Shown here one piece after another: positions 1 to 64,000 of a stretch of 64,000 nucleotides of DNA. The DNA comes from Acidobacteriota bacterium (GTDB taxonomy: Bacteria; Acidobacteriota; Thermoanaerobaculia; Multivoradales; JAGPDF01): contig JAAYLR010000141.1 in NCBI GenBank assembly GCA_012521815.1, positions 414 to 64,413 on the forward strand. The letters run 5' to 3'. How positions within the stretch are numbered: position 1 is the first letter of the stretch; every line of letters starts with the position of its first letter. The notes under the pieces are model-generated. The model had not been told where the DNA came from, searched no databases, and worked only from the letters and a program-made list of their open reading frames with translations. Both the position numbers and the translations under genes were made by a program.

Positions 1-27
1 CACCCACGCTGGCAGGCGCGGCGGGAG

Positions 28-1038
28 ATGGCCGCCGGCTGGGTCGAGGAGCTCGCGGGGCAGGGGGCCAGCTGCCCGCTGCCGGTCTCGCTCTGGCTCT
101 ACCCGAACGTGCGCACGAACAACGGCGACCTGCCCGCCGGCGCCTGGCGTCACGGCGGCGGGCCGCTGCCCGCGAGCGCCGACGAGCTCGACCCGGCGGC
201 GGCGGTGCCGTTCGCCGAGCTCTTCCGCGGCTGGTCGATCCTCCTCGCCCCGACCGAGTTCTCGGCCACCGCGCCGCTGAAGGTCGCCGCCCGCAGCTTC
301 CCCATCCGGGCCGCGACGATGCCCGGCTTCACCGCCGAGATGATCCCGGCGCTGCGCCTCGACTACGGCGAGGTGAACCGCCGGGTCGCCCGGCTCGCCG
401 GGCTCCTCACCGCCGCCGAAGGATGCGATCTCCTCTTCCATCACCCGCAGGGCGATTCGGCCCTCCACCTCGACCTCCGCCACCGCAGCGCGCACGCCTC
501 CGGGGGCCTCGTGCCCGAGCCCGGCTTCGCCGGCAACCTCCCTTCGGGAGAGGCGTACATCGTCCCCTACGAGGGAGAGCGCGCCGGGGAGCCGAGCCGC
601 ACGGCCGGCTTCCTGCCGGTGCAGTTCGGAGACGAGGTGGTCGTCTACCGGATCCAGGGCAACCGCGCTCTCGAGGTCCTGCCCGGCGGCGCGGCCGCCG
701 CGGCCGAAGCCGCGCACCTCCGGCGCGAGCCGGCGTACGGGAACCTCGCCGAGCTCGGGCTCGGGGTGCTCGCCGCGTTCGGCGTGGAGCCGGTGGGCGA
801 GATCCTCCTCGACGAGAAGCTCGGCCTCCACATCGCCTTCGGCCGCAGCGACCATTTCGGCGGCACGGTCGGGCCGGCCCAGTTCTCCGCTCCCGGCGAG
901 GTGATCCACATCGATCGCGTCTACGTCCCCGCCTGCCAGCCGCGGATCAGGGTGGCCGCCGCCGACCTCCTCCTGCCGGCGGGCGAGCGGCTCGCGCTGA
1001 TGCGCGATCAGGCGTATGTCGAGGGGCTCTTCGACTGA
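28..1038 (+). CDS. hypothetical protein (possible aminopeptidase-like fold; 5' end may extend beyond window start)
   Basis: 336-aa ORF with high GC3 and no internal stops; the frame stays open upstream to position 1, so the N-terminus may be truncated by the window edge. Motifs such as [12 protein letters not shown] and HIAFG/HIDRV only weakly recall M29-type aminopeptidases. No recognisable family with confidence. Confidence 0.5.
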
Positions 1039-1053
1039 GCCGGGGCCGGGGGA

Positions 1054-1083
1054 TTGACAGCACCTCGGTCTTTGTGCTGATAC
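1054..1083 (+). promoter_or_regulatory. sigma70-like promoter upstream of cold-shock gene
   Basis: TTGACA at 1054-1059, a 17-18 nt spacer, then CTGATACT (-10-like) at 1077-1084. This leaves a 5'UTR of about 110 nt before the cspA ATG, typical of csp genes, and is conspicuous in a GC-rich background. Confidence 0.35.
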
Positions 1084-1202
1084 TCCGCCCCGTCTGTCGA
1101 CAGGTCGACCGACACGAGCCGTCCCAGTCCGGGGCGGTCTCGAAAACTGAGTGTAGATGGGCACGGTTCGACCGGCTCAGGCTACCGAGGAGCAGGGAGA
1201 GC

Positions 1203-1409
1203 ATGCGCATCCAGGGCAGTGTCAAGTGGTTCAACGAGGCCAAGGGCTTCGGCTTCATCACCCGTGACGACGGCGAGAAGGACTGCTTCGTCCACCACAC
1301 CGGCATCGCGGGCGAGGGCTTCAAGACCCTCCACGAGGGTGAGCGGGTCGAGTTCGACGTGGTCCAGGGCCAGAAGGGCCCGGCGGCCGCCAACGTCACC
1401 CGCATCTGA
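1203..1409 (+). CDS. cspA: cold-shock protein, CspA family
   Basis: 68 aa; sequence [35 protein letters not shown] with RNP-1/RNP-2 motifs; AGGAG RBS 8 nt upstream of the ATG. The track's long 423..1409 ORF is an upstream shadow extension. Confidence 0.95.
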
Positions 1410-1432
1410 CGACCGACTGACCAGACGCCAAC

Positions 1433-1475
1433 GGGGCCGGTTCGCCGCAGGGCGAGCCGGCCCCGATTCTTTTCC
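1433..1475. terminator. rho-independent terminator (bidirectional, between convergent cspA and ELW-repeat gene)
   Basis: GGGGCCGG (1433-1440), a 16-nt loop, CCGGCCCC (1457-1464), followed by GATTCTTTTCC. Confidence 0.5.
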
Positions 1476-1514
1476 GGAGACCGCCGCAGGCGGCACCGCC
1501 GGGCGCCGCCCGCC

Positions 1515-2804
1515 TCAGGGCGTCGCCGCGTCCCAGCGATGCGGGCCGCCGGACTCCCAGCCATCACGGAAGAGCGGCACCGAGCCGTCGGCCGTCAGGC
1601 CCCAGAGCTCGAACCCCCGCTCCCCGTCGTTTGCCGCGAAGAGCAGCGTGCTCCCCACCTGCCGGAAGAGGCCCGGGCTCGACGACGCCGGACCCGGCGC
1701 GATGTCCGTCAGCCGCCACGTCCCCGCCGAGGTCCCGTCGGTCCGCCACGCCTCCCGCCCCCACGCCGGCGTCCACGCCGAGAAGACCAGCCGCCCGTCG
1801 AGCCAGGCGAGATCGCCCGGGCAGGAGGAGCCGGCTCCCGGCACGAGATCGGCGGCCGGCACGGTCCCCGCCGGGGTGCCGTCCGTCACCCAGAGCTCGC
1901 GGCCGAGCGCCGGATGCTCCGCCACGAAGAAGAGGCGCTCCCCCGCCGGGGTCAGCTCCCGCGGCGAGGAGGGCCGCGGCCCGGGCATCAGGTCGCCGAG
2001 GAGGTATGTCCCCGCCTCCGTCCCGTCGCTCACCCAGAGCTCCTCGCCGTGCACCCCGTCGTCGGCCGCGAAGAGCACGCGGTCCCCGAGCGCGGCGACC
2101 TTGCCCTCGAGCCGCGGCTCGAACGGAGCGGCGAGCGGGTCGCCGAGCTGGATCGCCGAGGCCGGACCCGGCGCAATATCGCGCACGCGCCGCGTTCCCG
2201 CCGGCGTCCCGTCCGTCCACCAGAGCTCGGTGCCGTACGCCTCCTCGCTCACCACCACCGCGAAACCGGTACCCGCCGGAACGATCCCCCGGATCCAGTC
2301 GACGCTGCCCGCCGCGAGCAGCTCCACGGGCGAGGCATCGGGGGCGAGGAAGTGGAGGCTCCTGCAGCCGTAGAGCGCCCCGAGCGGCGAGCTCGCGAGG
2401 TTCCAAGGGGTGCAGAGCACGGGGTCGATGGCGTCGGCCAGAAACGAGCCGTCCTCCGTGCCGTCGCTCTCCCAGAGCCCCTGTGGCGTGCCGAGGAGCC
2501 AGCCGGATCCGAACGGAACCGCCGGGGGCTCCCAGTACCCGGTACCCTGGATCCCCGGTACGAACGGTACCCCGGTTCCCTCCGGAAGGCCGTCGGTGCG
2601 CAGGAGGCCGGTCTCCATCGAATCGGGCTCCTGGGCGTGGACCACGGCGAACCCGCCGTTGGCGGCACAGGTCGCGCTGTTCCAAGCCACCTCCCGCAGC
2701 GCCTCGAGGCCACCGATCGCGCCGTCGCTCGACACGAGCCGGGCCGTCGCCTCCGCGGTCCAGATCCGCGCCTCGTAGAGGAGCCGGTTCCCGGTCACCT
2801 CCAT
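1515..2804 (-). CDS. ELWxxDGT-repeat protein, distal segment (probably the frameshifted continuation of the upstream gene)
   Basis: Repeats TELWWTDGTPAGT, EELWVSDGTEAGT, RELWVTDGTPAGT and REAWRTDGTSAGT. The first in-frame ATG (2804) overlaps the stop of the upstream gene in the +1 frame right after a G6/C6 homopolymer. Repeat periodicity is maintained across the junction. Confidence 0.55.
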   Translation of the reverse strand: MEVTGNRLLYEARIWTAEATARLVSSDGAIGGLEALREVAWNSATCAANGGFAVVHAQEPDSMETGLLRTDGLPEGTGVPFVPGIQGTGYWEPPAVPFGSGWLLGTPQGLWESDGTEDGSFLADAIDPVLCTPWNLASSPLGALYGCRSLHFLAPDASPVELLAAGSVDWIRGIVPAGTGFAVVVSEEAYGTELWWTDGTPAGTRRVRDIAPGPASAIQLGDPLAAPFEPRLEGKVAALGDRVLFAADDGVHGEELWVSDGTEAGTYLLGDLMPGPRPSSPRELTPAGERLFFVAEHPALGRELWVTDGTPAGTVPAADLVPGAGSSCPGDLAWLDGRLVFSAWTPAWGREAWRTDGTSAGTWRLTDIAPGPASSSPGLFRQVGSTLLFAANDGERGFELWGLTADGSVPLFRDGWESGGPHRWDAATP

Positions 2805-4387
2805 GCAGCGGGTGGGGGGTTGTGGAGAAAACGGGGAAAATCGCGGGGCGGCTGCAGGCTCGAGGATTGCCAGCCGAGCTGCCGTACGACGCTCGTGGTG
2901 TCGGCCGCCGGATCGGCCCGCCAGAGGCGCACCCCCGCCTCCGGATCCCAGGTCGGGAGCAGGAGCTGGCCGCCGAGCGCCACCGGTGGGAGTCGCGAGG
3001 CGAAGTCCGGCAGCCCCGGGTACTCCTCTCCCGGGGTGAGGTCGGAGATCCGCCGCGTCCCCGCGGGCGTGAGGTCGGTCGCCCAGAGCTCCAGCCCCGC
3101 GCCCGAGCCGTCGTCGGCGAGGAAGACGACCTCGCCACCGGCCACGGCCGAGAAGATCCCGCTCAGATACGCCAGATCGACCGCCGCCGAGCTCTCCGGG
3201 CCGGGGCGCAGATCGGCGAGCGGGGTAGCCACGAGCCCGTCGACGACCCACGGTTCGGCGCCGGTCGCCGGCTCCCAGACGGCGAGGAAGAGGCGCCCGC
3301 CGAGGCTCGATGCCCAGGCGCCGACGTACGGCCGGGCATCGTCCGGGAGCGGAACGAGCTCGGTGCCGCTCACGGTCCCGTCGGAGCGCACGAGCTCGGT
3401 CGCGCCCTCTGGCGTCTGCCCCACGAGATAGCCGGAGTCGCCAGCGATGACGATAACGCTGTTCAGGCCGCCGTAGCCCACCCGGCGGAGGAAGAAGGTG
3501 CCGGCCACCGTACCGTCGGAACGCCAGAGCTCGATGTCGTGGTTCGGCTGCGCCACGGTGTAAAGGAGCGTGCCGTCAGGCAGCGAGTTGAACCGCCGGT
3601 AGGCACCCGAGACGCTCTGCCAGCCGCCTTCGGGCGGCAGGCTGGAGAGCCGCTGCGTCCCCGCCGCCGTGCCGTCGCTCACCCAGAGCCCGGTGCGCTC
3701 CGCCGGCGCCCCGGCGATGGCGAAGAAGAGGTGCCCCGCTCCCGGCTCCAGCACGCCGATACCGGCGCTCTCCGGGCCAGGGGACAGATCGCGCACGAGC
3801 CAGGTTCCCGCCGCCGTGCCGTCGGAGCGCCAGAGCTCCGCACCGTGCACCCCATCGTCGGGTACGAAGAAGAGGAGACCCGAGGCCACGAGGAAGTTGC
3901 GCGGCGCGGACGAGTCGAGCCCCGGCCGGAGGTCGGCGACGAGGCGGGTCCCCCCCGCCGTGCCGTCGGTCGCCCAGAGCTCCACCCCGTGCACCCCGTC
4001 GTGGCCGGCGAAGAAGAGCGTCGAGCCGAGCACCGCGAGCGCCCCCGGGGCGCCGATGGCGGAGGTGCCACAGGCTCCCGGGCAGAGATCGCGCACCATC
4101 CAGGTGCCGAGCGCCGTGCCGTCGGAGCGCCAGAGCTCCTCGCCATGCACGCCGTCGTCGTGGAAGAAGTAGAGTGCGCCGCCCATCGCGACCGGCTGCG
4201 CCCGGAGGCCGATGAAACTCCACGGGTAGTCCACGCCCACGCCGAGGTCGTGGACGAGGTAGGGACCGTCCGCCGGGGCCGGCGCTGCTAGGACGGCGAG
4301 CTGGAACGCCACGGCAAGCAGCACGAGAGCCGCGTCGCGGCGGGCGCGGCGGCCAACGAACGGCATGGTCGGCTCGGGCCTGGCCAT
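2795..4387 (-). CDS. secreted ELWxxDGT-repeat protein (N-terminal signal peptide)
   Basis: Start ATG at 4387 has a GGAGGTGAG SD 7 nt upstream. N-terminus MARPEPTMPFVGRRARRDAALVLLAVAFQLAVLAAPAPA looks like a signal peptide, followed by about 9 repeats of the ~50-aa unit ...DDGVHGxELWRSDGTAAGT.LVRDL.PG.... The track's 1609-aa ORF (2795..7624) is an upstream shadow extension across ettA. Confidence 0.75.
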   Translation of the reverse strand: MARPEPTMPFVGRRARRDAALVLLAVAFQLAVLAAPAPADGPYLVHDLGVGVDYPWSFIGLRAQPVAMGGALYFFHDDGVHGEELWRSDGTALGTWMVRDLCPGACGTSAIGAPGALAVLGSTLFFAGHDGVHGVELWATDGTAGGTRLVADLRPGLDSSAPRNFLVASGLLFFVPDDGVHGAELWRSDGTAAGTWLVRDLSPGPESAGIGVLEPGAGHLFFAIAGAPAERTGLWVSDGTAAGTQRLSSLPPEGGWQSVSGAYRRFNSLPDGTLLYTVAQPNHDIELWRSDGTVAGTFFLRRVGYGGLNSVIVIAGDSGYLVGQTPEGATELVRSDGTVSGTELVPLPDDARPYVGAWASSLGGRLFLAVWEPATGAEPWVVDGLVATPLADLRPGPESSAAVDLAYLSGIFSAVAGGEVVFLADDGSGAGLELWATDLTPAGTRRISDLTPGEEYPGLPDFASRLPPVALGGQLLLPTWDPEAGVRLWRADPAADTTSVVRQLGWQSSSLQPPRDFPRFLHNPPPAAWR

Positions 4388-4564
4388 CGTCTCACCTCCG
4401 GGGATCGATGCGCGCCAAGATACCAGACAACGCCGCGCCGGGCTGTGAGGCGTTGCACTCCCCGGTCCGCCCCGGGCGGGGGGCGATAGACTCCGCGCTG
4501 CCGTCGCGGCGCCGCCCCGAGCGGGCGCCGCCCTCACTCTCCCGTTCGCCAGGGGGTTTCGCGC

Positions 4565-6223
4565 ATGCCGCAGTTCATCTACCACATGAAGAACCTGCGC
4601 AAGGTCACGCCGCAGGGCAAGGAGATCCTCAAGGGGATCTGGCTCTCGTTCTTCTACGGCGCCAAGATCGGCGTCATCGGCCACAACGGCGCCGGCAAGT
4701 CGACGCTCCTGCGGATCATGGCCGGGCTCGACCCCGACTTCGACGGCGAGGCGAAGCTGCTCGACGGCTACACCGTCGGCATGCTGCCGCAGGAGCCGGT
4801 GCTGCCGGCCGGGCGGACGGTGCAGGAGGTGGTCGAGGAGGCGGTGGCGGAGAAGAAGGCGATCCTCGCGCGCTACGACGAGCTCGCCGCGAACTACTCC
4901 GACGAGACCGCCGACGAGATGGGGCGCCTCCAGGACCAGATCGACGCCCAGAACCTCTGGGAGCTCGACCGCCACCTCGAGGTGGCGATGGACGCGCTCC
5001 GCCTCCCGCCGGCCGATCAGGAGGTCTCGACGCTCTCCGGCGGCGAGAAGCGGCGGGTCGCACTCTGCCGCCTGCTGCTGACCGCTCCCGACCTGCTGCT
5101 GCTCGACGAGCCGACGAACCACCTCGACGCCGAGTCGGTCGCCTGGCTCGAGCATCACCTGCAGGAGTACAAGGGGACGGTGGTCGCCATCACCCACGAC
5201 CGCTACTTCCTCGACAACGTCGCCGGCTGGATCCTCGAGCTCGACCGGGGCGCCGGGATCCCCTGGGAGGGGAACTACTCCTCCTGGCTCGACCAGAAGC
5301 AGCAGCTCCTCGCGAAGGAGGAGAAGGAGGCGACCGCCCGGCGGCGGACCCTCGAGCGCGAGCTGGAGTGGATCCGGATGGCACCGCGCGCCCGCCACGC
5401 CAAGGGGAAGGCGCGCCTGAACGCCTACGAACAGCTCCTCGCCGAGGACCAGGCGGCCGAGAAGCGCGGTCCCGCCAACGAGATCCTGATCCCGCCCGGG
5501 CCGCGCCTCGGCGAGAAGGTGATCGTCGCCGAGGGGCTCACCAAGGCGTACGGCGAAAAGCTCCTCTTCGCGGACCTCTCCTTCATCCTGCCGCGCTCGG
5601 CGATCGTCGGCGTCATCGGCCCGAACGGCGCCGGCAAGACGACGCTGATGCGGATCTTCGTCGGCCAGGAGAAGCCCGACGCCGGCACCCTGACGATCGG
5701 CGAGACGGTCGTGCTCTCCTACGTCGATCAGAGCCGCGAGACCCTCGACCCGGAGAAGACGGTCTTCCAGGAGATCTCCGACGGCGGCCGCGACCTCGTG
5801 CTCGTGGGCCGGCGCGAGGTGCCGTCGCGCGCCTACTGCTCCTGGTTCAACTTCCGCGGCGCGGATCAGCAGAAGAAGGTGCGCGATCTGTCGGGCGGCG
5901 AGCGCAACCGCCTCCACCTCGCCCGGCTGCTCAAGAGCGACGGCAACGTGATCCTCTTCGACGAGCCGACCAACGATCTCGACGTCGACACCCTGCGGGC
6001 GCTCGAAGAGGCCCTCCTCGCCTTTCCCGGCTGCGCCGTGGTGGTCTCCCACGACCGCTGGTTCCTCGACCGGATCGCCACCCACATCCTCGCCTTCGAA
6101 GGGGAGTCGCAGGTCGTCTGGTTCGAGGGCAACTATCAGGAGTACGAAGCCGACCGCCGCCGCCGTCTCGGCACGGAGGCCGATCAGCCGCACCGGATCC
6201 GGTACCGGAAGCTCGTGCGCTGA
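4565..6223 (+). CDS. ettA: energy-dependent translational throttle protein EttA (ABC-F ATPase)
   Basis: 552 aa; MPQFIYHMKNLRKVTPQGKEILKGIWLSFFYGAKIGVIGHNGAGKSTLLRIMAG; two ABC domains, with Walker A at GHNGAGKST and GPNGAGKTT. Confidence 0.95.
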   Translation: MPQFIYHMKNLRKVTPQGKEILKGIWLSFFYGAKIGVIGHNGAGKSTLLRIMAGLDPDFDGEAKLLDGYTVGMLPQEPVLPAGRTVQEVVEEAVAEKKAILARYDELAANYSDETADEMGRLQDQIDAQNLWELDRHLEVAMDALRLPPADQEVSTLSGGEKRRVALCRLLLTAPDLLLLDEPTNHLDAESVAWLEHHLQEYKGTVVAITHDRYFLDNVAGWILELDRGAGIPWEGNYSSWLDQKQQLLAKEEKEATARRRTLERELEWIRMAPRARHAKGKARLNAYEQLLAEDQAAEKRGPANEILIPPGPRLGEKVIVAEGLTKAYGEKLLFADLSFILPRSAIVGVIGPNGAGKTTLMRIFVGQEKPDAGTLTIGETVVLSYVDQSRETLDPEKTVFQEISDGGRDLVLVGRREVPSRAYCSWFNFRGADQQKKVRDLSGGERNRLHLARLLKSDGNVILFDEPTNDLDVDTLRALEEALLAFPGCAVVVSHDRWFLDRIATHILAFEGESQVVWFEGNYQEYEADRRRRLGTEADQPHRIRYRKLVR

Positions 6224-6331
6224 GCCGCGCGCCGGGAACGGCGGCCACCGGCCCTGACACAGCGCGGGAAGCGCGGCGATCGCGTTCTTCGCGCTCGTTC
6301 CCGCCGCCCGCGCGGTAGACTCGGAGCGATC

Positions 6332-6997
6332 ATGTACGCGCGCCTCCTCGATCTCCGCCTGGCCCCCGGCGCCACCCCGGCGTTCGCCGGCCTCTACCGC
6401 CAACGGATCTCGCCGACCCTCACCGCGACCCCCGGCTGCCTCGGCGCCGTGGCCCTCGCGGCGACGGGGCACGAGGAGAAGATCCTCTCCCTCACCCTCT
6501 GGCGGGCCGCCGAGGCCGCCGACGCCTACGACCGGGAGGGCCGCTTCGGCCAGCTCCTCGGCGAGACCGCCTCTCTCTTCCCCGGCCGGGACCGGGACGC
6601 CGATCCGCTCGACGACGGGGGCGAAGAGCTCGTCATCGAGGGGTATGCCGCCGAGCTCGCGCTGCCGCCGGCGCTCGGCAGGGCGCTGAGCGGCGTCACC
6701 TTCGCCCGCACCATCGTGGTCGAGGCCGCCGCCGGACGGGAGGAAGAGATCGAGCGGCGCGCCTGGGCGGCCGTCGACAGGGCCGCCGAGGAGGCGCTCG
6801 GCCTCGTCTCGATCTTCCTCATGCGCGGCCTCGACCGGCGGGAGCGGACGCTCGTCCTCGGCCTCTGGGAGAGCGAGGAGGCGGCCGGTCGGTGGGAGCG
6901 CTCCGAGCCGCACCTCGCGCTCCTGCGCGATCTCGAGAGCGCCGGGCTCGCGGCCGAGATCACGCCTTACCGGGTGCTCTGCGCGGGCGCCTTCTGA
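6332..6997 (+). CDS. hypothetical protein with two tandem ABM/Dabb-like (antibiotic biosynthesis monooxygenase-like) halves
   Basis: 221 aa, GGAG RBS. Both halves show an ...L.LW.S.EAA.A... pattern (LSLTLWRAAEAADAY and LVLGLWESEEAAGRW). Low-confidence family call. Confidence 0.5.
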   Translation: MYARLLDLRLAPGATPAFAGLYRQRISPTLTATPGCLGAVALAATGHEEKILSLTLWRAAEAADAYDREGRFGQLLGETASLFPGRDRDADPLDDGGEELVIEGYAAELALPPALGRALSGVTFARTIVVEAAAGREEEIERRAWAAVDRAAEEALGLVSIFLMRGLDRRERTLVLGLWESEEAAGRWERSEPHLALLRDLESAGLAAEITPYRVLCAGAF

Positions 6998-7581
6998 GCG
7001 ATCACCGCCAGCAGCTCGTCGACGATCCGCAGCGTCAACCCCCAGATCGTCCGCCCCTCGTAGCGGACGCACGGCGTCGGCAGCGGCACCCCGCGAAGGA
7101 CCCAGGTGAAGGCGCTGCGGTGAGCCGGTTCGGCGAGGTAGGCGAGCGGCACCCAGAGCGCCTCCTGGACCTCGGCGCTCGCCGTGAACGCGGGATCGCC
7201 GTGGATCGCGAAGACGAACGGCGCGACGCTGTGCGGGAGCCGGCCGTGCCGCAGATGGGTGCGGACCTCGGAGAGCTGCCCGAGCAGGCGGCCTCCCGCT
7301 TCGAGGTCGAGCGCGAGCTCCTCGCGCGTCTCCCGGATCGCCGCCGCCAGCGGACTGGCGTCGTCCGGATCGACCCGGCCGCCGGGCAGCCCCATCTGCC
7401 CCGACCAGGGGTCGCGCGGGTGCTCGGCCCGGCGGATGAAGAGGAGCTCGGCGCCCGGTTCGCGATCGCGGAGCACCGCCGCCACCGCCGCCTTGTGCGC
7501 CAGGAGCACCTCCTCCTCGCGGCGGGGTGCGAACCCGCGAAGCGCCGAGCCGGCACGGGCGACGTCGTAACGAACGGCCAT
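6967..7581 (-). CDS. NUDIX hydrolase, CoA pyrophosphatase-like
   Basis: Nudix box GLPGGRVDPDDASPLAAAIRETREELAL preceded by the NuCoA-like LFIRRAEHPRDPWSGQMGLPGG. Start chosen at MAVRYDV (7581); the track ORF starts 34 codons earlier in Arg-rich shadow. Confidence 0.8.
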   Translation of the reverse strand: MAVRYDVARAGSALRGFAPRREEEVLLAHKAAVAAVLRDREPGAELLFIRRAEHPRDPWSGQMGLPGGRVDPDDASPLAAAIRETREELALDLEAGGRLLGQLSEVRTHLRHGRLPHSVAPFVFAIHGDPAFTASAEVQEALWVPLAYLAEPAHRSAFTWVLRGVPLPTPCVRYEGRTIWGLTLRIVDELLAVIAQKAPAQSTR

Positions 7582-7622
7582 CGCCACAGATTCTCGCACC
7601 GGGTAAGCTCGGGCGGCAGCCC

Positions 7623-7976
7623 ATGCGCTCACCCGGCTCCTCCCGCCCCGTCTACGCCACCGGCCGCGGCCGCCTCTGCCCACGCTGCGGCGCGCCGGTG
7701 GACGCCTGCCGCTGCGCCGCGACGGCCGCCGAGCCGCTCCCGGCGCGCATCGAACCGGTGCTGCGCATCGAGCGCGCCGGCCGCGGCGGCAAGACGGTGA
7801 CGGTGATCGCCGGCCTGCCGCGCAACCGGCCGTTCCTCCAGGAGCTCGCCGCCGAGCTGAAGCGCGCCTGCGGCAGCGGCGGCACCGCGGGCGACGGCCA
7901 GGTGGAGATCCAGGGCGACCACCGCGAGACGGTGCGCGCGCGGCTCGCCGCCAGGGGCTGGCGCGTCAGGGGCTGA
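7623..7976 (+). CDS. yciH: translation initiation factor SUI1/YciH family
   Basis: MRSPGSSRPVYATGRGRLCPRCGAPVDACRC...RIERAGRGGKTVTVIAGL...LKRACGSGGT...EIQGDHRETVRARLAARGWRV, a typical YciH. It lies divergent from the NUDIX gene across a 41-bp gap. Confidence 0.85.
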   Translation: MRSPGSSRPVYATGRGRLCPRCGAPVDACRCAATAAEPLPARIEPVLRIERAGRGGKTVTVIAGLPRNRPFLQELAAELKRACGSGGTAGDGQVEIQGDHRETVRARLAARGWRVRG

Positions 7977-7992
7977 CCCGTAGAATCGGGAG

Positions 7993-8751
7993 ATGCGCGT
8001 CTCCCGCCTCGGCCCCGCCGCCTTCTCGATCGAGTTCGCCACCGAAGAGGAGCTCTTCGCCGAGCACCGCGCGCATCTCGGTGCCGGCGGGCTCAGGCTG
8101 CCCTGCGACGGCGAGGAGCTCCCGCTCTTCGCCCCCCTCACCCTCACGCTGCGCCTCGCCGGCCGCGACGAGGTGGCGGCCACCGCCCGCGTGGTCGGGA
8201 GCCTCGGCGGCGAGCTCGCGATCGCTCTCGACGGCCCGCCCGCCGCCCTCCTCGACGCCCTCCTCGCGGCGGCGCCCGTGGCCGCGCCAGCGGCGCCGTC
8301 CGCGGCGCCCGAGGAGGATCCGGAGGAGTCCGATTCGACCCCCGAGGGAACGCTCTGGGAGCGGCTGCGCAGCCTGAACCGGAACCAGCGTCTCCTCCTC
8401 GCTCCGAAGGCGGGGAGGGCCGAACGCGCGCTGCTCGTCCAGGAGAGCGACGCGCAGGTGCTCTTCGCGCTGCTGAAGAACCCCCGCCTCACCCTCGACG
8501 AGGTGGTGCGGGTGGCCAAATCCTCCTTCCTGAGCTTCCAGATGGCCGAGCTGATCCTCAAGACCAGCCAGTGGATCGGCAACCTCGACGTCCGCCTGGC
8601 GCTCGTCCACAACCCGAAGACGCCGGTCCCGTTCGCGCTGCGCCTGCTCCCCACCCTCCCCGATTCCGAGGTCCGGGCGATCGCCAAGGGCGCGGCCACG
8701 AGCATGGCGCTCAAGCAGGCGGCGCTGAAGCGGGTCCAGGGCTACTCCTGA
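7993..8751 (+). CDS. hypothetical protein (possible PilZ-like N-terminal domain)
   Basis: 252 aa, GGGAG RBS. N-terminus has RVSRL...(23 aa)...LGAGGLRL, weakly PilZ-like (RxxxR ... D/NxSxGG). Ala/Pro linker, then a conserved-looking alpha-helical C-terminal domain. No confident family. Confidence 0.55.
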   Translation: MRVSRLGPAAFSIEFATEEELFAEHRAHLGAGGLRLPCDGEELPLFAPLTLTLRLAGRDEVAATARVVGSLGGELAIALDGPPAALLDALLAAAPVAAPAAPSAAPEEDPEESDSTPEGTLWERLRSLNRNQRLLLAPKAGRAERALLVQESDAQVLFALLKNPRLTLDEVVRVAKSSFLSFQMAELILKTSQWIGNLDVRLALVHNPKTPVPFALRLLPTLPDSEVRAIAKGAATSMALKQAALKRVQGYS

Positions 8752-8818
8752 GAGCGCCGCCCCGGCTGCTAAGATCCCTCCCCCCGCGGCCCCGCCGCAG
8801 TCAGAAAGGAACCGATCC

Positions 8819-10024
8819 ATGGGCGACACCACGCGGCACCACCCCTCGACCCTCGTCATCCACGCCGGCCAGCACGCCGATCCGCACACCGGAGCCGTCT
8901 CGGTACCGATCTACCAGACCTCGACGTTCGCCTTCCGGAGCGCGGACGAAGGGGCCGCCCGTTTCCTCGGCGCCGACCCCGGCTTCATCTACACCCGGCT
9001 CGGCAACCCGACGATCCAGGCGCTGGAGACGGCGATCGCCGAGCTCGAAGGGGGCGCCGGCGCGCTCGCCGCGGCCACCGGCATGGCCGCGGTGCAGACG
9101 GTCTACTTCGCGCTGCTCGAACAGGGGGCGCACGTGGTCGCCACCGACGCCGTCTACGGCCCGTCGCGGCTCGTGCTGGAGACCGAGTACCGGCGCTTCG
9201 GCGTGAGCGCGACGTTCGTGGACTCCTCCGACGCCGCCAACGTCGCCCGCGCGATGCGTCCGGAGACCCGGCTCGTCTACGTCGAGAGCCCCGCGAACCC
9301 GACGATGGCGGTGACCGACCTCGCCGCCTGCGCGAAGATCGCCCACGACCACGGCGCGCTGCTCTGCGTGGACAACACCTTCGCCTCCCCGCTCCTCCAG
9401 CGGCCGCTCGATCTCGGCGCCGACGTGGTGCTCCACAGCCTGACGAAGTTCATCAACGGCCACTCCGACGTCGTCGGCGGCGTCGTCACCGCGCGCGATC
9501 CCGAGCTGCTCACCCGCCTGCGCAAGGTGCACCGGAACCTCGGCGGCACCATGGACCCGCACCAGGCGTGGCTCGTCCTGCGCGGCCTGAAGTCGCTCGC
9601 CCTCCGGGTGGAGCGCGCCCAGGCCAACGCCCAGCGGATCGCCGCCTTCCTCGAAGCCGATCCGCGCGTCGCCTGGGTTCGCTACCCGGGGCTCGCCTCC
9701 CACCCGCAGCACGAGCTCGCGAGCCGGCAGATGGCCGGCCCGGGCGCGGTGATCTCCTTCGGCGTGCGGGGCGGTTTCGCGGCGGCCAAGACGATGATCG
9801 AGAGCTGCCGCCTGGCGACGCTCGCGGTGAGCCTCGGCGGGATCGAGACGCTGATCGAGCACCCGGCCTCGATGACCCACAGCGCGCTGCCGCGCGCCGA
9901 GCGCGAGGCGGCCGGGATCACCGACGACCTCGTCCGGATCGCCGTCGGCTGCGAGGACGAGCGCGACCTGCTCGCCGACGTCGACCAGGCGCTCGCGCGG
10001 GCGGCGGCCATCGCGGCTCCCTGA
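8819..10024 (+). CDS. PLP-dependent trans-sulfuration enzyme (methionine gamma-lyase / cystathionine gamma-synthase family)
   Basis: 401 aa. PLP-lysine motif SLTKFINGHSDVVGG and an N-terminus typical of the Cys/Met metabolism PLP family. AAAGGA RBS. Confidence 0.9.
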   Translation: MGDTTRHHPSTLVIHAGQHADPHTGAVSVPIYQTSTFAFRSADEGAARFLGADPGFIYTRLGNPTIQALETAIAELEGGAGALAAATGMAAVQTVYFALLEQGAHVVATDAVYGPSRLVLETEYRRFGVSATFVDSSDAANVARAMRPETRLVYVESPANPTMAVTDLAACAKIAHDHGALLCVDNTFASPLLQRPLDLGADVVLHSLTKFINGHSDVVGGVVTARDPELLTRLRKVHRNLGGTMDPHQAWLVLRGLKSLALRVERAQANAQRIAAFLEADPRVAWVRYPGLASHPQHELASRQMAGPGAVISFGVRGGFAAAKTMIESCRLATLAVSLGGIETLIEHPASMTHSALPRAEREAAGITDDLVRIAVGCEDERDLLADVDQALARAAAIAAP

Positions 10025-10048
10025 GCGGACGTTCGCGGGAGCAGAGCC

Positions 10049-11056
10049 ATGACGAGCGCACGGCGCCGGCTCGGCGCGAGCGACCTCGAGATCAGCCCGC
10101 TCGGGCTCGGCACCTGGGCGATCGGCGGCCCCTGGCTCTTCGGCTGGGGTGAGCAGGAGGATGCCGACTCGATCGCCGCCATCCGGCGGGCGGTCGCATC
10201 CGGCATCAACTGGATCGACACCGCGCCGGCCTACGGCCTCGGCCACGCCGAGACGGTGATCGCGCGGGCGCTCGCCGGCCTGCCGGCGGCCGAGCGGCCG
10301 TACCTCTTCACGAAGTGCTCGCTCCTCTGGGACGACGCCGGCGCGATCTCCCACTCGCTCGCCGCCGCCTCGCTGCGGCGGGAGTGCGAGGCGAGCCTCC
10401 GCCGGCTCGGCGTCGAGGCGATCGACCTCTACCAGATCCACTGGCCGCACCACCCCGATGGCGACGGCACCGAGGGTCCGATCGAGGAGGCCTGGGAGAC
10501 GCTCGCGGCGCTGCGCGCCGAGGGGAAGGTGCGCTGGATCGGGGTCTCGAACTTCGACGCCGGCCAGCTCGACCGGATCTCCCGGATCGCCCCGGTGACC
10601 AGCCTCCAGCCCCCGTACTCGATGGTGCGGCGGAAGATCGAGAAGGAGATCCTCCCCTGGTGCGCCGCGCACGGCGTGGGGGTGCTCGCCTACTCGCCGA
10701 TGGCCGCCGGGCTGCTGACCGGCGCGATGACGCGGGAGCGGGTCGCCCGCCTGAGCGCCGACGACTGGCGGAAGCGGACGAACCCGGAGCTGCGCGAACC
10801 GCGCCTGTCGGCGAACCTCGAGCTGGTCGCGAGCCTCGCCGGGATCGGCGCCCGCCACGGCCGCGGCCCGGGGGAGGTGGCGATCGCCTGGACGCTCGCC
10901 AACCCGGCGGTGACCGCGGCGATCGTCGGCGCCCGCAACGCCACCCAGGTGGACGGCTTCGCGGGGGCGCTCACCTTCCGCCTCGACGCCGCCGAGCTCG
11001 CCGAGATCGACGTCGCGCTCGCCCGGCGCACGGCACGGATCGCCGCCGCGGGCTGA
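10049..11056 (+). CDS. aldo/keto reductase
   Basis: 335 aa; LGLGTWAIGG...IDTAPAYG...IDLYQIHWP...GVSNF; GGGAG RBS. Confidence 0.9.
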   Translation: MTSARRRLGASDLEISPLGLGTWAIGGPWLFGWGEQEDADSIAAIRRAVASGINWIDTAPAYGLGHAETVIARALAGLPAAERPYLFTKCSLLWDDAGAISHSLAAASLRRECEASLRRLGVEAIDLYQIHWPHHPDGDGTEGPIEEAWETLAALRAEGKVRWIGVSNFDAGQLDRISRIAPVTSLQPPYSMVRRKIEKEILPWCAAHGVGVLAYSPMAAGLLTGAMTRERVARLSADDWRKRTNPELREPRLSANLELVASLAGIGARHGRGPGEVAIAWTLANPAVTAAIVGARNATQVDGFAGALTFRLDAAELAEIDVALARRTARIAAAG

Positions 11057-11097
11057 GCCGTCCGCGCGGCCGCGAACGCCCCGTGTCCCGGACCGCC

Positions 11098-11865
11098 ATG
11101 CCCCGCTTCGAGCGGTACGTCGCCCTCGGTGACAGCTCCACCGAAGGCCTCGACGATCCGGACGGCCGGGGCGGCTACCGGGGCTGGGCCGACCGGTTCG
11201 CCGCCCGGGTGGCGGTCGCGCAGGGCGGCCTCCTCTACGCCAACCTCGCGGTGCGGGGCAAGCACGCCCGCCAGGTGCGCGAGGAGCAGCTCGCCGCGGC
11301 GCTCGCGCTCCGGCCCGATCTCGCGACGCTCTTCGCGGGCACGAACGACGCGGTCTCCCGCCGTTTCGACCTCGACGCCGTCATCGCCGACCTCGATGCG
11401 ATGCAGCGGGCGCTCGTCGCGAGCGGCGCCACCGTGCTCACGCTCACCCTCCCCGATCCGGGGCGGGTGCTGCCGTGGTTCCGCGGCTTCTCCCGGCGAG
11501 TCGCGGTCCTCAACGCCGCGGTCCGCAGGCTCGCGGCGGCGAACGGGGTGCTCGTCGCCGACCTCGCCGCCTGGCCGGATGCCTCCGATCCCCGTCTCTG
11601 GAGCGAAGACCGGCTGCACGCCAACAGCGCCGGTCACGAGCGGATCGCCGCCGCTCTCGCCCGTGCCCTCCGGCTGCCGGACACCGACGACGCCTGGCGC
11701 GCGCCGCTGCCGGCCACGCCGCCGGTCGGGCGCGTGCGGCGTCTCGGCGCCGATCTCCTCTGGGCCTACCGCTTCCTCTTTCCCTGGCTCTGGCGCCATG
11801 CCCGCGGGCGCTCTTCCGGCGACGGCCGGCGGCCCAAGCGGCCGGCGCTCCTGCCGGTGTGCTGA
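11098..11865 (+). CDS. SGNH/GDSL-family hydrolase
   Basis: MPRFERYVALGDSSTEG (GDS block I), FAGTNDA (block III) and DRLHANSAGHERIA (block V with D..H). Start placed at the internal ATG of the track ORF 10315..11865, which overlaps the AKR gene upstream. Confidence 0.8.
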   Translation: MPRFERYVALGDSSTEGLDDPDGRGGYRGWADRFAARVAVAQGGLLYANLAVRGKHARQVREEQLAAALALRPDLATLFAGTNDAVSRRFDLDAVIADLDAMQRALVASGATVLTLTLPDPGRVLPWFRGFSRRVAVLNAAVRRLAAANGVLVADLAAWPDASDPRLWSEDRLHANSAGHERIAAALARALRLPDTDDAWRAPLPATPPVGRVRRLGADLLWAYRFLFPWLWRHARGRSSGDGRRPKRPALLPVC

Positions 11866-11919
11866 CCGGCCCGGGTCACCACCTCGTGCCGGACGACGGC
11901 GAGCCGTCGCGGGGTCGGC

Positions 11920-12336
11920 TCAGCCGCGCTTCCTCGTCACCGCCCGCTTCCGCGCGGGGGGCGCGGCCGCCGACGCGGCGGGGGCGTGCCGCTCCTCCTC
12001 CAGGCGGAAGAGGATCCGGCCGCAGCGCTCGCACGTCTCGAGATCGCTCTGGCGGCTCGCCATCGCCGTCGGACGCACCGTGAAGCAGCCGAGACAGGTG
12101 CCACCGAGCGAGGGGACGACCGCCCGCGGATGGCGCTGCCGTATCCGCTCGTAGAGGCGCAGGACCCTGGCGTCGATCCGCGCCGCCGCCTCGGCCCGGG
12201 CCTCGCTCAGGCGCGTCGACTCCCCGAGCGGGAAGCCGAGCGCCGCCTCGCGCTCGCGCATCGCGGCCTCGCCGAGGTCGGCGAGCAGGGCGTCGAGCTC
12301 CTGCAGGACGAGGAGTTCCTGGATCTGTGGGTTCAT
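11920..12336 (-). CDS. zinc-ribbon protein (coiled-coil + C4 zinc ribbon, COG1579-like)
   Basis: 138 aa; coiled-coil N-terminal part then CLGCFTV...(16)...CERCGRIL (CxxC...CxxC). The ATG overlaps the stop of the upstream EIIA gene (ATGA). The long track ORF 11920..13512 is an upstream shadow extension. Confidence 0.7.
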   Translation of the reverse strand: MNPQIQELLVLQELDALLADLGEAAMREREAALGFPLGESTRLSEARAEAAARIDARVLRLYERIRQRHPRAVVPSLGGTCLGCFTVRPTAMASRQSDLETCERCGRILFRLEEERHAPAASAAAPPARKRAVTRKRG

Positions 12337-12833
12337 CGCGCGAGCGCCTCCTGGATGCGGGGCCGGATCAGCTGCCGCGCGAGCTTCTCCAGATCGTCGA
12401 AGCTCTCGACGGCGAGCAGCCGTTCGCGGTCGGTGTCGTGGTGCACCGCCGCCACCAGCACCCCGAGCAGCGGCAGATACCCCTCGCCGCCCACGCCGTA
12501 CGGCGCCACGACGAGGAAGACGCGCTCGACCGGGTGACCATCGACGGCCTGGAAGTCGAGGCCGCGGGCGAGCCGGGCGACGACGAGCGTCGTCCGCTGC
12601 GCGACCATCGAGCGGGCGTGCGGGATCGCGATCCCATGTCCGAGGCCGGTGGTGCCGAGCGCCTCGCGCTCGACGAGCAGGCGCTGGAAAGCGTTGCGGT
12701 CGTGGATCGCTCCCGCCGCGCCGAGGGCGTCGGCGAGCGCGGCGAAGAGCTCCTCCTGGCTGGAGACTTCGAGCGCGGGCAGGAAGAGGCCCGCCTCGAT
12801 CCGGATGGATGTGGCGATGTCGATCGGCTTCAC
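12333..12833 (-). CDS. PTS EIIA type-2 protein (PtsN / EIIA-Ntr-like)
   Basis: 166 aa. Phospho-His region GLGHGIAIPHAR in an EIIA(Fru/Mtl/Ntr) fold pattern. GTG start with GGGAGG SD, 18 nt downstream of the hycFG-like stop. Confidence 0.8.
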   Translation of the reverse strand: MKPIDIATSIRIEAGLFLPALEVSSQEELFAALADALGAAGAIHDRNAFQRLLVEREALGTTGLGHGIAIPHARSMVAQRTTLVVARLARGLDFQAVDGHPVERVFLVVAPYGVGGEGYLPLLGVLVAAVHHDTDRERLLAVESFDDLEKLARQLIRPRIQEALAR

Positions 12834-12851
12834 GATACCTCCCGGCTGAGA

Positions 12852-13631
12852 CTAACGGCTCTCGCCCGCGGATTCCAGACGCCCGAGGAGCCGCAGCATC
12901 CCGTCGAGCATGGTGAGGGGATGCGGCGGACAGCCCGGCACCCAGAGATCGACCGGCACCACCGCGCCGGCGCCGCCGGCGACCTCGGGGTGCCCCAGAT
13001 ACGGTCCCCCGGCGATCGCGCAGGCGCCGATGGCGATCACGATCTTCGGCGGCGCCACCGCGTCGTACGTCTTGCGCAGCGCGAGGCGCATGTTCTCGCT
13101 CACCGGCCCGGTCACGATCAGGCCGTCGGCGTGGCGCGGCGAGGCGACGATCCGGATGCCGAAGCGGCCGATGTCCCAGGCCAGCGTGGAGAGGACGTTG
13201 ACGTCCGCCTCGCAGGCGTTGCAGCCGCCGGCGCTCACCTGCCGGAGCTTGAGCGAGCGGCCGAAGAGGCGGCGGAGCCGTTCGTCGAGCGCGGTGGCGA
13301 GCGCGAGCTCCCGCTCGGCGCTCACCTGCAGCTCCTCGCGCCGGCGCACCGCGAGCCGGTGATCGCCGCCCCAGGTGATCGCGCCCTCCGGGCAGGCGGC
13401 GGCGCACTCCGCGCAGAAGAGGCAGCGGCCGAGATCGATCGCGATCGCGGGCGAGAGCGAGATCGCCTCCGTGGGGCAGACCTCCACGCAGTCGCGGCAA
13501 CCGTCGCGGCACCGCTCGGGCGCGAGCAGCGGACGGCCGCGGAAGCGGTCCGGCAGCGGCGGCGGCGGCCCGTCGGGGTAGGCGAAGGTCCGGTGCCCCT
13601 GATGGAGTCGCGCGCGCAGCAGTCTGATCAT
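12852..13631 (-). CDS. fused 2x[4Fe-4S] ferredoxin (HycF/NuoI-like) + hydrogenase/complex-I small subunit (HycG/NuoB-like)
   Basis: N-terminus has CRDGCRDCVEVCP and CLFCAECAAACP (two CxxCxxCxxxCP motifs). C-terminal part has SAGGCNACE, IGACAIAGGPY and VPGCPPHP, matching HycG/NuoB cluster-binding motifs. Confidence 0.85.
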   Translation of the reverse strand: MIRLLRARLHQGHRTFAYPDGPPPPLPDRFRGRPLLAPERCRDGCRDCVEVCPTEAISLSPAIAIDLGRCLFCAECAAACPEGAITWGGDHRLAVRRREELQVSAERELALATALDERLRRLFGRSLKLRQVSAGGCNACEADVNVLSTLAWDIGRFGIRIVASPRHADGLIVTGPVSENMRLALRKTYDAVAPPKIVIAIGACAIAGGPYLGHPEVAGGAGAVVPVDLWVPGCPPHPLTMLDGMLRLLGRLESAGESR

Positions 13632-13653
13632 CGGTGGCGGTTCTCCCCGGCGC

Positions 13654-15168
13654 TCAGAGGTCGTGTCCGCAGTAGGACAGGTTGAAGCTCTTGTTGCAGA
13701 GCGGGAAATCGGAGATCTGCCCGCCGCGCAGCGCCCGGGCGAGCCCGCTCCAGTTGTGGAACGACGGGTCGACGATCTTGTAGCGCGCGAAGCGCCCCGC
13801 GCGATCGGTGAGGGCGACGTGGCAGATCTCGCCGCGCCACCCCTCGACGAGCGACACCGCGAGGCTCTCGGGCGCGAGCCGCCCCACTGGCACCCGCACC
13901 TCCCCCTCCGGAAGCGCCGCGAGCGTGGCGTGGAGGAAGGCGAGCGAGTGCTCCATCTCGAGCCAGCGGACCCGGGCGCGGGCGTGGACGTCGCCGGAAG
14001 CCGCCGTGGCCACCGCCATCGACTGGTCGCGGTACGCCCCGCCGGGGTGATCGCGACGCAGGTCCCGGTCGACCCCCGAGGCGCGCGCCGCCGGCCCCAC
14101 CAGGCCGAGCGCGAGGGCGTCCTCCCGCGGCACCACGCCGGTCGTCTCGAACCGCTCCATGACCGACGAGCTCTCCCAGAGCAGCTCGATGGCGGAGCGG
14201 GCGTCGGTGAAGGTGCGGTCGAGGCCGGCCCGCAGGCGCTCGCGCCGCGCCGGCTCGAGGTCGAAGCCGCTGCCCCCCGGGCGGACGAGGCCGCGTCCGA
14301 AGCGCGAGCCGCAGAGCTCGGCCGAGAGGTTCAGGAAATCGCCCCTGATCCGCCCGCAGAAGGAGGCGGTCGGCAGGTAGCCGACGTCGCCGGCGAGCGC
14401 GCCGAGGTCGCCGGTGTGGTTCGCCAGCCGCTCGAGCTCGAGCGCGATCGCGCGCAGCGCCGCTCCCCGCGGCGGTGCCGCGGTGCCGGCGAGCGCCTCG
14501 ATCAGCTCGCAGCCCGCCGTCGCGTGGCCGATCGTCGTGTCGCCGGCGGAGGTCTCCAGGTAATGGATCGTGCGCCGGTCGGGCCCCCCGATGAGCGCCC
14601 GCTCCACCCCCCGGTGCTGGTAGCCGAGCCGGATCTCGAGGTGGAAGACCTGCTCGCCGTGGCACTGGAACCGGAAATGCCCGGGCTCGATCACCCCGGC
14701 GTGCACCGGCCCGACCCCGACCTCGTGGACCTCCTGCCCCTCGACCCGGTAGAGCTCGCCGGTACCGGGCAGCGCGGGGGCCGGCGCGCCCGCCGCGGGT
14801 GCGACCAGCGGTGGCTGCGAACGCACCGGCGCCGGCGCCGGATGCCCCTCCGCGACGAGCCCGAACTGCTCGGCGAGCTCGCGTTCGAAGAGGTGGAGCT
14901 GCGGACACGCGGCGGCTCGGGAGGGGAACGCCGGGCCGGTGAGCGTCGCCCGGGCAAGCGCGATCCCGGCGCGCGCGTCGTCGGCGAGCACCGCCACGAG
15001 CTCGACCCCCGAGGGGCGCGGCACCCCGAACCAGGCGGCCACCCGCAGCCCGCCGTCGCACGCCGTGACGACGGCGTCGGCCAGCTCGGCCACCGGCAGC
15101 GCCGGAATCTCCCGCCGCGCCACCGCGACCCCCGCCGTGGTCCGCAGGAAGCGGTCGGCGCCGCTCAT
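13654..15168 (-). CDS. NuoC-NuoD-fusion / HycE-like large subunit, apparently lacking NiFe-binding cysteines
   Basis: 504 aa. NuoC-like N-terminal domain, then GPVHAGVIEPGHFRF...LGYQHRGVE (NuoD/large-subunit signature). Where L1 (RxCGxCxxxH) is expected it reads SAGDTTIGH. The C-terminus ends FPLCNKSFNLSYCGHDL rather than DPCxxCxxR. ATGA coupling to the upstream gene; GGAGGGGG SD. Confidence 0.85.
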   Translation of the reverse strand: MSGADRFLRTTAGVAVARREIPALPVAELADAVVTACDGGLRVAAWFGVPRPSGVELVAVLADDARAGIALARATLTGPAFPSRAAACPQLHLFERELAEQFGLVAEGHPAPAPVRSQPPLVAPAAGAPAPALPGTGELYRVEGQEVHEVGVGPVHAGVIEPGHFRFQCHGEQVFHLEIRLGYQHRGVERALIGGPDRRTIHYLETSAGDTTIGHATAGCELIEALAGTAAPPRGAALRAIALELERLANHTGDLGALAGDVGYLPTASFCGRIRGDFLNLSAELCGSRFGRGLVRPGGSGFDLEPARRERLRAGLDRTFTDARSAIELLWESSSVMERFETTGVVPREDALALGLVGPAARASGVDRDLRRDHPGGAYRDQSMAVATAASGDVHARARVRWLEMEHSLAFLHATLAALPEGEVRVPVGRLAPESLAVSLVEGWRGEICHVALTDRAGRFARYKIVDPSFHNWSGLARALRGGQISDFPLCNKSFNLSYCGHDL

Positions 15169-16598
15169 CGTCCCCCTCCGAGCGCCGCCGCAGCCTCGGT
15201 CAGCAGCCCGCGCAGCGACGCCGGCAGATGGAGGCCGAGCAGGAGCACGAGCGCGACGAGCAGGAGCGGCGGCAGGTAGCCGCGCGCCCGGTCGCGGTAC
15301 GCCGACTGCCGGGCGTAGGCCGTCGGCCGTCCCTGGAGAGCGGCGAAGGTGGTCGTCCCCATCCCGGCGAAGACGAGCAGCAGGAGGGCGACGAAGAGGG
15401 CGGCCAGCCAGCCGCGCCCGGCGGCCAGCGCCACCTGCACGATCAGCAGCTTGCTCACGAAGAGGCCGAACGGGGGCGAGCCGGTGATCGCGAAGAGGCC
15501 GAAGAGGAAGACCGTGCCCGAATACGGCAGGCGCCGCAGCGCACCGCGGATCTCGCCGGTCGTCTTGCCGCCGAACGCCCGGTGGAGGTTCCCGGCCGCG
15601 AGGAAGAGCCCGGCCTTGCCGAAGGCGTTGAGCACGAGGTGCAGGAGCGCGGCGAAGGTGGCGGCGGCGCCGAGGCCGGCGGCGAGCGCGAGGATCCCCA
15701 TCTGCTCGACGCTCGAGTAGGCGAGCATCCGCTTCAGATCCCGCTGCCCGAGCAGCAGCGCGCCGGCCACCGCCATCGAAAGGAGGCCGATGGCGATGAG
15801 CAGGCGGTTCGCGTAGATCCCCTCGCCCGCCGCCGCGGTGAGCTGGGTGAAGCGCAGCAGGGCGAGGAAGGCGCAGCTCGTCAACCCCCCGGCGAGCACC
15901 GCGCCCACCACGCCGGGCGCCTCGCCGTAGGCGTCCGGCTTCCAGGTATGCATCGGCGCGAGCCCCATCTTCGTGCCGTAGCCGACGAGCAGCAGCGCGA
16001 AGCCGGTGCGCAGCCAGGGACGCGAGAGCTCGCCGGCGCGGGCGAGCAGGTCGGGGAAGAGGAGCGACGCCTCGCCGCCGCCGAGCAGCGCCGCGTAGCC
16101 GACGAAGAACGACCCGAGCAGCGCCAGCGCGATCCCCACCGAGGAGATCAGCAGGTACTTCCAGGTGGCCTCGATCGATCGCGCCGAGCGGTTGAAGTAG
16201 ACGAGCGGCGCCGAGGCGAGCGTCGTCGCCTCGATCCCCACCCAGAGCAGGCCGAGATGCTGCGCGTACGCCACCAGGCTCATCGCGCCGAGGACGGCGA
16301 GCATGCAGGCGGTGAAGCGGCGATTCTCCCGCTCGGGGCGCTGCTCCAGATAGCCGACCGCGTAGACGGCGCAGACGAGGAAGAGCACGCTCACGAGCAG
16401 CAGCAGGAGCCGCCCGGGGGCGTCGAGCCGGAGCCAGTCGCCGCCGCTCCCCGCGGGGGCGCGCAGCGCGAGCCCGACGAGGAGGAGGTGGATGGCCGCG
16501 CCGAGCGCGAGCAGCCGCGGCCGCCAGAGCCGGGAGGGCGTCAGGTAGACGGCGACCGCCAGGGCCAACGGCACGACGACGGGCAGCGGCAGGAGCAC
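15165..16598 (-). CDS. NuoM/NuoN-like proton-pumping membrane subunit (HyfF-like)
   Basis: 477 aa, polytopic; conserved antiporter-like block LGLAPMHTWKPDAYGEAP and others; GTG start 2 nt after the upstream stop. Confidence 0.85.
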   Translation of the reverse strand: MLLPLPVVVPLALAVAVYLTPSRLWRPRLLALGAAIHLLLVGLALRAPAGSGGDWLRLDAPGRLLLLLVSVLFLVCAVYAVGYLEQRPERENRRFTACMLAVLGAMSLVAYAQHLGLLWVGIEATTLASAPLVYFNRSARSIEATWKYLLISSVGIALALLGSFFVGYAALLGGGEASLLFPDLLARAGELSRPWLRTGFALLLVGYGTKMGLAPMHTWKPDAYGEAPGVVGAVLAGGLTSCAFLALLRFTQLTAAAGEGIYANRLLIAIGLLSMAVAGALLLGQRDLKRMLAYSSVEQMGILALAAGLGAAATFAALLHLVLNAFGKAGLFLAAGNLHRAFGGKTTGEIRGALRRLPYSGTVFLFGLFAITGSPPFGLFVSKLLIVQVALAAGRGWLAALFVALLLLVFAGMGTTTFAALQGRPTAYARQSAYRDRARGYLPPLLLVALVLLLGLHLPASLRGLLTEAAAALGGGR

Positions 16599-16600
16599 GG

Positions 16601-17242
16601 CTACTCCCGCAGCTGCGAGAGCCGCCGCGTGTCGAGCGAGGCGAACTCCCGGTTGATGTGGTGGATGATGATGCTGAGCACGAAGATGCCGACGAAGAGG
16701 TCGAGGAGCACCCCGGCCTCGACGAGGAACGGCATCGCCTCGACGAGCAGCAGGCCGAAGGCGAAGATCCCGTTCTCCAGCACGAGGTAGCCGACCACCT
16801 GGGTGATCGCCTTGCGCCGGGTGACGAGCAGGAGGAGCCCGGCGGCGACGGTGGCGAGCGCGGCCGGCACGAGCAGCGGCGCGAGCCGCTCCTCGGCGAA
16901 CGGGAGCCGCCCCGCCGCCGCCACCGCGAGCGCGGTGGTGAGGGCGCCGAGGACGAGCGACGGGAGCAGGCCGAGCAGCGGCTCGACCTCGCGCCGGATC
17001 GCCACCTGCCGGAGCGCCCGGAAGAGCATCGCCGGGATCAGCCAGGCCTTGAGCACCACGCTCGCGAGGGCGAGTACCAGCACCCGGTTGCTCGCCTCCC
17101 CGTGGGCGACGATCGCGATCACCCCGAGCAGCAGCCCCTGGAGGGCGACCGCCCGCACCATCGAGCCGATCCGGCCGGCGCCAAGCGCCACGAGGTTCAC
17201 GAGCAGGAGGCCGGCGACGAGGATCTCGAGCAGCGATTGCAT
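16601..17242 (-). CDS. HyfE-like small membrane subunit (NuoK-related)
   Basis: 213 aa hydrophobic protein with HyfE-like length and topology; 4-nt gap to the upstream gene. Confidence 0.75.
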   Translation of the reverse strand: MQSLLEILVAGLLLVNLVALGAGRIGSMVRAVALQGLLLGVIAIVAHGEASNRVLVLALASVVLKAWLIPAMLFRALRQVAIRREVEPLLGLLPSLVLGALTTALAVAAAGRLPFAEERLAPLLVPAALATVAAGLLLLVTRRKAITQVVGYLVLENGIFAFGLLLVEAMPFLVEAGVLLDLFVGIFVLSIIIHHINREFASLDTRRLSQLRE

Positions 17243-17246
17243 CCGG

Positions 17247-18194
17247 TCACCTTCCGAGCAGCAGCAGCGCGAAGCCGCAGCTGAGCACCGCGGCGACGAG
17301 CAGCGCCGGCACCCGCAGCAGCCGCAGCCGCGCCATGGTCGACTCCACGACGCCGATCAGCACCGCGACGGCGAGCACGCCGAGGACGAAGAAGCCGAGG
17401 CCGAGCCACCCCCGGACGGTGGCCGCCGGCACGAGGATGTGCATCAGGAGCACGTCGAGCACCAGCAGCTTGACCGCCGCGCCGTACTCCACGAGGCCGA
17501 AGAGCGGGCCGCTGTGGTCGAGGACCATGACCTCGTGGATCATCGTCAGCTCGAGGTGGGTCGCCGGGTCGTCGACCGGGATCCGGGCGCACTCGGCGAG
17601 CAGGACGATCAGCACCCCGGCGGCGACGAGCGCGAGCGCCACGGTGCTGTCGCGCCAGAGCTCCCCTTCCGGCGCCCGCAGCATGTCCTCGAGCTGCAGC
17701 GAGCCGGAGAGGCGCGCGAGAGCGAAGAAGGCGAAGAAGAGCGCCGGCTCGGTGAGCCAGGCGAAGCCGACCTCCCGGGCCGCCCCCATCCCCTCGAACG
17801 GCGAGCCGGTGTCGAGCGCCGCCGCGGCGGTGAAGAAGCGGCCGAGCGCGAGCAGGTAGGCGAAGAGCACGAAGTCGCCGGCGAAGGAGATCGGCGCGTC
17901 GAACGGCCCGAGCGGCACCACCAGCCCCGCCATCACCGCGGTGACGACCGCGAGTACCGGCGCGAGGGCGAAGACGCCGGTCGTCGTCGCGCTCAGCGCG
18001 AGCTCCTTGCGCGCGAGCTTGGCGAGATCGCGGTACGGCTGGACGAGGCTCGGGCCGCGCCGCCCCGCGAAGCGCGACTTCGTCCGCTGGATCACCCCGA
18101 GCAGGAGCGGCGGCAGCAGGAGGAGGACCCCGAGGTGGACCAGGATCTGGCTCAGCGCCACGGCGGACCTCCGGCGGCGTGGCTCACGAGCCAC
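17247..18194 (-). CDS. NuoH-like membrane subunit (HycD/HyfC-like)
   Basis: Aligns by eye to E. coli HycD (…RVARARLHNRRGPGVLQEYRDIIKLLGRQ vs …QRTKSRFAGRRGPSLVQPYRDLAKLARKE; ...LDTGSPF...). The true start is probably a few codons inside (near VALSQIL); the first ~11 Arg-rich residues are doubtful. Confidence 0.8.
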   Translation of the reverse strand: MAREPRRRRSAVALSQILVHLGVLLLLPPLLLGVIQRTKSRFAGRRGPSLVQPYRDLAKLARKELALSATTTGVFALAPVLAVVTAVMAGLVVPLGPFDAPISFAGDFVLFAYLLALGRFFTAAAALDTGSPFEGMGAAREVGFAWLTEPALFFAFFALARLSGSLQLEDMLRAPEGELWRDSTVALALVAAGVLIVLLAECARIPVDDPATHLELTMIHEVMVLDHSGPLFGLVEYGAAVKLLVLDVLLMHILVPAATVRGWLGLGFFVLGVLAVAVLIGVVESTMARLRLLRVPALLVAAVLSCGFALLLLGR

Positions 18195-20223
18195 CGAGCC
18201 TTTCCACGGGCCACCACGGCTGCAGGCTCACGAGCAGCAGGATCACGAGCGCGATCACGACGTAGAGGAGGTACTGCTGGAGGCTCCCCTGGTGGTAGCG
18301 GCGCAGCCGCTCGCTCAGCCGCACGAGCCACCGCACCCCGGGGCGCAGGAGCCGCTCGAGCACGCTGTCGGCGATCTCGGAGTGGAAGCTGCTCGCCTCC
18401 GGGAACGGCCCCTCGATCCGCGGCCAGCGGAAGCGGGGGGCGAGCACCCAGCCGAAGCGCGAGGTGATCAGCTCGGCGAACGACGAGGCCGTGTACTGCA
18501 GCCGCGGCGAGGCGCCGGCGAAACCGCAGTCCCAGGTCGGCAGCTCCGGCTGGCGTTCCCGGGCCCGGCGGCAGAGCGGGGCGAGCCGCAGCGAGATCAG
18601 GGCGGTGAGGAGGATCAGGAGGGCGGCGACGACCGCGAGCCGGCCGAGCGGCAGGAACCGCCCCCAGCCGAGGAGCGCCCCCGTGTCCTCCGCCCAGGCG
18701 GCGATCCCGCGATCGACCGCCGGCGCGAAGAGGCCGGGGGCGATACCGATCGCCACGCAGGCCGCGGCGAGGAGCGCCATCGGCCGGAGCATCGGCGCCG
18801 GTGCCTCCTTCGCCGCCGCGGCGGCCTCCGAGCGCGGGGTGCCGAGGAAGACGATGCCGTAGACCTTCACGAAGCAGGCGACCGCGAGCGCTCCGGTGGC
18901 CGCCAGCGCCGCCGCCGGCAGCGCGGCCCAGGCCGGGCCGGGGCCGAGCGCCGCCCGGGCGAGCCCGAGGAAGATCGCCAGCTCGCTCACGAAGCCGTTG
19001 AGCGGCGGCAGCGCACAGATCGCCACCGCGCCGACGAGGAAGAGCCCGGCGGTGGCCGGCATCCGCTTCGCGAGCCCCCCCTGGAGGTCGATCTCCCGGC
19101 TGCCGGTGGCGTGGAGGACCGAGCCCGCGCCGAAGAAGAGGAGCGACTTGAAGAGCGCGTGGTTCCAGACGTGGAGCAGGCAGCCGGCCATTCCGAGCAC
19201 CACCCAGTCGGCGCGGCCGGTGGCGCGCCCGGCCATCGCGAGCCCGAGGCCGAGGAGGATGATCCCGATGTTCTCGATGCTGTGGTAGGCGAGCAGCTTC
19301 TTCAGATCGTGCTGCGCGAGGGCGAAGACGACACCGAAGAACGCCGAGAGCCCGCCGGCGGCGAGCAGGACGACGCCCCAGGAGAGCGGCGGCGCCGCCA
19401 CCAGCCCGAGGGTCCGCACGAGCCCGTAGATCCCCATCTTGAGGACGACCCCCGACATCAGCGCCGAGACGTGGCTCGGGGCGCTCGCGTGGGCGTCGGG
19501 GAGCCACGAGTGGAGGGGCATCACCCCCGCCTTGATCCCGAAGCCGACGAGCGCGAGCGCGAAGAGCGCGGTGAGCGCCTTCGGCGCGGCGGTGGCCGGG
19601 ATCGCACCGAACGCGAAGCCGCCGCCGAGCTGCGCCTGGAGGGCGAAGAGCGCGACGAGGCAGAGCAGCGCCGCGTGGCTGTACAGCAGATAGGTCCAGC
19701 CGGCGGCGCGCACCTCGGCCCGCGCCTCCTCGGTGACCACGAGGAAGTAGGTCGCGAGCGCCATCGTCTCCCACGCGATCAGGAACGAGAAGCCGTCGCG
19801 GGCGGCGAGCAGCAGCAGGAGGCTCGCGAGCGCGAGGCCGTAGCTGAACTGGAGCCGCCGGCCGTGACGCGGGTGGCGGCGGGGATCCCAGTAGGTGCGG
19901 CCGTAGACCGCCCCGAGGCCGCCGACGAACAGGACCGGCAGCGCGAAGAAGCCGCTGAGGGCGTCGCCCCCGAGCTGCCCTTCGCCGAGGAAGAGCCCCG
20001 GCAGCCGCAGCGCGGCGGGTGCGGAGGCGGCGAGCAGCGCCACCGCGCCGGCGATCCCCACCGCGCAGCCGGCGAGCGTGAGCCGCACCGTCCAGCGCGA
20101 GCCCGACAGCGAGCGCCGCGGCAGGAGCAGCGCCGGCACCCCGCTGAGCGTGAGCACGAAGGCGGCGCCGAGCAGGAGCAGGAGCCCCGCGCGGGCGGCG
20201 AGGGGGCCTTCGAAGCCGCTCAT
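18184..20223 (-). CDS. NuoL-like antiporter-type membrane subunit (HyfB/HycC-like)
   Basis: 679 aa from MSGFEGPLAARAGLLLLL; conserved blocks WLPDAHASAPSHVSALMSGVVLKMGIYG and HALFKSLLF. ATG at 20223 overlaps the stop of the 31-aa HTH ORF (ATGA). The track ORF starts 69 codons earlier in non-coding-looking sequence. Confidence 0.85.
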   Translation of the reverse strand: MSGFEGPLAARAGLLLLLGAAFVLTLSGVPALLLPRRSLSGSRWTVRLTLAGCAVGIAGAVALLAASAPAALRLPGLFLGEGQLGGDALSGFFALPVLFVGGLGAVYGRTYWDPRRHPRHGRRLQFSYGLALASLLLLLAARDGFSFLIAWETMALATYFLVVTEEARAEVRAAGWTYLLYSHAALLCLVALFALQAQLGGGFAFGAIPATAAPKALTALFALALVGFGIKAGVMPLHSWLPDAHASAPSHVSALMSGVVLKMGIYGLVRTLGLVAAPPLSWGVVLLAAGGLSAFFGVVFALAQHDLKKLLAYHSIENIGIILLGLGLAMAGRATGRADWVVLGMAGCLLHVWNHALFKSLLFFGAGSVLHATGSREIDLQGGLAKRMPATAGLFLVGAVAICALPPLNGFVSELAIFLGLARAALGPGPAWAALPAAALAATGALAVACFVKVYGIVFLGTPRSEAAAAAKEAPAPMLRPMALLAAACVAIGIAPGLFAPAVDRGIAAWAEDTGALLGWGRFLPLGRLAVVAALLILLTALISLRLAPLCRRARERQPELPTWDCGFAGASPRLQYTASSFAELITSRFGWVLAPRFRWPRIEGPFPEASSFHSEIADSVLERLLRPGVRWLVRLSERLRRYHQGSLQQYLLYVVIALVILLLVSLQPWWPVERLGGS

Positions 20224-20315
20224 GCCTCGCTCACCACGCGCTGCTCGATCCAGCGATAGATCGTCTTCTCGGAGACGTCCAGCAGGCGGGCGGCATCCCT
20301 GACGAGGAGCTTCAT
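20220..20315 (-). CDS. 31-aa mini helix-turn-helix ORF (excisionase/MerR-type HTH_17-like), translationally coupled to the complex operon
   Basis: MKLLVRDAARLLDVSEKTIYRWIEQRVVSEA: a canonical 'LL.vs..T.YRwi..' HTH with the usual C-terminal wing missing. Its stop overlaps the next ATG (ATGA). Absent from the track because it is under 60 aa. No strong SD. Confidence 0.35.
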   Translation of the reverse strand: MKLLVRDAARLLDVSEKTIYRWIEQRVVSEA

Positions 20316-20350
20316 GGAGCAGATGTCGCCCCAGGGGGACGACAATGGAC

Positions 20351-20379
20351 AATCTATCCCGCTCCCACTCCCACTTCAA
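20351..20379 (-). promoter_or_regulatory. candidate sigma70-type promoter for the mini-HTH / complex operon
   Basis: On the minus strand: TTGAAG (20379-20374), a 17-nt spacer, TAGATT (20356-20351), about 40 nt upstream of the HTH ATG. An AATCAtTGATT inverted repeat lies about 50 nt further upstream (20432-20442). Confidence 0.3.
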
Positions 20380-20517
20380 CGGATGACAGGCAATGGCGAA
20401 AGCGGACCTCGCCCCGTCCAATCCGATCAAATCATTGATTCAAAGGAGTTTTCTCGCTCGTCGGCGCGCCCGGCACGCGACGGGAGGACGCTCACCCTCA
20501 CCCCTCCGCAAATCGCC

Positions 20518-20575
20518 TGGCACCTTCCGCCGGCAAATCCGGCAAATCGGCTGGCACCTTTCGGGCACCTTTCGG
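20518..20575. repeat. structured tandem direct-repeat array in the 290-bp intergenic region upstream of the operon
   Basis: GGCACCTTCCG (20519-20529), CCGGCAAAT x2 (20530-20547), GGCACCTTTCG x2 perfect tandem (20553-20574). Likely regulator binding sites. Confidence 0.5.
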
Positions 20576-20607
20576 AAAGGGACGGGAGGGGCTGGCGGGA
20601 GCCGGAG

Positions 20608-21051
20608 CTACCGGAGCGGGGAGACGAAGACGGTGAGCCCCTCGACCCGTTCGACGCGCACCCGGGCGCCGGCCGGAAGGGGGCGGGAGGTGGTGAGGCG
20701 GGCGTTCCACGACTCGCCGGCGAGCTCGACCCGGCCGAGCCGGCCGGGGGCGAGCGCTTCGAGCGTCACCCCTTCGCTCCCCACCAGCGGGTCGACCTTC
20801 CTCCGGGCGACGGCCGCCGCGGCCGCCCGGCCCTTTCCGCGGTGCCTCGTGAGCACCAGCGCCAACCCCACCGCGAAGAGGAGGGCGAAGAGCGCCCCCG
20901 GCGCCCACCCCGGCAGGCCGGGCACCGCGAAACGGACGAGGCCGGTGAGCAGCGCCGCGCCGCCGCCGAGCAGCAGGAGCACCCGCCAGCGCCGGTGGAA
21001 AGCGCCGAGGAGCAGGAGGAGTCCGAGGATCAGCCAGTACCAGTGAGACAT
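20608..21051 (-). CDS. NfeD-like membrane protein (short form, C-terminal OB-fold)
   Basis: 147 aa. Two N-terminal TM helices, then a beta-rich C-terminus (GRLGRVELAGESWNARL...VRVERVEGLTVFVSP) typical of NfeD. No SPFH/stomatin partner in the window. Confidence 0.65.
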   Translation of the reverse strand: MSHWYWLILGLLLLLGAFHRRWRVLLLLGGGAALLTGLVRFAVPGLPGWAPGALFALLFAVGLALVLTRHRGKGRAAAAAVARRKVDPLVGSEGVTLEALAPGRLGRVELAGESWNARLTTSRPLPAGARVRVERVEGLTVFVSPLR

Positions 21052-21135
21052 GGAGCGCTCCGGAGGGAAAGTCGGTGTCGCGCGGATGCTACACCGCCTC
21101 CGGAGGGGCTTCCGCGACCGCCGCCGCGGCCGGGA

Positions 21136-22971
21136 TCAGCCGTGCTCGGCGAGCAGCCGCAGCACCCGCTCGCCGTACCGCTCGAGCTTCTTCGCCCCGA
21201 TCCCCGGCACCTCGGCGAGCTGCGCGAGAGTGGCCGGCACGCGGAGCGCGATCTCGCGCAGCGTCCGGTCGTGGAAGACGAGGTACGGCGGCACCCCGGC
21301 CGCCGCCGCGAGCTCCTTGCGCAGGGCGCGGAGCGCCTCGTACCGCGCCGCGTCCGGGAGGAGCTCGGCGGCCGGGGGCGCCGTCGCCACCTTCCGCCGC
21401 CGGCCCTCGGGACGCCGGAGCACCCGCAGCGCGAGCCGCTCCTGCCCCCGGAGCACCGGCCAGGCGCGCGGGGCGAGGCGCAGCACGCCGAAGCCGTCGG
21501 TCTCGATCTCGAGGTAGCCACGCGCCACGAGCTGGCGGAAGACGGTCCGCCACTCCTTCGCGTCGAGCTCGCCGCCGACCCCGAAGGTCGGCAGCCGGTC
21601 GTGCCCGTGACGCTGGATCTTCTCGGTCGCCTCGCCGCGCAGCAGGTCGACGAGATGCATCGCCCCGAACCGCTCGCCGGTCCGGTAGACCGCCGAGAGC
21701 GCCTTCTGCGCCGGCACCGTGGCGTCCCAGGTGGCGGTCGGCTGGAGGCAGTTGTCGCAGTTGCCGCAGGGCTCCGGGAGCTCCTCGCCGAAGTAGCGCA
21801 GCAGCACCCGCCGCCGGCACTCGGTGGTCTCGCCGTAGCCGACGACCGCGTCGAGCTTCCGGCGCTCGATCTGCTTCCGCTCCGCCTCGGCGCCACCGGC
21901 GTCGATGAGCCGCCGCAGGTTCACGACGTCCTGCAGCCCCCAAACCATCCAGGCGTCGGCGGGCTCGCCGTCGCGCCCGGCGCGGCCGGTCTCCTGGTGG
22001 TACGCCTCGAGGCTCCGCGGCAGGTCGAGGTGGGCGACGAAGCGGACGTCCGGCCGGTCGATCCCCATCCCGAAGGCGATCGTCGCCACGACCACCACGC
22101 CGTCGTCGGAGCGGAACCGGTCGAGCACCGCCCGGCGCGCCTCCGGCTCCATCCCGGCATGGTAGGCGAGCGCCGGCACCCCGTGGGCGGTGAGCCAGTC
22201 GGCGGTCTGCTCGACCTTCGCGCGGGAGAAGCGGTAGACGATCCCGCAATGACCGGCGTGCTCCGACGCGAGGAAGGCGAGGAGCTGCCGGCCGGGGTCG
22301 CCCAGCTTGTCGACCACGCGGTAGCGGAGGTTCGGCCGGTCGAAGCTCGCGAGGAAGAGCCGGGCCCCGTCGAGCCCGAGCCGGGCGACGATCTCGCGCC
22401 GGGTCGGCGGGTCGGCGGTGGCGGTCAACGCGAGCCGCGGCACCCCGGGGAAGCGTTCGGCGAGCACGGAGAGGCCGAGGTACTCGGGGCGGAAATCGTG
22501 CCCCCACTGGGAGACGCAGTGCGCCTCGTCGATCGCGATCAGCGCGAGCGGCACGCCGTCGAGCAGCGCGAGGAACCGCTCGGTCAGCAGCCGCTCCGGC
22601 GCCACGTAGAGCAGGTCGAGCTCGCCGCGCCGGAGCCGGCGCTCGACCCCGACGAGCTCGCCGGGGGGGAGGTTCGAGTGGCAGGCGGCGGCGGCGACCC
22701 CGAGCTCGGCGAGCGCCGCCACCTGATCCTGCATGAGCGCGATGAGCGGCGAGACGACGACCCCGGTGCCCGACCGTACGAGCGCGGGCAGCTGGTAGCA
22801 GAGCGACTTGCCGCCGCCGGTCGGCCAGACCACGAAGGCGTCGCGCCCCGCGAGGAGCGCGGCCACGACCTCCTCCTGCCCGGCGCGGAAGCCGGGGAAG
22901 CCGAAGACCTCGGCGAGGGTCGCGCGGGCGCGTTCGAGGGTGGGCGGATCGCATTCCACGGGGGTGAGCAT
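21136..22971 (-). CDS. recQ: ATP-dependent DNA helicase RecQ
   Basis: FGFPGFRAGQEEVV...WPTGGGKSLCYQLPAL...DEAHCVSQWGHDFRPEY; zinc-binding CGNCDNC; RQC and HRDC-like C-terminus. Start taken at MLTPVE (22971). Confidence 0.9.
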   Translation of the reverse strand: MLTPVECDPPTLERARATLAEVFGFPGFRAGQEEVVAALLAGRDAFVVWPTGGGKSLCYQLPALVRSGTGVVVSPLIALMQDQVAALAELGVAAAACHSNLPPGELVGVERRLRRGELDLLYVAPERLLTERFLALLDGVPLALIAIDEAHCVSQWGHDFRPEYLGLSVLAERFPGVPRLALTATADPPTRREIVARLGLDGARLFLASFDRPNLRYRVVDKLGDPGRQLLAFLASEHAGHCGIVYRFSRAKVEQTADWLTAHGVPALAYHAGMEPEARRAVLDRFRSDDGVVVVATIAFGMGIDRPDVRFVAHLDLPRSLEAYHQETGRAGRDGEPADAWMVWGLQDVVNLRRLIDAGGAEAERKQIERRKLDAVVGYGETTECRRRVLLRYFGEELPEPCGNCDNCLQPTATWDATVPAQKALSAVYRTGERFGAMHLVDLLRGEATEKIQRHGHDRLPTFGVGGELDAKEWRTVFRQLVARGYLEIETDGFGVLRLAPRAWPVLRGQERLALRVLRRPEGRRRKVATAPPAAELLPDAARYEALRALRKELAAAAGVPPYLVFHDRTLREIALRVPATLAQLAEVPGIGAKKLERYGERVLRLLAEHG

Positions 22972-23069
22972 CTCGCAGATCGTCCTTTCCGCACAGCAGA
23001 CGCGACGGCGGCGCGCCATCGCTCGCTGCCGTCGGAGGCGCGGGATAAGATGCCCCTGCTGGTGCGCCC

Positions 23070-23891
23070 GTGATCGTCGCCTTCGTCAGCAAGAAGGGGG
23101 GCGTCGGCAAGACGACGAGCGCGGTCAACGTGGCGGCCGTGCTCGCCCGTCTCGGCCATCGCACCCTGCTCGTGGACCTCGACAGCCAGGCCTCGGCCTC
23201 GCTCTCGCTCGGGGTCGCCCGCGCCGACCTCGCCCCCTCCGCCTACGACCTCCTCTTCGCCAAACGGCCGGCCGCCGAGATCGTGCGCCGCACCGCGATC
23301 CCGAACCTCGATCTCGTGACCGCCTCGGTCGATCTCGTCGCCGCCGATCTCGATCTCGCGCCGCTGCGCGACCGGGAGCTCGTCCTCGGCCGCCAGCTCG
23401 CGCCGCTCCGCGCGGCGTACGAGTGGATCCTCCTCGACTGCCCGCCGGCGCTCTCGGTCGTCCCGCTCAGCGCGCTCGCCGCCGCCGACGGCTGCGTCGT
23501 GCCCGTGGTCCCGCAGCCGCTCGCCTGGGAAGGGGTCGATCTCCTCCTCGCCGCGGTGAGCCGCCTGCGCGAACGGTTCGGCACCGGCCCCCGCCTCCTC
23601 GGCCTCCTCCTGACGATGGCCGACAGCCGCACCCGCCTCGCCCGCGAGACGACCCGTCTCCTCCGCGAGCGCTTCGGCGACCGCCTCTTCACCGCCGCGG
23701 TGCCGGTCTGCACCCGCCTGGCCGAAGCCCCCGCCTGGGGCCGCCCCCTCGTCGAAGCCGAACCCGAATCCCGCGCCGCCCTCGCCTACGCCGCCGCCGC
23801 CCGCGAGCTCATCGACCGGAGCGCGAGCGGCGAGACCGGCCCGGCCTCGAAGATCGGCGTGCTCGGAACCGACCCGGCCCGGCACGGATAG
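23070..23891 (+). CDS. ParA/Soj-family ATPase (orphan, no parB adjacent)
   Basis: GTG start; deviant Walker A VSKKGGVGKTTSAVNVAA; 273 aa. Confidence 0.85.
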   Translation: MIVAFVSKKGGVGKTTSAVNVAAVLARLGHRTLLVDLDSQASASLSLGVARADLAPSAYDLLFAKRPAAEIVRRTAIPNLDLVTASVDLVAADLDLAPLRDRELVLGRQLAPLRAAYEWILLDCPPALSVVPLSALAAADGCVVPVVPQPLAWEGVDLLLAAVSRLRERFGTGPRLLGLLLTMADSRTRLARETTRLLRERFGDRLFTAAVPVCTRLAEAPAWGRPLVEAEPESRAALAYAAAARELIDRSASGETGPASKIGVLGTDPARHG

Positions 23892-23903
23892 GATCTCCCC
23901 GCC

Positions 23904-25304
<1,401 letters not shown>

Positions 25305-25400
25305 GCGCCGCCCGGCCCCCGCCGCGGTCGGCCGGGGGTGGCGTTCCCCCCATCCCCCGCTACCGGGCCGAAGGCGATAGCATCGGCGGCGGAGGCCCCG

Positions 25401-26627
25401 ATGAACGTGCCCTCGCGTGCCACCACCCACCCCGTCCTGGTCGGCGGGGTGCGGATCGGCGGCGGCGCCCCGGTCGTCGTCCAGTCGATGACCGCGACCG
25501 ACACCGCCGACGTGGCGGCCACCGTGCGCCAGTGCCACGAGCTCGCCCGCGCCGGCTCGGAGCTGGTACGGGTGACCGTGAACGTGCCCGCCGCCGCGGC
25601 GGCGGTGCCCGAGATCCGGCGCCGGCTCGACGACCTCGGCTGCGACGTGCCGCTCATCGGCGACTTCCACTACAACGGCCACCTCCTCCTCACCGAGCAC
25701 CCCGACTGCGCCGCGGCGCTCGCCAAGTACCGGATCAACCCCGGTAACGTCGGCTTCGGCGACCGGCGCGACGAGCAGTTCGCGACCATCTGCCGGATCG
25801 CGGTCGAGCGGGGCAAGCCGGTGCGGATCGGCGTCAACGCCGGCTCGCTCGATCAGGAGCTGGTGATGGCGAAGATGCAGGAGAACACCGACCGCGGGCT
25901 CGGGCGGAGCGCCGAGGAGATCTACGCCGACTGCATGGTGATCTCCGCGCTCCAGTCGACCGAGGCGGCGCTCGCCTGCGGCCTGACCGAAGAGCAGATC
26001 GTCATCTCCTGCAAGGTCTCCCGCCCGCCGGAGCTCGTCACCGTCTACCGGGAGCTCGCGCGCCGCACCCGCCAGCCGCTCCACCTCGGGCTGACCGAGG
26101 CGGGGATGGGGATCAAGGGCGTCGCCTGGTCGGCGGCGGCGCTCGGGGTGCTGCTCGCCGAGGGGATCGGCGACACGATCCGCGTCTCGCTCACCCCGCG
26201 CCCCGGCGGCGACCGGCGCGACGAGGTCGAGGCCGCCTGCGAGATCCTGCAGGCGCTCGGCCTGCGCGCCTTTGCCCCGTCGGTGACCGCCTGCCCCGGC
26301 TGCGGGCGGACCACCTCGACCACCTTCCAGGAGCTCGCGCTGCGCGTCCAGGAGTACGTCCGCGAGCGGCTCCCCGCCTGGAAGCGGGAGCGGGCGGGGG
26401 TCGAGGAGCTCAAGCTGGCGGTCATGGGCTGCGTCGTCAACGGCCCCGGGGAGTCGAAGATGGCGAACATCGGCATCTCGCTGCCCGGCACCGGCGAGGC
26501 TCCGACCTGCCCCGTCTTCGTCGATGGCCGCAAGCACGCCACGCTGAGCGGCAGCCCCGAGGAGCTCGCCACGCAGCTGATCGCGATCATCGAGGAGTAC
26601 GTCTCCACCCACTACCCGAGGCACTGA
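25401..26627 (+). CDS. ispG: 4-hydroxy-3-methylbut-2-en-1-yl diphosphate synthase (flavodoxin), IspG/GcpE, long form with insertion domain
   Basis: [15 protein letters not shown]..., C-terminal CPGCGRTTS...[10 protein letters not shown]. Start at MNVPSR (25401); the track ORF begins 21 codons earlier. Confidence 0.9.
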
Positions 26628-26639
26628 GAGGAAGCGAAC

Positions 26640-28838
26640 GTGACCATCGACCCGCTCTCCCCCGCGAGCTTCGTCAACGAACTCGGCCTCGCCTGGAAGC
26701 AGCTCTGGATCTACCCTCCCGGCCATCCGGCGCGGGCGGGCTCGGTGGAACGCGCCTACCGCGCGCTCGCGCGCCTGCTCGGCCCCACCGGGCTGTTCGC
26801 GCTCGGCGTCGAGCGCGACGCCTTCGTCTGCGGACAGGAGCGCAACGACAGCCCGAGCGCCCAGCGCCTCGCCGGCCAGCTCTTCGGCCGCAACGTCGCG
26901 GTGGTCTCGTTCGCGGACGGGATCGACGTCGCCGAGCTCGAGCGCTTCCTCAACCTGATCAACCCCGACCCGGGCCAGACCCGCAGCAGCCGGTTCTGGG
27001 AGGAGATGGACGCCCTCGGCTGCCCGCACGTGACGCTGCAGCCGGTCGACTACTCCGGTCTCGAGCTGACCGATGACCTCACGGAGCCCGAGCCCGCGAA
27101 GAAGGAGGCTCCGCCGAAACCGGGCGACCTCTGGCAGGAGATCCTCGAGCAGCTGCTCGCCGGCCGGAAGCTCGGCGCCGAGGGCCTGAGCGGCGCCGCG
27201 GCGACGCTGGCCGAGGTCATCAGCGTGATCGAGAAGCTGCTCGAGGCGGCGCTCGCCTCCGGGGCGATCCGGGGCGAGGTGCCGCTGAGCGAAGAGCAGG
27301 CGGCCGTCCGGGCCAGGGCGACGATCAACTCGCTCGCCGAGCAGATCGCGGCGGTGGTGGCACGCCATCTCGACCTCATCGGCCCCGAAGCGTTCGCCGC
27401 CGAGCTCCTGCAGATCGCCCATCTCCTGCGGGCGCTGCCGGCCGAGCTGCGGCCGCCGATCCTCGACGCCGTGCTCCGGCGGGTCGTCGCGCTCGCCGAA
27501 CCCGCCGACGCGCTCGGCCTGCTCGCCGCCTCCACCTCGGCCGCCGAGGTGCTCGCCTCGACGCGCCGGCTCGCCAGCCGGGGACTGCGCCTCACCGACA
27601 CCGTCCTGCAGACGCTCGAAGCGCTCTTCCTCCGGACGGCTCCTCCCGGTCCCGCCCCGGCGACCGGGGCCGACGCGGTCGCCCGCCTCTTCGCGCTCGG
27701 CGACATCGAGGGGCCGCTTCCCGGCGGTGCCGGGGAGCGCTTCCTCCTCGCGCTGCCCCAGCGCCGCGATCCGCTGACCGCCCCCCTGCCCGAGCTGGAG
27801 AAGCGGCAGCGCAGCCTCGGCGCCGCCGAGCGGGAGGACGCCCTCGCCGAGACGCTGCTCCAGCTCGCCTTCACGGCCACGGCGGGCGACCGCGCGGCGG
27901 CGCTCGCCAACCGGCTCGAAGCGCTCTTCCGGGGCCTGCTGCGCGCCGGCCGCCTGGAGGCCGCCGAGGGGATCGTGGCCGCCGTGGCCGCCGCCGGGCA
28001 CTCCGGCCGCGACGAGGCGCGACAGCGCCGGGCCGGGCGGCTCGCCGAGCAGCTCGCCGGGCCGGGCGCCATGGCGGCGCTCGCCGAGCTGATCGGGCAG
28101 CTGCCGGCCGAGGAGCGCGAACGGCCACTGCGGCTGGTGCGCGCGCTCGGCGATCCGGCGATCGCGCAGCTGCTCGACCAGCTCTCCGCGGAGCAGGATC
28201 TGACCCGGCGCCGGCACCTCTTCGACTTCCTCGTCGGCCTCGGCCCGGCGCTGACGCCCCACGCCGTGCGCCTGCTCGACGACCCCCGCTGGTTCGTCGT
28301 CCGCAACATGCTGGCCCTCCTCTGCGAGACCGGCGACCGGAGCCAGGCCGCCGCGATCCGCAACGCGGCGCTCCACGCCGACGCGCGGGTGCGGCTGGAG
28401 GCGGTCCGGGCGCTCGCCGCGCTCGACCCGCAGCTCCCCGCCGCGCTCGTCGACCGCCTGCTCGCCGACCCGGACTCCCGGGTCGCCGAGTTCGCGGCGC
28501 GCACCCTCGCCGCCCGCACCCGCCACGGGCGCGACACCCTGGTGGCGCTCCTGCGGCGCCGCGACCTGTTCGGCCGCCAGCGCGCCCGCCGCCTCCAGGC
28601 GCTGCGCACGCTCGGCGCCCTCGGCGACCCGGAGGTCCTGCCGCTCCTGCGGCGCTCCTTCCGCGGCGGCCTCTTCGGGGTGAGCGTCGAGGAGCGCCGC
28701 GTCGCCTACGCAGCGCTCGCGGGCTACCCCCCCGCCGCGCGCCGGCCCTGGCTCGAACAGGGGCGCCGGAGCGGCGACACCGAGATCCGTCGTACCTGCG
28801 AACAGCTGCTCGCCACGTCCGAGGAGGTGTCCTCGTGA
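26640..28838 (+). CDS. HEAT-repeat protein with a conserved N-terminal IYPxxHP module
   Basis: GTG start with GAGGAAG RBS; 732 aa. C-terminal HEAT/PBS-lyase-like repeats (DPRWFVVRNMLALLCETGDR, DARVRLEAVRALAALD, DPDSRVAEFAARTLAA). N-terminal ~60 aa are homologous to the N-terminus of the next gene. Confidence 0.7.
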   Translation: MTIDPLSPASFVNELGLAWKQLWIYPPGHPARAGSVERAYRALARLLGPTGLFALGVERDAFVCGQERNDSPSAQRLAGQLFGRNVAVVSFADGIDVAELERFLNLINPDPGQTRSSRFWEEMDALGCPHVTLQPVDYSGLELTDDLTEPEPAKKEAPPKPGDLWQEILEQLLAGRKLGAEGLSGAAATLAEVISVIEKLLEAALASGAIRGEVPLSEEQAAVRARATINSLAEQIAAVVARHLDLIGPEAFAAELLQIAHLLRALPAELRPPILDAVLRRVVALAEPADALGLLAASTSAAEVLASTRRLASRGLRLTDTVLQTLEALFLRTAPPGPAPATGADAVARLFALGDIEGPLPGGAGERFLLALPQRRDPLTAPLPELEKRQRSLGAAEREDALAETLLQLAFTATAGDRAAALANRLEALFRGLLRAGRLEAAEGIVAAVAAAGHSGRDEARQRRAGRLAEQLAGPGAMAALAELIGQLPAEERERPLRLVRALGDPAIAQLLDQLSAEQDLTRRRHLFDFLVGLGPALTPHAVRLLDDPRWFVVRNMLALLCETGDRSQAAAIRNAALHADARVRLEAVRALAALDPQLPAALVDRLLADPDSRVAEFAARTLAARTRHGRDTLVALLRRRDLFGRQRARRLQALRTLGALGDPEVLPLLRRSFRGGLFGVSVEERRVAYAALAGYPPAARRPWLEQGRRSGDTEIRRTCEQLLATSEEVSS

Positions 28839-29986
28839 GTCTCCAGGCGGTACAGGCGATCCTCGCCGCGCTCACCACCGGCATCACCACGCGGGCGATC
28901 TACCCGCGCAACCACCCCCGCGTCCGGCAGGCCGCGGCCGACCTGATCACCGTCTTCGGCGAGACGCTGCGAGCGGTCGGCAAAGAGGAGCTGACGATCC
29001 TCGTGGTCGGCGACGAGCTGGTGGTCGACGACCGGCCGATGCGCCAGGCCGCGCTCTTCCAGGAGAGCCTCCTGCGCGGGCTCCAGCGGCGCAGCGTCGA
29101 ACGGCTCACCCTCGGCGCCGGCCTCGCCCCGGAAGAGGCGGCGGCGCTGCTCGACGGGCTCTCCGGCGCCGGCGAGCTCGCCAACTCCCCCCACGTCACC
29201 CTCGGCCGGGTGCGGCTCGGCTACGGCGAAGAGGACGACGGCATCGCCGCCGACGACGGCCCCGAGGAGCCCGACGCCGAGCCGGAGCAGAAGGGCCTCC
29301 AGGAGAGCGACATCGAAGCCGTCCGCGCGGCGTTCGCGCTCTTCGCGACCGATCGGGCGGAAAGCATCCGGCGCCTCCGGCAGCTCCTGCCCGAGCTGGT
29401 CGTGAAACTGGCCCGGATGCGCCGCACCTTCTATCTCCTCCCGGCGGCCGAAGAGCCCGACGAGCGCCTCTCCGTCCACTCGGTCAACGTCGCCCTGCTC
29501 GCGATCGTCTTCGGTCAGGCCCTCGGCTTCGACGAGGCGCTGCTCGCCGAGCTCGGCTTCGCGGCGCTCTTCCACGACATCGGCAAGCTCGAGCTGCCCG
29601 CCGAGCTCCGGCGGCCGGGGCGCCCCCTGAGCCCGTCCGAACGGGCGCTCTTCGAACGCCACCCCGAGCTCGGCGCGGCCACGCTCGCCACCACCGAGGA
29701 GGCGGGTACGCTCAGCGTCGTCGTCGCCTACGAACACCACCTGCGCTGGGACGGCGAGCCCTCCTACCCGCCGCGCCAGGCGCCGGCGCGCGCCCCCGGC
29801 CTCGCGAGCCAGCTCACCGCGGTGGTGGATCTCTGGGACGTGGCGCTGGCGCTCGCGCCGGCGCCCGGTGCCGCTGCCCGGGCGTACGCGCGGGAGGCGC
29901 TGGTGGCGGCGGCGGGAACCCGCCTCGATCCGTGGCTCGCCGGCCGCTTCCTCAGCCTCGTCTCCGGCCCCGGAGCGCCACCCTGA
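28835..29986 (+). CDS. HD-GYP-like phosphohydrolase domain protein (degenerate GYP: HHLRWDGEPSYP)
   Basis: GTG start overlapping the upstream stop (GTGA). HD motif at FHDIGK; HHLRWDGEPSYP replaces the canonical HHExxDGxGYP. Its N-terminal IYPRNHPRVRQ...LTILVVGDELVVDDRP module is shared with the upstream gene. Confidence 0.8.
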   Translation: MSLQAVQAILAALTTGITTRAIYPRNHPRVRQAAADLITVFGETLRAVGKEELTILVVGDELVVDDRPMRQAALFQESLLRGLQRRSVERLTLGAGLAPEEAAALLDGLSGAGELANSPHVTLGRVRLGYGEEDDGIAADDGPEEPDAEPEQKGLQESDIEAVRAAFALFATDRAESIRRLRQLLPELVVKLARMRRTFYLLPAAEEPDERLSVHSVNVALLAIVFGQALGFDEALLAELGFAALFHDIGKLELPAELRRPGRPLSPSERALFERHPELGAATLATTEEAGTLSVVVAYEHHLRWDGEPSYPPRQAPARAPGLASQLTAVVDLWDVALALAPAPGAAARAYAREALVAAAGTRLDPWLAGRFLSLVSGPGAPP

Positions 29987-30031
29987 GCGGGTGACCGGGC
30001 CGCTCCCGCGGCCCCGCCGGCGGCGCGCCCG

Positions 30032-31315
30032 TCATTCGTCCGGGCGCTGCTTCTCCCGGTTCCGCAGGAGCTCGCCGAGCGTTCCGAAACCGCCCCGCTC
30101 GCGCGCCAGATGGGCCCGCCACTCGGCCTCCTCGCCGGTCCCGGCGTGGCGGGTTCCGAGCAGGGTGAGCGAGAGGCGACGGCGCGTCTCGTCCACGTCG
30201 GCGACCCGCACCACGAGGTCCTCGCCGAGCTGGAGCGCTTCGCGCGCGTGGTTGAGCCGGCGGCCCTCGCCGAGCTCGCTGACGTGGACGAGCCCCTCGA
30301 GACCGGGCGCCACCTCCACGAACGCGCCGAACGATTCGAGGCGCATCACCCGGCCCGGGTGCTCGCTGCCGACGGGGAAGCGCAGCGCCGCATCCTTCCA
30401 GGGATCGCGCTGCAGCGCCTTGATCGAGAGCGCGATCCGCTCCTCCCGCCGCCCCTCGCGCGGCGGCTCGATGCGCAGCACCTGCACCTCGACCTCGTCG
30501 CCCACCGCGAGGACGTCCTCCACGGACGCGACCCGGGTATGGCCGAGCTCGCTCGTGTGGATCATCCCCTCGATCCCCCCGAGGTCGACGAACGCCCCGT
30601 AGCTGGCGAGCGAGGTGACCCGGCCGCGCACCACCGCCCCCGGCGCCAGGGTGGCGCGCACCGCCGCGGCGCGCTCGCGCGCCTCCCGTTCGAGCAGCTC
30701 GCGGCGCGAGACGACCACGTTGGCGGAACGCCCCCGGCCCCCCTCCTCGACGCGGGTGACGAGGAAGGCGAGACGCTGGCCGACGAGCGCCTCCGGCTCG
30801 GCGACCGGCCGGGCCGCGATCTGCGAGACCGGACAGAACGCCCGCTGCCCCGCGAGCTCGACCTCGAAGCCGCCCTTCACCACCCCCCGGATAATCCCCT
30901 CTACCGGCAGGCCCATCTCCTTCGCCTGCCGCAGCTCCGGACCGACCTCGCCCGGGCGTCCGCCCCCCCGGCGGCGCAGGAGGAAGGCCCGCGAGCCCGG
31001 ATCGCGGCCGACCACCACGGCCACGAGGGGATCGCCCACGCTCACCGTGACCTCGCCGTCGAGATCCCGCACCTCGACGGTGTCGAGGATCCCCTCGAGG
31101 CCGCCGCCGAGGTCGAGGAAGACCGTCTCCGCGCCCACCGCAAGCACCTTCCCCTCCACCCGCTCGCCGGGCGCGGGCTCGCGCGGGCCTCCGGGAGCGG
31201 GGCCGGAGTCGGAAGCGGCCAGGAGGCGCTCGAACTCCGCGCGCTCCGGATCGCCCGGCTGGTCGGGATCATCGAGGAAGGCGGGACGGGAGGGGCGGCG
31301 GGGACGGGAGCTCAT
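30032..31315 (-). CDS. S1 RNA-binding domain protein (four tandem S1 domains, RpsA-like)
   Basis: 427 aa from MSSRPRRPSRP. Four S1-like modules (GERVEGKV..., GLPVEGIIRGVVKGGFEVEL, GAVVRGRVTSLASYGAFVDL, HPGRVMRLESFGAFVEV). The upstream part of the track ORF (821 aa) is shadow. Confidence 0.8.
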   Translation of the reverse strand: MSSRPRRPSRPAFLDDPDQPGDPERAEFERLLAASDSGPAPGGPREPAPGERVEGKVLAVGAETVFLDLGGGLEGILDTVEVRDLDGEVTVSVGDPLVAVVVGRDPGSRAFLLRRRGGGRPGEVGPELRQAKEMGLPVEGIIRGVVKGGFEVELAGQRAFCPVSQIAARPVAEPEALVGQRLAFLVTRVEEGGRGRSANVVVSRRELLEREARERAAAVRATLAPGAVVRGRVTSLASYGAFVDLGGIEGMIHTSELGHTRVASVEDVLAVGDEVEVQVLRIEPPREGRREERIALSIKALQRDPWKDAALRFPVGSEHPGRVMRLESFGAFVEVAPGLEGLVHVSELGEGRRLNHAREALQLGEDLVVRVADVDETRRRLSLTLLGTRHAGTGEEAEWRAHLARERGGFGTLGELLRNREKQRPDE

Positions 31316-31435
31316 GCGCCGGAGTCTAGCCCGCCCGCGCCCTCCCGGCCCGCTTGCCGACGCCCGCGGGGGAGGGCTACCATCGGCGGCGCGCGGCCGG
31401 GTCGCCGGCTGCAGACCGCCCCCTGGGAGGGACCC

Positions 31436-32389
31436 ATGAAGCGCATCCTCGTGACCGGCGCGCTCGGTCAGATCGGTTCCGAGCTCGTCCCGGCGCTGGC
31501 CGCCCGTTTCGGCTCCGACGCCATCGTCGCCTCCGACATCCGCCTGCCCCCCGCGGGCCAGTCCGGCCCGCTCGGCCACTTCGAGTTCCTCGACTCGACC
31601 AACCTGCGGCAGATCCAGGATCTCGTGCGCCGCTACGACGTGGGGACGATCTACCACCTCGCGGCCCTGCTCTCGGCGTCGGCCGAGGAGAAGCCCCACG
31701 TCGCCTGGGAGCTGAACATGGGCGGGCTCTACAAGATCCTCGAGGTCGCCCGGGCCCACCGTTGCAAGGTCTTCTTCCCGAGCTCGATCGGCGCCTTCGG
31801 TCCCGGCACCCCGAAGGAGCGCACGCCGCAGGAGACCCTCCAGCGGCCGACGACGATCTACGGCGTCACCAAGGTCGCCGGCGAGCTGCTCTGCGACTAC
31901 TACCACCAGCGCTTCGACCTCGACACCCGCGGCCTGCGCTTCCCGGGGCTGATCTCCTACGTCGCCCCGCCCGGCGGCGGCACCACCGACTACGCGGTGG
32001 CGATCTTCTACGACGCCCTCCGCCACGGCCGCTACACCTGCTTCCTCGGGCCCGACACCCGGCTCGACATGATGTACATGCCCGACGCGGTCAGCGCGCT
32101 CATCGAGCTGATGGCCGCCGACCCGCAGCGGCTCGTGCATCGCAACGCCTTCAACGTCACCGCGATGAACTTCACCCCCGCGGAGCTGGCGGCCGAGATC
32201 CGGAAGCACCTGCCCGATTTCCGCATCGACTACGAGATCGACCCCATCCGGCAGGCGATCGCCGACTCGTGGCCGGACTCGCTCGACGACTCCGCGGCGC
32301 GGGAGGAGTGGGGCTGGAAGCCGGTCTACGACCTGCCCACGATGGTGGCCGACATGCTCGACAAGCTCCGCGCCAAGCTCCGTCTCTGA
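31436..32389 (+). CDS. tdh: L-threonine 3-dehydrogenase (NAD-dependent epimerase/dehydratase-fold type)
   Basis: MKRILVTGALGQIGSELV...YHLAALLSA...NMGGLYKILE...TIYGVTKVAGELL; GGGAGG RBS; directly followed by kbl. Confidence 0.9.
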   Translation: MKRILVTGALGQIGSELVPALAARFGSDAIVASDIRLPPAGQSGPLGHFEFLDSTNLRQIQDLVRRYDVGTIYHLAALLSASAEEKPHVAWELNMGGLYKILEVARAHRCKVFFPSSIGAFGPGTPKERTPQETLQRPTTIYGVTKVAGELLCDYYHQRFDLDTRGLRFPGLISYVAPPGGGTTDYAVAIFYDALRHGRYTCFLGPDTRLDMMYMPDAVSALIELMAADPQRLVHRNAFNVTAMNFTPAELAAEIRKHLPDFRIDYEIDPIRQAIADSWPDSLDDSAAREEWGWKPVYDLPTMVADMLDKLRAKLRL

Positions 32390-32405
32390 TCCAGGAGATC
32401 CGACC

Positions 32406-33644
32406 GTGCCCACCGACCGCCTGCACGAAACGCTCGCCCAGGAGATCCACGCCGTCGACGCCCGGGGCGCGAGCAAACGGCGCGAGCCCGTGATCACCGG
32501 CGTGCTCCCCGCCCAGGACGGCTTCGGCCCCCGCTACCTGCTCGCCGGGGAGGGATCGCAGCCGTTCCTGAAGATGAACTCCAACAACTACCTCGGCATG
32601 GCGCTGCGGGCCGAGCTCGCCGCCGCCGCCGAGGGCGCCGGCCGGCTCTACGGCGCCGGACCCGGCGCGGTCCGCTTCATCAGCGGCACCTGCGCCCCCC
32701 ACGTCGAGCTCGAGGAGCGGCTCGCCGCCTTCCACGGCCGGGAAGCGGCGATGCTCTTCAGCGCCGCCTACTCCGCGATGATCGGCGTCATCGTGCCCCT
32801 GGTGAGCGCCGACACCGTGCTCGTCAGCGACGAGCTGAACCACAACTGCATCATCAACGCGATGCGCCTCGCCCGGCCGCGGGAGAAGTACGTCTACCGC
32901 CACCTCGACCTCGCCGAGCTCGACGAGCGCCTCACCATGGCCGCCGCGAGCGGCGCCCGCCGGGCGCTGGTGGTCACCGACGGCATCTTCAGCATGCGCG
33001 GCGACCACGCCCCCCTCGCCGAGATCGCCGCCCTCTGCCGCCGCCACGACGCCGCCTTCGCCGAGAACGTCGTCCTGCTCGTGGACGACTCGCACGGGGT
33101 GGGCGCCTGCGGCGCCACCGGCCGCGGCACCGAGGAGATCACCGGCTCGGAGCCGGCCGACATCCTCGTCGCCACCCTCGGCAAGGCGCTCGGGGTCAAC
33201 GGCGGCTACGTGGTCGGCAGCCGGGTGCTAGTCGATTTCCTGCGCGAGACCGCGCCGACCTACATCTACTCGAACCCGATCGGTGCGAGCGAGGCGGCGG
33301 CCGCGCTCGCCGCCCTCGACCTGCTCGACAGCCCGCGGGGGCGCGAGCTGCTCGCGCACCTGCGGGCGATGACCCGGCGCTTCGAGAAGGGACTCATCGA
33401 CCTCGGCCTCGAGACGATCCCGAGCGAACACCCGGTGGTCCCGCTGATGGTGCGCGACACGCCCCGGACGCTCGCCATCGTCGACCACCTGCGGGCGCAC
33501 GGGGTCCTCGCCACCGGGCTGAACTTCCCCGTGGTGCCGCGCGGCGACGAGGAGATCCGCTTCCAGGTGAGCGCCGACCACACCCCCGCCGACATCGACT
33601 ACGTCCTCGAGCAGCTCGGCCGGTTCGCGCCGGCGGCCGGCTGA
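32406..33644 (+). CDS. kbl: 2-amino-3-ketobutyrate CoA ligase (glycine C-acetyltransferase)
   Basis: GTG start, AGGAG RBS. Class-II aminotransferase fold with PLP-lysine ATLGKALG; paired with tdh. Confidence 0.9.
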   Translation: MPTDRLHETLAQEIHAVDARGASKRREPVITGVLPAQDGFGPRYLLAGEGSQPFLKMNSNNYLGMALRAELAAAAEGAGRLYGAGPGAVRFISGTCAPHVELEERLAAFHGREAAMLFSAAYSAMIGVIVPLVSADTVLVSDELNHNCIINAMRLARPREKYVYRHLDLAELDERLTMAAASGARRALVVTDGIFSMRGDHAPLAEIAALCRRHDAAFAENVVLLVDDSHGVGACGATGRGTEEITGSEPADILVATLGKALGVNGGYVVGSRVLVDFLRETAPTYIYSNPIGASEAAAALAALDLLDSPRGRELLAHLRAMTRRFEKGLIDLGLETIPSEHPVVPLMVRDTPRTLAIVDHLRAHGVLATGLNFPVVPRGDEEIRFQVSADHTPADIDYVLEQLGRFAPAAG

Positions 33645-33653
33645 GCGGGGCGT

Positions 33654-34730
33654 TCAGGCCGCCGGCGCCTCGCCGGCCGGCGGCTCGTCGCCGCCGCGCA
33701 GCACGATCTCGAAGAGCGAGCGGGCGATCGCGACGACCACCGGCCCGACGAGGAAGCCGAGCACGCCGAACAGCTGCAGGCCGCCGAGCACCGCGAAGAA
33801 GATCGTCAGCTCGTGCATCCGCGCCCGCTCCCCCACCAGCCGCGGGCGCAGCAGGTTGTCGATCGATCCGATCACCAGCCCGCCCCAGAGCGCGAGCCCC
33901 AGCCCCTTGCCCCAGCTGCCGGTGAGCAGGAGCCAGAGCGCCACCGGCCCCCAGACCAGGGAGGCGCCGACGAGCGGGAGCATGGAGAGGATCGCCATCA
34001 CCGCCCCCCAGAGGATCGCGCCGGGGAGCCCGAGGACCGCAAAGGCGAGGCCGCCGAGCACCCCCTGGACGACCGCGATCACGAGGTTCCCGTTCACGCT
34101 CGCCTGGATGATCTCGCCGGTGCGGGCGACGATCCGTTCGGCATCCGCCCGGGGCAGCGGCAGCTGATCGGGCAGGCCGGTGCGGATCTCCTCCGCGTCC
34201 CGGAAGAGGTAGAAGAGGGTGAAGACGACGAGCGCGAGCTTCATCGTGGCGCCGAAGACCCCGCCGAGGACGTTGAAGGTGCCCTTGAGCGCCGTCTGGC
34301 TCAGGCGGCCGACGAGGTCGGCCACCTTCTCCGGGGCCACCTCGATCTCGAGCCCGGTCTTCTGCGCGAACCAGTCGAGCGCCTCCTGCACCCGGCCGCC
34401 GGCCAGCGGATCGGCGAGCAGCGGGCCGACCCGCTCCTGCGCGGTCTGCGCGAAATGGGCGAGCTCGGCGCCGACCGCCGCCCCCACGAACCCGACCGGG
34501 ATCAGGACGACGAGGATCACGAGCAGCACCGAGCAGAGCGCCGCGAGCGACGGCCGGCGGAGCCAGCGGGCGAGGCGCCGGTGCACGGGGAAGAAGAGGA
34601 GCACGAGCACCCCGGCCCAGACGAGCACCGAGAGGAACGGCTGGAGGATCTGGTAGGTGAGGTAGAGCGCGATCGCGCACGCCGCGAGCAGCAGCAGCCA
34701 GCGCGCCTGGCGCCCCCGTTCCGTGATCAT
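33654..34730 (-). CDS. AI-2E family transporter (PerM/TqsA-like)
   Basis: 358 aa from [11 protein letters not shown]; 8-TM pattern with the conserved ...SVNGNLVIAVVQGVLGG... and ...IDNLLRP... blocks. ATG overlaps the upstream peptidase stop (ATGA). Confidence 0.85.
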   Translation of the reverse strand: MITERGRQARWLLLLAACAIALYLTYQILQPFLSVLVWAGVLVLLFFPVHRRLARWLRRPSLAALCSVLLVILVVLIPVGFVGAAVGAELAHFAQTAQERVGPLLADPLAGGRVQEALDWFAQKTGLEIEVAPEKVADLVGRLSQTALKGTFNVLGGVFGATMKLALVVFTLFYLFRDAEEIRTGLPDQLPLPRADAERIVARTGEIIQASVNGNLVIAVVQGVLGGLAFAVLGLPGAILWGAVMAILSMLPLVGASLVWGPVALWLLLTGSWGKGLGLALWGGLVIGSIDNLLRPRLVGERARMHELTIFFAVLGGLQLFGVLGFLVGPVVVAIARSLFEIVLRGGDEPPAGEAPAA

Positions 34731-36799
34731 GGCCGGGCCGCGTCGGTTTCGAGACCGAGGACCGCCCGCACGTCCGGCTCCGCAGGCGGCATCCCCGCTG
34801 GGACGGGCCGGGCGAGGAAGTGTTCGAACCACTCCACGAGGCGGATCGAGAAATCGAGCTGCGAGGCGGCCCGGCGGTTGCCGTGCCCCTCGCCCGGATA
34901 CCAGACGAGGCGCACCGGCGCCTGGGCGAGCCGGCGCAGGTACCGGTAGAGCATCAGCGACTGGCTCGGGTGGACCCGCGGATCGCGGTCGCCGTGGGCG
35001 ATGAGCAGCGGGGTCCGGGAGCGGGCGACATGGAAGAGCGGGCTGCGCTCCCGCGCGAGATCGAACCGCTCGTGCGCCGCGTCGAGGAAGTGCACCTGCT
35101 CGTCCTCGACCGGGATGTCGGTCGTGCCCGCCTTCGAGGCGATCTCGCTGATCCCGACGAACATCACCCCGGCCGCGAAGCGGTCGCTGTAGCGGGTCGC
35201 CGCCCAGGCGGTGGCGTAGCCGCCGTAGGAGCCGCCGGTGATCCCCACCCGCTCCGGATCGGCGAGGCCGGTGGCGATCAGGTGATCGACGGCGTCGACG
35301 ACGTCGTCGAACTCGGCCCCCGCCGGATCCCCCTGGCCGGCCTTCGAGAAGGCGAGGCCCCGCCCGGTCGAGCCGCGATAGTTCGGGTAGAAGACCGCCA
35401 TCCCGCGGGCGGCGAGCACCTGCCCGGGGTTCGCGTACCGGCTCAGCCAGCCGTTGGCGAAATGCGCCTCCGGCCCGCCGTGGACGACGACCACGAGCGG
35501 CACCCGCTCCCCCGGCCGCCGGGCAAGCGGTTCGAGGAGCATCCCCTCGAGCGCGAGCCCGTCGCGGGCCGCAAAGCCGACGACGGTCTGCGGCGCGAGG
35601 CGCCGGGTGGCGAGCCACGGGTTCGAATCGGTGAGCCGCCGGGGAGCGGCCGCCCCGGGCTCCCAGAAGAAGACCTCGGCCGGGTGGGCGGAGCTCTCCC
35701 CCACGAGCGCGATCGCGCCGGTCGCGGCGCGATCGATCCCGCCCCAGACCTCCCCGCCCGCCGGCAGGAGCGGCTCCTGGCCGCCCGCGAGGTCGAACGC
35801 CACGACCTCGCTCCCCACCCCCCGGGCGACGATCGCCAGCAGGCGCTCCGGCCCGGCCCAGGTGAACTCCTGGACGTGGGCCGGAAAGTCGGCGGGGACG
35901 AGGTCGCGCGGAACGCCGCCCCGAGAGCCGGTGAACGCGAACCGGGCGGTGGACGGATCCTTCGGGTCGGCGGCGCCGATGAAGGCGAGGTGCGCCCCGT
36001 CGGGAGCGAGGCGGGCCGGACCGAGCTTGCCGCGGTTCTCGACCCGTCCCACCACCGTGCCCGGCGCCGGATCGATCAGGTGGAGCTGCCGGGCCATGTA
36101 GCCGTCGTCGACCGACGGCGTCGGCGCCACCGCGGCGAGGAGCCGCTCGCCGGCCCAGGAGAGCCCGGAGGCCGAGCCCGGCAGGTCGAGCTGGCGCGGC
36201 GCCGGGGCCTTCCCTTCGGCCGGCGGCGCGAGCTCGGCCACGAAGAGGCGGGTCTGGAGCCAGCTCTCCTCGAAGACGACCGCGTCGAACCCCTTCTCCC
36301 GCCGCTCCCGCTCGGCCGCCGGCGCCTTCTCCCGGGCGGTGAAGGCGACCTGCCGGCCGTCGCCGGCGAGCGCGTACTCCTCGATCCCCGTCTCGTGGCA
36401 GAGACGGCGCCGCGCCTCGCCGCCGTCGCGCGGGATCGACCAGAGGCAGGTGGCCTCGTCCCCCTGCCGCCGGGCGAGGAAGAGGATCTCCCGGCCGTCG
36501 GGGGTCCAGGCGAGGGAACGCACGTTCTCCCGGCCGGTCACGAACCCCCGGTCGGCCCCCAGCCGGTCGACGACGTGCAGCTCGCCCCAGGCCGGGCCGT
36601 CCTCCTCCTCCCAGGGGCGGCGGGGCACGCCGAGAACGTAGGCGACGAGCTCGCCGTCGGCGGAGACCGCGACCTCCCGCACCGACCGCAGGCGAGCGAT
36701 GTCGGCGAGCGAGAGCGGCTCCGGCGTGGCGGCCGGCAGCGCGGCGGCGAAAAGAGTGAGACCGAGCGCAGCGCAGACGAGGCGTACGGCAGCGGGCAT
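34727..36799 (-). CDS. secreted S9-family serine peptidase (prolyl oligopeptidase / acylaminoacyl-peptidase-like, beta-propeller + alpha/beta hydrolase)
   Basis: Signal peptide [24 protein letters not shown]. Catalytic Ser in [10 protein letters not shown]; the Asp/His parts are present ([13 protein letters not shown]). Confidence 0.85.
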
Positions 36800-36891
36800 C
36801 GCGAGGCTCTCCGAGAGCCGGGCGCCGTTCAGCCGGGCCCGGTGCGGCGAATGCTAACGCGGGTCGGGCACCTTTCCGCCCGGCCCGGGGC

Positions 36892-37710
36892 TCATCCCCG
36901 CAGCGCGAAGCCGAGCAGTGCGAGGCCGAAGGCGACGCGGTAGAGGACGAACGGCGCGAGCGAGCGGCGGCGCAGCCAGGCGAGGAGCCAGGCGATCACC
37001 AGGTAGCCGGCCGCCGCCGAGACCCCGACCACCGCGAGCGGCGCCAGCCAGCCGCCGAACGCCACGGGGGCGATCCCGAGCAGGTGCTCGCCGAGATCCT
37101 TCCCCGCCGCCAGGATCCCCACCGGCACCGCGAGGAGGAAGGCGAAGCGGGCCGCCGCCGGCCGGGTGAAGCCGAGCAGCAGGAGCGCGGTGAGCGTGAT
37201 CCCCGACCGCGAGGTGCCGGGCACGAGCGCGAGCGCCTGGGCGGCGCCCACCAGCAGCGCCGTCTTCCAGGTCAGATCGGCTTCGGTCCGCTCCTGGCGG
37301 GCGCGCCGGTCGGCCCAGAGCAGGAGCAGGCCGTAGGCGATCAGGTTGACGGCGACGAGCAGCGGCCGGCGGCCGGCCCCCTCGACCCACCGGTGGATCG
37401 CGAGCCCCACCACCACCGCCGGCAGCGTGCCGAGCGCGAGGTACCAGCCGAGCCGGGCGGCGGGAGGCGCCTCGGAGCGCCAGATCCGGGGCGCGGTCAG
37501 AGCGGAGCGCACGATCTCCAGGAGATCGCGCCGGAAGTAGACGGCCACCGCGAGCAGCGTGCCGGTGTTGGCGAGGATGTCGAACGAGAGCCCCTGGTCG
37601 GGCCAGCCGAGCAGGTGGGGGATCAGGATCAGGTGCCCCGAGGAGCTGATCGGCAGAAACTCCGTCACCGCCTGGACGAGCGCCAGGACGATCGCCTGGA
37701 GCGGGCTCAT
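36892..37710 (-). CDS. uppP: undecaprenyl-diphosphatase UppP (BacA)
   Basis: 272 aa from [27 protein letters not shown]; PGTSRSG motif. Confidence 0.9.
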
Positions 37711-37852
37711 CCGGTCGATCCAAACGAACGGAGTACCAGAGCGGGGCGAACCGAGAAGCGCGAGCGAGACATGGGCCGCCGCATATACTACGCGGGCGTT
37801 CGCCGTTACGTACCCGCCGCGTCGCGGACAGGATCGACGGAGAGCATCGCCC

Positions 37853-38956
37853 ATGGAGACCTGGATCGTCACCGGCGGAGCCGGGTTCATCGGCTCCAAC
37901 TTCGTCCACCGCGCGCTCGCGCGCGGCGATCGCCGCATCGTCGTGCTCGACAAGCTCACCTACGCCGGGCACCGGGAGAGCCTCGCCGGCGCCGAGGGGA
38001 ACCCCCGCTTCCGGTTCGTCGCGGGGGACATCGCCGACCGCGCCCTGGTGCGCACCCTCTTCGCCGCCGAGCGCCCCGCCGCGGTCGTGAACTTCGCCGC
38101 CGAGAGCCACGTGGACCGCTCGATCGAGGCCCCGGGGACGTTCGTCGAGACGAACGTCGTCGGCGTCTTCGAGCTGCTGGAGGCGGCCCGCGGCCATCTC
38201 GCCGGGCTGCCCGACGGCGAGCGGGAGCGGTTCCGCTTCCTCCACGTCTCGACCGACGAGGTCTACGGCAGCCTCGGCCCCACCGGCCTCTTCACCGAGA
38301 CGACGCCGTACGACCCGAGCTCCCCCTACAGCGCCTCGAAGGCGGCGGCCGACCACCTCGTGCACGCCTGGGCCCGCACCTACGGCCTGCCGGCGCTGCT
38401 GACGAACTGCTCGAACAACTACGGCCCGTACCAGTATCCGGAGAAGCTGATCCCGCTGATGATCCTCAACGCGCTCGAGGGCCGGCCGCTGCCGATCTAC
38501 GGCGACGGCGGCAACGTGCGCGACTGGATCTACGTCGGCGACCACTGCGAGGGGATCGAGCTCGCGCTCGCCCACGGCCGGCCCGGGGAGCGGTACAACC
38601 TCGGCGGCGGCAACGAGCGGACGAACCTGGAGGTGGTGGCGGCGATCTGCGCGGCGCTCGAAGCCGTCCGGCCGGCGCGGGAGAACCCGGCCCTCGCGGC
38701 GCGGGGGGTGACGAGCTACGAGGCGCTCCGCACCTTCGTCCCCGACCGCCCCGGCCACGACCGCCGGTATGCGATCGACGCCACGAAGGCGGCCCGCGAG
38801 CTCGGCTGGCGGGCCCGGCACGACTTCACCTCGGGCCTCGCCGCGACCGTCGCCTGGTACCTCGACCACCTCGACTGGTGCGCGGCCGTCCAGTCCGGCC
38901 GGTACGACCGGGAGCGGCTCGGCCTCGCCACGGCCCCCGCGGAGGGAGCGAAATGA
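37853..38956 (+). CDS. rfbB: dTDP-glucose 4,6-dehydratase
   Basis: [17 protein letters not shown]..., [11 protein letters not shown]. Start at the internal ATG of the track ORF 37559..38956. Confidence 0.95.
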
Positions 38957-39828
38957 GAGGGATCGTGCTCGCCGGCGGCGCGGGGAGCCGCCTCCACCCT
39001 CTGACCCGGGGGGTGAGCAAGCAGCTGCTGCCGGTCTACGACAAGCCGATGGTCTACTACCCGCTCTCGAGCCTCATGCTCGCCGGGATCCGGGAGATCC
39101 TCGTCATCACCACCCCCGAGGATCAGCCCGCCTTCCAGCGGCTGCTCGGCGACGGGAGCCGGTTCGGGATCGACCTCGCCTGGGCGGTGCAGCCGACCCC
39201 CGGCGGCCTCGCGCAGGCGTTCCTGATCGGCCGCGAGTTCGTGGGCGGCGAGCGGGTGGCGCTCGCCCTCGGCGACAACGTCTTTTACGGCCACGGCTTC
39301 TCGACCGACCTGGCCGCCGCCGCCGCGCGCGCGCAGGGAGCGACCGTCTTCGCCTACCGGGTTCGCGACCCGGAACGGTACGGGGTGGTCGAGCTCGGCG
39401 CCGACGGGCGGGCGCTCTCGATCGAGGAGAAGCCGGCCGCGCCACGCTCCCACCTCGCGGTGACCGGCCTCTACTTCTACGATCAGCGGGTGCTCGAGAT
39501 CGCCGCCGCGCTCCGCCCCTCGCCGCGCGGCGAGCTGGAGATCACCGACGTCAACCGGGCCTACCTCGCGGCCGGCGACCTCCACGTGCAGGTGCTCGGC
39601 CGCGGGATCGCCTGGCTCGACACCGGCACCCACGAGTCGCTCGCCCAGGCCTCCGCCTTCATCCAGGCGATCGAGGAGCGGCAGGGGCTCAAGGTCGCCT
39701 GCCTCGAGGAGATCGCCTGGCGTCAGGGCTGGCTCTCCGCCGACGAGCTCGCCCGGGAGGCCGCGGCCCTCGCCCAGTCGGAGTACGGCCGGTACCTGCA
39801 GCGGCTGCTCGCCGAGGAGGCGCGGTGA
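38953..39828 (+). CDS. rfbA: glucose-1-phosphate thymidylyltransferase
   Basis: [39 protein letters not shown]...; ATGA overlap with rfbB. Confidence 0.95.
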
Positions 39829-40394
39829 GGTTCACGCCCACCGCCCTGCCCGGCGTGGTGCTCGTCGAGCCCGACGTCCACCGCGACGAGCGCGGCTTCT
39901 TCCTCGAGGTCTTCCACCGCACCCGCTGGGCCGAGCAGGGCGGCCTCGATCTCGACTTCGTCCAGGACAACCACTCCCGCTCCCGCCGCGGCACCCTGCG
40001 CGGCCTCCACGCCCAGATCGAGACCCCGCAGGGGAAGCTCGTCCGCTGCCCCCGGGGCGCGCTCTTCGACGTCGCGGTCGACGTGCGGCGCGGTTCGCCC
40101 ACCTTCGGGCGCTGGGTCGGCTACGAGCTCTCGGAGGAGAACTTCCGCCTGCTCTGGATCCCGCCGGGGTTCCTCCACGGCTTCTGCGCGCTCTCCGAGA
40201 TCGCCGAGCTGAGCTACAAATGCACCGGGCCGTACGATCCGGCCGCCGAGATCACGGTGGCGTGGAACGACCCGGAGATCGGCATCGCCTGGCCGGTGGC
40301 CGAACCGGTCCTCTCGGCGCGCGACGCCGCGGCGCCGCCGCTCGCGGCACTCCACGAGCGGCTCCCCCGCTACTCCGGAAGCCCGGCTCCGTGA
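39825..40394 (+). CDS. rfbC: dTDP-4-dehydrorhamnose 3,5-epimerase
   Basis: GTG start overlapping the rfbA stop (GTGA); cupin fold ...[10 protein letters not shown]...LRGLHAQ...[27 protein letters not shown]... Confidence 0.9.
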
Positions 40395-41956
40395 ACGCGC
40401 GGGCGGCGGTGCTCTCTCCGGCCGATCTCGCCGCGCTCGCCGCGGCGGGGATCGCCGCCGGCGAGGCCGAACGCCAGCTCGCGCTCCTCGCCGCGCCGCC
40501 GCCGCCGCTCCGGCTGGCACGCCCCTGCGCGGTGGGCGACGGGATCGTCCGCCTCGCTCCCGGCGACGAGCCGGCGCTCCTCGCCGCCGCCCGGGAGGCC
40601 GCGGCCCGGGGCGCGCTCGCGAAGTTCGTGCCCGCCTCGGGTGCGGCGACCCGGATGTTCACCGGCCTGCTGGCGCTCGCCGCCGATCCGGACGCCGAGG
40701 GCGGCCGCCGGGAGGCCGCGGCGGTCGGCACCTCGCTCGCCCGGCTGGCGCTCCGCGACCGGCTCGCGACCCTCCTCGCGCCGCGCGGCGAGACGGCGGC
40801 GGCGCTCGCCGCCGATCCCGTCCGTCTCGCCCGGGCGATCGTCGGCGCCGACGGCCTCGACCTCGCCGCTCTCCCCAAAGGCCTCCTCCCGTTCCATCTC
40901 TACCCGGAGGGGGAGCGAACCGCCTTCGTCGAGCACCTCGTCGAGGGGGCGGCGTATCTCGCCGACCGGGAGGGGCTCTGCCGGTTCGACTTCACCGTCC
41001 CTCCCGGCACCGACCCGCTCTTCCACGCCGCCCTCGCCGAGGCCGGCGAGCGCCACGCCCGGCGCCTCGGCGTCCGCTTCGAGGTCCGTCTCTCGCATCA
41101 GGAACGGGCGACCGACACCCTCGCGCTCGCTCCGGACGGAACGCCGTTCCGGCAGCCGGATGGCCGGCTCCTCCTCCGCCCCGGCGGCCACGGCGCGCTG
41201 CTCGGCAACCTCGAGGCGACCGGCCGCGAGCTCGTGCTCGTGAAGAACATCGACAACGTCCTGCCCGCGGACCGGCACGCCGAGGTGGCGCATTGGCAGC
41301 AGCTGCTCGCCGGTCTCGCGCTCACGCTCACCGCCCGGCGCGACGCCATGCTCCGGGCGCTCGCAGCGGCGCCGGCGCGGGAGACGATCCGCGCGGCGGC
41401 GACGCTGCTCGCCGCGCTCGCCGACCCGGAGGCGGCGGCGCTCGGCGCGGAGCCCTCGCCCGCGCACCTCCGCGACCGCCTCCGCCGGCCGCTGCGCGTC
41501 TGCGGCGTCGTCCGCAACGAAGGGGAGCCCGGCGGAGGCCCCTTCTGGGTGCGCGACGAGGCGGGCCGGGAGAGCCTCCAGATCGTCGAGGGGGCGCAGG
41601 TCGCCCGGAGCGATCCGGAGCAGGCGGCGATCTGGCGCGCCTCCACCCATTTCAATCCGGTCCAGCTCGCCTGTGCGCTGCGCGACGAGAAGGGGAAGCC
41701 GTTCCCGCTCGCCCGCTTCGTCGACGAGACGGCGGTCGTCATCGCCGAGAAGCGCGAAGGGAGCCGCCCGCTGCGCGCCCTCGAACGGCCCGGGCTCTGG
41801 AACGGCGCCATGGCCCGCTGGCACACCGTCTTCGTGGAGGTGCCGGTGGCGATCTTCGCCCCGGTCAAGACCCTCCTCGACCTCGCGCGGCCCGAGCATC
41901 AGGCCGGCGCCGCCCCACCCGTTGACACGGTTTCCGCCCGCCCCTCGGCGGGCTAG
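40391..41956 (+). CDS. UDPGP-family (eukaryote-type UTP-sugar-1-phosphate uridylyltransferase-like) protein, coupled to rfbC
   Basis: GTG start overlapping the rfbC stop (GTGA); 521 aa. Motifs KFVPASGAATRMF (cf. UGPase LNGGLGTSMG), RPGGHGALLGNL...LVLVKNIDNV (cf. PPGHGD...IFVSNIDNL) and IFAPVKTLLDL (cf. FLPVKTTSDLL). Confidence 0.65.
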   Translation: MNARAAVLSPADLAALAAAGIAAGEAERQLALLAAPPPPLRLARPCAVGDGIVRLAPGDEPALLAAAREAAARGALAKFVPASGAATRMFTGLLALAADPDAEGGRREAAAVGTSLARLALRDRLATLLAPRGETAAALAADPVRLARAIVGADGLDLAALPKGLLPFHLYPEGERTAFVEHLVEGAAYLADREGLCRFDFTVPPGTDPLFHAALAEAGERHARRLGVRFEVRLSHQERATDTLALAPDGTPFRQPDGRLLLRPGGHGALLGNLEATGRELVLVKNIDNVLPADRHAEVAHWQQLLAGLALTLTARRDAMLRALAAAPARETIRAAATLLAALADPEAAALGAEPSPAHLRDRLRRPLRVCGVVRNEGEPGGGPFWVRDEAGRESLQIVEGAQVARSDPEQAAIWRASTHFNPVQLACALRDEKGKPFPLARFVDETAVVIAEKREGSRPLRALERPGLWNGAMARWHTVFVEVPVAIFAPVKTLLDLARPEHQAGAAPPVDTVSARPSAG

Positions 41957-41998
41957 GATCGGAAGACGACCCACTCACCTTTCGGAAGCGAGCCCGAC

Positions 41999-43156
41999 AT
42001 GCTGAACGTCTTCGTCCCCAAGGAGAGCCGGCCCGGCGAGCGGCGCGTCGCCGCCACCCCCGACAGCGTCAAGCGGCTGCTCAAGGCCGGCCTGGCCGTC
42101 CAGGTCGAGCGGGAGGCCGGCTTCGCGGCCGGCATCCCCGACGACGCCTACGCCAAGGCCGGGGCGACCGTCGCCGCCCACGCCACCGATCTCTGGCGCC
42201 ACGCCGACATCGTCCTCAAGGTGGCGCCGCTCGGCTCGAACCCGTCGCTCGGGATCATGGAGCTCGAGGCGCTCAAGCCGGGAGCGGTGCTGATCGGCTT
42301 CCTCGATCCGTTCAACCTGCCGGTCGTGCGCCGTTACGCCGAGCGGCGGATCACTGCGGTCTCGATGGAGCTGGTGCCGCGGATCACCCGCGCCCAGGTC
42401 ATGGACGCCCTCTCCTCGCAGGCGTCGGTCGCCGGCTACCGGGCGGTGCTGATCGCCGCGACCCGGGTGGGGAAGTACTTCCCGCTGATGACCACGGCCG
42501 CGGGCACCGTGACCCCCGCCCGGGTGGTCGTGCTCGGCGCCGGCGTCGCCGGGCTGCAGGCGGTCGCCACCGCCAGGCGGCTCGGCGCGGTCGTGGAGGT
42601 CTCCGACATCCGCCCCGCGGTCAAGGAGCAGGTCGAGTCGCTCGGCGGCCGCTTCATCGACCTGCCGCTCGAGGAGTCCGGTGAAGGGAGCGGCGGCTAC
42701 GCCCGCGAGCTCTCGAAGGCGGGCCTCGAGCGCCAGCGCGAGGTGCTCACCCGCCACCTCGCCCAGGCCGACGTGGTGATCACCACCGCGCAGGTCCCGG
42801 GCAAGCGGGCGCCGATCCTGGTGACCACCGCGATGGCCGAGCAGATGAAGCCGGGGGCGGTGATCGTCGACATCGCGGCCGAGCAGGGCGGCAACTGCGA
42901 GCTGACCCGTGCCGACGAGACGGTCGAGCATCGCGGGCTCCTGGTGCTCGGGCCGACCAACCTCGCCGCCGGCATGGCCGGCGACGCCAGCGTGCTCTAC
43001 GCGCGCAACGTGGCCGCGCTGCTGCTCCACTTCGTCCGGGACGGCGAGCTCGCCATCGATCCGGCCGACGAGGTGCTCGCCGGCGCGCTGCTGACCCACC
43101 AGGGCGAGGTCATCAACCGGACCGTCGCCGAGCTGCTCGCCGCCAGCCGCGGTTGA
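41999..43156 (+). CDS. pntAA: NAD(P) transhydrogenase alpha subunit part 1 (dI, NAD(H)-binding)
   Basis: 385 aa; VVLGAGVAGLQAV Rossmann, alanine-dehydrogenase/PNT N-terminal fold, C-terminal ...EQGGNCE...; no pntAB or pntB nearby. Confidence 0.85.
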   Translation: MLNVFVPKESRPGERRVAATPDSVKRLLKAGLAVQVEREAGFAAGIPDDAYAKAGATVAAHATDLWRHADIVLKVAPLGSNPSLGIMELEALKPGAVLIGFLDPFNLPVVRRYAERRITAVSMELVPRITRAQVMDALSSQASVAGYRAVLIAATRVGKYFPLMTTAAGTVTPARVVVLGAGVAGLQAVATARRLGAVVEVSDIRPAVKEQVESLGGRFIDLPLEESGEGSGGYARELSKAGLERQREVLTRHLAQADVVITTAQVPGKRAPILVTTAMAEQMKPGAVIVDIAAEQGGNCELTRADETVEHRGLLVLGPTNLAAGMAGDASVLYARNVAALLLHFVRDGELAIDPADEVLAGALLTHQGEVINRTVAELLAASRG

Positions 43157-43230
43157 GACCCCGCTCCTCGCGCCTCCCCGCGCGCCGCCGGCCGGGATAG
43201 ACTCCGGCCCTCTCCCGGGAGGGCGTCGCC

Positions 43231-45141
43231 ATGGGCGAACAGGACGTCCGAGAGCTCGACACGGAGTTGCAACGCGACTTCACGCGCAAGCTCCTCGCCG
43301 ACCTGCGCGCGCTCGAGCTGCTCCTCGACCACGGCTTCCTCGAATCGGGGGTGCGCCGGATCGGCGTCGAACAGGAGCTCTTCCTCGTCGACCGGCGCTG
43401 GCGGCCGGCGCCGCTGGCGATGGAGATGATCGACCGGCTCGCCGACGATCACTTCACCACCGAGGTCGCCCGCTTCAACCTCGAGTTCAACTCCGATCCG
43501 CTCGTCTTCGAGACCGACTGTCTCTCCCGGCTCGAACGGCAGCTGGAGGCGCTCCTCGCCCGGGCGCGGGAGGCGGCCGCCGAGCTCGGCATCGGGCTGG
43601 TGATGGTCGGCATCCTGCCCACCCTCGAGAAGTCGGACCTCACCCTCGCCAACATGACCCCGAAGCCGCGCTACTTCGCGCTCAACGACGCGATGCGGCG
43701 GCTGCGGGGAGGCGACTACGAGTTCCACATCAAGGGCCTCGACGAGCTGCTCGTGAGCCACGACTCGGTGATGGTCGAGGCGTGCAACACGAGCTTCCAG
43801 ACGCATTTCCAGGTCGGTCCGGAGGAGTTCGCGGAGCTCTACAACCTCACCCTCGCGATCGCCGCGCCGGTGCTCGCGGTGGCGTGCAACTCGCCGCTCC
43901 TCTTCGGCCGGCGCCTCTGGCGCGAGACCCGGATCGCCCTCTTCCAGCAGTCGGTCGACCATCGCGCGGCCACCCCCTCCCTGCGCGAGCAGGCGCCGCG
44001 CGTCTCCTTCGGACGGCGGTGGCTCGACGACTCGGTGCTCGAGATCTTCCGCGAGGACATCGCCCGCTTCCGGGTGCTGCTCGCGGCGGAGATCGACGAG
44101 GATCCGTTCGCCCGGATCCGGGCCAACGAGATCCCCGAGCTCAAGGCGCTGCGGCTCCACAACGGGACGATCTACCGCTGGGCGCGCCCCTGCTACGGGA
44201 TCCACGACGGCCGCGCCCACCTGCGGATCGAGAACCGGATCCTGCCGGCGGGCCCCTCCCTGCGCGACGAGATGGCCAACGCGGCCTTCTGGTACGGCCT
44301 GCTCGCCGGCGCCTCGCGCGAGTACGGCGACATCCGCTCCCGTCTCGAGTTCGATCACGCGCAGGAGAACTTCCTCGCCGCCGCGCGCCTCGGCCTGCGG
44401 GCCCGGTTCACCTGGCTCGACGGCGCCGACCTGACCGCCGAAAAGCTGGTGCTCGACGAGCTCCTGCCGCTCGCCCGCGAGGGGCTGCGCGTGAAGGAGA
44501 TCGCGGCCGAGGATGCCGATCGCTACCTCGGCGTGATCGAGGAGCGGGTCCGGGCGGGGCGGACCGGCGCGCAGTGGCTGCTCGATTCGCTCGCCGCGAT
44601 GCGCGGCCAGGGGCTTGCGGCCGAGCGGCTCGCGGCGCTGACCGCCGCCACCGCCGATCAGCAGCGGCAGGGGAAGCCGGTTCACGAATGGCCGCTCGCC
44701 CGCCGCGAGGACGCCGGCGGCTGGGAGCAGCACTTCACCCGCGTCGAGCAGTTCATGTCGCGCGATCTGTTCACCGTCGGCCCCGACGACATCGTCGATC
44801 TCGCCGCGGCGATCATGGACTGGAAGAACATCCATTACGTCCCGGTCGAGGACGCCCATCACCGCCTGCTCGGGCTCGTCACCCATCGCCGCCTCCTCCG
44901 CCTCCTCGGCCAGGGGCAGGGGAGCGCCGGCTCGCGGCCGCTGCCGGTGCACGAGGTGATGAAGCGGGAGGTGGTGACCGCGACCCCGGAGATGTCGGCC
45001 CTCGACGCGATGAGCCTGATGCGCCAGCGGCGGGTCGGCTGCCTGCCGGTCCTGCAGGGAGAGCGGCTGATCGGGCTCGTCACCGAGAACGATTTCCTCG
45101 GCGTCGCCGGCCAGCTCCTGGAGCACGAGCTGCGGCGATGA
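43231..45141 (+). CDS. glutamate-cysteine-ligase family 2 (GCS2/YbdK-like carboxylate-amine ligase) fused to a C-terminal CBS-domain pair
   Basis: 636 aa; GGGAGGG RBS. GCS2-like core (RIGVEQELFLVD..., HTHFQV); last ~150 aa are CBS-like (VPVED...LLGLVT, GCLPVLQGERLIGLVTENDFL). Confidence 0.8.
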   Translation: MGEQDVRELDTELQRDFTRKLLADLRALELLLDHGFLESGVRRIGVEQELFLVDRRWRPAPLAMEMIDRLADDHFTTEVARFNLEFNSDPLVFETDCLSRLERQLEALLARAREAAAELGIGLVMVGILPTLEKSDLTLANMTPKPRYFALNDAMRRLRGGDYEFHIKGLDELLVSHDSVMVEACNTSFQTHFQVGPEEFAELYNLTLAIAAPVLAVACNSPLLFGRRLWRETRIALFQQSVDHRAATPSLREQAPRVSFGRRWLDDSVLEIFREDIARFRVLLAAEIDEDPFARIRANEIPELKALRLHNGTIYRWARPCYGIHDGRAHLRIENRILPAGPSLRDEMANAAFWYGLLAGASREYGDIRSRLEFDHAQENFLAAARLGLRARFTWLDGADLTAEKLVLDELLPLAREGLRVKEIAAEDADRYLGVIEERVRAGRTGAQWLLDSLAAMRGQGLAAERLAALTAATADQQRQGKPVHEWPLARREDAGGWEQHFTRVEQFMSRDLFTVGPDDIVDLAAAIMDWKNIHYVPVEDAHHRLLGLVTHRRLLRLLGQGQGSAGSRPLPVHEVMKREVVTATPEMSALDAMSLMRQRRVGCLPVLQGERLIGLVTENDFLGVAGQLLEHELRR

Positions 45142-46844
45142 GCCGTCCCCGGTCGCGCCCCTCTCTCTCCTTCGCCCTCCTGGCGCTCGCGCTCCTCCTC
45201 GCCCCGCCGGCCGGCGCCGCGCTCCGCGGGGCGCTCGCCGCCGATGAGGCCGACGCGGTGGCGGCCGGTGCCGAGCTGCTCGCCGCGGGCGGCAACGCGG
45301 CGGACGCCGCCGTGGCCGCCGCCCTCGCCCTCGCGGTCGTCCACCCGGAGGCCGGCAACCTCGGCGGCGGCGGCTTCGCCGTCGCCCGCTGCGATGGCCG
45401 GCTCGTCGCGCTCGACTTCCGCGAGACGGCCCCCGCAGGGGCGCATCCGGGCCTCTTCCTCGACGCCGCGGGCGAGCCCCGGCCGGGAGCCTCGACCGAG
45501 GGCCCGCTCGCCGCCGGCGTCCCCGGTGCCCCGTGGGGGTATCACGAGCTCCACCGGCGCTGCGGCCGCCGCCCCTGGGCGGAGGTCGTCGCGCCGGCCG
45601 AGCGGCTGGCCCGCGACGGTTTCGCCCTCTCGCCGCGGAGCGCCCGCTCGCTCGCCCTCTCCGCCGGGCGGCTCGCCCGCTTCCCCGAGAGCGCCGCGAC
45701 CTGGCTCCCCGGCGGCACGCCGATCGCCGCCGGCAGCCGGGTGCGGTTGCCGGCGCTCGCCCAGACACTCGCGGCGTACGGCCGCCGCGGTCCGGCGGCC
45801 CTCGCCCGCGGCGCCGCCGCCCGCGCCCTCGTCGCCGCCTCGACGCGCCACGGCGGGATCCTCCGGATGGCCGACCTTGCCGCCTACCGGCCGGTCTGGC
45901 GCGAGCCCCTTCGGTTCGCGGCGTTCGGCTGGCAGCTCGCGGGGATGGGGCTCCCCTCCTCCGGCGGGACGATCACCGCCTGGACCCTCGCGCTCGCCGA
46001 GCGGGGCGGCTGGGCGAAGCTGCCCCGCGATGGCGCCGAGCGCGCCCATCTCCTCGCCGAGAGCTGGCGCCGGAGCTTCGCCGATCGCACCCTGCTCGGC
46101 GATCCGGCGACCAGCCGCGCCACCCCGGCCGTGCTCCTCGCCCCCGCGCGGCTGGCGCGGGCGCTGGCCGGAATCGATCCGGAGCGCGCCACGCCGTCGG
46201 CGGCGGTGCGGCCGGCCCCCGGTGCGCCGCCCCGCGAGCGGCCGGAGACCACCCACCTCGCGGTGGTCGACGCCGAGGGGAACGCGGTCGCGCTCACCAC
46301 GACGATCAACGACCTGTTCGGCTGCGCCCTCTGGGTGCCCGAGGTCGGGATCTTCCTCAACAACGAGATGGACGATTTCGCGACCGCCCCCGGCCGGCCG
46401 AACCTCTTCGGGCTCGTGCAGGGCGAGGCGAACGAGGTGCGCCCGGGGCGCCGGATGCTCTCCTCGATGAGCCCCACCCTCGCCTGGCGGGGGACGGAGA
46501 TCGTCGCCATCGGCGGCCGGGGCGGGTCGCGGATCCCGACCGCCACGGCGCAGGTGCTGCTCTTCCTGCTCGCCGACGGCGAGGCGATCCGCGCCGCGGC
46601 CGCCCACCCCCGGCTCCATCACCAGTGGCTCCCCGACCGGCTCGAGGCCGAACCGGGCGCGCTCGCGGCCGGGGCACGGGAGGAGCTCCGCGAGCGAGGA
46701 CACGAGGTCGTCCCGCCGCCCGCCACCGCCAAGGTGAACCTCGTCCGGCGGCGGGCGGACGGGGCGCTCGAGGCGGCCGGCGACCCACGCGGCCCGGGTG
46801 CGGCCACCCCCGTGACCCCGGCGCTCCCGGCCGCCGGGAACTGA
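45138..46844 (+). CDS. ggt: gamma-glutamyltranspeptidase
   Basis: Signal peptide MSRPRSRPSLSFALLALALLLAPPAGAA; autoprocessing nucleophile region ETTHLAVVDAEGNAVALTTTIN; ATGA overlap with the upstream gene. Confidence 0.9.
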   Translation: MSRPRSRPSLSFALLALALLLAPPAGAALRGALAADEADAVAAGAELLAAGGNAADAAVAAALALAVVHPEAGNLGGGGFAVARCDGRLVALDFRETAPAGAHPGLFLDAAGEPRPGASTEGPLAAGVPGAPWGYHELHRRCGRRPWAEVVAPAERLARDGFALSPRSARSLALSAGRLARFPESAATWLPGGTPIAAGSRVRLPALAQTLAAYGRRGPAALARGAAARALVAASTRHGGILRMADLAAYRPVWREPLRFAAFGWQLAGMGLPSSGGTITAWTLALAERGGWAKLPRDGAERAHLLAESWRRSFADRTLLGDPATSRATPAVLLAPARLARALAGIDPERATPSAAVRPAPGAPPRERPETTHLAVVDAEGNAVALTTTINDLFGCALWVPEVGIFLNNEMDDFATAPGRPNLFGLVQGEANEVRPGRRMLSSMSPTLAWRGTEIVAIGGRGGSRIPTATAQVLLFLLADGEAIRAAAAHPRLHHQWLPDRLEAEPGALAAGAREELRERGHEVVPPPATAKVNLVRRRADGALEAAGDPRGPGAATPVTPALPAAGN

Positions 46845-46920
46845 GCGGGCGGAGGCTCCCCGACTCGGGCTGGCCCGCCCGCCGCCGATGGGAGAGACTT
46901 CCCCCGAGGAGGAGACCACC

Positions 46921-47487
46921 ATGCGCCGTCGCGCCGCCGCCATCGTTTTCGCCGCCGCCGCCCTCGCCGCTCTCGCCGCCTGCCGCGAGAGCCAGCCGCC
47001 GCCAGTGGCGCCCGCGCCGGTCCGGGTCGAGCATCCCGCCTCGGGGCTCGCCATCGCCGCCCTCCCGGCCTCTCTCCGCCTCGTCTCGGCCGACGGCCCG
47101 GTGCTCGAGCTGGCGCCGGCCGATCCGGCCCGCGGCGGGCGCTTCACGCTCACCGCCGGCGACCCCGAGCCGGGCGGGATCAACCTGATCGAGGTCGTCC
47201 GCGCGGCGGGCGTCGAGCTCGCGGCCCGTCCCGAGGGCGCCTTCCTCGGCCAGCGGGAGCTGATCACGTCGACCGGCCACGCCTACTCCGCCCGCGGCAC
47301 CTGGGTCGAGGATGGCGAGAAGCGGGAGGAGCTGCGGATCTACGCGCTGCACCCCGAACGTTCGGTGGATCGGCTGGTGACCCTCACCTACGTCTATCCG
47401 GCGGGCGACCGCGAAGAGAGCGGCGAGCGGTTCAACGAGGGGCTGTTCGTGCTCGGCGAGCTCGAGAAGCTTCCGGCCGCCGACTGA
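46921..47487 (+). CDS. putative lipoprotein
   Basis: MRRRAAAIVFAAAALAALAAC (lipobox LAAC); AGGAGGAG RBS; 188 aa. Confidence 0.6.
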   Translation: MRRRAAAIVFAAAALAALAACRESQPPPVAPAPVRVEHPASGLAIAALPASLRLVSADGPVLELAPADPARGGRFTLTAGDPEPGGINLIEVVRAAGVELAARPEGAFLGQRELITSTGHAYSARGTWVEDGEKREELRIYALHPERSVDRLVTLTYVYPAGDREESGERFNEGLFVLGELEKLPAAD

Positions 47488-47497
47488 GCCGGTCCGC

Positions 47498-49351
47498 TCA
47501 GGCGGCGCGGCCGTACTGGAGCTGATAGAGGCGGTAGTAGATCCCGCGCCGGGCGACGAGCTCGGCGTGGGTACCTTCCTCGCGCAGCTCCCCCTTGTGG
47601 AGGACGAGGATCCGGTCCGCCCGCTGGATCGTCGAGAGGCGATGGGCGATCACCAGGCTGGTGCGGCCCGCGAGCAGCCGGTCGAGTGCCGCCTGGAGGA
47701 GCCGCTCGGTCTCCGAGTCGACCGAGGCGGTGGCCTCGTCGAGGATCAGCACCCGCGGATCGAAGGCGAGGGCGCGGGCGAAGGCGAGGAGCTGCTTCTG
47801 CCCGACCGAGAAGCCGGCGCCCCGTTCCCGCACCGGCGCCGCGAACCCGCCGGGGAGCCGCTCGATGAAGCCGAGCGCCTGCGCTTCGGCGGCCGCGTGG
47901 CGGAGCCGCTCGTCGCCGATCGCCGTCTCGCCGAGCCGCAGGTTGCCGGCCACCGACCCGGAGAAGAGGAAGACGTCCTGGAGGATCACTCCCACCGCCC
48001 GCCGCAGGCTGGCGAGGTCCCAGGCCCGCACGTCCACCCCGTCGAGCCGTACCGCCCCCGCCTGGACGTCGTAGAAGCGCAGCAGGAGGTTCGCGAGCGT
48101 CGACTTCCCCGCCCCGGTATGGCCGACGATCGCCACCATCTCCCCCGGCGCCACCCTGAAGGAGACGTTGCGCAGCACCGGCTCGCCGGGCAAATAGCTG
48201 AAATCGACGCCGTCGAGCTCGATCGCCCCCGCCACTCGCGCTGGGCGGTGCAGGTTCGGTGGCGCCGTCACCGCGGGCGGGGTGTCGAGCAGGACGAAGA
48301 TCCGCTCCGAGCTCGCCATCGCCGCCTGCAGCACGTTGTACTTCTCCGACAGGTCGGCGAGCGGCTGATAGAAGCGCTGGGCATACTGGAGGAACGCCAC
48401 CAGGGCGCCCACCGAGAGGGTGCCCCGCACCGCCTGCCCGCCCCCCACCCAGAGCACGAGCCCGAGACCGGCCGCGGTCAGCAGCTCGACCCCGGGGTAG
48501 TAGACGGCGTAGTAGAAGATGCCGCGCACGTGGGCGTCGCGGTGGTCGCGGTTGTGCCGCGCGAACCGCGTCCGGGCCGCGGCCTCGCCCCCGAAGAGCT
48601 GCACCACCGCCATCCCGGCGATCTGCTCCTGCAGGAAGGCGTTGATCCGCGCCAGCAGCACCCGGACCTCGCGGAAGCTCGCCCGGGCCCGGAGCTTGAA
48701 CCAGAGGGTGAGCAGGAAGAGCAGCGGCAGCACCGCGAAAGCCGAGAGCGCGAGCCGCCAGTCGAGCCAGAAGAGGACCCCGACGATCCCCCCGAGCTGG
48801 AGCACGTCTCCGAAGAGGGTGACGATGCCCGAGCTGAACAGCTCGTCGAGGGCGTCGACGTCGCTCGTCGCCCGGGTCACCAGCCGGCCGACCGGAGTCC
48901 GGTCGAAGAAGGCCACCTCCAGCCGCTGCAGGTGGGCGAAGATCTCCGCCCGCAGGTCGGCCATCACCCGCTGGCCGACCATCTGCATCAGGTAGCCCTG
49001 GCCGTAGACGACGCCGAACCCCGCGACGAGCGAGACGAGGTAGACGAGCGCGGCGACGGCGAGCCCGGTGGCGGGGTCGGGCGCGAGATCGTAGCGGGCG
49101 AGGAGCGCCGCCACCTGCCGGCTCACCGCCGCCCGCGGCGCCGCGGGATCGCCGGGGGCGACGAAGAGGTCGAGCACCACCGCCGTGGCCAGCGGGCCGA
49201 CCAGCTGGAGCAGGGCGGAGGCGGCGATCAGCACGACCGCGAGCACCGTGGCGCCGCGGTACGGGTGCAGGTAGCCGAGCAGCCGCCGCATCAGCCGGGC
49301 GTCGTAGGTACGCTCGAGGGCCTCCTCCTCGTGGGGCGCGTTCCCGCTCAC
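47498..49351 (-). CDS. ABC transporter, fused permease/ATPase exporter (MsbA-like)
   Basis: 6-TM domain plus an NBD (GHTGAGKST, LSVGQKQLLAFARA, ILDEATASVD). Start uncertain: GTG at 49351 (VSGNAPHEEE...) or ATG at 49291 (MRRLLGYLHPY); neither has a strong SD. Confidence 0.8.
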   Translation of the reverse strand: MSGNAPHEEEALERTYDARLMRRLLGYLHPYRGATVLAVVLIAASALLQLVGPLATAVVLDLFVAPGDPAAPRAAVSRQVAALLARYDLAPDPATGLAVAALVYLVSLVAGFGVVYGQGYLMQMVGQRVMADLRAEIFAHLQRLEVAFFDRTPVGRLVTRATSDVDALDELFSSGIVTLFGDVLQLGGIVGVLFWLDWRLALSAFAVLPLLFLLTLWFKLRARASFREVRVLLARINAFLQEQIAGMAVVQLFGGEAAARTRFARHNRDHRDAHVRGIFYYAVYYPGVELLTAAGLGLVLWVGGGQAVRGTLSVGALVAFLQYAQRFYQPLADLSEKYNVLQAAMASSERIFVLLDTPPAVTAPPNLHRPARVAGAIELDGVDFSYLPGEPVLRNVSFRVAPGEMVAIVGHTGAGKSTLANLLLRFYDVQAGAVRLDGVDVRAWDLASLRRAVGVILQDVFLFSGSVAGNLRLGETAIGDERLRHAAAEAQALGFIERLPGGFAAPVRERGAGFSVGQKQLLAFARALAFDPRVLILDEATASVDSETERLLQAALDRLLAGRTSLVIAHRLSTIQRADRILVLHKGELREEGTHAELVARRGIYYRLYQLQYGRAA

Positions 49352-49487
49352 GGGCCGGACGATACCGCACCGGGACGGGGCGGAACGGGCCGACCCGGGG
49401 TGCGAAAGATGCCGCTTCCCGCATCCGGGGCTTGGATGTAGACTCCGGGGAGCCATCTGCCGGAAGGGCCGCAAGGGAAGGAGTGCC

Positions 49488-50624
49488 ATGCCGCCGACTC
49501 TCAACGCGCTGCTGAAGACCATGGTGGAGCAGGGGGGTTCCGATCTCCACATCACCACCAACTCCCCGCCCCAGATCCGGGTCGACGGCGTTCTCCACGC
49601 CCTCGACATCCCCCCGATGTCGCCCAGCGACACGAAACAGATCTGCTACGCCATCCTCACCGACAACCAGAAACACCGCCTCGAGGAGAACCTCGAGATC
49701 GACTTCTCCTTCGGCATCAAGGGGCTCTCCCGCTTCCGCGCCAACGTCTACCATCAGAGGGGGGCCATCGCCGGCGCCTTCCGGACGATCCCCTACGAGA
49801 TCCGCTCCTTCCGGGATCTCGGCCTGCCGCCGGTGGTGGAGAAGATCTGCGAGAAGCCGCGCGGGCTCGTGCTGGTGACCGGCCCCACCGGCTCCGGCAA
49901 GACGACGACGCTCGCGGCGATGCTCGACAAGATCAACCGGGAGCGCCACGAGCACATCGTCACCATCGAGGACCCGGTCGAGTACCTCCACTCGCACAAG
50001 AAGTGCATCGTCAACCAGCGCGAGCTCCACGCCGACACCCACAGCTTCGCCAACGCGCTGCGTTCGGCGCTGCGGCAGGATCCCGACGTGGTGCTGATCG
50101 GCGAGATGCGCGACTACGAGACGGTCGAGTCGGCGCTCCGCATCGCCGAGACCGGCCACCTCACCTTCGCCACCCTCCACACCAACAGCGCCGCGCAGAC
50201 GATCAACCGTATCGTGGACATCTTCCCCGCCCACCAGCAGGGGCAGATCCGCGTGCAACTCTCGTTCGTGCTCGAAGGCATCCTCTGCCAGTCGCTCCTG
50301 CCGCGCGTCTCCGGCAAGGGCCGGGCCCTCGCCATGGAGATCCTGGTTCCCAACTCGGCGATCCGCAACCTGATCCGCGAGGACAAGGTGCACCAGATCT
50401 ACGGCATGATGCAGACCGGACAGGCCAAGCACGGGATGCAGACCTTCAACCAGTCCCTGGCCACGCTCTACTTCCGGCGCCAGATCAGCCTGCAGACCGC
50501 GCTCGCCCGCTCTTCGTATCCGGACGAGCTGCAGGAGATCATCGCCCGTGGTCCCTCCGCGGTCGGCCTCGGGCCGCAGGGGGCGGAGAAGCCGGGGAAC
50601 TCGACCGCTGCCGTCAGGAGCTGA
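49488..50624 (+). CDS. pilT: type IV pilus retraction ATPase PilT
   Basis: 378 aa; GSDLHITTNSPPQIRVDG; Walker A GPTGSGKTT; AAGGAG RBS. Confidence 0.95.
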   Translation: MPPTLNALLKTMVEQGGSDLHITTNSPPQIRVDGVLHALDIPPMSPSDTKQICYAILTDNQKHRLEENLEIDFSFGIKGLSRFRANVYHQRGAIAGAFRTIPYEIRSFRDLGLPPVVEKICEKPRGLVLVTGPTGSGKTTTLAAMLDKINRERHEHIVTIEDPVEYLHSHKKCIVNQRELHADTHSFANALRSALRQDPDVVLIGEMRDYETVESALRIAETGHLTFATLHTNSAAQTINRIVDIFPAHQQGQIRVQLSFVLEGILCQSLLPRVSGKGRALAMEILVPNSAIRNLIREDKVHQIYGMMQTGQAKHGMQTFNQSLATLYFRRQISLQTALARSSYPDELQEIIARGPSAVGLGPQGAEKPGNSTAAVRS

Positions 50625-50627
50625 GCC

Positions 50628-51833
50628 ATGCCGAACTTCGTCTGGAAGGGGAAGACCCGGACCGGCGCCCTGCAGGAGGGCGTGCTGCTCGCCGACTCCC
50701 GTGACGCGGCGCTCGCCGTGCTGCGGCGCCAGAACATCCAGGTCACCAACCTGCGGGAGAAGGGCAAGGAGGTCCGCCTCCTGCCGCGGCTGCCCCAGGG
50801 GATCGACGCCAAACGGGTCGCGGTCTTCACCCGGCAGTTCTCGGTGATGCTCGATGCCGGCCTGCCCCTCGTGCAGTGTCTCGAGATCCTCGGCGAGCAG
50901 GAGGAGAACCGGCGGTTCCGGGAGATCATCAACCAGGTGCGCAGCGACGTCGAGCAGGGCTCCTCGCTCGCCGACGCGATGCGCAAGCACCCGGTGGCCT
51001 TCAACAACCTCTACACCAACATGATCGCCGCCGGCGAGGCGGGCGGCATCCTCGACATCATCCTCCAGCGGCTGTCGACCTACATCGAGAAGGCGGTCAA
51101 GCTCAACGCCCAGGTGAAATCGGCGCTGGTCTACCCGACGACCGTCATCGTCATCGCCGTCCTGGTCGTGATCGTCATCCTCTGGAAGGTGATCCCGGTC
51201 TTCGCCCAGCTCTTCGCCGGGCTCGGCGGCGAGCTGCCGTTCCTCACCCGCATGGTGGTCGGCGCGAGCAACTTCCTCGGCCGCTACTTCATCTTCGTCG
51301 CCATCGGCGTGGTGGCGCTCGTCTACGCCGTGCGCGCCTGGCACAAGACGCCGAGCGGGGCGCGGATCATCGACGCCGGCCTGCTGCGGATCCCGGCGAT
51401 CGGCATGCTGCTGCGCAAGATCGCGGTCGCCCGCTTCTGCCGCACCCTCTCGACGCTGACCTCCTCCGGCGTGCCGATCCTCGACGGTCTCGAGATCACC
51501 GCCAAGACGGCGGGCAACGCGATCATCGAGGACGCGGTGATGGCGGTGCGCAAGAACGTCGAGGAGGGCAAGACGATCTCCGGACCGCTCGCCGAGACCA
51601 AGGTCTTCCCGGCGATGGTCGTGCACATGATCAACGTCGGCGAACAGACCGGCGCGCTCGACCAGATGCTCTCGAAGATCGCGGACTTCTACGAGGAAGA
51701 GGTGGACATGGCGGTGGCCAACCTCATGAAGCTGATCGAACCGCTCATGATCCTCTTCCTCGGCACAGTCATCGGCACCATCGTGGCCGCGATGTACCTG
51801 CCCATGTACGCGATTCTCCAGAAGCTCGGCTAG
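50628..51833 (+). CDS. pilC: type IV pilus platform protein PilC (GspF family)
   Basis: 401 aa; two GspF repeats; AGGAG RBS 3 nt after the pilT stop. Confidence 0.9.
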   Translation: MPNFVWKGKTRTGALQEGVLLADSRDAALAVLRRQNIQVTNLREKGKEVRLLPRLPQGIDAKRVAVFTRQFSVMLDAGLPLVQCLEILGEQEENRRFREIINQVRSDVEQGSSLADAMRKHPVAFNNLYTNMIAAGEAGGILDIILQRLSTYIEKAVKLNAQVKSALVYPTTVIVIAVLVVIVILWKVIPVFAQLFAGLGGELPFLTRMVVGASNFLGRYFIFVAIGVVALVYAVRAWHKTPSGARIIDAGLLRIPAIGMLLRKIAVARFCRTLSTLTSSGVPILDGLEITAKTAGNAIIEDAVMAVRKNVEEGKTISGPLAETKVFPAMVVHMINVGEQTGALDQMLSKIADFYEEEVDMAVANLMKLIEPLMILFLGTVIGTIVAAMYLPMYAILQKLG

Positions 51834-51867
51834 CAGCGCCCTGTTCCCCACCCCGGCCACCGCCGCG

Positions 51868-53550
51868 GTGCCAGCGGCCCGCCTCCTCGGCCAGCTCCGC
51901 TGGCTCATCGTGATCCGGCTGGTGATGATCACCAGCGTGGCGGTGCCGTACTTCCTGCTCCGCCTCACCGCCGCCCGGGAAGGGCAGATCCCCTTCTTCG
52001 GCTCCGGCGCGCCCGACCTGCTGCTCCTGCTCACCGGCGCCACCTACCTCGCGAGCCTCGTCTATTTCGCGCTGCTGCGTCCTCTCGCTTGTCGCGCCGT
52101 CCTCCAGGCCGCGATCCAGTTCGGGGGCGACCTGGTGCTCATCACCGGGCTCGTCTACTGGTTCGGCGGCATCGCCAGCCCGTTCTCGCTGCTCTATCTG
52201 CTCGTCATCGCCTACGCCGCGGTGATGCTCCGGAGGCAGGCGGCGTTCTGGACCGCCACCGCCGCCTACATCGCCTACGCCGCCCTCCTGCTCGCGCTCT
52301 ATCGCGGCTGGATCCCCGGGCGCCCGGACACGCTCACCGGCGACGAGGGCTTCACGCGCCTCCTCTACAACCTCGCCGTCCACCTCTTCGGCTTCTACGC
52401 CGTCGCCCTTCTCACCTCGCATCTGGCTTTGACGCTGAGCCGCTCCGAGCGCGCGCTGGCCGAACAGAGCGACAACCTCGCCGATCTGCGGGTGGCGCAC
52501 CACGATGTCGTGCAGTCGATCCCGAGCGGCCTGCTCACCACCGATCTCGACGGCGCCGTCACCCGCCTGAACCGCGCGGCCGAGGAGATCCTCGGCCGCA
52601 GCGAAAGCGCCCTGCTCGGTGCGCACGTGGCCACGACCGGCCTCTTTTCGCGCTCGCGCTGGACGCACGAGACCGAGCTCGAGCGGCGGGGCGCCTACCA
52701 CCGTGCCGAGACCGAGCTCGCGCGGGGCGAGGCCCGGATCCCGATCGGCTACTCGCTCGGCGAGATCACCGACGCCCACGGCCGCCGCTCCGGCTTCGTC
52801 GTGGTCTTCCAGGACCTCTCCGAGTGGCGCCGGCTGCAGGAGGAGGTGCGGGTCAAGGACCGGATGGCGGCGGTCGGCGAGCTCGCCGCCGGGCTCGCGC
52901 ACGAGGTCGGCAACCCGCTCGCCGCGATCTCCGGCTCGGTGCAGATGCTCTCGGCCGCGCCCGGCGTCGACCCCGGCCAGCGCCAGCTGCTCACCATCGT
53001 GCACCGGGAGAGCCAGCGGCTCGACCGCACCATCAAGGGGTTCCTGCGCTTCGCGCGCCCCCGCGACCAGGCGGTGGTCGAGTTCGACATCGCCCGCCTC
53101 GTCGCCGAGCATTTCGAGCTGCTTCGCAACTCCGAGGAGGCCGGCCCGAGGCACCGGCTGCGGCTCGCGCTCGATCAGCAGTCGACGACCGCGATCGCCG
53201 ATCCCGACCAGGTGAGCCAGATCTTCTGGAACCTCGCCCGCAACGCCCTGCGCGCGATGCCCGACGGCGGCGACCTCGTGGTGAGCGGGCAGCGGCAGGA
53301 CGAGCGCTACCGGTTGAGCTTCCGCGACAGCGGCCACGGCATGGATCCCGAACAGCGCGCCCGTCTCTTCCAGCCCTTCCAGTCGTTCTTCGACGGCGGT
53401 ACCGGTCTCGGGATGGCGATCGTCTACCGTCTCGTCCAGGAGCACGACGGCCGCGTGAGTGTGGAGAGCAAGGAGGGCGCCGGGACGACGATCACCGTCG
53501 AGCTGCCGCTGCGGCCGGCGGCAGCGGCGTCCGAGAGGGGAACGGCATGA
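51868..53550 (+). CDS. pilS: PilS-like sensor histidine kinase
   Basis: GTG start; N-terminal 5-6 TM, a PAS-like segment, H-box GELAAGLAHEVGNPL, HATPase (GTGLGMAIV). Confidence 0.85.
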   Translation: MPAARLLGQLRWLIVIRLVMITSVAVPYFLLRLTAAREGQIPFFGSGAPDLLLLLTGATYLASLVYFALLRPLACRAVLQAAIQFGGDLVLITGLVYWFGGIASPFSLLYLLVIAYAAVMLRRQAAFWTATAAYIAYAALLLALYRGWIPGRPDTLTGDEGFTRLLYNLAVHLFGFYAVALLTSHLALTLSRSERALAEQSDNLADLRVAHHDVVQSIPSGLLTTDLDGAVTRLNRAAEEILGRSESALLGAHVATTGLFSRSRWTHETELERRGAYHRAETELARGEARIPIGYSLGEITDAHGRRSGFVVVFQDLSEWRRLQEEVRVKDRMAAVGELAAGLAHEVGNPLAAISGSVQMLSAAPGVDPGQRQLLTIVHRESQRLDRTIKGFLRFARPRDQAVVEFDIARLVAEHFELLRNSEEAGPRHRLRLALDQQSTTAIADPDQVSQIFWNLARNALRAMPDGGDLVVSGQRQDERYRLSFRDSGHGMDPEQRARLFQPFQSFFDGGTGLGMAIVYRLVQEHDGRVSVESKEGAGTTITVELPLRPAAAASERGTA

Positions 53551-54968
53551 GCGCCCGGCTGCTCGTGGTCGACGACGAGCCGAGCATGCTCGACATGCTC
53601 TCGCTGCTCTGGCGTGCCGAGGGTTACGAGGTCGAGACCGCCCGCTCGGTCGGCGAGGCGCGCGAACGGCTCGCCGAGCGGCCCGTCGACCTGGTGCTCT
53701 GCGACATCCTGATGCCGGACGGCAACGGCCTCGAGCTGCTGCGGGAGATCAAGGCGTCCGACCCGCGGGTGGCGGTGATCATGATGACCGCCTACACCTC
53801 GACGAAGAGCGCCCTCGAGGCGATGAAGCTCGGCGCCTACGACTACATCTCCAAGCCGTTCGCCGATCTCGAGGAGCTCAAGCTGCTCGTCGCCAAGGCG
53901 CTCGAGAAGACCCAGCTGGTCGACGAAAACGTCTATCTGCGCGGCGAGCTCGAGCGGCGTTACGCCTTCGACCGGATCGTCGGCCGCAGCCCCCGGATGC
54001 GCGCCGTCTTCGAGCTCGTGGAGCGGGTCGCGCGCACCCATTCCACCGTCCTGATCCAGGGCGAGAGCGGCACCGGCAAGGAGCTCGTCGCCCGGGCGAT
54101 CCACTTCGCGAGCCCGCGCGCCCGGCAGCGCTTCCTCTCGGTCAACTGCGGCGCCCTGCCCGAAACCCTGCTCGAGAGCGAGCTGTTCGGCCACGAGCGG
54201 GGGGCCTTCACCGGCGCGGTGCGCGAGAAGCGGGGGCTCTTCCAGGAGGCCAACCGCGGCACCCTCTTCCTCGACGAGATCGGCGACATGTCGCTGCCGA
54301 TGCAGGTGAAACTGCTCCGGGCGCTGCAGGATCGCACCGTGCGCAAGGTCGGCGGCACCGTCGAGGAGCCGGTGGACGTGCGGATCATCGCCGCCACGAA
54401 CCAGAACCTCGCCGAGCGGCTCGCGCAGGGGACCTTCCGCGAGGACCTCTTCTACCGGATCAACGTGATTCCGATCGAGCTCCCGCCGCTGCGTGAACGG
54501 CGGGAGGACATCCCGCTGCTGGTGCACCACTTCCTGCTCGAGAGCAGCCGCCGGCTGGGGATCGAGCCGCGGCGGATCTCGGTCGAGGCGATGCGGCGGC
54601 TCGAGACCCACTCCTGGCCGGGCAACGTGCGCGAGCTCGAGAACCTCGTGGAGCGTACGCTCGCCCTCTCCACCGCCGAGGTCATCACCACCGACGATCT
54701 CCCGCTCGAGCTGCTCATCCCGGGCCAGACCGGGGCCGCGACTCCGACCCTGCCCTCCGAGGGGCTCGATCTCGAAGCCCACCTCGACGGCCTCCGGCGG
54801 GAGCTGATGCGGCAGGCGCTCGATCGCACCGGTGGCCATCAGGGGCAGGCGGCCGAGCTGCTCGGGATGAGCCTCCGTTCGTTTCGCTACTATGCCGGCA
54901 AGTGCGGGCTCGCGGGACGGCGGGACGACGAGGAGGCGGCCGCCACGCCCCCCACCGCCGAACCATGA
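53547..54968 (+). CDS. pilR: sigma-54-dependent response regulator PilR (NtrC family)
   Basis: ATGA overlap with pilS. REC domain (LLVVDDEPS...D54), AAA+ sigma54-interaction domain ([14 protein letters not shown]), C-terminal Fis-type HTH. Confidence 0.9.
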
Positions 54969-55023
54969 GAAACCGGTCTCTCCGGACCGCCGCGTCCGGA
55001 CGCCGGAGCCCGCGAGGCCGCCG

Positions 55024-58000
55024 ATGAGCCATCACCCTCCGGTCCGCAGTTCCTGCCGGGTACTGCTCCTCGCCGTCACCCTGCTGCTCGCCTCCCCCGC
55101 CGGTGGCGCCATGGCGGCGACCGATCCGGCGGCGCGCGCCCAGCCGGTCCTGCAGATCTACGGCGATCGCGACGGGCTGCCCCACAACACCGTGAGCGAG
55201 ATCGCCCTCGATCGCGAGGGGCGCCTCTGGATCGGCACCCACGACGGCGTCGCCACCTTCGACGGCCGCGCCTGGCGTACCATCGAGCTTCCCCAGCCGC
55301 ACAAGACCCACCGGATCCGGTCGCTCCTCCCCGCGCACGACGGCGGGCTCTGGATCGGCACCGAGGCGGGTGGCCTCGTCCGCTGGCGTGAAGAGGGCGC
55401 CCAGAGCATCGAGCAGGTGCGCGTGGGCGCAATCGACCTGCCGCTGAACCGCGTCAACGCGCTCCTCGAGCTCGAGACCCCGCAGGGAGAGCGCGAGCTC
55501 TGGGCGGGAACCCATGCCGGCGGCATCTTCCGCCGGCGCGGCGGCGAATGGCACCGCTACGGTACCGAGGAAGGGCTCCCGACGCTCCAGGTCTGGTCGC
55601 TCCTCGCCACCCGCGACGCGGCCGGCGCCGCCACGATCTGGGCCGGGACCCTCCGGGGGCTCGTGCGGCTCGAACCGGATGGAAACCGCTTCGAGCCGGT
55701 GCCCGGCGCGCCGGAAGCGCCGGTCGTCCGGCTCACCGCCACCCGGGACGACGCCGGCAGGCCGATCGTCTGGGCGGCGACGTTTGGCCAGGGCCTCCAT
55801 CGCCTCCAGGGCACGGCCTGGACCCGCTGGACCCGGACGGAAGGGCTGCCCAACGATTTCGTCATCGCCCTCTCCCCCTCCCGGGCCCCGGACGGCCGGT
55901 CCGGGGTCTGGGTCGGCACCGACGGCGGCGGCGTCGCGCGCGTCAGTGAAGGCGTCGATCAGGTCTTCGACGAACAGAGCGGCCTGTCGGCCACCGCCGC
56001 CGTCTACGCGCTGCTCGAGACCACCACCGCCGACGGCGTCTCAGCGCTCTGGATCGGGATGCGCAACGGCGGCCTCGCCCGGCTCCGGCGGTACGGCTGG
56101 AAGAGCTTCGTCCTCCATGACGAGGGGGCCCGGCTGCCGGTGAGCGCTCTCCTGGAGACCACCGATCCCCAGGGGAACCCCCGCTACTGGCTCGGCACCG
56201 ACGGCGGCGGCCTCTTCCGTCTCGACAGCGACGGCTGGCAGCGGCTCACGGGGCCGGGCGCGCCCCTGCCCGACGACACCATCCGTTGCCTGCTCGCGCG
56301 CGGCGAATCGGGCCGGGAGGAGGTCTGGGTCGGGACCCGGAACCGTGGCCTGATGCGGTTCGCGGCCGGACGGTGGCAGACCTTCGACCGCGCCGGCGGA
56401 GCGCTGCCCGATGACATCGTCGAGGCCCTCCTCGAGACCTCCGAAGCCGCCGGAGAGTCGATCCTCTGGGTCGGTACCCGCACCGGCCTCGTGCGCTTCG
56501 ATGGCCGCCGGTGGGAACGGGTCGCGACTCCTGGATGGCCGCTCGAAAGCCGTTTCCAGACGTTCGCGTCGACCCGCGACCCGAACGGCGGGCTCGTGCT
56601 CTGGGTCGGCACGGACGACGGTCTCGGGCGTCTCGAGAACGGCTCCTGGCGACTGCTCGGCACGGAGGCCGGGCTGCCGAACCCGATCGTGCGCTCGCTG
56701 CACGCCGGCACCGGCCCCGGAGGGGAGCCGGCGCTCTGGGTCGGCACCACCGGGGGCGGGGTCGCGCTGATCGATCTCGCCGCGGAGAGCCGCCCGCCCA
56801 TCCTCCTCGATCGGGGCACCCTGCCCGGGCTGCCCAACGACGTCATCCACGGGATCACGGAAGACGCGACCGGCAGCGTCTATCTCCTCACGAACCGCGG
56901 GGTCGCCCGCCTGACCCCGGAGCCGAACCCCGGACCGGATGGGGCGAGCTACCGGGTCACGAGCTTCAACCACGAGGACGGCCTGCCGCTCAACCAGGGG
57001 AACCGGGGGGCGGTGATGCGCGACCGCCACGGGCGGATCTGGGTGGGGACGGTCGGCGGCGCGGCGTTCTACGAGCCGGGCAGCGAGCGTCCCGACCAGG
57101 TCGCCAAACGGCTTCTCCTGCGTGGGCGGCTGCTCCCGGAAGGGCGGCTCCTGGAGTCCGGCGAACGGCTCTCGTACCGGTCGTCGAGCATCCGCTTCGA
57201 CTACACCCTGCTCTCCTTCTTTCGCGAGGAGACGAGCGCGTACCGTTCCCGTCTCGTCGGCCTCGAGGCGCAACCGACCTCCTGGGGCAACGAGAGCGCC
57301 CGCGAGTTCGTACACCTGCCGGCCGGCAACTACCGGTTCCAGGCCTGGGGGCGCGACTATGCCGGCAACGTCACGGGGCCCGTGGAGATCGCCTTCGCGA
57401 TCCGCCCCGCCCCCTGGCAGACGCTCTGGGCACGGCTGGCGCTCCTCGTGCTGATCGTCGGACTCGTCGCCCTGATCGTACGCCATCGTTCCCGCCGGCA
57501 TGCGCGGCGCGAGCGCGAGCTGACCGAGCAGGTGGAGGCGCGTACCCGGCAGCTGCACGAGGCGAACCTGGCCCTGATGAAGCTCTCCTACGCCGATCCG
57601 GTCACCTCGGTCGCCAACCGGCGGCGATTCGACGAGGCCCTCGAGCACGAGTGGCGGCGGGCGGAGCGGATGCGGATACCGCTCGCTCTGATCATGATCG
57701 ACGTCGACCGTTTCAAGGAGTTCAACGACACCTACGGCCACCAGCGGGGCGACGAGGTCCTGCGCACGGTGGCCACCGCGCTGAACGATGGTCTGAAGCG
57801 GAGCGGCGACCTCCTTGGCCGTTACGGCGGCGAGGAGTTCGGAGTCATCCTCCCCGACACCAGCCTCGACGGCGCCGTGCTGGTTGCCGAACAGCTGCGG
57901 CGGCGGATCAAACGGCTGGCGATCGCGCACGACGCTTCCCACGTCGCGCCGCACGTGACGATCAGTTGCGGCGTCGCCTCCCTCGAGCCGGACAAGGGCG

Positions 58001-58083
58001 GCGACATCCACCTGCTGCTGCGACAGGCCGACGCGGCGCTCTACCGCGCCAAGGAGCGCGGGCGCGACCGCGTCGCCACCTGA
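55024..58083 (+). CDS. diguanylate cyclase with N-terminal periplasmic beta-propeller (two-component-regulator-propeller / Y_Y_Y-like) sensor, TM, GGDEF domain
   Basis: Signal sequence MSHHPPVRSSCRVLLLAVTLLLASPAGGAMA. About 12 LWIGT..GGL propeller repeats. TM WARLALLVLIVGLVALIV, coiled coil, then GGDEF with RYGGEEFGVIL active site. Confidence 0.85.
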   Translation: MSHHPPVRSSCRVLLLAVTLLLASPAGGAMAATDPAARAQPVLQIYGDRDGLPHNTVSEIALDREGRLWIGTHDGVATFDGRAWRTIELPQPHKTHRIRSLLPAHDGGLWIGTEAGGLVRWREEGAQSIEQVRVGAIDLPLNRVNALLELETPQGERELWAGTHAGGIFRRRGGEWHRYGTEEGLPTLQVWSLLATRDAAGAATIWAGTLRGLVRLEPDGNRFEPVPGAPEAPVVRLTATRDDAGRPIVWAATFGQGLHRLQGTAWTRWTRTEGLPNDFVIALSPSRAPDGRSGVWVGTDGGGVARVSEGVDQVFDEQSGLSATAAVYALLETTTADGVSALWIGMRNGGLARLRRYGWKSFVLHDEGARLPVSALLETTDPQGNPRYWLGTDGGGLFRLDSDGWQRLTGPGAPLPDDTIRCLLARGESGREEVWVGTRNRGLMRFAAGRWQTFDRAGGALPDDIVEALLETSEAAGESILWVGTRTGLVRFDGRRWERVATPGWPLESRFQTFASTRDPNGGLVLWVGTDDGLGRLENGSWRLLGTEAGLPNPIVRSLHAGTGPGGEPALWVGTTGGGVALIDLAAESRPPILLDRGTLPGLPNDVIHGITEDATGSVYLLTNRGVARLTPEPNPGPDGASYRVTSFNHEDGLPLNQGNRGAVMRDRHGRIWVGTVGGAAFYEPGSERPDQVAKRLLLRGRLLPEGRLLESGERLSYRSSSIRFDYTLLSFFREETSAYRSRLVGLEAQPTSWGNESAREFVHLPAGNYRFQAWGRDYAGNVTGPVEIAFAIRPAPWQTLWARLALLVLIVGLVALIVRHRSRRHARRERELTEQVEARTRQLHEANLALMKLSYADPVTSVANRRRFDEALEHEWRRAERMRIPLALIMIDVDRFKEFNDTYGHQRGDEVLRTVATALNDGLKRSGDLLGRYGGEEFGVILPDTSLDGAVLVAEQLRRRIKRLAIAHDASHVAPHVTISCGVASLEPDKGGDIHLLLRQADAALYRAKERGRDRVAT

Positions 58084-58200
58084 CGCGGATCGTTCCGGCC
58101 CCCGGGAGCGCATCCCCGACCCGTCGCGAAGCTCCGCATTAGACTCCACGACAGACCCCGCTCGCCGCTCCGGCGAAACCGGCACCCGAGGAGCCCGACC

Positions 58201-59961
58201 ATGCCTCGCCTCGTCATCCCCTTCCTGTTCCTGATCCTGACGGCGGGTTTCACGACCGCCGCCACCGCGAGCGAACCGCCGAGCGCCGGCGAGCAGGCCC
58301 GGCTCGTGGCCGCCGAGCAGGCCGGGCGGCTTGCCCCCGGCCTCGCGATGGCGCTCGCCCGTGGCGAGACGATGCCGGTGATCGTCCGCTTCGCGTCCCC
58401 CGCCGGGGAGGCGGAGCCCGCCCGCCGCGGCGCCGCGCTGCTCGCCCGGGTACCCGCCTCCGAACGCAGCGGCGAGCGGCTCTTCACGACCGTGCCGGGG
58501 ATGGCGCTCTCCCTCTCCGCCCGGGGCCTCGCCGCGCTGCTCGCCGAGCCCGAGGTCCTCCGCGTCGATCCCGACGCCGGCGGCGGCGCCCTGCTCGCCG
58601 AAACGGTGCCGCTCGCCGGGGGCGCGGCGCTCCAGATGGCCGGTTGGACCGGCGCCGGCAGCGTGGTGGCCCTCCTCGATTCCGGGATCGACGCCGCCCA
58701 TCCCGATCTCGCCGGCGCCCTCGACGGGGAAGCCTGCTTCTGCACCACCGCGGACGGCGCCGGCTGCTGCCCGGGTGGCGGCACGACCCGCACCGGCCCC
58801 GGCAGCGCCGCCGACGACTTCGGGCACGGCACCCATCTCGCGGGGATCATCACCGGCGACGGTCACGTCGCTCCGGTCGGCATGGCCCCCGAGGCCAGGC
58901 TGGTGGCCGTCAAGGTGCTCGACGCCACGGGGGCGTTCGCCTTCAGCTCCGACATCGTCGCCGCGCTCGACTGGATCACCGCCCACCGCCCCGACGTGGA
59001 CGTCGTGAGCCTGAGCCTCGGCACCGGCGCCCTCTTCCCCGGCGTCTGCGACGACGCCACCGCCTACACCCAGCTGCTCGCCGCCGCCGTCGCCAACCTG
59101 CGCGCCCGCGGCGTGCTGGTGCTGGCCGCGAGCGGCAACCGCGGCTCCGGCACCGCGCTTCCGGCCCCCGCCTGCCTGCGGGAGGTCATCGCGGTCGGCG
59201 CCACCTGGGATGCCGACGTCGGCTACCAGGGCACGATGTGTCTGCCCCCCCCCGACGGTCCCGGACCGGACCCGGTCACCGCCCCGGGCCAGATCACCTG
59301 CTTCTCGAACACCAACGCCGAGGTCGCCCTCGTAGCCCCAGGCGCGCCGATCACCTCCACCCGGCTCGGCGGCGGCACGACGACGCTCTACGGCACCTCG
59401 CTCGCCGCCGCGGTGGCGAGCGGCTGCGCCGCGCTCCTGCGCGAGGCGGCCCCGCTCGCCTCCCCCGAGCTGCTCGCCAGCGCCCTCGCCACCTCCGCGA
59501 CCCGCCCCACCGACCGGAAGAACGGCCGCTCCTTCCCGCTCCTCGACTGCGTCCGCGCGCTCGCCGTCGCCCAGAGCGCCAACACCGCCCCCTGCACGCG
59601 CGGCGCCACCACCGCCTGCCTGCTCGGCGGCCGCTTCGAGGTGACGGTCGGCTGGCTCTCCGACGGCCACGCCACCGGCGAGGCGAAGGTCATGGCGTTC
59701 GGGGGCCAGCGGACGGAGTCCGACCAGTCGGTCTTCTTCTACTTCTTCGACGACCAGCCCGAGAACTTCGAGATGGGGGTGAAGGTGCTCGACGGCTGCC
59801 CGATCAACGGCCAGTACTGGGTCTTCATCTCCGGCCTGACGAACCGCGGCTACACGGTGCGGGTGCGCGACAGCGTGACCGGGCGGATCCGTACCTATGC
59901 GAACCCGCTCGGCAACTACCCGCAGACGGTCGGCGACACCGACGCCCTCCCCTGCTCCTGA
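58201..59961 (+). CDS. secreted subtilisin-like serine protease (S8) with an unnamed C-terminal ~110-aa domain
   Basis: Signal peptide; triad D (LLDSGID), H (HGTHLAGI), S (GTSLAAAV). The C-terminal domain FFYFFDDQPENFEMGVKVLDGC...WVFISGLTNRGYTVRVRDSVTGRIRTYANP...DALPCS is shared with the next gene. Confidence 0.85.
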   Translation: MPRLVIPFLFLILTAGFTTAATASEPPSAGEQARLVAAEQAGRLAPGLAMALARGETMPVIVRFASPAGEAEPARRGAALLARVPASERSGERLFTTVPGMALSLSARGLAALLAEPEVLRVDPDAGGGALLAETVPLAGGAALQMAGWTGAGSVVALLDSGIDAAHPDLAGALDGEACFCTTADGAGCCPGGGTTRTGPGSAADDFGHGTHLAGIITGDGHVAPVGMAPEARLVAVKVLDATGAFAFSSDIVAALDWITAHRPDVDVVSLSLGTGALFPGVCDDATAYTQLLAAAVANLRARGVLVLAASGNRGSGTALPAPACLREVIAVGATWDADVGYQGTMCLPPPDGPGPDPVTAPGQITCFSNTNAEVALVAPGAPITSTRLGGGTTTLYGTSLAAAVASGCAALLREAAPLASPELLASALATSATRPTDRKNGRSFPLLDCVRALAVAQSANTAPCTRGATTACLLGGRFEVTVGWLSDGHATGEAKVMAFGGQRTESDQSVFFYFFDDQPENFEMGVKVLDGCPINGQYWVFISGLTNRGYTVRVRDSVTGRIRTYANPLGNYPQTVGDTDALPCS

Positions 59962-59983
59962 TCTTTCCGAGGGAGGCCGCCCG

Positions 59984-61594
59984 ATGACCGCCCCGCAGCC
60001 CGTCCGGCGCCACCACGCCGTCGTCCGGCTCTTCGCCGTCGCCCTTCTGGTCGCCGCCCCCGGGCTTGCGGGTGAGCTCACGCTGCGGCCTCTCGACGGC
60101 GCGGTGCGCCCCGTCGAGAAGATCGTCAACGGCCAGCTCGACTTCGGTCACCCGGCCGTCGGCGCCCTGCTCGGCCCGCAGGGGCTGCGCTGCAGCGCGG
60201 TCCTCGTCGGCTGCCGCACCGCGCTCACCGCCGCCTCCTGTTTCTGCTCGGATCCGTTCACCGGCGAGCCGCTCGCCGGACCGGAGTGCCTCGCCCGGCC
60301 CGAGCTGCTGGACACTGCGGGCCACACGCTCTTCCTCCAGCACCACCCGCCGCTGCCGGTGCAGGAGGCGGTCGTCCACCCCGGCTACGAGCCGGGCGGG
60401 GGCCACGACCTCGCGCTCCTGCGGCTCGGCGCCGCGGCGGCGGGGATCGCCCCGCTGCCGCTCCGGGAGGGCGACCCGCCTGCCCCCGGGAGCCCGGGAG
60501 AGCTGGTCGGCTTCGGGCGCGCCGGCGGCGAGACGGAGGATTGGGGGATGAAGCGCACCGGCAGGGTCGCGCTCGCCGCCTGTGACGGGGTTCCGGACGA
60601 AGGGAACCTCTGCTGGCGGTTCACGGCGCCGCTCCCCGCGCCGGGCGAGGCCGCGAACGCCTGCGACCGGGATGCCGGCGGGGCGCTCATCGTGGCCGGA
60701 AGCATGGGCCCCCGGCTCGCCGGCATCCTCTCCGGCGGCCTCGGCACCGACTGCCTGCCGCCCGACGAGGGGTGGGCCTCGGATGTCACCGCGGCGCGCG
60801 ACTGGATCGTCGCGACCGCGCTGGACGACCCGCTCGCCCCGGCGGCCTGTGGCGACCTGCGCAGCGCGGGCGCGCCGGGGACGTTCGTGCAGGGCAGCCA
60901 CGGCGATCTCGACGGCGCCTCCCCCGACTTTCGCACGACCTTCGCGATCCCCGCCGGAAGCGTGCTGCTGCGGGTCAATCTGAACGGCGACGAGAACGGC
61001 CGCCTCGCCGAGGCGCCGGACGCCGACCTCTACCTGCGCGCCGGCGCGCCGCCCGAGCGCGACGCGTACGACTGCGCGAGCACCGGCAGCGGGCTCTTCG
61101 AGAGCTGCGAGATCGCCGCTCCCGAAGACGGCACCTGGCACGCGCTGGTGAGCCGGGAGGCCGGCGCCGGACCGTTCCAGCTCACGGCGACGAGCTTCGC
61201 CGGCCAGGCGACGGAGTGCAGCCCCGGCCCGCACACCCTCTGTGTCGACGACCAGCCCGGCGACCGGCGGTTCAAGATCGAGATCGACTACTTCTCGCCG
61301 CCGCGCGCCGTCCTCGGCCGCGGCCGGGCGATCCCCCTCGCCGAGCTCGGCGTGAGCCGGGGCGGTCTCTTCTGGTTCTTCACCGCGGACAACCCGGAGG
61401 TGCTCGTCAAGGTGCTCGACGCCTGCACCCCGGCGCTCGGCAACCGGTTCTGGGTCTTCCTCACCGCCGGGACCGACCTCGGCTACAGCCTCACCGTGAC
61501 CGATACCGCGAGCGGGCTCCAGCGCACCTACGCGAACGAGGACGGGGCACCGGCGCTGCCGGTGCAGGACGTCGACGCCTTCCCCTGCCCCTGA
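59984..61594 (+). CDS. trypsin-like (S1) pseudo-protease with the same C-terminal domain (His and Ser of the triad appear substituted)
   Basis: GGGAGG RBS; signal peptide. IVNGQ..., then CRTALTAASC where the trypsin TAAHC His becomes Ser; DLALLRL keeps the Asp; CDRDAGGAL replaces GDSGGP, so Ser becomes Ala. The C-terminal domain is homologous to the S8 C-terminus. Confidence 0.8.
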   Translation: MTAPQPVRRHHAVVRLFAVALLVAAPGLAGELTLRPLDGAVRPVEKIVNGQLDFGHPAVGALLGPQGLRCSAVLVGCRTALTAASCFCSDPFTGEPLAGPECLARPELLDTAGHTLFLQHHPPLPVQEAVVHPGYEPGGGHDLALLRLGAAAAGIAPLPLREGDPPAPGSPGELVGFGRAGGETEDWGMKRTGRVALAACDGVPDEGNLCWRFTAPLPAPGEAANACDRDAGGALIVAGSMGPRLAGILSGGLGTDCLPPDEGWASDVTAARDWIVATALDDPLAPAACGDLRSAGAPGTFVQGSHGDLDGASPDFRTTFAIPAGSVLLRVNLNGDENGRLAEAPDADLYLRAGAPPERDAYDCASTGSGLFESCEIAAPEDGTWHALVSREAGAGPFQLTATSFAGQATECSPGPHTLCVDDQPGDRRFKIEIDYFSPPRAVLGRGRAIPLAELGVSRGGLFWFFTADNPEVLVKVLDACTPALGNRFWVFLTAGTDLGYSLTVTDTASGLQRTYANEDGAPALPVQDVDAFPCP

Positions 61595-61633
61595 ACGGCC
61601 CGCCGGCAGAGCCGCTCCCGGCTCCGGCCAGGG

Positions 61634-62929
61634 CTAGGTGCCGGCGGTGATCCGTTTCCCCTCCGACTTGGCGATGATCGTCGCCACCATCGCATCGCCG
61701 GTGACGTTGAGGACCGTCCGGAGCATGTCGAGCGGCCGGTCGACCGCGAGGATCAGCGCCAGCCCCTCGACCGGCAGCCCGACGGCGTTCAGGACGATGA
61801 TCAGCATCACGATGCCGGCTCCCGGCACCCCCGCGGTGCCGATGGAGGCCAGGGTCGCCGTCACGATGATCGTCAGCTGCTGGGCGAGCGTCAGCTCGAT
61901 GCCGAACACCTGGGCGATGAAGACGGCGGCGACTGCCTGATAGAGGCTGGTGCCGTCCATGTTGATCGTCACCCCGACGGGGAGCACGAAGCTGGTGATC
62001 TCGTTGCTCACCCCCAGCTCCTTCTCCACCTGCTCCATCGTGACGGGCAGCGTGGCGGCGCTCGAGCTGGTCGAGAACGCGACGAGCTGCACCGGGAAGA
62101 GCGCCCGGTAGAACTGCCGGAAGCTCACCCCGGAGAAGACGCGGATGAACAGCGGATAGAGGAGCAGCGCGACCGCCAGGAGCCCGCCGATCACCACCAG
62201 CGCATAGAGGCCGAGCGTCGTGAAGAGGTGCAGCGAGTCGGCGAGGCTGTCGCCCGAGAAGTCGACGATCAGCCCGGCCATGAGGGCGAGCACCCCGACG
62301 GGGGCGAACCGCATGATGAACTCGATCATCTTCAGGACGATCTCGTTGACGCCGGAGATGAAGCCGCTCACCACCTCCACGTGCGGATGCCGGACCGCCA
62401 CCATCGCCACCCCGAAGAGCATGGCGAAGAAGATGACCTGCAGCATGTTCCTGTTCTCTGAGGCGGCGGCGACCGCGTTTTCGGGGATCGCCTCCACGAG
62501 GAACTGCAGCGGGCTGCCCTCCAGGAGCCCCGCGGCGGTCACCTGCTGCCCCTCCACGTCCCCTCCGTACCGCGCGAGGAACTCCACCCGCTTCTCCGCG
62601 GGGAAGGAGTTGCCCGGCTGGACGAGGTTGACGAGGAGCAGCCCGATCGTCACCGCCAGCACGGTGGTGAGGATGTAGATCGCGATCGTCTTGACCCCGA
62701 TCCGCGACAGCCGCGAGATGTCCTTCAGGCCCGCGATGCCCGTGACCAGGGAAGCGAAGATGAGAGGAACGGCGATCAGCTTGAGCAGGTTCAGGAAGAT
62801 GACGCCGAACGGCTTGACCCAGTCGCGCACCAGCCAGTCGGCACCGGCTGCCACCGCAGCGATGCCGATCAGCACGCCCGCAAACATGCCGAGCAGGATC
62901 TTCCAGTAGAGGGGCAGGCGTCTCCACAT
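61634..62929 (-). CDS. dicarboxylate/amino acid:cation symporter (DAACS family, GltP/DctA-like)
   Basis: 431 aa, 8-10 TM; conserved blocks ...FDRLRTM-like (AVDRPLDMLRTVLNVTGD) and ...SSSAATLP... Confidence 0.9.
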   Translation of the reverse strand: MWRRLPLYWKILLGMFAGVLIGIAAVAAGADWLVRDWVKPFGVIFLNLLKLIAVPLIFASLVTGIAGLKDISRLSRIGVKTIAIYILTTVLAVTIGLLLVNLVQPGNSFPAEKRVEFLARYGGDVEGQQVTAAGLLEGSPLQFLVEAIPENAVAAASENRNMLQVIFFAMLFGVAMVAVRHPHVEVVSGFISGVNEIVLKMIEFIMRFAPVGVLALMAGLIVDFSGDSLADSLHLFTTLGLYALVVIGGLLAVALLLYPLFIRVFSGVSFRQFYRALFPVQLVAFSTSSSAATLPVTMEQVEKELGVSNEITSFVLPVGVTINMDGTSLYQAVAAVFIAQVFGIELTLAQQLTIIVTATLASIGTAGVPGAGIVMLIIVLNAVGLPVEGLALILAVDRPLDMLRTVLNVTGDAMVATIIAKSEGKRITAGT

Positions 62930-62937
62930 GGCGCGGT

Positions 62938-64000
62938 TCAGCGGGGAATGACCGGCAGGACGATGTGCGAGGGGTACTCCGGCGAGCGCATGACCGTCTG
63001 CCGCGCCGTCTCCATCCGCACCGAGGTCATCGGGTCTTCACCGGTGTTCAGGTTCCGGTCGAAGCGCGGGAAGTTGCTGCTCGAGATCTCCACCCGCAGG
63101 CGGTGGCCGGGGAGGAAGACGTTGCTCGTGGCCCAGAGGTCGATCTCGTACTCGTACACCCGCCCCGGCTCGAGCAGCTCGGCGGGCGCCGCCTTCCCCT
63201 TCCGGTAGCGGGCGCGCACGATGCCGTCCTGGAGGTTCTGGGCGTACCCGTCGGGGTGCACGTCGACGAGCTTGGCCGTCCAGTCGGTGTCCCGGGCGCT
63301 CGTGGCGGCGTAGAGGACGACCCGGATCGGCCCCGTCACCTCCAGCGCCTCTTCGAGGACGGGCGTCGTGTAGACGAGGACGTCCTGGCGCCTCTCCGCC
63401 GCGATCTGGTTCGCCGGCCCCGACGGCACCCGGCTGCAGCAGGTGTTGCCGCCGAGCGTGGGCACGGGGTCGTTCGGATCGTAGGTGAACTCGTCCCGCC
63501 CCGGCTGGCGCGGGGGCTGCAGGCTCAGGGTGCCGTTGCCGGCAACCGAGTTCGCCGGCCCCTCGCCGCCGAAGTAGTAGTTCGTGTAGCGGGTGCGGGC
63601 GAGCGGCCACTCGTTCTCGTGACGCCAGACGTTCTCCCCCATGACGAAGATCTTGACCGGCGGCTCGCTGTCCACGCCGTTGTCGATCCCCTTGAGCCAG
63701 TGATCGTGCCAGCGCAGGTAGAGCTTGCGCATCTCCAGCTCGGCCGCCGCACCGAAGTCGATACCCCGCTCCGGCCCTTCGCGCGGGGCGTCCGGCTTGT
63801 CCGTCCGCGCCCCGGTCTCGTGCGGCCAGGGGCCGATGATCAGATGCTTCCCCTTCCGGGCGCGCTCCGAGGGGCTCGCCGTGGTGATCCGGACGTGGTC
63901 GTCGAGCGCGCCGCGGAGGAAGAGGTCGTACCAGCCCTCGACGACCAGGAGCGGCACCGTGATCTGCTCGATCTCGTTCTCGAAGCTGATCCCCTTCCAG
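62938..64000 (-). CDS. CocE/NonD-family (X-Pro dipeptidyl-peptidase S15-like) hydrolase, 3' portion; gene continues past the window end
   Basis: The reading frame stays open through 64000 (…WKGISFENEIEQITVPLLVVEGWYDLF…); the C-terminal beta-sandwich domain is present. The N-terminal catalytic part lies outside the window. Confidence 0.8.
   Translation of the reverse strand, partial: WKGISFENEIEQITVPLLVVEGWYDLFLRGALDDHVRITTASPSERARKGKHLIIGPWPHETGARTDKPDAPREGPERGIDFGAAAELEMRKLYLRWHDHWLKGIDNGVDSEPPVKIFVMGENVWRHENEWPLARTRYTNYYFGGEGPANSVAGNGTLSLQPPRQPGRDEFTYDPNDPVPTLGGNTCCSRVPSGPANQIAAERRQDVLVYTTPVLEEALEVTGPIRVVLYAATSARDTDWTAKLVDVHPDGYAQNLQDGIVRARYRKGKAAPAELLEPGRVYEYEIDLWATSNVFLPGHRLRVEISSSNFPRFDRNLNTGEDPMTSVRMETARQTVMRSPEYPSHIVLPVIPR

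What the first reader, a model, noticed from the sequence alone, without database searches (positions are those of the whole stretch)
13654..15168. Large subunit appears to lack both NiFe-ligating cysteine motifs
Aligned by eye to EchE/HycE/NuoD, the position of L1 (RxCGxCxxxH, about 20 residues after the HRGxEK motif) reads SAGDTTIGH with no Cys. The C-terminus is FPLCNKSFNLSYCGHDL rather than DPCxxCxxR; the two Cys are 9 residues apart, not the CxxC pair. The small subunit keeps all four [4Fe-4S] ligands (CNAC, GAC, GCPP). This is the complex-I-like / Ehr pattern (quinone or other substrate site instead of NiFe), yet the protein is HycE-like in architecture (NuoC-NuoD fusion).
Basis: seen in the sequence. 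Interest (0 to 1): 0.6.

Follow-up and report, generated by a model that had tools for sequence, protein, structure and literature searches.

The report
Nickel-free hydrogenase-like Ehr complex subunit
This gene encodes the large subunit of an "Ehr" complex, a membrane enzyme that descends from hydrogen-producing hydrogenases but has lost all four cysteines that hold the nickel-iron centre; the family was already described, is widespread, and still has no known function.

Summary
ORF 13654-15168 (- strand, 504 aa) is a NuoC-NuoD fusion. E. coli HycE is its closest solved relative. HycE's RVC241GIC244GFAH aligns with TSAGDTTIGH, and DPC531YSC534TDR aligns with NLSYCGHDL. The four ligand positions are Ala, Thr, Ser and Gly. 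The small subunit keeps all four proximal [4Fe-4S] cysteines.

The loss is not a local decay. None of 79 aligned relatives from many phyla, nor 240 metagenomic homologues, has Cys at these positions. The replacement motifs (xGD[TS][TS] and NKSFNLSYxGxDL) are almost invariant. The six-gene order ehrA-B-C-D-L-S is conserved, and Fe-S ligands and ion-channel residues are intact.

The protein is 62% identical to the large subunit of the Geobacter pickeringii cluster, which matches the published Geobacter Ehr layout. It is 34.5% identical to a rhizobial HyqG. Loss of both CxxC motifs is already published for Ehr and Hyq (Coppi 2005, Marreiros 2013, Sprecher 2012).

Verdict: a new member of a known kind. 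The electron acceptor is still unknown.

Side observation: related operons start with an HTH + PTS-EIIA regulator gene. Here only a 31-codon remnant of it remains.

The parts
13654..15168 (-). ehrL: large subunit, NuoC-NuoD fusion, 504 aa, with no NiFe-ligating cysteines
   Evidence: Pfam Complex1_49kDa 2.1e-38 plus a weak Complex1_30kDa hit. Best PDB sequence match is HycE 7z0s_E at 1.2e-36. Foldseek best match is 7z0s_E, TM 0.75.
14524..14553 (-). L1-equivalent segment, residues 206-215 (TSAGDTTIGH). A208 and T211 replace the two Cys. G209 and D210 are invariant.
   Evidence: Alignments.
13657..13707 (-). C-terminal signature, residues 488-504 (FPLCNKSFNLSYCGHDL). S498 and G501 replace the two L2 Cys. 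The protein ends at the position of the HycE maturation cleavage site.
14668..14712 (-). Hydrogenase-type beta1-beta2 loop, residues 153-167 (GPVHAGVIEPGHFRF). It retains the conserved Glu161 and His164.
   Evidence: E161, P162, G163 and H164 are at least 95% conserved and identical to HycE/HyfG.
12852..13631 (-). ehrS: small subunit, 259 aa. The N-terminal domain is a HycF/HyfH/NuoI-like 2x[4Fe-4S] domain and the C-terminal domain is NuoB/HycG-like with four proximal-cluster Cys.
   Evidence: Pfam Oxidored_q6 and Fer4_7. NCBIfam NF009053 matches residues 1-111. Ligand conservation.
15165..16598 (-). ehrD: HyfF/NuoN-like antiporter-type subunit, 477 aa
   Evidence: Retains E123, K210, H320, K328 and K383 at the canonical channel positions.
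16601..17242 (-). ehrC: HyfE-like membrane subunit, 213 aa
   Evidence: NCBIfam NF008556, hydrogenase 4 membrane subunit, 3.3e-21.
17247..18161 (-). ehrB: HycD/HyfC/NuoH-like membrane subunit, 304 aa
   Evidence: Pfam NADHdh 1.1e-34. Public gene call. Conserved charged residues are shared with HycD/HyfC.
18184..20223 (-). ehrA: HyfB/NuoL-like antiporter-type subunit, 679 aa
   Evidence: NCBIfam hydrogenase 4 subunit B 3.7e-169. Public gene call. Retains E152, K231, K262, H351, K359 and E414.
20220..20315 (-). 31-codon remnant of the HTH + PTS_EIIA_2 regulator gene that leads the operon in related loci
   Evidence: MKLLVRDAARLLDVSEKTIYRWI matches the N-terminus of the 231-aa regulator in L002/L084.
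12333..12833 (-). Stand-alone PTS_EIIA_2 protein (166 aa) immediately downstream of ehrS. It keeps the GIAIPH histidine motif.
   Evidence: Pfam PTS_EIIA_2 1.2e-22. Alignment with the regulator family.

Best explanation
The gene encodes EhrL, the large subunit of an Ehr (energy-converting-hydrogenase-related) complex. Ehr is a six-subunit, Hyf-like membrane complex: EhrA (HyfB-like), EhrB (HyfC-like), EhrC (HyfE-like), EhrD (HyfF-like), EhrL (HyfG-like) and EhrS (a HyfH::HyfI fusion).

Shown here:
- All four [NiFe] ligands are lost across the whole family.
- The replacement residues are under strong purifying selection.
- All twelve Fe-S cysteines of EhrS are kept.
- The canonical Glu/Lys/His residues of both antiporter-like subunits are kept.

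The complex is therefore a functional machine, but not a [NiFe]-hydrogenase.

Inferred mechanism: a low-potential soluble donor, most likely ferredoxin, delivers electrons to the 2x[4Fe-4S] domain of EhrS. They pass to the proximal [4Fe-4S] cluster. They then reach an acceptor bound in the remodelled pocket at the EhrL/EhrS/EhrB interface. That pocket has small residues at the four former ligand positions, lined by the invariant D210, N492, K493 and Y499 plus the retained E161, H215 and R445. The reaction is coupled, possibly reversibly, to ion translocation through EhrB/C and EhrA/D.

The acceptor is not known. Membrane menaquinone is my leading guess, at about one in three.
For: - Homology and fold.
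- Ligand loss and conserved replacement motifs. The same signature appears in more distant subfamilies: Variovorax at 43% identity, rhizobial HyqG at 34.5%, and a Rhodococcus protein.
- Conserved ehrA-B-C-D-L-S synteny in about 70 of 80 loci from many phyla. At least 592 species genomes carry a relative.
- Fe-S ligands. Channel residues.
- 62% identity to the Geobacter pickeringii protein, which lies in a seven-gene cluster matching the GSU0739-45 description (PMC7894505).
- No hyp or hycI maturation genes in the 64-kb window.
- All Ehr subunits were detected, and varied with electron donor, in the G. sulfurreducens proteome (PMC7894505).
- The literature defines Ehr by the missing CxxC motifs (PMC6349859, PMC10284858, PMC7304191, PMC13194489).
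Against: - Nothing here shows electron flow, the donor or the acceptor.
- The quinone ligands of complex I are absent: the Tyr87 position is Gly209 and the beta1-beta2 loop is hydrogenase-type.
- Ehr-type complexes are reported in lineages without quinone biosynthesis (PMC6349859).
- The AlphaFold model is unreliable exactly in the pocket-forming segments, with pLDDT below 50 for residues 125-182 and 477-504, so pocket geometry could not be examined.
- The G. sulfurreducens EhrL sequence itself was not retrieved. The link runs through other Geobacter species.
- No redox partner gene is conserved next to the operon.
Confidence: 0.85

Rival explanations
1. It is an unorthodox hydrogenase. The complex still makes or consumes H2 at a site without the canonical NiFe ligands, as claimed for the related Hyq 'endo-hydrogenase' of Azorhizobium caulinodans.
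For: - hyq deletion mutants change H2 recycling and evolution and diazotrophic growth (PMC2650096, PMC3357923).
- Rhizobial HyqG shares the same signature motifs and the 504-aa fused architecture.
- The hydrogenase-type Glu161, His215 and Arg445 are retained.
Against: - The Hyq evidence is genetic and physiological only, with no purified enzyme. The authors themselves call a NiFe site 'uncertain, if not unlikely' (PMC3357923).
- All four ligand positions are non-Cys in every member examined.
- The substitute cysteines C491 and C500 are missing in the Rhodococcus variant (T and A).
- There is no C-terminal extension for maturation, and no hyp or hycI gene in the window.
- The hyq phenotypes could be indirect, for example through reductant supply to nitrogenase. 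This last point is my inference.
Confidence: 0.06
2. It is a complex-I-type quinone reductase in the strict sense. EhrL would work as NuoD and bind quinone in the same way.
For: - D261 aligns with Nqo4 D139 and with the NuoCD Asp, where HycE has Phe.
- NCBIfam NuoD models are the best family hits.
- Sprecher et al. infer a quinone cavity for Hyq (PMC3357923).
Against: - The NuoD equivalog scores are far below their cut-offs (170 versus 360 bits).
- The Tyr87 position is Gly209. The His38 loop is replaced by the hydrogenase-type VIEPGH.
- EhrB shares HycD-specific rather than NuoH-specific charged residues.
- The operon lacks NuoA and an N-module.
- Ehr is reported in quinone-less lineages (PMC6349859).
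Confidence: 0.3
3. It is a decaying, non-functional relic of a hydrogenase. A 2026 Geobacter paper states this (PMC13194489).
For: The catalytic ligands are lost. Missense mutations accumulated in ehr genes during long-term electrode culture (PMC13194489).
Against: - 123 EhrL positions are at least 95% conserved across phyla, including the replaced motifs.
- Six-gene synteny, Fe-S ligands and channel residues are intact.
- GC3 is 0.94-0.96, typical of expressed genes in this genome.
- The proteins were detected and varied with growth condition in Geobacter (PMC7894505).
Confidence: 0.02
4. It is a redox-gated ion transporter. The Fe-S clusters would sense the ferredoxin pool and switch an Mrp-like antiporter on or off, with no net substrate reduction in the old NiFe pocket.
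For: - No acceptor-specific residues could be recognised.
- The pocket lining is charged and polar (D210, K493, N492, E161, D261), like a proton relay.
- No partner oxidoreductase gene is conserved nearby.
Against: There is no precedent among characterised complex-I-like enzymes. Keeping a full three-cluster electron wire suggests electron throughput. This reading is pure inference.
Confidence: 0.08

Closest known systems
Ehr (Ech/energy-converting hydrogenase-related) complex of Geobacter (GSU0739-45; Coppi 2005; Marreiros et al. 2013)
   Same: - Subunit set and order ehrA-B-C-D-L-S.
- The large subunit lacks both CxxC motifs.
- 62% identity to the G. pickeringii large subunit.
- Identical L1-equivalent (AGDTTIGH) and C-terminal (FPLCNKSFNLSYCG[HF]DL) motifs.
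   Different: - Geobacter has a second, divergently transcribed EhrA copy.
- Residue 502 is Phe in the Geobacter group and His here.
- The window lacks the full HTH-EIIA leader gene found in many relatives.
Hyq 'endo-hydrogenase' (hyqRBCEFGI) of Azorhizobium and rhizobia (PMC2650096, PMC3357923)
   Same: - Six structural genes in the same order, preceded by a regulator gene.
- HyqG is a 504-aa NuoC::D fusion lacking both CxxC motifs.
- Shared GD motif and a ...FPLCNKSFNxSYxGHDL end.
   Different: - Only 34.5% identity.
- HyqI is a short protein (177 aa) with only the NuoB-like domain, lacking the 2x[4Fe-4S] domain of EhrS.
- The regulator is a short HTH protein without an EIIA domain.
- The C-terminal Cys is at 497 instead of 500, and His215 is Tyr.
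E. coli hydrogenase 4 / hydrogenase 3 (HyfG, HycE; FHL structure 7Z0S)
   Same: - Closest solved structure and sequence.
- Same NuoC-NuoD fusion, the same EPGH loop, and the same set of membrane subunits (HyfB, C, E, F).
- The EhrS N-terminal domain resembles HyfH/HycF.
   Different: - About 26% identity.
- HycE and HyfG have C241/C244/C531/C534 and a cleaved C-terminal extension.
- They work with FdhF, HycB/HyfA and hyp/hycI maturation genes, none of which is present here.
Respiratory complex I subunit NuoD/Nqo4
   Same: No NiFe site. The protein ends at the same C-terminal position. An Asp equivalent to Nqo4 D139 is present (D261).
   Different: About 21% identity to NuoCD. The Tyr87 and His38 quinone ligands are absent. 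NuoD equivalog scores are below cut-off. There is no N-module and no NuoA/J.
Actinobacterial 'EHR' (M. tuberculosis Rv0082-Rv0087 type; represented here by a Rhodococcus plasmid locus)
   Same: Same signature (ISGDTTIGH ... FPLTNKSFNLSYAGNDL) and the same membrane subunits. The M. tuberculosis cluster is called EHR, with function undetermined (PMC6728331).
   Different: The small subunit gene comes first and lacks the ferredoxin domain. C491 and C500 are Thr and Ala. About 43% identity over residues 160-504.

Membership tests
Ehr complex (energy-converting hydrogenase-related) | Large subunit homologous to group 4 [NiFe]-hydrogenase large subunits and NuoD | tested here: met
   Pfam PF00346 2.1e-38. 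HycE 1.2e-36, MbhL 1.1e-34, Nqo4 6.7e-32. Foldseek TM 0.75 to 7z0s_E.
Ehr complex (energy-converting hydrogenase-related) | [quoted passage not shown] | tested here: met
   A208, T211, S498 and G501 align with HycE C241, C244, C531 and C534. This holds family-wide.
Ehr complex (energy-converting hydrogenase-related) | Gene cluster ehrA (NuoL-like), ehrB (NuoH-like), ehrC (HyfE-like), ehrD (NuoM/N-like), ehrL, ehrS | tested here: met
   for the window. Conserved order in related loci.
Ehr complex (energy-converting hydrogenase-related) | Orthology with the Geobacter cluster in which Ehr was defined | tested here: met
   62% identity to G. pickeringii P0215, which lies in a seven-gene cluster with two EhrA copies, as in the GSU0739-45 naming (PMC7894505). 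The G. sulfurreducens protein itself was not retrieved.
Ehr complex (energy-converting hydrogenase-related) | Small subunit retains the proximal [4Fe-4S] ligands | tested here: met
   C137, C140, C204 and C234 align with the HycG/HyfI ligands; C140, C204 and C234 also align with NuoB cysteines, while NuoB has Leu at the C137 column.
Ehr complex (energy-converting hydrogenase-related) | No hydrogenase activity | not testable with these tools
   Needs biochemistry.
Group 4 [NiFe]-hydrogenase (true hydrogenase) | L1 motif RxCGxCxxxH with two Cys | tested here: not met
   TSAGDTTIGH.
Group 4 [NiFe]-hydrogenase (true hydrogenase) | L2 motif DPCxxCxxR/H with two Cys | tested here: not met
   NLSYCGHDL. 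The single Cys is at the middle position.
Group 4 [NiFe]-hydrogenase (true hydrogenase) | C-terminal extension removed by a maturation protease, with hyp/hycI genes | tested here: not met
   The protein ends at the HycE R537-equivalent position. No hyp or hycI gene among the window ORFs scanned. The rest of the genome was not seen.
Complex I NuoD/Nqo4 | Quinone-ligating Tyr (Nqo4 Y87) and His (H38) on the beta1-beta2 loop | tested here: not met
   The Y87 position is G209. The loop reads VIEPGH, as in HycE.
Complex I NuoD/Nqo4 | Score above the NCBIfam NuoD equivalog cut-off | tested here: not met
   170.4 bits versus a cut-off of 360 (NF004739). 145 versus 459 (TIGR01962).
Complex I NuoD/Nqo4 | Asp equivalent to Nqo4 D139 | tested here: met
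   D261 is at least 95% conserved in the family. It aligns with the NuoCD Asp, where HycE has Phe.
Hyq endo-hydrogenase (hyqRBCEFGI) | Six structural genes B-C-E-F-G-I, with HyqG a ~504-aa NuoC::D fusion lacking CxxC | tested here: met
   PMC3357923.
Hyq endo-hydrogenase (hyqRBCEFGI) | Short HyqI with only the NuoB-like domain (Cys55/58/112/152), and close sequence relationship | tested here: not met
   EhrS is 259 aa with an extra 2x[4Fe-4S] domain. Identity is only 34.5% to R. johnstonii HyqG, against 49-66% to the relatives from the genome scan and 62% to the G. pickeringii protein. This is a sister subfamily.
MBS/Mbx sulfane-sulfur reductase | Close similarity to MbsL and a 13-subunit Mrp-containing operon | tested here: not met
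   6u8y_L scores 2.3e-17, weaker than HycE, MbhL and Nqo4. The operon has six genes and no Mrp module.

The most novel reading that the evidence does not exclude
The former NiFe pocket may have been rebuilt into a different, conserved active site. All four ex-ligand positions carry small residues. An Asp (D210), Asn-Lys (N492-K493) and Tyr (Y499) constellation is invariant across Ehr, Hyq and the actinobacterial EHR representative. The site could carry out chemistry that is neither NiFe hydrogen catalysis nor complex-I-type quinone reduction. This could include the NiFe-independent H2 turnover claimed for Hyq, or reduction of an unrecognised small molecule. In addition, the operon-leading HTH + PTS-EIIA regulator may place the complex under PTS(Ntr)-type metabolic control.
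Probability: 0.12. Interest if true: 0.8.

Novelty: new member of a known kind. Interest (0 to 1): 0.27.

Why it matters
Ehr/Hyq complexes are regarded as evolutionary intermediates between membrane-bound hydrogenases and respiratory complex I. They occur in at least several hundred bacterial species, yet their substrate is unknown. They are routinely mis-annotated as 'hydrogenase' or 'NADH-quinone oxidoreductase subunit C'.

For this window the practical consequence is that the locus must not be counted as H2 metabolism.

The conservation analysis here argues against the published view that Ehr is non-functional. It also names a short list of invariant pocket residues for mutagenesis: D210, N492, K493, Y499, E161, H215 and R445. 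It does not solve the function.

Tried and rejected
- **Literature search:** the first search on 'Ehr' was swamped by electronic health records and Ehrlichia. Narrower terms worked.
- **Structure prediction:** an AlphaFold2 monomer from a 25-sequence alignment had pLDDT below 50 for residues 125-182 and 477-504, the segments that form the pocket. No coordinates are returned either. Only the overall fold match was used.
- **C491/C500 as a new site:** I considered these, with C169, C271, C286 and C449, as a new metal or dithiol site. I rejected this as a universal feature. C500 is absent in 9% of close relatives. Hyq has the Cys shifted to 497. The Rhodococcus variant has Thr and Ala and lacks C271.
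- **Partner enzyme:** I looked for a conserved partner oxidoreductase (formate dehydrogenase, CO dehydrogenase, NuoEF) by clustering all flanking ORFs of 80 loci. Nothing besides the six structural genes and the HTH-EIIA regulator recurs in more than about 8 loci.
- **Maturation genes:** I looked for hyp and maturation genes in the window and found none.
- **G. sulfurreducens EhrL:** I tried to reach it by name through a second homology search. It was not among the 120 listed hits, so G. pickeringii and G. grbiciae were used instead.
- **Regulator adjacency count:** a first count was wrong because ORF starts over-extend. I redid it allowing overlaps.
Full report
**Locus.** The window is about 74% G+C. 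On the minus strand lies a compact operon of genes with GC3 of 0.94-0.96. Its genes are:
- a HyfB/NuoL-like subunit (18184-20223)
- a HycD/NuoH-like subunit (17247-18161)
- a HyfE-like subunit (16601-17242)
- a HyfF/NuoN-like subunit (15165-16598)
- the ORF in question (13654-15168, 504 aa)
- a 259-aa Fe-S protein (12852-13631)

Public gene calls on 21 metagenomic contigs give the same proteins. The target ORF has a Shine-Dalgarno sequence, and its ATG overlaps the upstream stop codon as ATGA.

**Checking the observation.** phmmer against all PDB chains puts E. coli HycE first (7z0s_E, 1.2e-36). P. furiosus MbhL and T. thermophilus Nqo4 follow. I fetched E. coli HycE, HyfG and NuoCD from NC_000913 and aligned them with the query and relatives.
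- HycE RVC241GIC244GFAH aligns with TSAGDTTIGH (residues 206-215).
- HycE DPC531YSC534TDR aligns with NLSYCGHDL (residues 496-504).
- The four ligand positions are therefore A208, T211, S498 and G501.
- The protein stops exactly at the position of HycE R537, the maturation cleavage site. It has no C-terminal extension.

The small subunit's C137, C140, C204 and C234 align with the proximal-cluster ligands of HycG and HyfI; the last three also align with NuoB cysteines. Its first ~110 residues form a HycF/HyfH/NuoI-like 2x[4Fe-4S] domain with eight conserved cysteines.

**Is it more than chance or decay?** A homology search returned thousands of hits. The best 120 are 62-98% identical, mostly from Acidobacteriota (Thermoanaerobaculia) MAGs. 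A scan of one genome per GTDB species found at least 592 genomes encoding a relative. The 80 best are 49-66% identical. They come from Acidobacteriota, Planctomycetota, Verrucomicrobiota, Geobacterales, Spirochaetota, Myxococcota, Gemmatimonadota, Chlamydiota and others.

In a 79-sequence alignment none of the four positions is ever Cys: A/S/G, T/S/A/V, S 79/79 and G 79/79. In total, 123 positions are at least 95% conserved. They include family-specific G209-D210, F488, P489, N492, K493, F495, L497, S498, Y499, G501, D503 and L504. The 240 metagenomic homologues show the same motifs. The change is ancient, family-wide and under purifying selection.

**The rest of the machine is intact.** The order ehrA-B-C-D-L-S is conserved in about 70 of the 80 loci. 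EhrA and EhrD keep the TM5 Glu, TM7 Lys, central His/Lys and TM12 Glu/Lys of complex-I antiporter-like subunits. EhrB keeps a set of charged residues shared with HycD and HyfC. EhrL keeps the hydrogenase-type beta1-beta2 loop (VIEPGHFRF, with E161 and H164), H215 and the RG of the PRG motif (R445). It also carries D261, which aligns with Nqo4 D139 and the NuoCD Asp where HycE has Phe. The position of the quinone-ligating Tyr87 is Gly209. The site is thus neither a NiFe site nor a canonical complex-I quinone site.

**What it is.** The literature describes exactly this. Ehr complexes are related to group 4 hydrogenases but lack the Ni/Fe-coordinating residues, and their function is unknown (PMC6349859, PMC10284858, PMC7304191, PMC6728331). 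[quoted passage not shown]

A second homology search, seeded with a Geobacter-MAG protein, returned proteins of G. grbiciae, G. pickeringii and Geobacter sp.. The G. pickeringii gene lies in a seven-gene cluster with two EhrA copies, matching the GSU0739-45 subunit names (PMC7894505). Its protein is 62% identical to the query and has the same motifs.

The alphaproteobacterial Hyq system (hyqRBCEFGI) is a sister subfamily. HyqG is 504 aa and a NuoC::D fusion. [quoted passage not shown] The R. johnstonii pRL11 orthologue is 34.5% identical to the query and reads TSGDSTVAY and FPLCNKSFNCSYSGHDL. A Rhodococcus plasmid locus has the gene order of M. tuberculosis Rv0082-87. It carries ISGDTTIGH and FPLTNKSFNLSYAGNDL.

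The universal signature is therefore GD at the L1 position and NKSF[ND]xSYxGxDL at the C-terminus. The cysteines C271, C491 and C500 are subfamily-specific, so they cannot be universal metal ligands.

**Structure.** AlphaFold2 gave a mean pLDDT of 71.6 and pTM of 0.77, but below 50 in residues 125-182 and 477-504. Foldseek places HycE first (TM 0.75, 26% identity), followed by fused NuoCD proteins. No Ehr or Hyq structure exists in the PDB copy.

**How it probably works.** Shown: a complete three-cluster Fe-S chain, a conserved remodelled pocket and intact ion-translocation residues. Also shown: no NiFe ligands, and no maturation genes in the window.

Inferred: a ferredoxin-type donor feeds the EhrS 2x[4Fe-4S] domain. 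Electrons reach the proximal cluster and then an acceptor in the pocket at the EhrL/EhrS/EhrB junction. This is coupled to ion movement and is possibly reversible.

The acceptor is unknown. Menaquinone is the leading guess, but it is weakened by the missing Tyr/His ligands and by reports of Ehr in quinone-less lineages (PMC6349859). Clustering of all flanking ORFs found no conserved partner oxidoreductase.

The Hyq papers claim hydrogenase activity from mutant phenotypes (PMC2650096, PMC3357923). I regard this as unproven. Because hyq is NifA-dependent, the phenotype may be indirect, but I cannot exclude the claim.

**Side finding.** The only other conserved gene is an HTH_17 + PTS_EIIA_2 protein of about 235 aa. 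It lies directly upstream of ehrA, often with a 4-nt overlap, in 35 of the 42 loci that carry it. In the window only its first ~24 codons survive as a 31-codon ORF (20220-20315), still overlapping the ehrA start. A separate 166-aa EIIA protein follows ehrS (12333-12833).

**Verdict.** This is an acidobacterial-type member of a known, functionally unsolved family.

Noticed in passing
window 20220-20315 (- strand): A 31-codon ORF (MKLLVRDAARLLDVSEKTIYRWIEQRVVSEA) overlaps the ehrA start by 4 nt. Its first ~24 residues match the N-terminal HTH of the ~235-aa HTH_17 + PTS_EIIA_2 regulator that leads the operon in 42 related loci. The regulator gene appears to have collapsed to a remnant in this organism.
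   Followed up: partly
window 12333-12833 and 11920-12336 (- strand): A stand-alone PTS_EIIA_2 protein (166 aa, GIAIPH histidine motif kept) follows ehrS directly. It shows about 34-43% identity to the EIIA domain of the upstream regulators elsewhere. After it comes a 138-aa ORF with two CxxC pairs (zinc-ribbon-like) and no Pfam hit. The EIIA function may have been relocated to the 3' end of the operon.
   Followed up: partly
window 12852-13631 (- strand): The small subunit is a fusion of a HycF/HyfH/NuoI-like 2x[4Fe-4S] domain with the NuoB/HycG-like domain. The first cluster motif is CxxxCxxCxxxCP. The fusion is conserved in the Ehr subfamily (median ORF length 258 aa, an upper bound because ORF starts were taken at the first start codon). 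It is absent from rhizobial HyqI (177 aa) and from the Rhodococcus small subunit.
   Followed up: yes
EhrL residue 502 (window 13663-13665); proteins P0001-P0240: Residue 502 is dimorphic. It is His in the acidobacterial-type sequences (...CGHDL) and Phe in the Geobacter-type sequences (...CGFDL), roughly half each. It is therefore unlikely to be a catalytic ligand.
   Followed up: partly
L084 (MAG contig_2573), 2144-4938: In the closest long contig of another species, a PTS enzyme I gene (PEP-utilisers) lies divergently next to the HTH-EIIA regulator. This hints at phosphotransfer control of the operon. In the same long-read assembly the ehrA and ehrS gene calls are fragmented, probably by frameshift errors.
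   Followed up: no
L090 (Variovorax sp. PBL-E5 plasmid 3): Two Hyf-like clusters lie about 3 kb apart on one plasmid. One is Ehr-type with a fused 4Fe-4S small subunit (43% identity to the query). The second begins with hyfB.
   Followed up: no
names attached to homologues: Family members are annotated inconsistently as 'Ni,Fe-hydrogenase III large subunit', 'hydrogenase', 'NADH-quinone oxidoreductase subunit C', 'carbon monoxide-induced hydrogenase' and even 'hydrogenase expression protein HypE'. No hit in the Pfam or NCBIfam scans is specific to this family, and the best NCBIfam hits (NuoD equivalogs) fall below their cut-offs.
   Followed up: partly
window 20608-21051 (- strand): An NfeD-like membrane protein gene sits just upstream of the operon on the same strand. 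It is not conserved next to ehr in other loci.
   Followed up: partly

Follow-up and report, generated by a model that had tools for sequence, protein, structure and literature searches.

The 31-codon minus-strand ORF at the head of an Ehr (hydrogenase-related) operon is most probably an in-frame deletion remnant of a gene for an HTH_17-EIIA regulator, encoding a peptide without selected function (we put the probability of this reading at about 0.87). Judged from sequence, it represents ordinary gene decay rather than a new micro-protein. The ORF lies in a window of 64,000 nucleotides (nt), by which we mean the whole stretch of DNA that was analyzed. The features on which the argument draws are as follows.

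20351..20379, minus: promoter-like TTGAAG-17 nt-TAGATT, at the site of the relatives' TTGACA-17-TAGAAT-type regulator promoter
20337..20350, minus: GTCCATTGTCGTCC, a degenerate counterpart of the relatives' TGTCCA..TGTCCA / GGACA-N-TGTCC operator-like motif
20220..20315, minus: the mini-ORF, MKLLVRDAARLLDVSEKTIYRWIEQRVVSEA and stop, 31 codons, ATG at 20315-20313 through GCA TGA ending at 20222-20220
20241..20315, minus: codons 1-25, homologous to the regulator N terminus (helix 1, turn, recognition helix)
20220..20240, minus: six tail codons (RVVSEA) and stop, 3' of the junction and in the frame of the ancestral stop
20220..20223, minus: ATGA stop/start overlap that joins the remnant to the ehrA-like gene and goes back to the full-length gene
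18184..20223, minus: ehrA-like gene, NuoL/HyfB-type membrane subunit, first gene of the six-gene Ehr operon
12852..18194, minus: rest of the Ehr-type operon (Pfam, NCBIfam and a cysteine check), comprising the next five lines
17247-18194, minus: NuoH-like gene
16601-17242, minus: HyfE-like gene
15165-16598, minus: NuoN/HyfF-like gene
13654-15168, minus: large subunit, 504 residues
12852-13631, minus: ferredoxin and NuoB-like small subunit
12333..12833, minus: stand-alone PTS_EIIA_2 gene at the operon end, 166 residues, Pfam 1.2e-22, a paralogue

The sequence and its translation bear out the placement proposed in an earlier, sequence-only reading of this DNA, namely, a minus-strand ORF of 31 codons whose TGA overlaps the ATG of the first complex gene (20223-20221), the two sharing the 4 nt ATGA. 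That reading had treated the antisense plus-strand ORF as a shadow, and the long plus-strand ORFs here (e.g., 17941-20259 and 20314-23073) are indeed high-GC shadow ORFs. It had also proposed third-position codon statistics as a check; the GC content of the mini-ORF by codon position is coding-like, at 0.65/0.35/0.90. Gene callers have called the ORF in public assemblies, where it is named "helix-turn-helix domain-containing protein" or excisionase. The peptide carries the helix-turn-helix (HTH) core motif LL.VS..TIYRWI and scores 28.6 bits against Pfam HTH_17, above the curated family cut-off of 27. The match is confined to profile positions 4-25 of 51, short of the complete domain of about 50 residues, which agrees with the suggestion of an excisionase/MerR-type HTH that ends just past the recognition helix.

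A tblastn search with the 31-mer returned matches in more than 50 of 80 related loci (given here by L numbers), with E values down to 2e-11, adjoining the same operon. The HTH match is more than a chance resemblance, since the same N terminus stands beside the same operon in all of these loci. Every match extends into an ORF of 225 to 256 residues, with HTH_17 at residues 5-52 (profile 4-51 of 51) followed by PTS_EIIA_2 at residues 84-217, and the HTH_17 scores of these full-length relatives are 61 to 65 bits versus the 28.6 bits of the mini-ORF. Longer versions with a wing, for which the sequence-only reading had proposed a search, thus do exist at the same position, and of its three options (regulatory leader, titrating micro-protein, remnant of a larger regulator) it is the last that the relatives' full-length gene supports. 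With a family HMM built from 52 full-length relatives, a full-length copy was found in 64 of the 80 loci. The window holds the only truncated one, and the mini-ORF matches HMM positions 1-28 only. In the nearest relatives the regulator lies directly 5' of the first operon gene, and the loci span several phyla, at least five. The EIIA domain of the regulator is most similar to PtsN (E 2e-15) and has a conserved GIAIPH segment with its histidine.

The operon itself is well defined. The ehrA-like gene matches Proton_antipo_M at 2.6e-50 and the NCBIfam entry "hydrogenase 4 subunit B" at 2.6e-169, and its start is backed by alignment, relatives beginning at the equivalent NTGA. No CxxC is present anywhere in the 504-residue large subunit, which lacks the NiFe-binding cysteine pairs. 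A group-4-hydrogenase-like subunit set with a large subunit devoid of NiFe-ligating CxxC is the combination that marks Ehr complexes.

The end of the operon carries an EIIA gene of its own, and we considered whether the mini-ORF and this gene are the two halves of a regulator gene into which the operon had inserted. A stand-alone EIIA gene also occurs in L001 (82% identity), L011, L023, and L043, all of which have a full-length HTH-EIIA gene upstream; that is, they hold both the fusion and the EIIA. Since the stand-alone gene is found where the full-length regulator is kept, the regulator was not merely split, and we rejected this candidate.

The two parts of the mini-ORF can each be placed on the full-length gene. 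Residues 1-25 are 84 to 96% identical to the nearest Thermoanaerobaculia loci by tblastn, and the tail was placed by DNA alignment with L001, L042, L019, L003, L002, and L006. The junction is located to within codons 23-26. No microhomology could be placed at the breakpoints, the relatives' C-terminal tails being too variable for the 3' one. K24E could be explained by a point change or by an E derived from the regulator's conserved C-terminal "CER" motif. The chance that a deletion keeps the frame is about 1 in 3, and 96 nt is too short for a stop to have accumulated at the divergence between the window and L093-L095.

The overlap with ehrA predates the deletion. Of the 34 loci in which the regulator adjoins ehrA directly, 13 have an NTGA overlap in frame with EhrA, including 7 of the 10 adjacent Thermoanaerobaculia/Acidobacteria loci (L001, L042, L019, L003, L033, L016, and L023). 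In those seven, of which L001 is the closest relative, the overlap with the ehrA start reads ATGA or GTGA; L002 and L006 have TGATG in place of NTGA. The ATGA coupling that had been attributed to the mini-ORF therefore stands as an overlap in the sequence, and it is not special to the mini-ORF, having been inherited from the full-length gene.

The short form is widespread in this species. The identical 31-residue product occurs in 49 indexed blocks of an assembly collection, and the same junction occurs in sample loci from JGI, NCBI, and ENA at 99% identity or more, across dozens of independent assemblies of the species. GCA_018001035.1 and GCA_035449905.1 are among the assemblies with this locus. 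The same deletion is found in a sister lineage (L093-L095) that is 97.85% identical to the window over 20 kb.

Upstream of the mini-ORF, the promoter-like site at 20351..20379 fits 8 of 12 consensus positions, which is under the threshold of the consensus scan. Because a scan of 20150-20700 for sigma-70 promoters and terminators returned nothing at threshold, we assign the promoter solely by positional homology with the relatives. A palindromic site often lies over the regulator promoter in those relatives, with GGACAT-N10-ATGTCC in the promoters of, e.g., L079 and L065. The degenerate operator-like motif of the window, GTCCATTGTCGTCC, has one further A-to-G change in L093. We also rejected a sigma-54 site in the intergenic repeat GGTGCCAGGCGATTTGC, because on both strands the GG/GC spacing, judged by eye, departs from TGGCAC-N5-TTGC.

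To see how the 31 codons have evolved, we compared the window with L093-L095. The mini-ORF shows 5 nonsynonymous and 0 synonymous changes (V5L, R6K, E16V, T18A, and Y20H; pN 0.071), whereas the 16 neighboring genes of the same pair have Sd 251, Nd 92, pN 0.0071, pS 0.050, and a pN/pS of 0.14. For this one allele pair, Fisher's test of the mini-ORF (5:0) against the 16 genes gives p = 0.0016. The probability of Nd of 5 or more at the background pN is 1.8e-4 (Poisson), and the neutral expectation fits: the pN of the mini-ORF is 10 times the background pN and about equal to the background pS. No sign of purifying selection on the short-form peptide was seen in this one allele pair with its five substitutions. 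Three of the altered residues, E16, T18, and Y20, are recognition-helix sites in "SEKTIYRWI" that are nearly invariant in relatives. The window allele is still identical to the Thermoanaerobaculia consensus at 23 of 25 positions. A metagenome scan for the junction yielded just three more contigs, each carrying the window allele, so that the comparison remains one of a single allele pair. The peptide is thus, as far as the codons indicate, free of selection on its sequence and evolving at about the neutral rate. The 5:0 pattern and slightly raised rate could be read as positive selection, with no significant difference from neutrality.

A functional micro-protein, acting as a minimal HTH on DNA or by titration of a partner (perhaps the EIIA encoded at the end of the operon), would fit with the Pfam threshold having been passed, with an ORF that is intact and called in many assemblies, with an EIIA-only gene in the same operon, and with five substitutions that are all nonsynonymous and could in principle be adaptive. 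We nevertheless consider it highly improbable. The profile match at 4-25 of 51 leaves out the wing and third helix, and the sister allele changes near-invariant recognition-helix residues at a rate well above background. A titrating micro-protein, as the sequence-only reading had offered, would predict purifying selection, and the 5:0 count against the neighbors' pN/pS runs counter to that prediction. Nor is there any need to suppose a split protein, since L001 encodes a stand-alone EIIA alongside its full-length regulator. When the mini-ORF in its 41-residue TTG-start version was searched against 5.8 billion protein clusters, just three short relatives turned up, each belonging to this species group, and no stand-alone mini-HTH family. 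A single-sequence AlphaFold2 run predicted one confident, continuous helix (residues 2-30) with no helix-turn-helix, a weak argument given that such a result is typical of short peptides. The other proposal of the earlier reading, a regulatory leader peptide, draws on a short ORF standing immediately 5' of a long operon. In the form that we considered, with attenuation or ribosome stalling in response to a metabolite or to the supply of amino acids, we regard it as extremely improbable. Attenuation needs RNA structure between leader and gene; the mini-ORF overlaps the structural gene by 4 nt, with no room for a terminator or antiterminator, no terminator-like site or Rfam match was found within 20100-20750 (Rfam E <= 1), the ORF shows no stretch of repeated regulatory codons, and descent from the regulator gene fully explains the sequence. 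We give next to no credence to the short form being an assembly or sequencing artifact, such as a collapsed region, in an organism that has the full-length gene. The window is probably from a metagenome-assembled genome (MAG), and lookups for exact matches yielded nothing but metagenome contigs and MAG records. An artifact is nonetheless contradicted by the recurrence of the identical junction both in numerous assemblies made independently, by different pipelines (JGI, NCBI, ENA) from different samples, and in the diverged sister lineage.

A tentative refinement of the remnant reading, to which we give somewhat less than an even chance, is that the remnant has been kept as a sequence-independent coupling ORF, with ehrA translation dependent on ribosomes arriving from upstream and the start codon, frame, and ATGA overlap preserved by selection through the loss of the regulator. 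The stop/start overlap is ancestral and common, the TGATG form included; the deletion kept the frame, and both lineages have the overlap intact; and by our reading the window ehrA ATG has no well-spaced Shine-Dalgarno sequence before it, only GAGG 1 nt away. The 21 nt by the overlap (20220..20240) are identical in both known alleles, while the 75 nt upstream of them carry the five changes. Against this, the ehrA-like genes of L007, L009, and L010 do without any upstream regulator ORF, and retention of the frame may reflect the one-in-three chance together with the short time since the deletion. A bolder version, which we think unlikely, holds that the in-frame deletion was adaptive and, by excising the HTH-EIIA regulator but sparing its promoter, start codon, and ATGA overlap, freed the Ehr operon of this Thermoanaerobaculia lineage from PTS-Ntr-type control, the relic being maintained only as a device for ribosome delivery to ehrA and the nonsynonymous excess perhaps reflecting tuning of this role instead of mere drift.

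The history that we propose for the remnant is the following. The ancestral first gene of the operon would have encoded a regulator of about 230 residues, with an excisionase-type winged HTH (HTH_17) and a PtsN-like EIIA. A deletion of about 200 codons (about 600 nt) would have removed the wing, third helix, linker, and entire EIIA domain, keeping the upstream region, the start codon, the first 25 or so codons, a tail of six codons, and the old stop that overlaps the ehrA start. It is fixed in the species and older than the split from the sister lineage. Any role that remains would be independent of sequence: ribosomes ending on ATGA could reinitiate on ehrA, and the operon may thereby inherit the transcription and translation signals of the regulator gene. 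The Ehr operon is likely no longer under cis-encoded control by the regulator. The ORF is intact in both lineages with its frame kept, an observation that counts against simple decay and is attributable to selection for coupling or to chance.

Several consequences follow for annotation and for the study of these operons. The public "helix-turn-helix domain-containing protein" or excisionase entry would be a relic that cannot form a full DNA-binding domain and ought to be left out of counts of regulators and of micro-proteins. The species would amount to a natural regulator knockout, having an Ehr operon without the usual cis-encoded HTH-EIIA gene that its close relatives keep, and this pairing should be useful for learning the targets of the regulator. 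We regard the HTH-EIIA regulator of Ehr operons as a more interesting by-product than the mini-ORF. It is conserved and apparently uncharacterized, no description of it having been found in the searchable literature. The HTH_17-EIIA gene beside most related operons suggests that Ehr-type complexes may be controlled by a phosphotransfer signal.

Ehr denotes energy-converting hydrogenase-related complexes, such as EhrA-1/C/L/S of Geobacter sulfurreducens (GSU0739-45; PMC6349859, PMC7894505). The window operon resembles them in its NuoL-, NuoH-, HyfE-, and NuoN-like membrane subunits and its large and small subunits, a likeness that concerns the context of the mini-ORF. The nearest HTH_17-EIIA regulators, such as the fusions at L001:9201-9896 and L042:9273-9968 directly upstream of Ehr/Hyf-like operons, have in common with the mini-ORF residues 1-25, their position, a promoter-like region upstream, and the overlap of the stop with the ehrA start; the mini-ORF is without residues ~26-226, and with them the wing, third helix, linker, and whole EIIA with its GIAIPH histidine. 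The excisionase/MerR-like winged HTH (PF12728, HTH_17; TIGR01764, "excise") has the core motif in common with the mini-ORF, above the Pfam threshold, yet the mini-ORF keeps only the first half of this ~50-residue domain, with no wing and no C-terminal helix. PtsN (EIIA-Ntr; PDB 1a6j, 3urr, and 4gqx) is closest to the EIIA domain missing from the window gene; it is a stand-alone EIIA without an HTH, whereas the mini-ORF retains nothing of the EIIA. Like truncated pseudogene relics that internal deletions leave at operon heads, the mini-ORF has kept its 5' end and expression signals, has lost its functional domains, and has codons that evolve neutrally. Unlike the usual relics of this kind, its deletion is in frame and the stop and overlap were kept, so that what is left is a complete ORF annotated as a gene.

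The 31-codon ORF lies where the sequence-only reading had placed it, on the minus strand with its ATG at 20315 and its TGA at 20222-20220, and encodes MKLLVRDAARLLDVSEKTIYRWIEQRVVSEA. As had also been noted, the stop codon overlaps the ATG of the NuoL/HyfB-like gene ehrA (20223) by three bases, as ATGA. The product had been described as an excisionase/MerR-type HTH cut short, and the 31-residue peptide indeed scores higher than the Pfam HTH_17 cut-off requires (28.6 bits versus 27) while covering only positions 4-25 of the 51-position profile. Codon-position GC content (0.65/0.35/0.90) is coding-like. The plus-strand ORFs over this region are shadow ORFs, as proposed, and are long, as expected at very high GC. 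Three very long ORFs, 17941-20259 (+), 20314-23073 (+), and 22584-28526 (-) (772, 919, and 1980 aa), are antisense to or overlap real genes and have arginine/proline/glycine-rich translations; these are not genes but the shadow ORFs expected in ~73% GC DNA.

With ehrA as its first gene, a minus-strand operon encodes six subunits of the complex, arranged as follows.

Features around the 31-codon ORF
20608-21051, NfeD-like gene, upstream of the ORF across a 292-nt spacer
20220-20315, minus strand, 31-codon ORF
18184-20223, minus strand, ehrA, NuoL/HyfB-like, 679 residues (Pfam Proton_antipo_M, 2.6e-50; NCBIfam "hydrogenase 4 subunit B", 2.6e-169)
17247-18194, minus strand, NuoH-like subunit
16601-17242, minus strand, HyfE-like subunit
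15165-16598, minus strand, NuoN/HyfF-like subunit
13654-15168, minus strand, NuoD/HycE-like large subunit
12852-13631, minus strand, ferredoxin plus NuoB-like small subunit
12333-12833, minus strand, stand-alone PTS_EIIA_2, 166 aa, at the operon end after the six subunit genes
11920-12336, minus strand, CT398/CdsZ-like zinc-ribbon coiled-coil gene, 138 residues, after the stand-alone EIIA gene

The large subunit has nine cysteines and no C-x-x-C, which marks the complex as Ehr type (hydrogenase related, in the sense of PMC6349859 and PMC7894505) rather than a true [NiFe] hydrogenase; as predicted from its residues, it cannot bind a NiFe centre canonically. The start of the CT398/CdsZ-like gene overlaps the stop of the stand-alone EIIA gene, and counterparts of these two genes are called at 17980-18396 and 17483-17983, respectively, in the sister-lineage locus L093. 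Within the spacer, 20508-20574 carries direct repeats GCAAATCG[C/G]CTGGCACCTT[C/T]CG (plus strand, 34 nt apart) and an additional GGCACCTTTCG copy. Twenty nucleotides of this array are absent from L093, and a similar motif occurs in L001, the closest relative. The spacing of the repeats does not fit a sigma-54 promoter.

With the NuoL-like protein as query, a scan of a single genome from each species yielded 80 related loci (L001 to L080), the closest being L001, from a Thermoanaerobaculia metagenome-assembled genome (MAG; 73% NuoL-like identity), and the others from Acidobacteriota, Planctomycetota, Myxococcota, Verrucomicrobiota/Lentisphaerae/Kiritimatiellales, and Spirochaetota. In more than 50 of the 80, tblastn with the 31-mer found a match, mostly ~700 nt 5' of the NuoL-like match, and every match opened into a longer ORF of 225 to 256 residues (for example, MKLLVKDAARLLGVSEKTIYRWIKQGSIPAYRLQEQYRFNRAELLEWATS...GDGIAIPHVRNP...). 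The longer versions that the earlier reading had thought worth seeking therefore exist, with a complete HTH_17 (residues 5-52, profile 4-51 of 51, 61 to 65 bits) followed by a PTS_EIIA_2 domain (residues 84-217) whose nearest structures are PtsN/EIIA-Ntr (1a6j and 3urr; E of about 1e-15). This ~230-residue fusion carries a conserved GDGIAIPHVRN histidine motif. A family HMM detected a full-length copy in 64 of the 80 loci, spanning Acidobacteriota, Planctomycetota, Myxococcota, Verrucomicrobiota/Lentisphaerae, and Spirochaetota, plus one copy interrupted where its contig ends; 15 had none, some of these lacking upstream sequence. Compared with these 80 loci, the window alone has a truncated copy, which covers HMM positions 1-28.

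The HTH-EIIA gene (L001:9201-9896, L042:9273-9968, and ~60 more loci within L002 to L080) usually lies directly 5' of the Ehr/Hyf-like operon and in a minority is on the opposite strand. One Planctomycetota MAG (L040:6506-7977) has tandem paralogues (244 and 230 aa) 5' of a single Ehr-like operon. In many relatives (L004, L008, L011, L043, L025, L031, L032, L035, L049, L063, L077, and others), ~2.0 to 2.1 kb separate the regulator from the best NuoL-like match, suggesting an extra gene, possibly a paralogous membrane subunit, that is missing from the window operon. In a Pirellulaceae-type subgroup (L020 to L022, L024, L036, L037, L044, L045, L052, L055, and L074), the genes for the large and small subunits run opposite to the membrane-subunit genes and lie 5' of them. 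Most of these loci (L021 and L024 are exceptions) also have the HTH-EIIA gene on the strand of the large and small subunits, giving a divergent layout.

Window DNA aligns with these relatives from the promoter-like region to codon 25 (…ATC TAT CGC TGG ATC GAG CAG), and 18 nt farther on it meets the stop/start overlap with which the full-length genes of the nearest relatives also end (ATGA in L042, L019, L003, L033, L016, and L023; GTGA in L001). This indicates that ~200 codons were lost in frame and that the ATGA coupling is ancestral. Of the origins proposed earlier, that of a remnant of a larger regulator is thus borne out: by this comparison, the ORF is a relic of the HTH-EIIA regulator gene that keeps the ancestral start codon and ehrA overlap. 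Because C-terminal tails differ among relatives, the breakpoints cannot be placed exactly; E24, where Thermoanaerobaculia relatives have K, could reflect a point mutation or could belong to sequence 3' of the junction. The stand-alone EIIA (82% identical in L001, otherwise present only in L011, L023, and L043) is not the missing half of the regulator, since these four loci have both genes.

An assembly artefact is excluded by recurrence of the junction across JGI, NCBI, and ENA loci. Exact copies of the 31-residue product are indexed in 49 blocks of a public assembly collection, and exact copies of the NuoL-like protein in 99. The junction recurs in loci with ≥99% identity to the window from several JGI metagenomes, from three NCBI assemblies (GCA_035449905.1, GCA_018001035.1, and GCA_035451225.1), and one ENA assembly. 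A metagenome scan with the junction sequence added three contigs with the window allele. The deletion is real and fixed in the species.

Among 5.8 billion protein clusters, only three short forms were found: the 31-mer, a 41-residue TTG-start version, and a variant, MKLLLKDAARLLDVSVKAIHRWIEQRVVSEA, from the sister lineage L093 to L095, which shares the deletion and gene order (97.85% identity over 20 kb). The sequence-only reading had proposed dN/dS as a check on the peptide, and constraint proved absent. Between the window and L093, the ORF shows 5 nonsynonymous and 0 synonymous changes (pN 0.071, pS 0, pN/pS undefined), versus 92 and 251 in 16 neighbouring genes (pN 0.0071, pS 0.050, pN/pS 0.14), a significant difference (Fisher p = 0.0016; Poisson probability of at least 5 at background pN, 1.8e-4). 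The counts fit the neutral expectation (3.5 nonsynonymous, 1.1 synonymous). Polarised by the relatives, V5L, E16V, T18A, and Y20H arose on the L093 lineage and K6R on that of the window. E16, T18, and Y20 belong to the SEKTIYRWI recognition-helix motif, nearly invariant in full-length proteins. The peptide's amino-acid sequence is thus not preserved, and only the recency of the deletion explains why the window copy still resembles a textbook HTH. AlphaFold2 models the peptide alone as a single continuous helix with no helix-turn-helix, weak evidence in the same direction.

A role independent of peptide sequence may nevertheless persist. Operon transcription would still begin at the old regulator promoter, and ribosomes translating the relic could stop at the ATGA and restart on ehrA, for which the relic may act as a coupling ORF. 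Frame and overlap are unbroken in the window and L093 lineages, the last 21 nt of the relic are unchanged, and the ehrA ATG has no visible well-spaced Shine-Dalgarno sequence; against this, an upstream regulator ORF is missing altogether from L007, L009, and L010. The ORF is not an attenuation-type form of the regulatory leader peptide suggested earlier, since it leaves no room before ehrA and neither a terminator nor an Rfam match was found. With the regulator lost, the operon probably no longer has cis-encoded control.

The regulator promoter in relatives is TTGACA-17-TAGAAT or a near variant. Its window counterpart, TTGAAG (20379-20374)-17-TAGATT (20356-20351), agrees with the consensus at only 8 of 12 positions and did not reach threshold in a promoter scan. 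A GGACA-N8-14-TGTCC inverted repeat, present in 13 of 50 regulator upstream regions versus 1.1 expected from shuffles, overlaps the spacer and -10 element of the promoter (TTGACA-17-TAnAAT), often with a second TGTCCA after it (for example, L079:9160-9200, L065:6585-6625, and L003:4845-4890). This repeat, a candidate operator for autoregulation by the HTH-EIIA protein, is degenerate in both L001 and the window (20337-20379, minus strand).

Taken together, the relic is the ordinary leftover of an in-frame deletion, still annotated by gene callers as an HTH protein, and the window species serves as a naturally occurring deletion mutant of the regulator. The conserved HTH_17-EIIA (PtsN-like) gene beside Ehr-type operons in several phyla is worth more than the relic; no description of this association was found in the searchable literature. 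Compared with the excisionase/MerR-like HTH_17 domain, the relic matches the N-terminal half and lacks the complete domain that defines it; compared with the HTH_17-EIIA family, it is a descendant without the EIIA domain. The EIIA domain of the full-length regulator, in turn, has the G-I-A-I-P-H segment in common with PtsN/EIIA-Ntr.

Follow-up and report, generated by a model that had tools for sequence, protein, structure and literature searches.

A recurring, translationally coupled gene pair with paralogous N-terminal modules: a proposed two-subunit second-messenger enzyme of undescribed type

Two adjacent genes in the window, the 64,000-nucleotide stretch of acidobacterial DNA analysed here, encode a HEAT-repeat protein (A) and an HD-GYP-type phosphohydrolase (B) that begin with homologous N-terminal modules. 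The A-B pair is a conserved, self-contained two-gene cassette found across about ten phyla, and its recurrence suggests a second-messenger enzyme of two subunits that has no published description. In the reading to which we give a probability of about one half, the two proteins would be subunits of one enzyme, with B catalytic and A a HEAT scaffold, joined through their paralogous N modules; the A-B contact, the scaffold role and the substrate are what we infer here. The genes and their N-terminal parts are arranged as follows.

26640..28838, + strand: gene A, N module, helical region and HEAT/ARM solenoid (732 aa, GTG start)
26652..27053, + strand: N module of A, residues ~5-138 (hhalign, AF2 topology), with a YPPGHP turn at 26712-26729
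28821..28838, + strand: coupling junction, with Shine-Dalgarno-like GAGGAGG at 28821-28827, a 7-nt spacer, then the GTG of B
28835..29986, + strand: gene B, N module and HD-GYP-type phosphohydrolase domain (383 aa, GTG start)
28841..29218, + strand: N module of B, residues ~3-128 (hhalign, AF2), with a YPRNHP turn at 28901-28918
29213-29284, + strand: disordered acidic linker after the N module of B

The coordinates and the GTGA overlap bear out the sequence-only reading, which described two GTG-start ORFs with the second overlapping the stop of the first. The GTG start of B (28835-28837) overlaps the TGA stop of A (28836-28838) in a shared GTGA at 28835-28838, and the Shine-Dalgarno-like GAGGAGG of B is located within the 3′ end of gene A. 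Upstream, the ispG stop lies 12 nt before the start of gene A, with an RBS-like GAGGAAG just 5′ of A. A promoter and terminator scan of the locus, in DNA that is 75% G+C, was uninformative.

The two N-termini had been aligned directly in the sequence-only reading, and at the pairwise level their similarity is not significant. BLASTP of the two N-termini reports no match, and Smith-Waterman scores against shuffles give p ~0.002-0.02, varying with the slice and marginal at best. Profile methods were adopted in place of these pairwise comparisons. An hhalign comparison of an A-only with a B-only profile gives a probability of 98.5% (E=3.6e-15, 120 columns). The A-only HMM recovers 69/70 B-type modules and the B-only HMM 62/66 A-type modules, while shuffled controls give 0. 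AF2 models of both modules have the same order of elements, alpha-alpha-beta-beta-alpha-beta-alpha-beta. The homology of the A and B modules is clearly real at the level of the family; this much of the earlier alignment claim stands on the profile and topology evidence. The module itself is larger than the ~60 aa first suggested, at ~125-135 aa.

Within the family, the nearest neighbour of a module is of the same type for 66/66 A-type and 69/70 B-type modules, and A and B modules at one locus are only ~20% identical. Judged by these sequences, the two types are separate ancient lineages that arose by an ancient duplication. Because same-locus A-B identity (0.196) barely exceeds the value for all pairs (0.181), no co-evolution signal is visible in it. 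The module is marked by a Y-P-x-x-H-P turn, in which the Tyr is nearly universal and the His highly conserved, and which is missing in some lineages (e.g. L074_B and L042).

At least 281 species-level genomes carry the N module, which occurs in thousands of protein clusters. The 6,487 representative matches set a ceiling, since KLC-type TPR proteins with many repeats can also score via the Y-P-x-x-H-P hairpin. A diverse N-module alignment used in a word-indexed homology search returned short fragments only and gave no architecture census. The module has no match in Pfam, NCBIfam or PDB sequences, the database check that the sequence-only reading had proposed; among PDB sequences its profile picks up, apart from noise, just one designed beta/alpha protein (Octarellin). 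It is also absent from the HD-GYP partner domains listed in the census of Galperin and Chou, in which an upstream HEAT-repeat paralogue is not reported for any HD-GYP family. The suggestion that the pair is of an undescribed type agrees with curated libraries and the searchable literature, which hold no description of it, and literature searches on HEAT with HD-GYP or HEAT with c-di-GMP found nothing relevant.

Of 78 testable A-type genes in species-representative genomes of about ten phyla, 74 are followed immediately by an HD gene in the same orientation, and B-centred neighbourhood look-ups agree with this in 7/8 distinct contexts. An exact 4-nt NTGA overlap occurs at 38/71 homologous A-B junctions, and at nearly all of the others the genes overlap or lie ≤30 nt apart. 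The co-occurrence on which the sequence-only reading had made its pair depend is thus near-invariant, and the translational coupling extends across many phyla. L034 has two copies of the entire pair, duplicated together (A1/A2 66% and B1/B2 68% identity). Departures are rare: the complete chromosome of L092 carries a solo B that has kept its N module intact but lacks an A within 11 kb, and L088 has an A-type gene without an HD gene downstream. Therefore, the partnership in cis is not absolutely obligatory. Two apparent cases of A without an N module (L001 and L004) were rejected as exceptions, being frameshifts in MAG contigs.

A conserved third gene was sought near the pair, and none was found beyond local synteny. 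No c-di-GMP gene is a conserved neighbour. The GGDEF cyclase that had been offered as relevant context (54892..58083) lies ~25 kb from the pair and is unlinked to it.

The remainder of protein A is helical and divides into two parts.

27120..27815, + strand: helical middle region of A, residues ~161-392, of no known family, with lower AF2 confidence
27822..28814, + strand: HEAT/ARM-like alpha-solenoid of A, residues ~395-725 (Pfam, AF2, Foldseek)

Pfam HEAT_2 matches residues 601-674 (nt 28440-28661) at 1.9e-8, above the gathering score, and A orthologues match HEAT_2, HEAT_PBS, HEAT and Arm. The AF2 model of residues 395-725 consists of paired helices with pLDDT mostly 85-95, the tandem helical-hairpin solenoid by which HEAT-repeat proteins are recognised, and Foldseek relates it to PP2A-A, importins and designed ARM proteins (E ~1e-6). 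No part of A is better conserved across phyla than this HEAT region, with its motifs DPRWFVxRN and HxDxRVRxEA. The ~650 aa of HEAT repeats proposed earlier shrink accordingly, since the clear solenoid covers only residues ~395-725, and residues 160-395 are helical at lower confidence, with a low-confidence or disordered insert at 333-393. A decayed HD domain in the middle region was considered and rejected, as full-length hhalign aligns the N module alone. With HEAT_2 as its sole recognised domain, a modelled fold like PP2A-A and importins, and no cryptic HD domain, A is predicted to be non-catalytic.

Protein B carries its catalytic domain after the acidic linker, with the following motifs.

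29405..29965, + strand: HD-GYP-type catalytic domain, residues ~191-377 (Pfam, phmmer, Foldseek, alignment)
29573-29587, + strand: HDIGK motif
29732..29773, + strand: variant GYP loop EHHLRWDGEPSYPP, with HHE Glu->Leu, one residue inserted and Gly->Ser before Tyr-Pro
29855..29866, + strand: A341-P-A-P344, aligned to R314-P-Y-K317 of PmGH (4mcw); RxY[K/R] lost

Several lines of evidence place this domain in the HD superfamily, closest to solved HD-GYP structures. Pfam gives HD_5 at 2.6e-14 and HD at 7.8e-9, phmmer against the PDB finds 4r8z and 4mcw at ~1e-10, and the top 14 Foldseek matches are all HD-GYP structures; in sequence and fold alike, the best matches are PmGH, PA4781, Bd1817 and DvhD. 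The metal ligands are all present (H215, H247, D248, H276, H301, H302 and D332) and are conserved in 72-73/73 partners of the B family. Galperin and Chou's inactive HD-GYP examples, by comparison, are ones in which metal ligands are missing. Since the ligands here are invariant, the B domain does not appear to be a dead pseudo-enzyme. At the position of PmGH E185, the third-metal ligand that marks the trinuclear subgroup, the window clade has Arg and 62/73 have Tyr; B is therefore assigned to the binuclear subgroup.

The signature of B, HHLRWDGEPSYP, which reads as the sequence-only reading gave it, differs from HHExh(D/N)GxGYP by the change of Glu to Leu, a one-residue insertion and the change of Gly to Ser, and retains HH, D, G, Y and P. 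A hydrophobic residue replaces the Glu of HHE across all B family members (HH[M/L/I]), and the phosphate-contacting Tyr of GYP is kept in 72/73. Window B has RPG at the KPG position, which is acceptable, but APAP in place of RPYK. Both canonical GYP and RxY[K/R] occur in 52/73 members; RxY[K/R] is present in 52/52 members with canonical GYP and lost in 14/73 partners, all non-GYP. The window clade has the loop DGxP[S/N]YP and a variable KPG, and in an Anaeromyxobacter-like subgroup HDxGK becomes HDxG[HY]. The family thus forms a specificity series from canonical GYP/RxYR through PNYP/RPYQ to PSYP without RxYK.

The sequence-only reading had called the HD-GYP signature degenerate and suggested altered or lost activity. 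This is borne out in part: the loop is variant and RxY[K/R] is lost, but the metal ligands are intact and most of the family is canonical. The variant GYP loop is best read as a conserved signature of its clade, not as decay. According to the Galperin and Chou census, the guanine-binding motif RxY[K/R] is the main determinant of c-di-GMP specificity, although motif rules for substrate have exceptions. Because RxY[K/R] is lost in the window clade, altered substrate specificity is plausible in this Thermoanaerobaculia clade only, not family-wide. A role of the pair in anti-phage defence was rejected: among PADLOC defence models, A has no match and B has only weak generic similarity to the Cas3 HD domain (E>=3e-6).

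In the proposed mechanism, B would act as a metal-dependent HD-GYP-type phosphodiesterase and A as a non-catalytic HEAT-repeat scaffold or regulatory subunit. The paralogous N modules would pair as a heterodimer whose ancestor was a homodimer, in line with the hetero-oligomerisation suggested by the sequence-only reading, and translational coupling would supply both chains at the same time and in balanced amounts. Through its HEAT solenoid, A would then either bring the phosphodiesterase to a partner protein or regulate the activity of the enzyme, making the turnover of a nucleotide second messenger local instead of global. For most of the family, the predicted substrate is c-di-GMP, hydrolysed at the binuclear site, probably mainly to pGpG. 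In the Thermoanaerobaculia clade of the window, the substrate is probably different or differently recognised, with the contact motifs remodelled and the metal centre kept. A bolder version, which we regard as improbable in its entirety, would make the N module a new dedicated heterodimerisation domain of a bacterial scaffold-plus-catalytic-subunit phosphodiesterase that is widespread in environmental phyla; its catalytic subunit would have been retargeted from c-di-GMP to another nucleotide signal in the Thermoanaerobaculia and Anaeromyxobacter-like clades, where the metal centre is kept and the guanine-recognition motifs are replaced.

Co-occurrence and coupling fit equally well with two proteins that serve one pathway and do not bind each other. 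One such arrangement, which we think unlikely, has the N modules as parallel cytoplasmic sensors of a ligand, metal or redox state, like GAF, PAS or DUF3391, with A and B sensing the same signal independently. B would adjust nucleotide hydrolysis, A would alter the binding of its HEAT solenoid to a target, and the two would be co-transcribed only for their part in one response. The compact alpha/beta module with its conserved Tyr and His would suit a sensor, as would the existence of one solo B, and the census generally expects N-terminal domains of HD-GYP proteins to sense signals and adjust the catalytic domain accordingly. However, in KLC-type TPR repeats Y-P-x-x-H-P also forms a helix-turn with a structural role only, some N-module lineages have lost the motif, and parallel sensors would not need 4-nt coupling and a fixed gene order in ~95% of loci. 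Another rival has A as a decoy or inhibitor, a regulatory pseudo-paralogue and not a scaffold. HD-GYP enzymes act as dimers, and B would ordinarily form homodimers by way of its N module; A, with a paralogous module but no catalytic domain, would compete for that surface and trap B in an inactive heterodimer, from which a signal on the HEAT region would release it. Paralogous modules, coupling and co-occurrence would be explained as well as under the scaffold model. The census adds that DUF3391 and similar N-terminal domains may favour the active dimer and that hydrolases of c-di-GMP can be inhibited by relatives lacking catalytic activity (HnoD). Yet A is ~600 aa longer than a simple decoy requires. 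Its length and the conservation of its HEAT region argue for a separate binding function of A, and we hold an inhibitory decoy to be quite unlikely.

It is likewise rather doubtful that B of the window clade is no longer a cyclic-dinucleotide enzyme, having become a metal-binding receptor or a hydrolase of an unrelated phosphoester in a pair co-opted from c-di-GMP signalling. The absence of RxY[K/R], the altered GYP loop with its insertion and Gly->Ser/Asn change, the variable KPG and the HDxG[HY] of the Anaeromyxobacter-like subgroup would accord with such a change, and the census includes HD-GYPs that work through protein-protein interaction. Against it, the metal ligands whose loss marks the inactive cases in the census are retained here, as is the phosphate-contacting Tyr, and the census reports c-di-GMP hydrolysis by an HD-GYP in which the Lys of RxxK is substituted. 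The scaffolded two-subunit enzyme remains our preferred reading.

HD-GYP enzymes are the less well understood class of c-di-GMP phosphodiesterases. Most of them carry unrecognised N-terminal regions that respond to unknown signals (Galperin and Chou census). One such region is now defined as a discrete, widespread domain that occurs in two co-inherited paralogous forms, on the enzyme and on a HEAT-repeat protein. The pair offers a concrete, testable model of how an HD-GYP enzyme could become local or partner-specific, and the motif series of the family provides natural material for the study of substrate specificity. The carrier lineages include Acidobacteriota, Nitrospirota, Methylomirabilota, Gemmatimonadota and Geobacteraceae, which are abundant in soils and sediments and whose signalling is largely unexplored.

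Several known systems resemble parts of this pair. One protein with KLC-type TPR repeats (TPR_10/TPR_12, 'ALYPGNHPxVA'), P0054, has 22 of them in a row that match the opening ~40 residues of the N module, a stretch made up of a helix, the Y-P-x-x-H-P turn and a second helix. Unlike these proteins, the N module has one hairpin only and then a beta/alpha sub-domain, which TPR proteins lack, and Pfam TPR models do not match A or B. The likeness may be convergent or reflect a very remote relationship.

B resembles binuclear class II HD-GYP c-di-GMP phosphodiesterases (PA4781 4r8z; PmGH 4mcw, Bd1817 3tm8, DvhD 9rbz) in its metal ligands H, HD, H, HH and D and, like other HD-GYP proteins, has an N-terminal accessory domain joined by a helical linker. 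It differs from them in that this domain is not REC, GAF or DUF3391, in HH[M/L/I] for HHE, and in the DGxP[S/N]YP loop without RxY[K/R] of the window clade; the near-obligate upstream HEAT-repeat paralogue sets it apart from the census families. The DUF3391-HD-GYP family of Bd1817 is similar in being cytoplasmic and two-domain, with an uncharacterised N-terminal alpha/beta domain of ~120-130 aa before the HD-GYP domain, and Bd1817, like window B, carries a variant GYP motif. However, DUF3391 has four beta-strands and then two long helices, whereas the N module is a helical hairpin followed by beta-beta-alpha-beta-alpha-beta. Identity of the N module with DUF3391 (Bd1817) or GAF (PmGH) was rejected on this difference in topology and on the lack of a Pfam match, PF11871 being absent in all scans.

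The PP2A holoenzyme provides a further comparison, as an analogy only. The catalytic subunits are not homologous, and in the complex proposed here attachment would be through the shared N modules, not the HEAT surface. The A solenoid nevertheless best matches the PP2A A subunit and importins, and the proposed logic is the same, with a non-catalytic HEAT scaffold placed on a metal-dependent phosphoesterase.

Genes A, for a HEAT-repeat protein, and B, for an HD-GYP-type protein, lie side by side in a window with a G+C content of ~74%, and their exact products are present in metagenome-assembled genomes (MAGs) of Thermoanaerobaculia (Acidobacteriota). The features of the locus are as follows.

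25338-26627, forward strand: GcpE/IspG gene, its stop 12 nt ahead of A and its reading frame that of A
26640-28838, forward strand: ORF A, 732 aa, GTG start
28835-29986, forward strand: ORF B, 383 aa, GTG start
28835-28838, forward strand: GTGA overlap, the GTG of B lying on the TGA of A
Within 30032-33644, reverse strand, downstream of the pair: S1-domain RNA-binding protein with three S1 domains
Within 30032-33644: NAD-dependent epimerase/dehydratase-family gene, then directly a class I/II aminotransferase-fold gene
54892-58083, forward strand: 1,063-aa protein combining Reg_prop (two-component regulator propeller) repeats with a C-terminal GGDEF domain (GGEEF motif)

The starts of A and B match the N-termini of close homologues. 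A GAGGAAG site precedes A, and a GAGGAGG site is found within the 3′ end of A, 7 nt upstream of the GTG of B. Here ispG, A and B may be co-transcribed; the position of ispG is local synteny only, since the upstream gene differs in other lineages. Housekeeping genes surround the pair (serine dehydratase, GcpE, S1-domain protein, epimerase and aminotransferase), and the last two of these may, judging by layout alone, encode a threonine dehydrogenase / 2-amino-3-ketobutyrate ligase pair. Long antisense ORFs across the A/B region were set aside as the usual artefact of high-G+C DNA. The GGDEF cyclase, which the sequence-only reading regarded as relevant context, is ~25 kb away and is not a conserved neighbour of the pair.

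It had been proposed that A and B have homologous N-termini. Under the refutation criterion set out with that proposal, a proper pairwise alignment of the two proteins, the claim would not have stood, as the similarity is barely there: the N-termini yield no BLASTP match between A and B, and Smith-Waterman comparison with shuffled sequences gives p ~0.002-0.02, varying with the amount of sequence taken. It is at the family level that the homology is borne out. The N-terminus of B matches distant A-family N-termini (protein P0050, E=1.4e-4), and that of A matches B-family proteins (P0009, E=9e-3). Profiles built from A-only and B-only N-termini align over 120 columns with a probability of 98.5% (E=3.6e-15). 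When full-length family profiles are compared, the N module, as this common domain is termed here, is the sole region that aligns (E=5.4e-9), and a hidden HD domain in A is therefore excluded. In addition, among modules from 80 loci in many phyla, pre-selected by a mixed A+B model, an A-only HMM finds 69 of the 70 modules of B type, a B-only HMM finds 62 of the 66 of A type, and shuffled sequences are not matched. AlphaFold2 models of the two proteins (mean pLDDT 83 and 75, mostly 80-95 in the module blocks) have the same order of elements in the module: a helical hairpin via a Y-P-x-x-H-P turn, a β-hairpin, and α-β-α-β. The module spans ~125-135 residues, twice the ~60 aa first attributed to it.

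Searching 1.84 billion cluster representatives exhaustively with the profile yields 6,487 matches at E <=1e-3 (2,048 at <=1e-10), the former being an upper bound on family size because TPR repeats also score through the Y-P-x-x-H-P hairpin. The 150 matches listed include 148 new proteins; 122 have the A-type middle region, 99 of these with the HEAT region as well, which leaves 26: fragments of 113-323 aa and one TPR protein. With each GTDB species represented by one genome, the A-type protein is found in at least 281 genomes. Its hosts are Acidobacteriota (Thermoanaerobaculia, Vicinamibacteria), Methylomirabilota, Nitrospirota, Geobacteraceae/Desulfuromonadales, Anaeromyxobacter-like Myxococcota, Gemmatimonadota, Chloroflexota, Dormibacterota, Actinomycetota and Verrucomicrobiota.

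The two genes travel together, and the pair recurs across many phyla. Among the best 80 loci, 78 A-type HEAT regions have enough downstream sequence, and in 74 an HD gene follows directly on the same strand, with a detectable N module in 71. The 4-nt NTGA overlap is exact at 38 of 71 junctions; the others comprise 1-nt overlaps (2), possible longer overlaps (16), gaps of up to 30 nt (12) and gaps of 31-120 nt (3). Of the four exceptions, three have no N module of their own and probably represent unrelated HEAT proteins, which leaves locus L088 as the only true A without B in this set. Conversely, A adjoins B in seven of eight distinct contexts looked up from B-type proteins. Two apparent exceptions, L001 (3802-6001) and L004 (3476-6205), were rejected: the A-type gene is split, with N module and HEAT region in different frames, probably by assembly frameshifts in MAG contigs, although these could be pseudogenes. 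A genuine solo B with a full N module occurs at L092 (4656-5966), on a complete 4.1-Mb chromosome (CP070706.1), with no A-type gene within 11 kb; the public gene call there lacks the 5′ end of the B-type gene.

No third gene family recurs beside the pair beyond close relatives, and the flanks are unrelated between lineages. Links to c-di-GMP genes are occasional and not conserved. One metagenomic lineage has, at L007 (8133-10294), a PAS-GGDEF gene that overlaps the 3′ end of B by 4 nt, giving an A/B/diguanylate-cyclase operon. At L008/L009 (Gemmatimonadota), the opposite strand carries a nearby gene for a cellulose-synthase-like GT2 with a PilZ domain. At L010 (2-2451), the B-type protein (P0023) is unusually long at 645 aa. 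Besides the N module it has an HD domain that scores weakly and ~200 extra C-terminal residues, and it may represent a family branch that is divergent or inactive. The gene upstream overlaps it by 4 nt and is HEAT-like by eye, and the A-HEAT model does not match the visible sequence.

Beyond the N module, the model of A is all-α. Only HEAT_2 (residues 601-674) exceeds its Pfam threshold, while orthologues also match HEAT, HEAT_PBS and Arm. Residues 160-395 are helical and less confident, with a disordered insert, and a confident solenoid follows at ~395-725, best matched by the PP2A A subunit, importins and designed armadillo proteins. Conservation along A is highest within this solenoid (DPRWFVxRN, HxDxRVRxEA), which argues for a conserved binding function. 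No convincing membrane segments are seen in A or B, and defence-system models reveal nothing in them beyond generic HD similarity.

In B, residues 191-377 match HD_5 and HD and align to the solved HD-GYP proteins PA4781 and PmGH at ~1e-10; the best structural matches of the model are all HD-GYP proteins. No metal ligand is missing from window B, and each is kept by 72-73 of the 73 partners, which span all phyla. The position of PmGH E185, a third-metal ligand, holds Tyr in 62 of 73 and Arg in the window clade, which by sequence places the B family in the binuclear subgroup, one that usually stops at pGpG according to the Galperin and Chou census of HD-GYP architectures (bioRxiv 10.1101/2021.11.05.467447). 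HHE is replaced by HH[M/L/I] family-wide. The degeneracy seen earlier in the GYP signature is real in the window clade and specific to such clades, since 52 of 73 partners combine canonical G-Y-P with RxY[K/R], the Gua1-binding motif and main determinant of c-di-GMP specificity (same census). One Thermoanaerobaculia group has D-G-x-P-N-Y-P with RPYQ, and Methylomirabilota have RPYA; RxxQ and RxxN are associated with cGAMP preference, and such motif rules have exceptions (same census). In the window clade and an Anaeromyxobacter-like group, D-G-x-P-S-Y-P occurs and RxY[K/R] is entirely absent, R-P-Y-K being replaced by A-P-A-P in window B. The variant loop, EHHLRWDGxPS[Y/F]P, is conserved within the close family and so is under selection, not decaying. 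Altered or lost activity had been proposed; the intact metal centre and replaced base-contacting residues suggest changed substrate recognition, not loss of function.

For 66 of 66 A-type modules and 69 of 70 B-type ones, the nearest neighbour is of the same type; identity averages 0.25 (A-A), 0.23 (B-B) and 0.18 (A-B; 0.20 within a locus). These values indicate a duplication older than the dispersal of the cassette among phyla, with the copies co-inherited since. At L034 (1536-8196), in a Nitrospirae MAG, two full pairs stand in tandem (A-B-A-B) with similar divergence of the copies (A1/A2 66%, B1/B2 68%), and thus the pair was duplicated as a unit.

The simplest explanation, given a probability of about 0.5, is that A and B are the two subunits of one complex: their N modules would pair, the heterodimer having arisen from a homodimeric ancestor, and the solenoid of A would scaffold or regulate the HD-GYP subunit. 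Paralogous domains, fixed gene order and 4-nt coupling point this way, as do the joint duplication of the pair and the lack of any further neighbour that is conserved. Paralogous modules could instead belong to independent parallel sensors, an unlikely reading beside the fixed order and coupling, or A could be an inhibitory decoy of B dimerisation, which is slightly less likely again. There is a similarly slim chance that window-clade B, which lacks RxY[K/R], has left cyclic-dinucleotide signalling, a departure compatible with any other reading. The earlier observation is confirmed and extended, and the interpretation given with it is partly supported.

B represents a family of putative HD-GYP phosphodiesterases defined by the N module and a near-obligate HEAT paralogue. 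Because the pair is widespread, has no prior description that we found, and offers a testable model for partner-specific second-messenger turnover (activity and interaction both putative), it is moderately to highly interesting. Full-text literature searches for HEAT repeats with HD-GYP or c-di-GMP gave nothing relevant. HMM searches with the module, as had been recommended, find many homologues in cluster representatives. In 26 module sequences and 8 full-length proteins the module is matched by no Pfam or NCBIfam model, and its profile against all PDB sequences gives noise only. Among the solved proteins, the census gives Bd1817 a DUF3391 N-domain, of four strands and then two helices, and PmGH a GAF one; none of its six associated domains has the N-module topology, and a HEAT partner is not mentioned (bioRxiv 10.1101/2021.11.05.467447). 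One likeness was found, that of the first hairpin to a single kinesin-light-chain-type TPR repeat ("ALYPGNHPxVA"). P0054, a 2,094-aa TPR protein with 22 tandem 42-residue repeats ("...ALEMxxALYPGNHPxVAxSLNNVG..."), scores 5e-42 against the N-module profile through the Y-P-x-x-H-P motif, which is therefore probably structural, and the likeness could reflect a remote evolutionary link or convergence.
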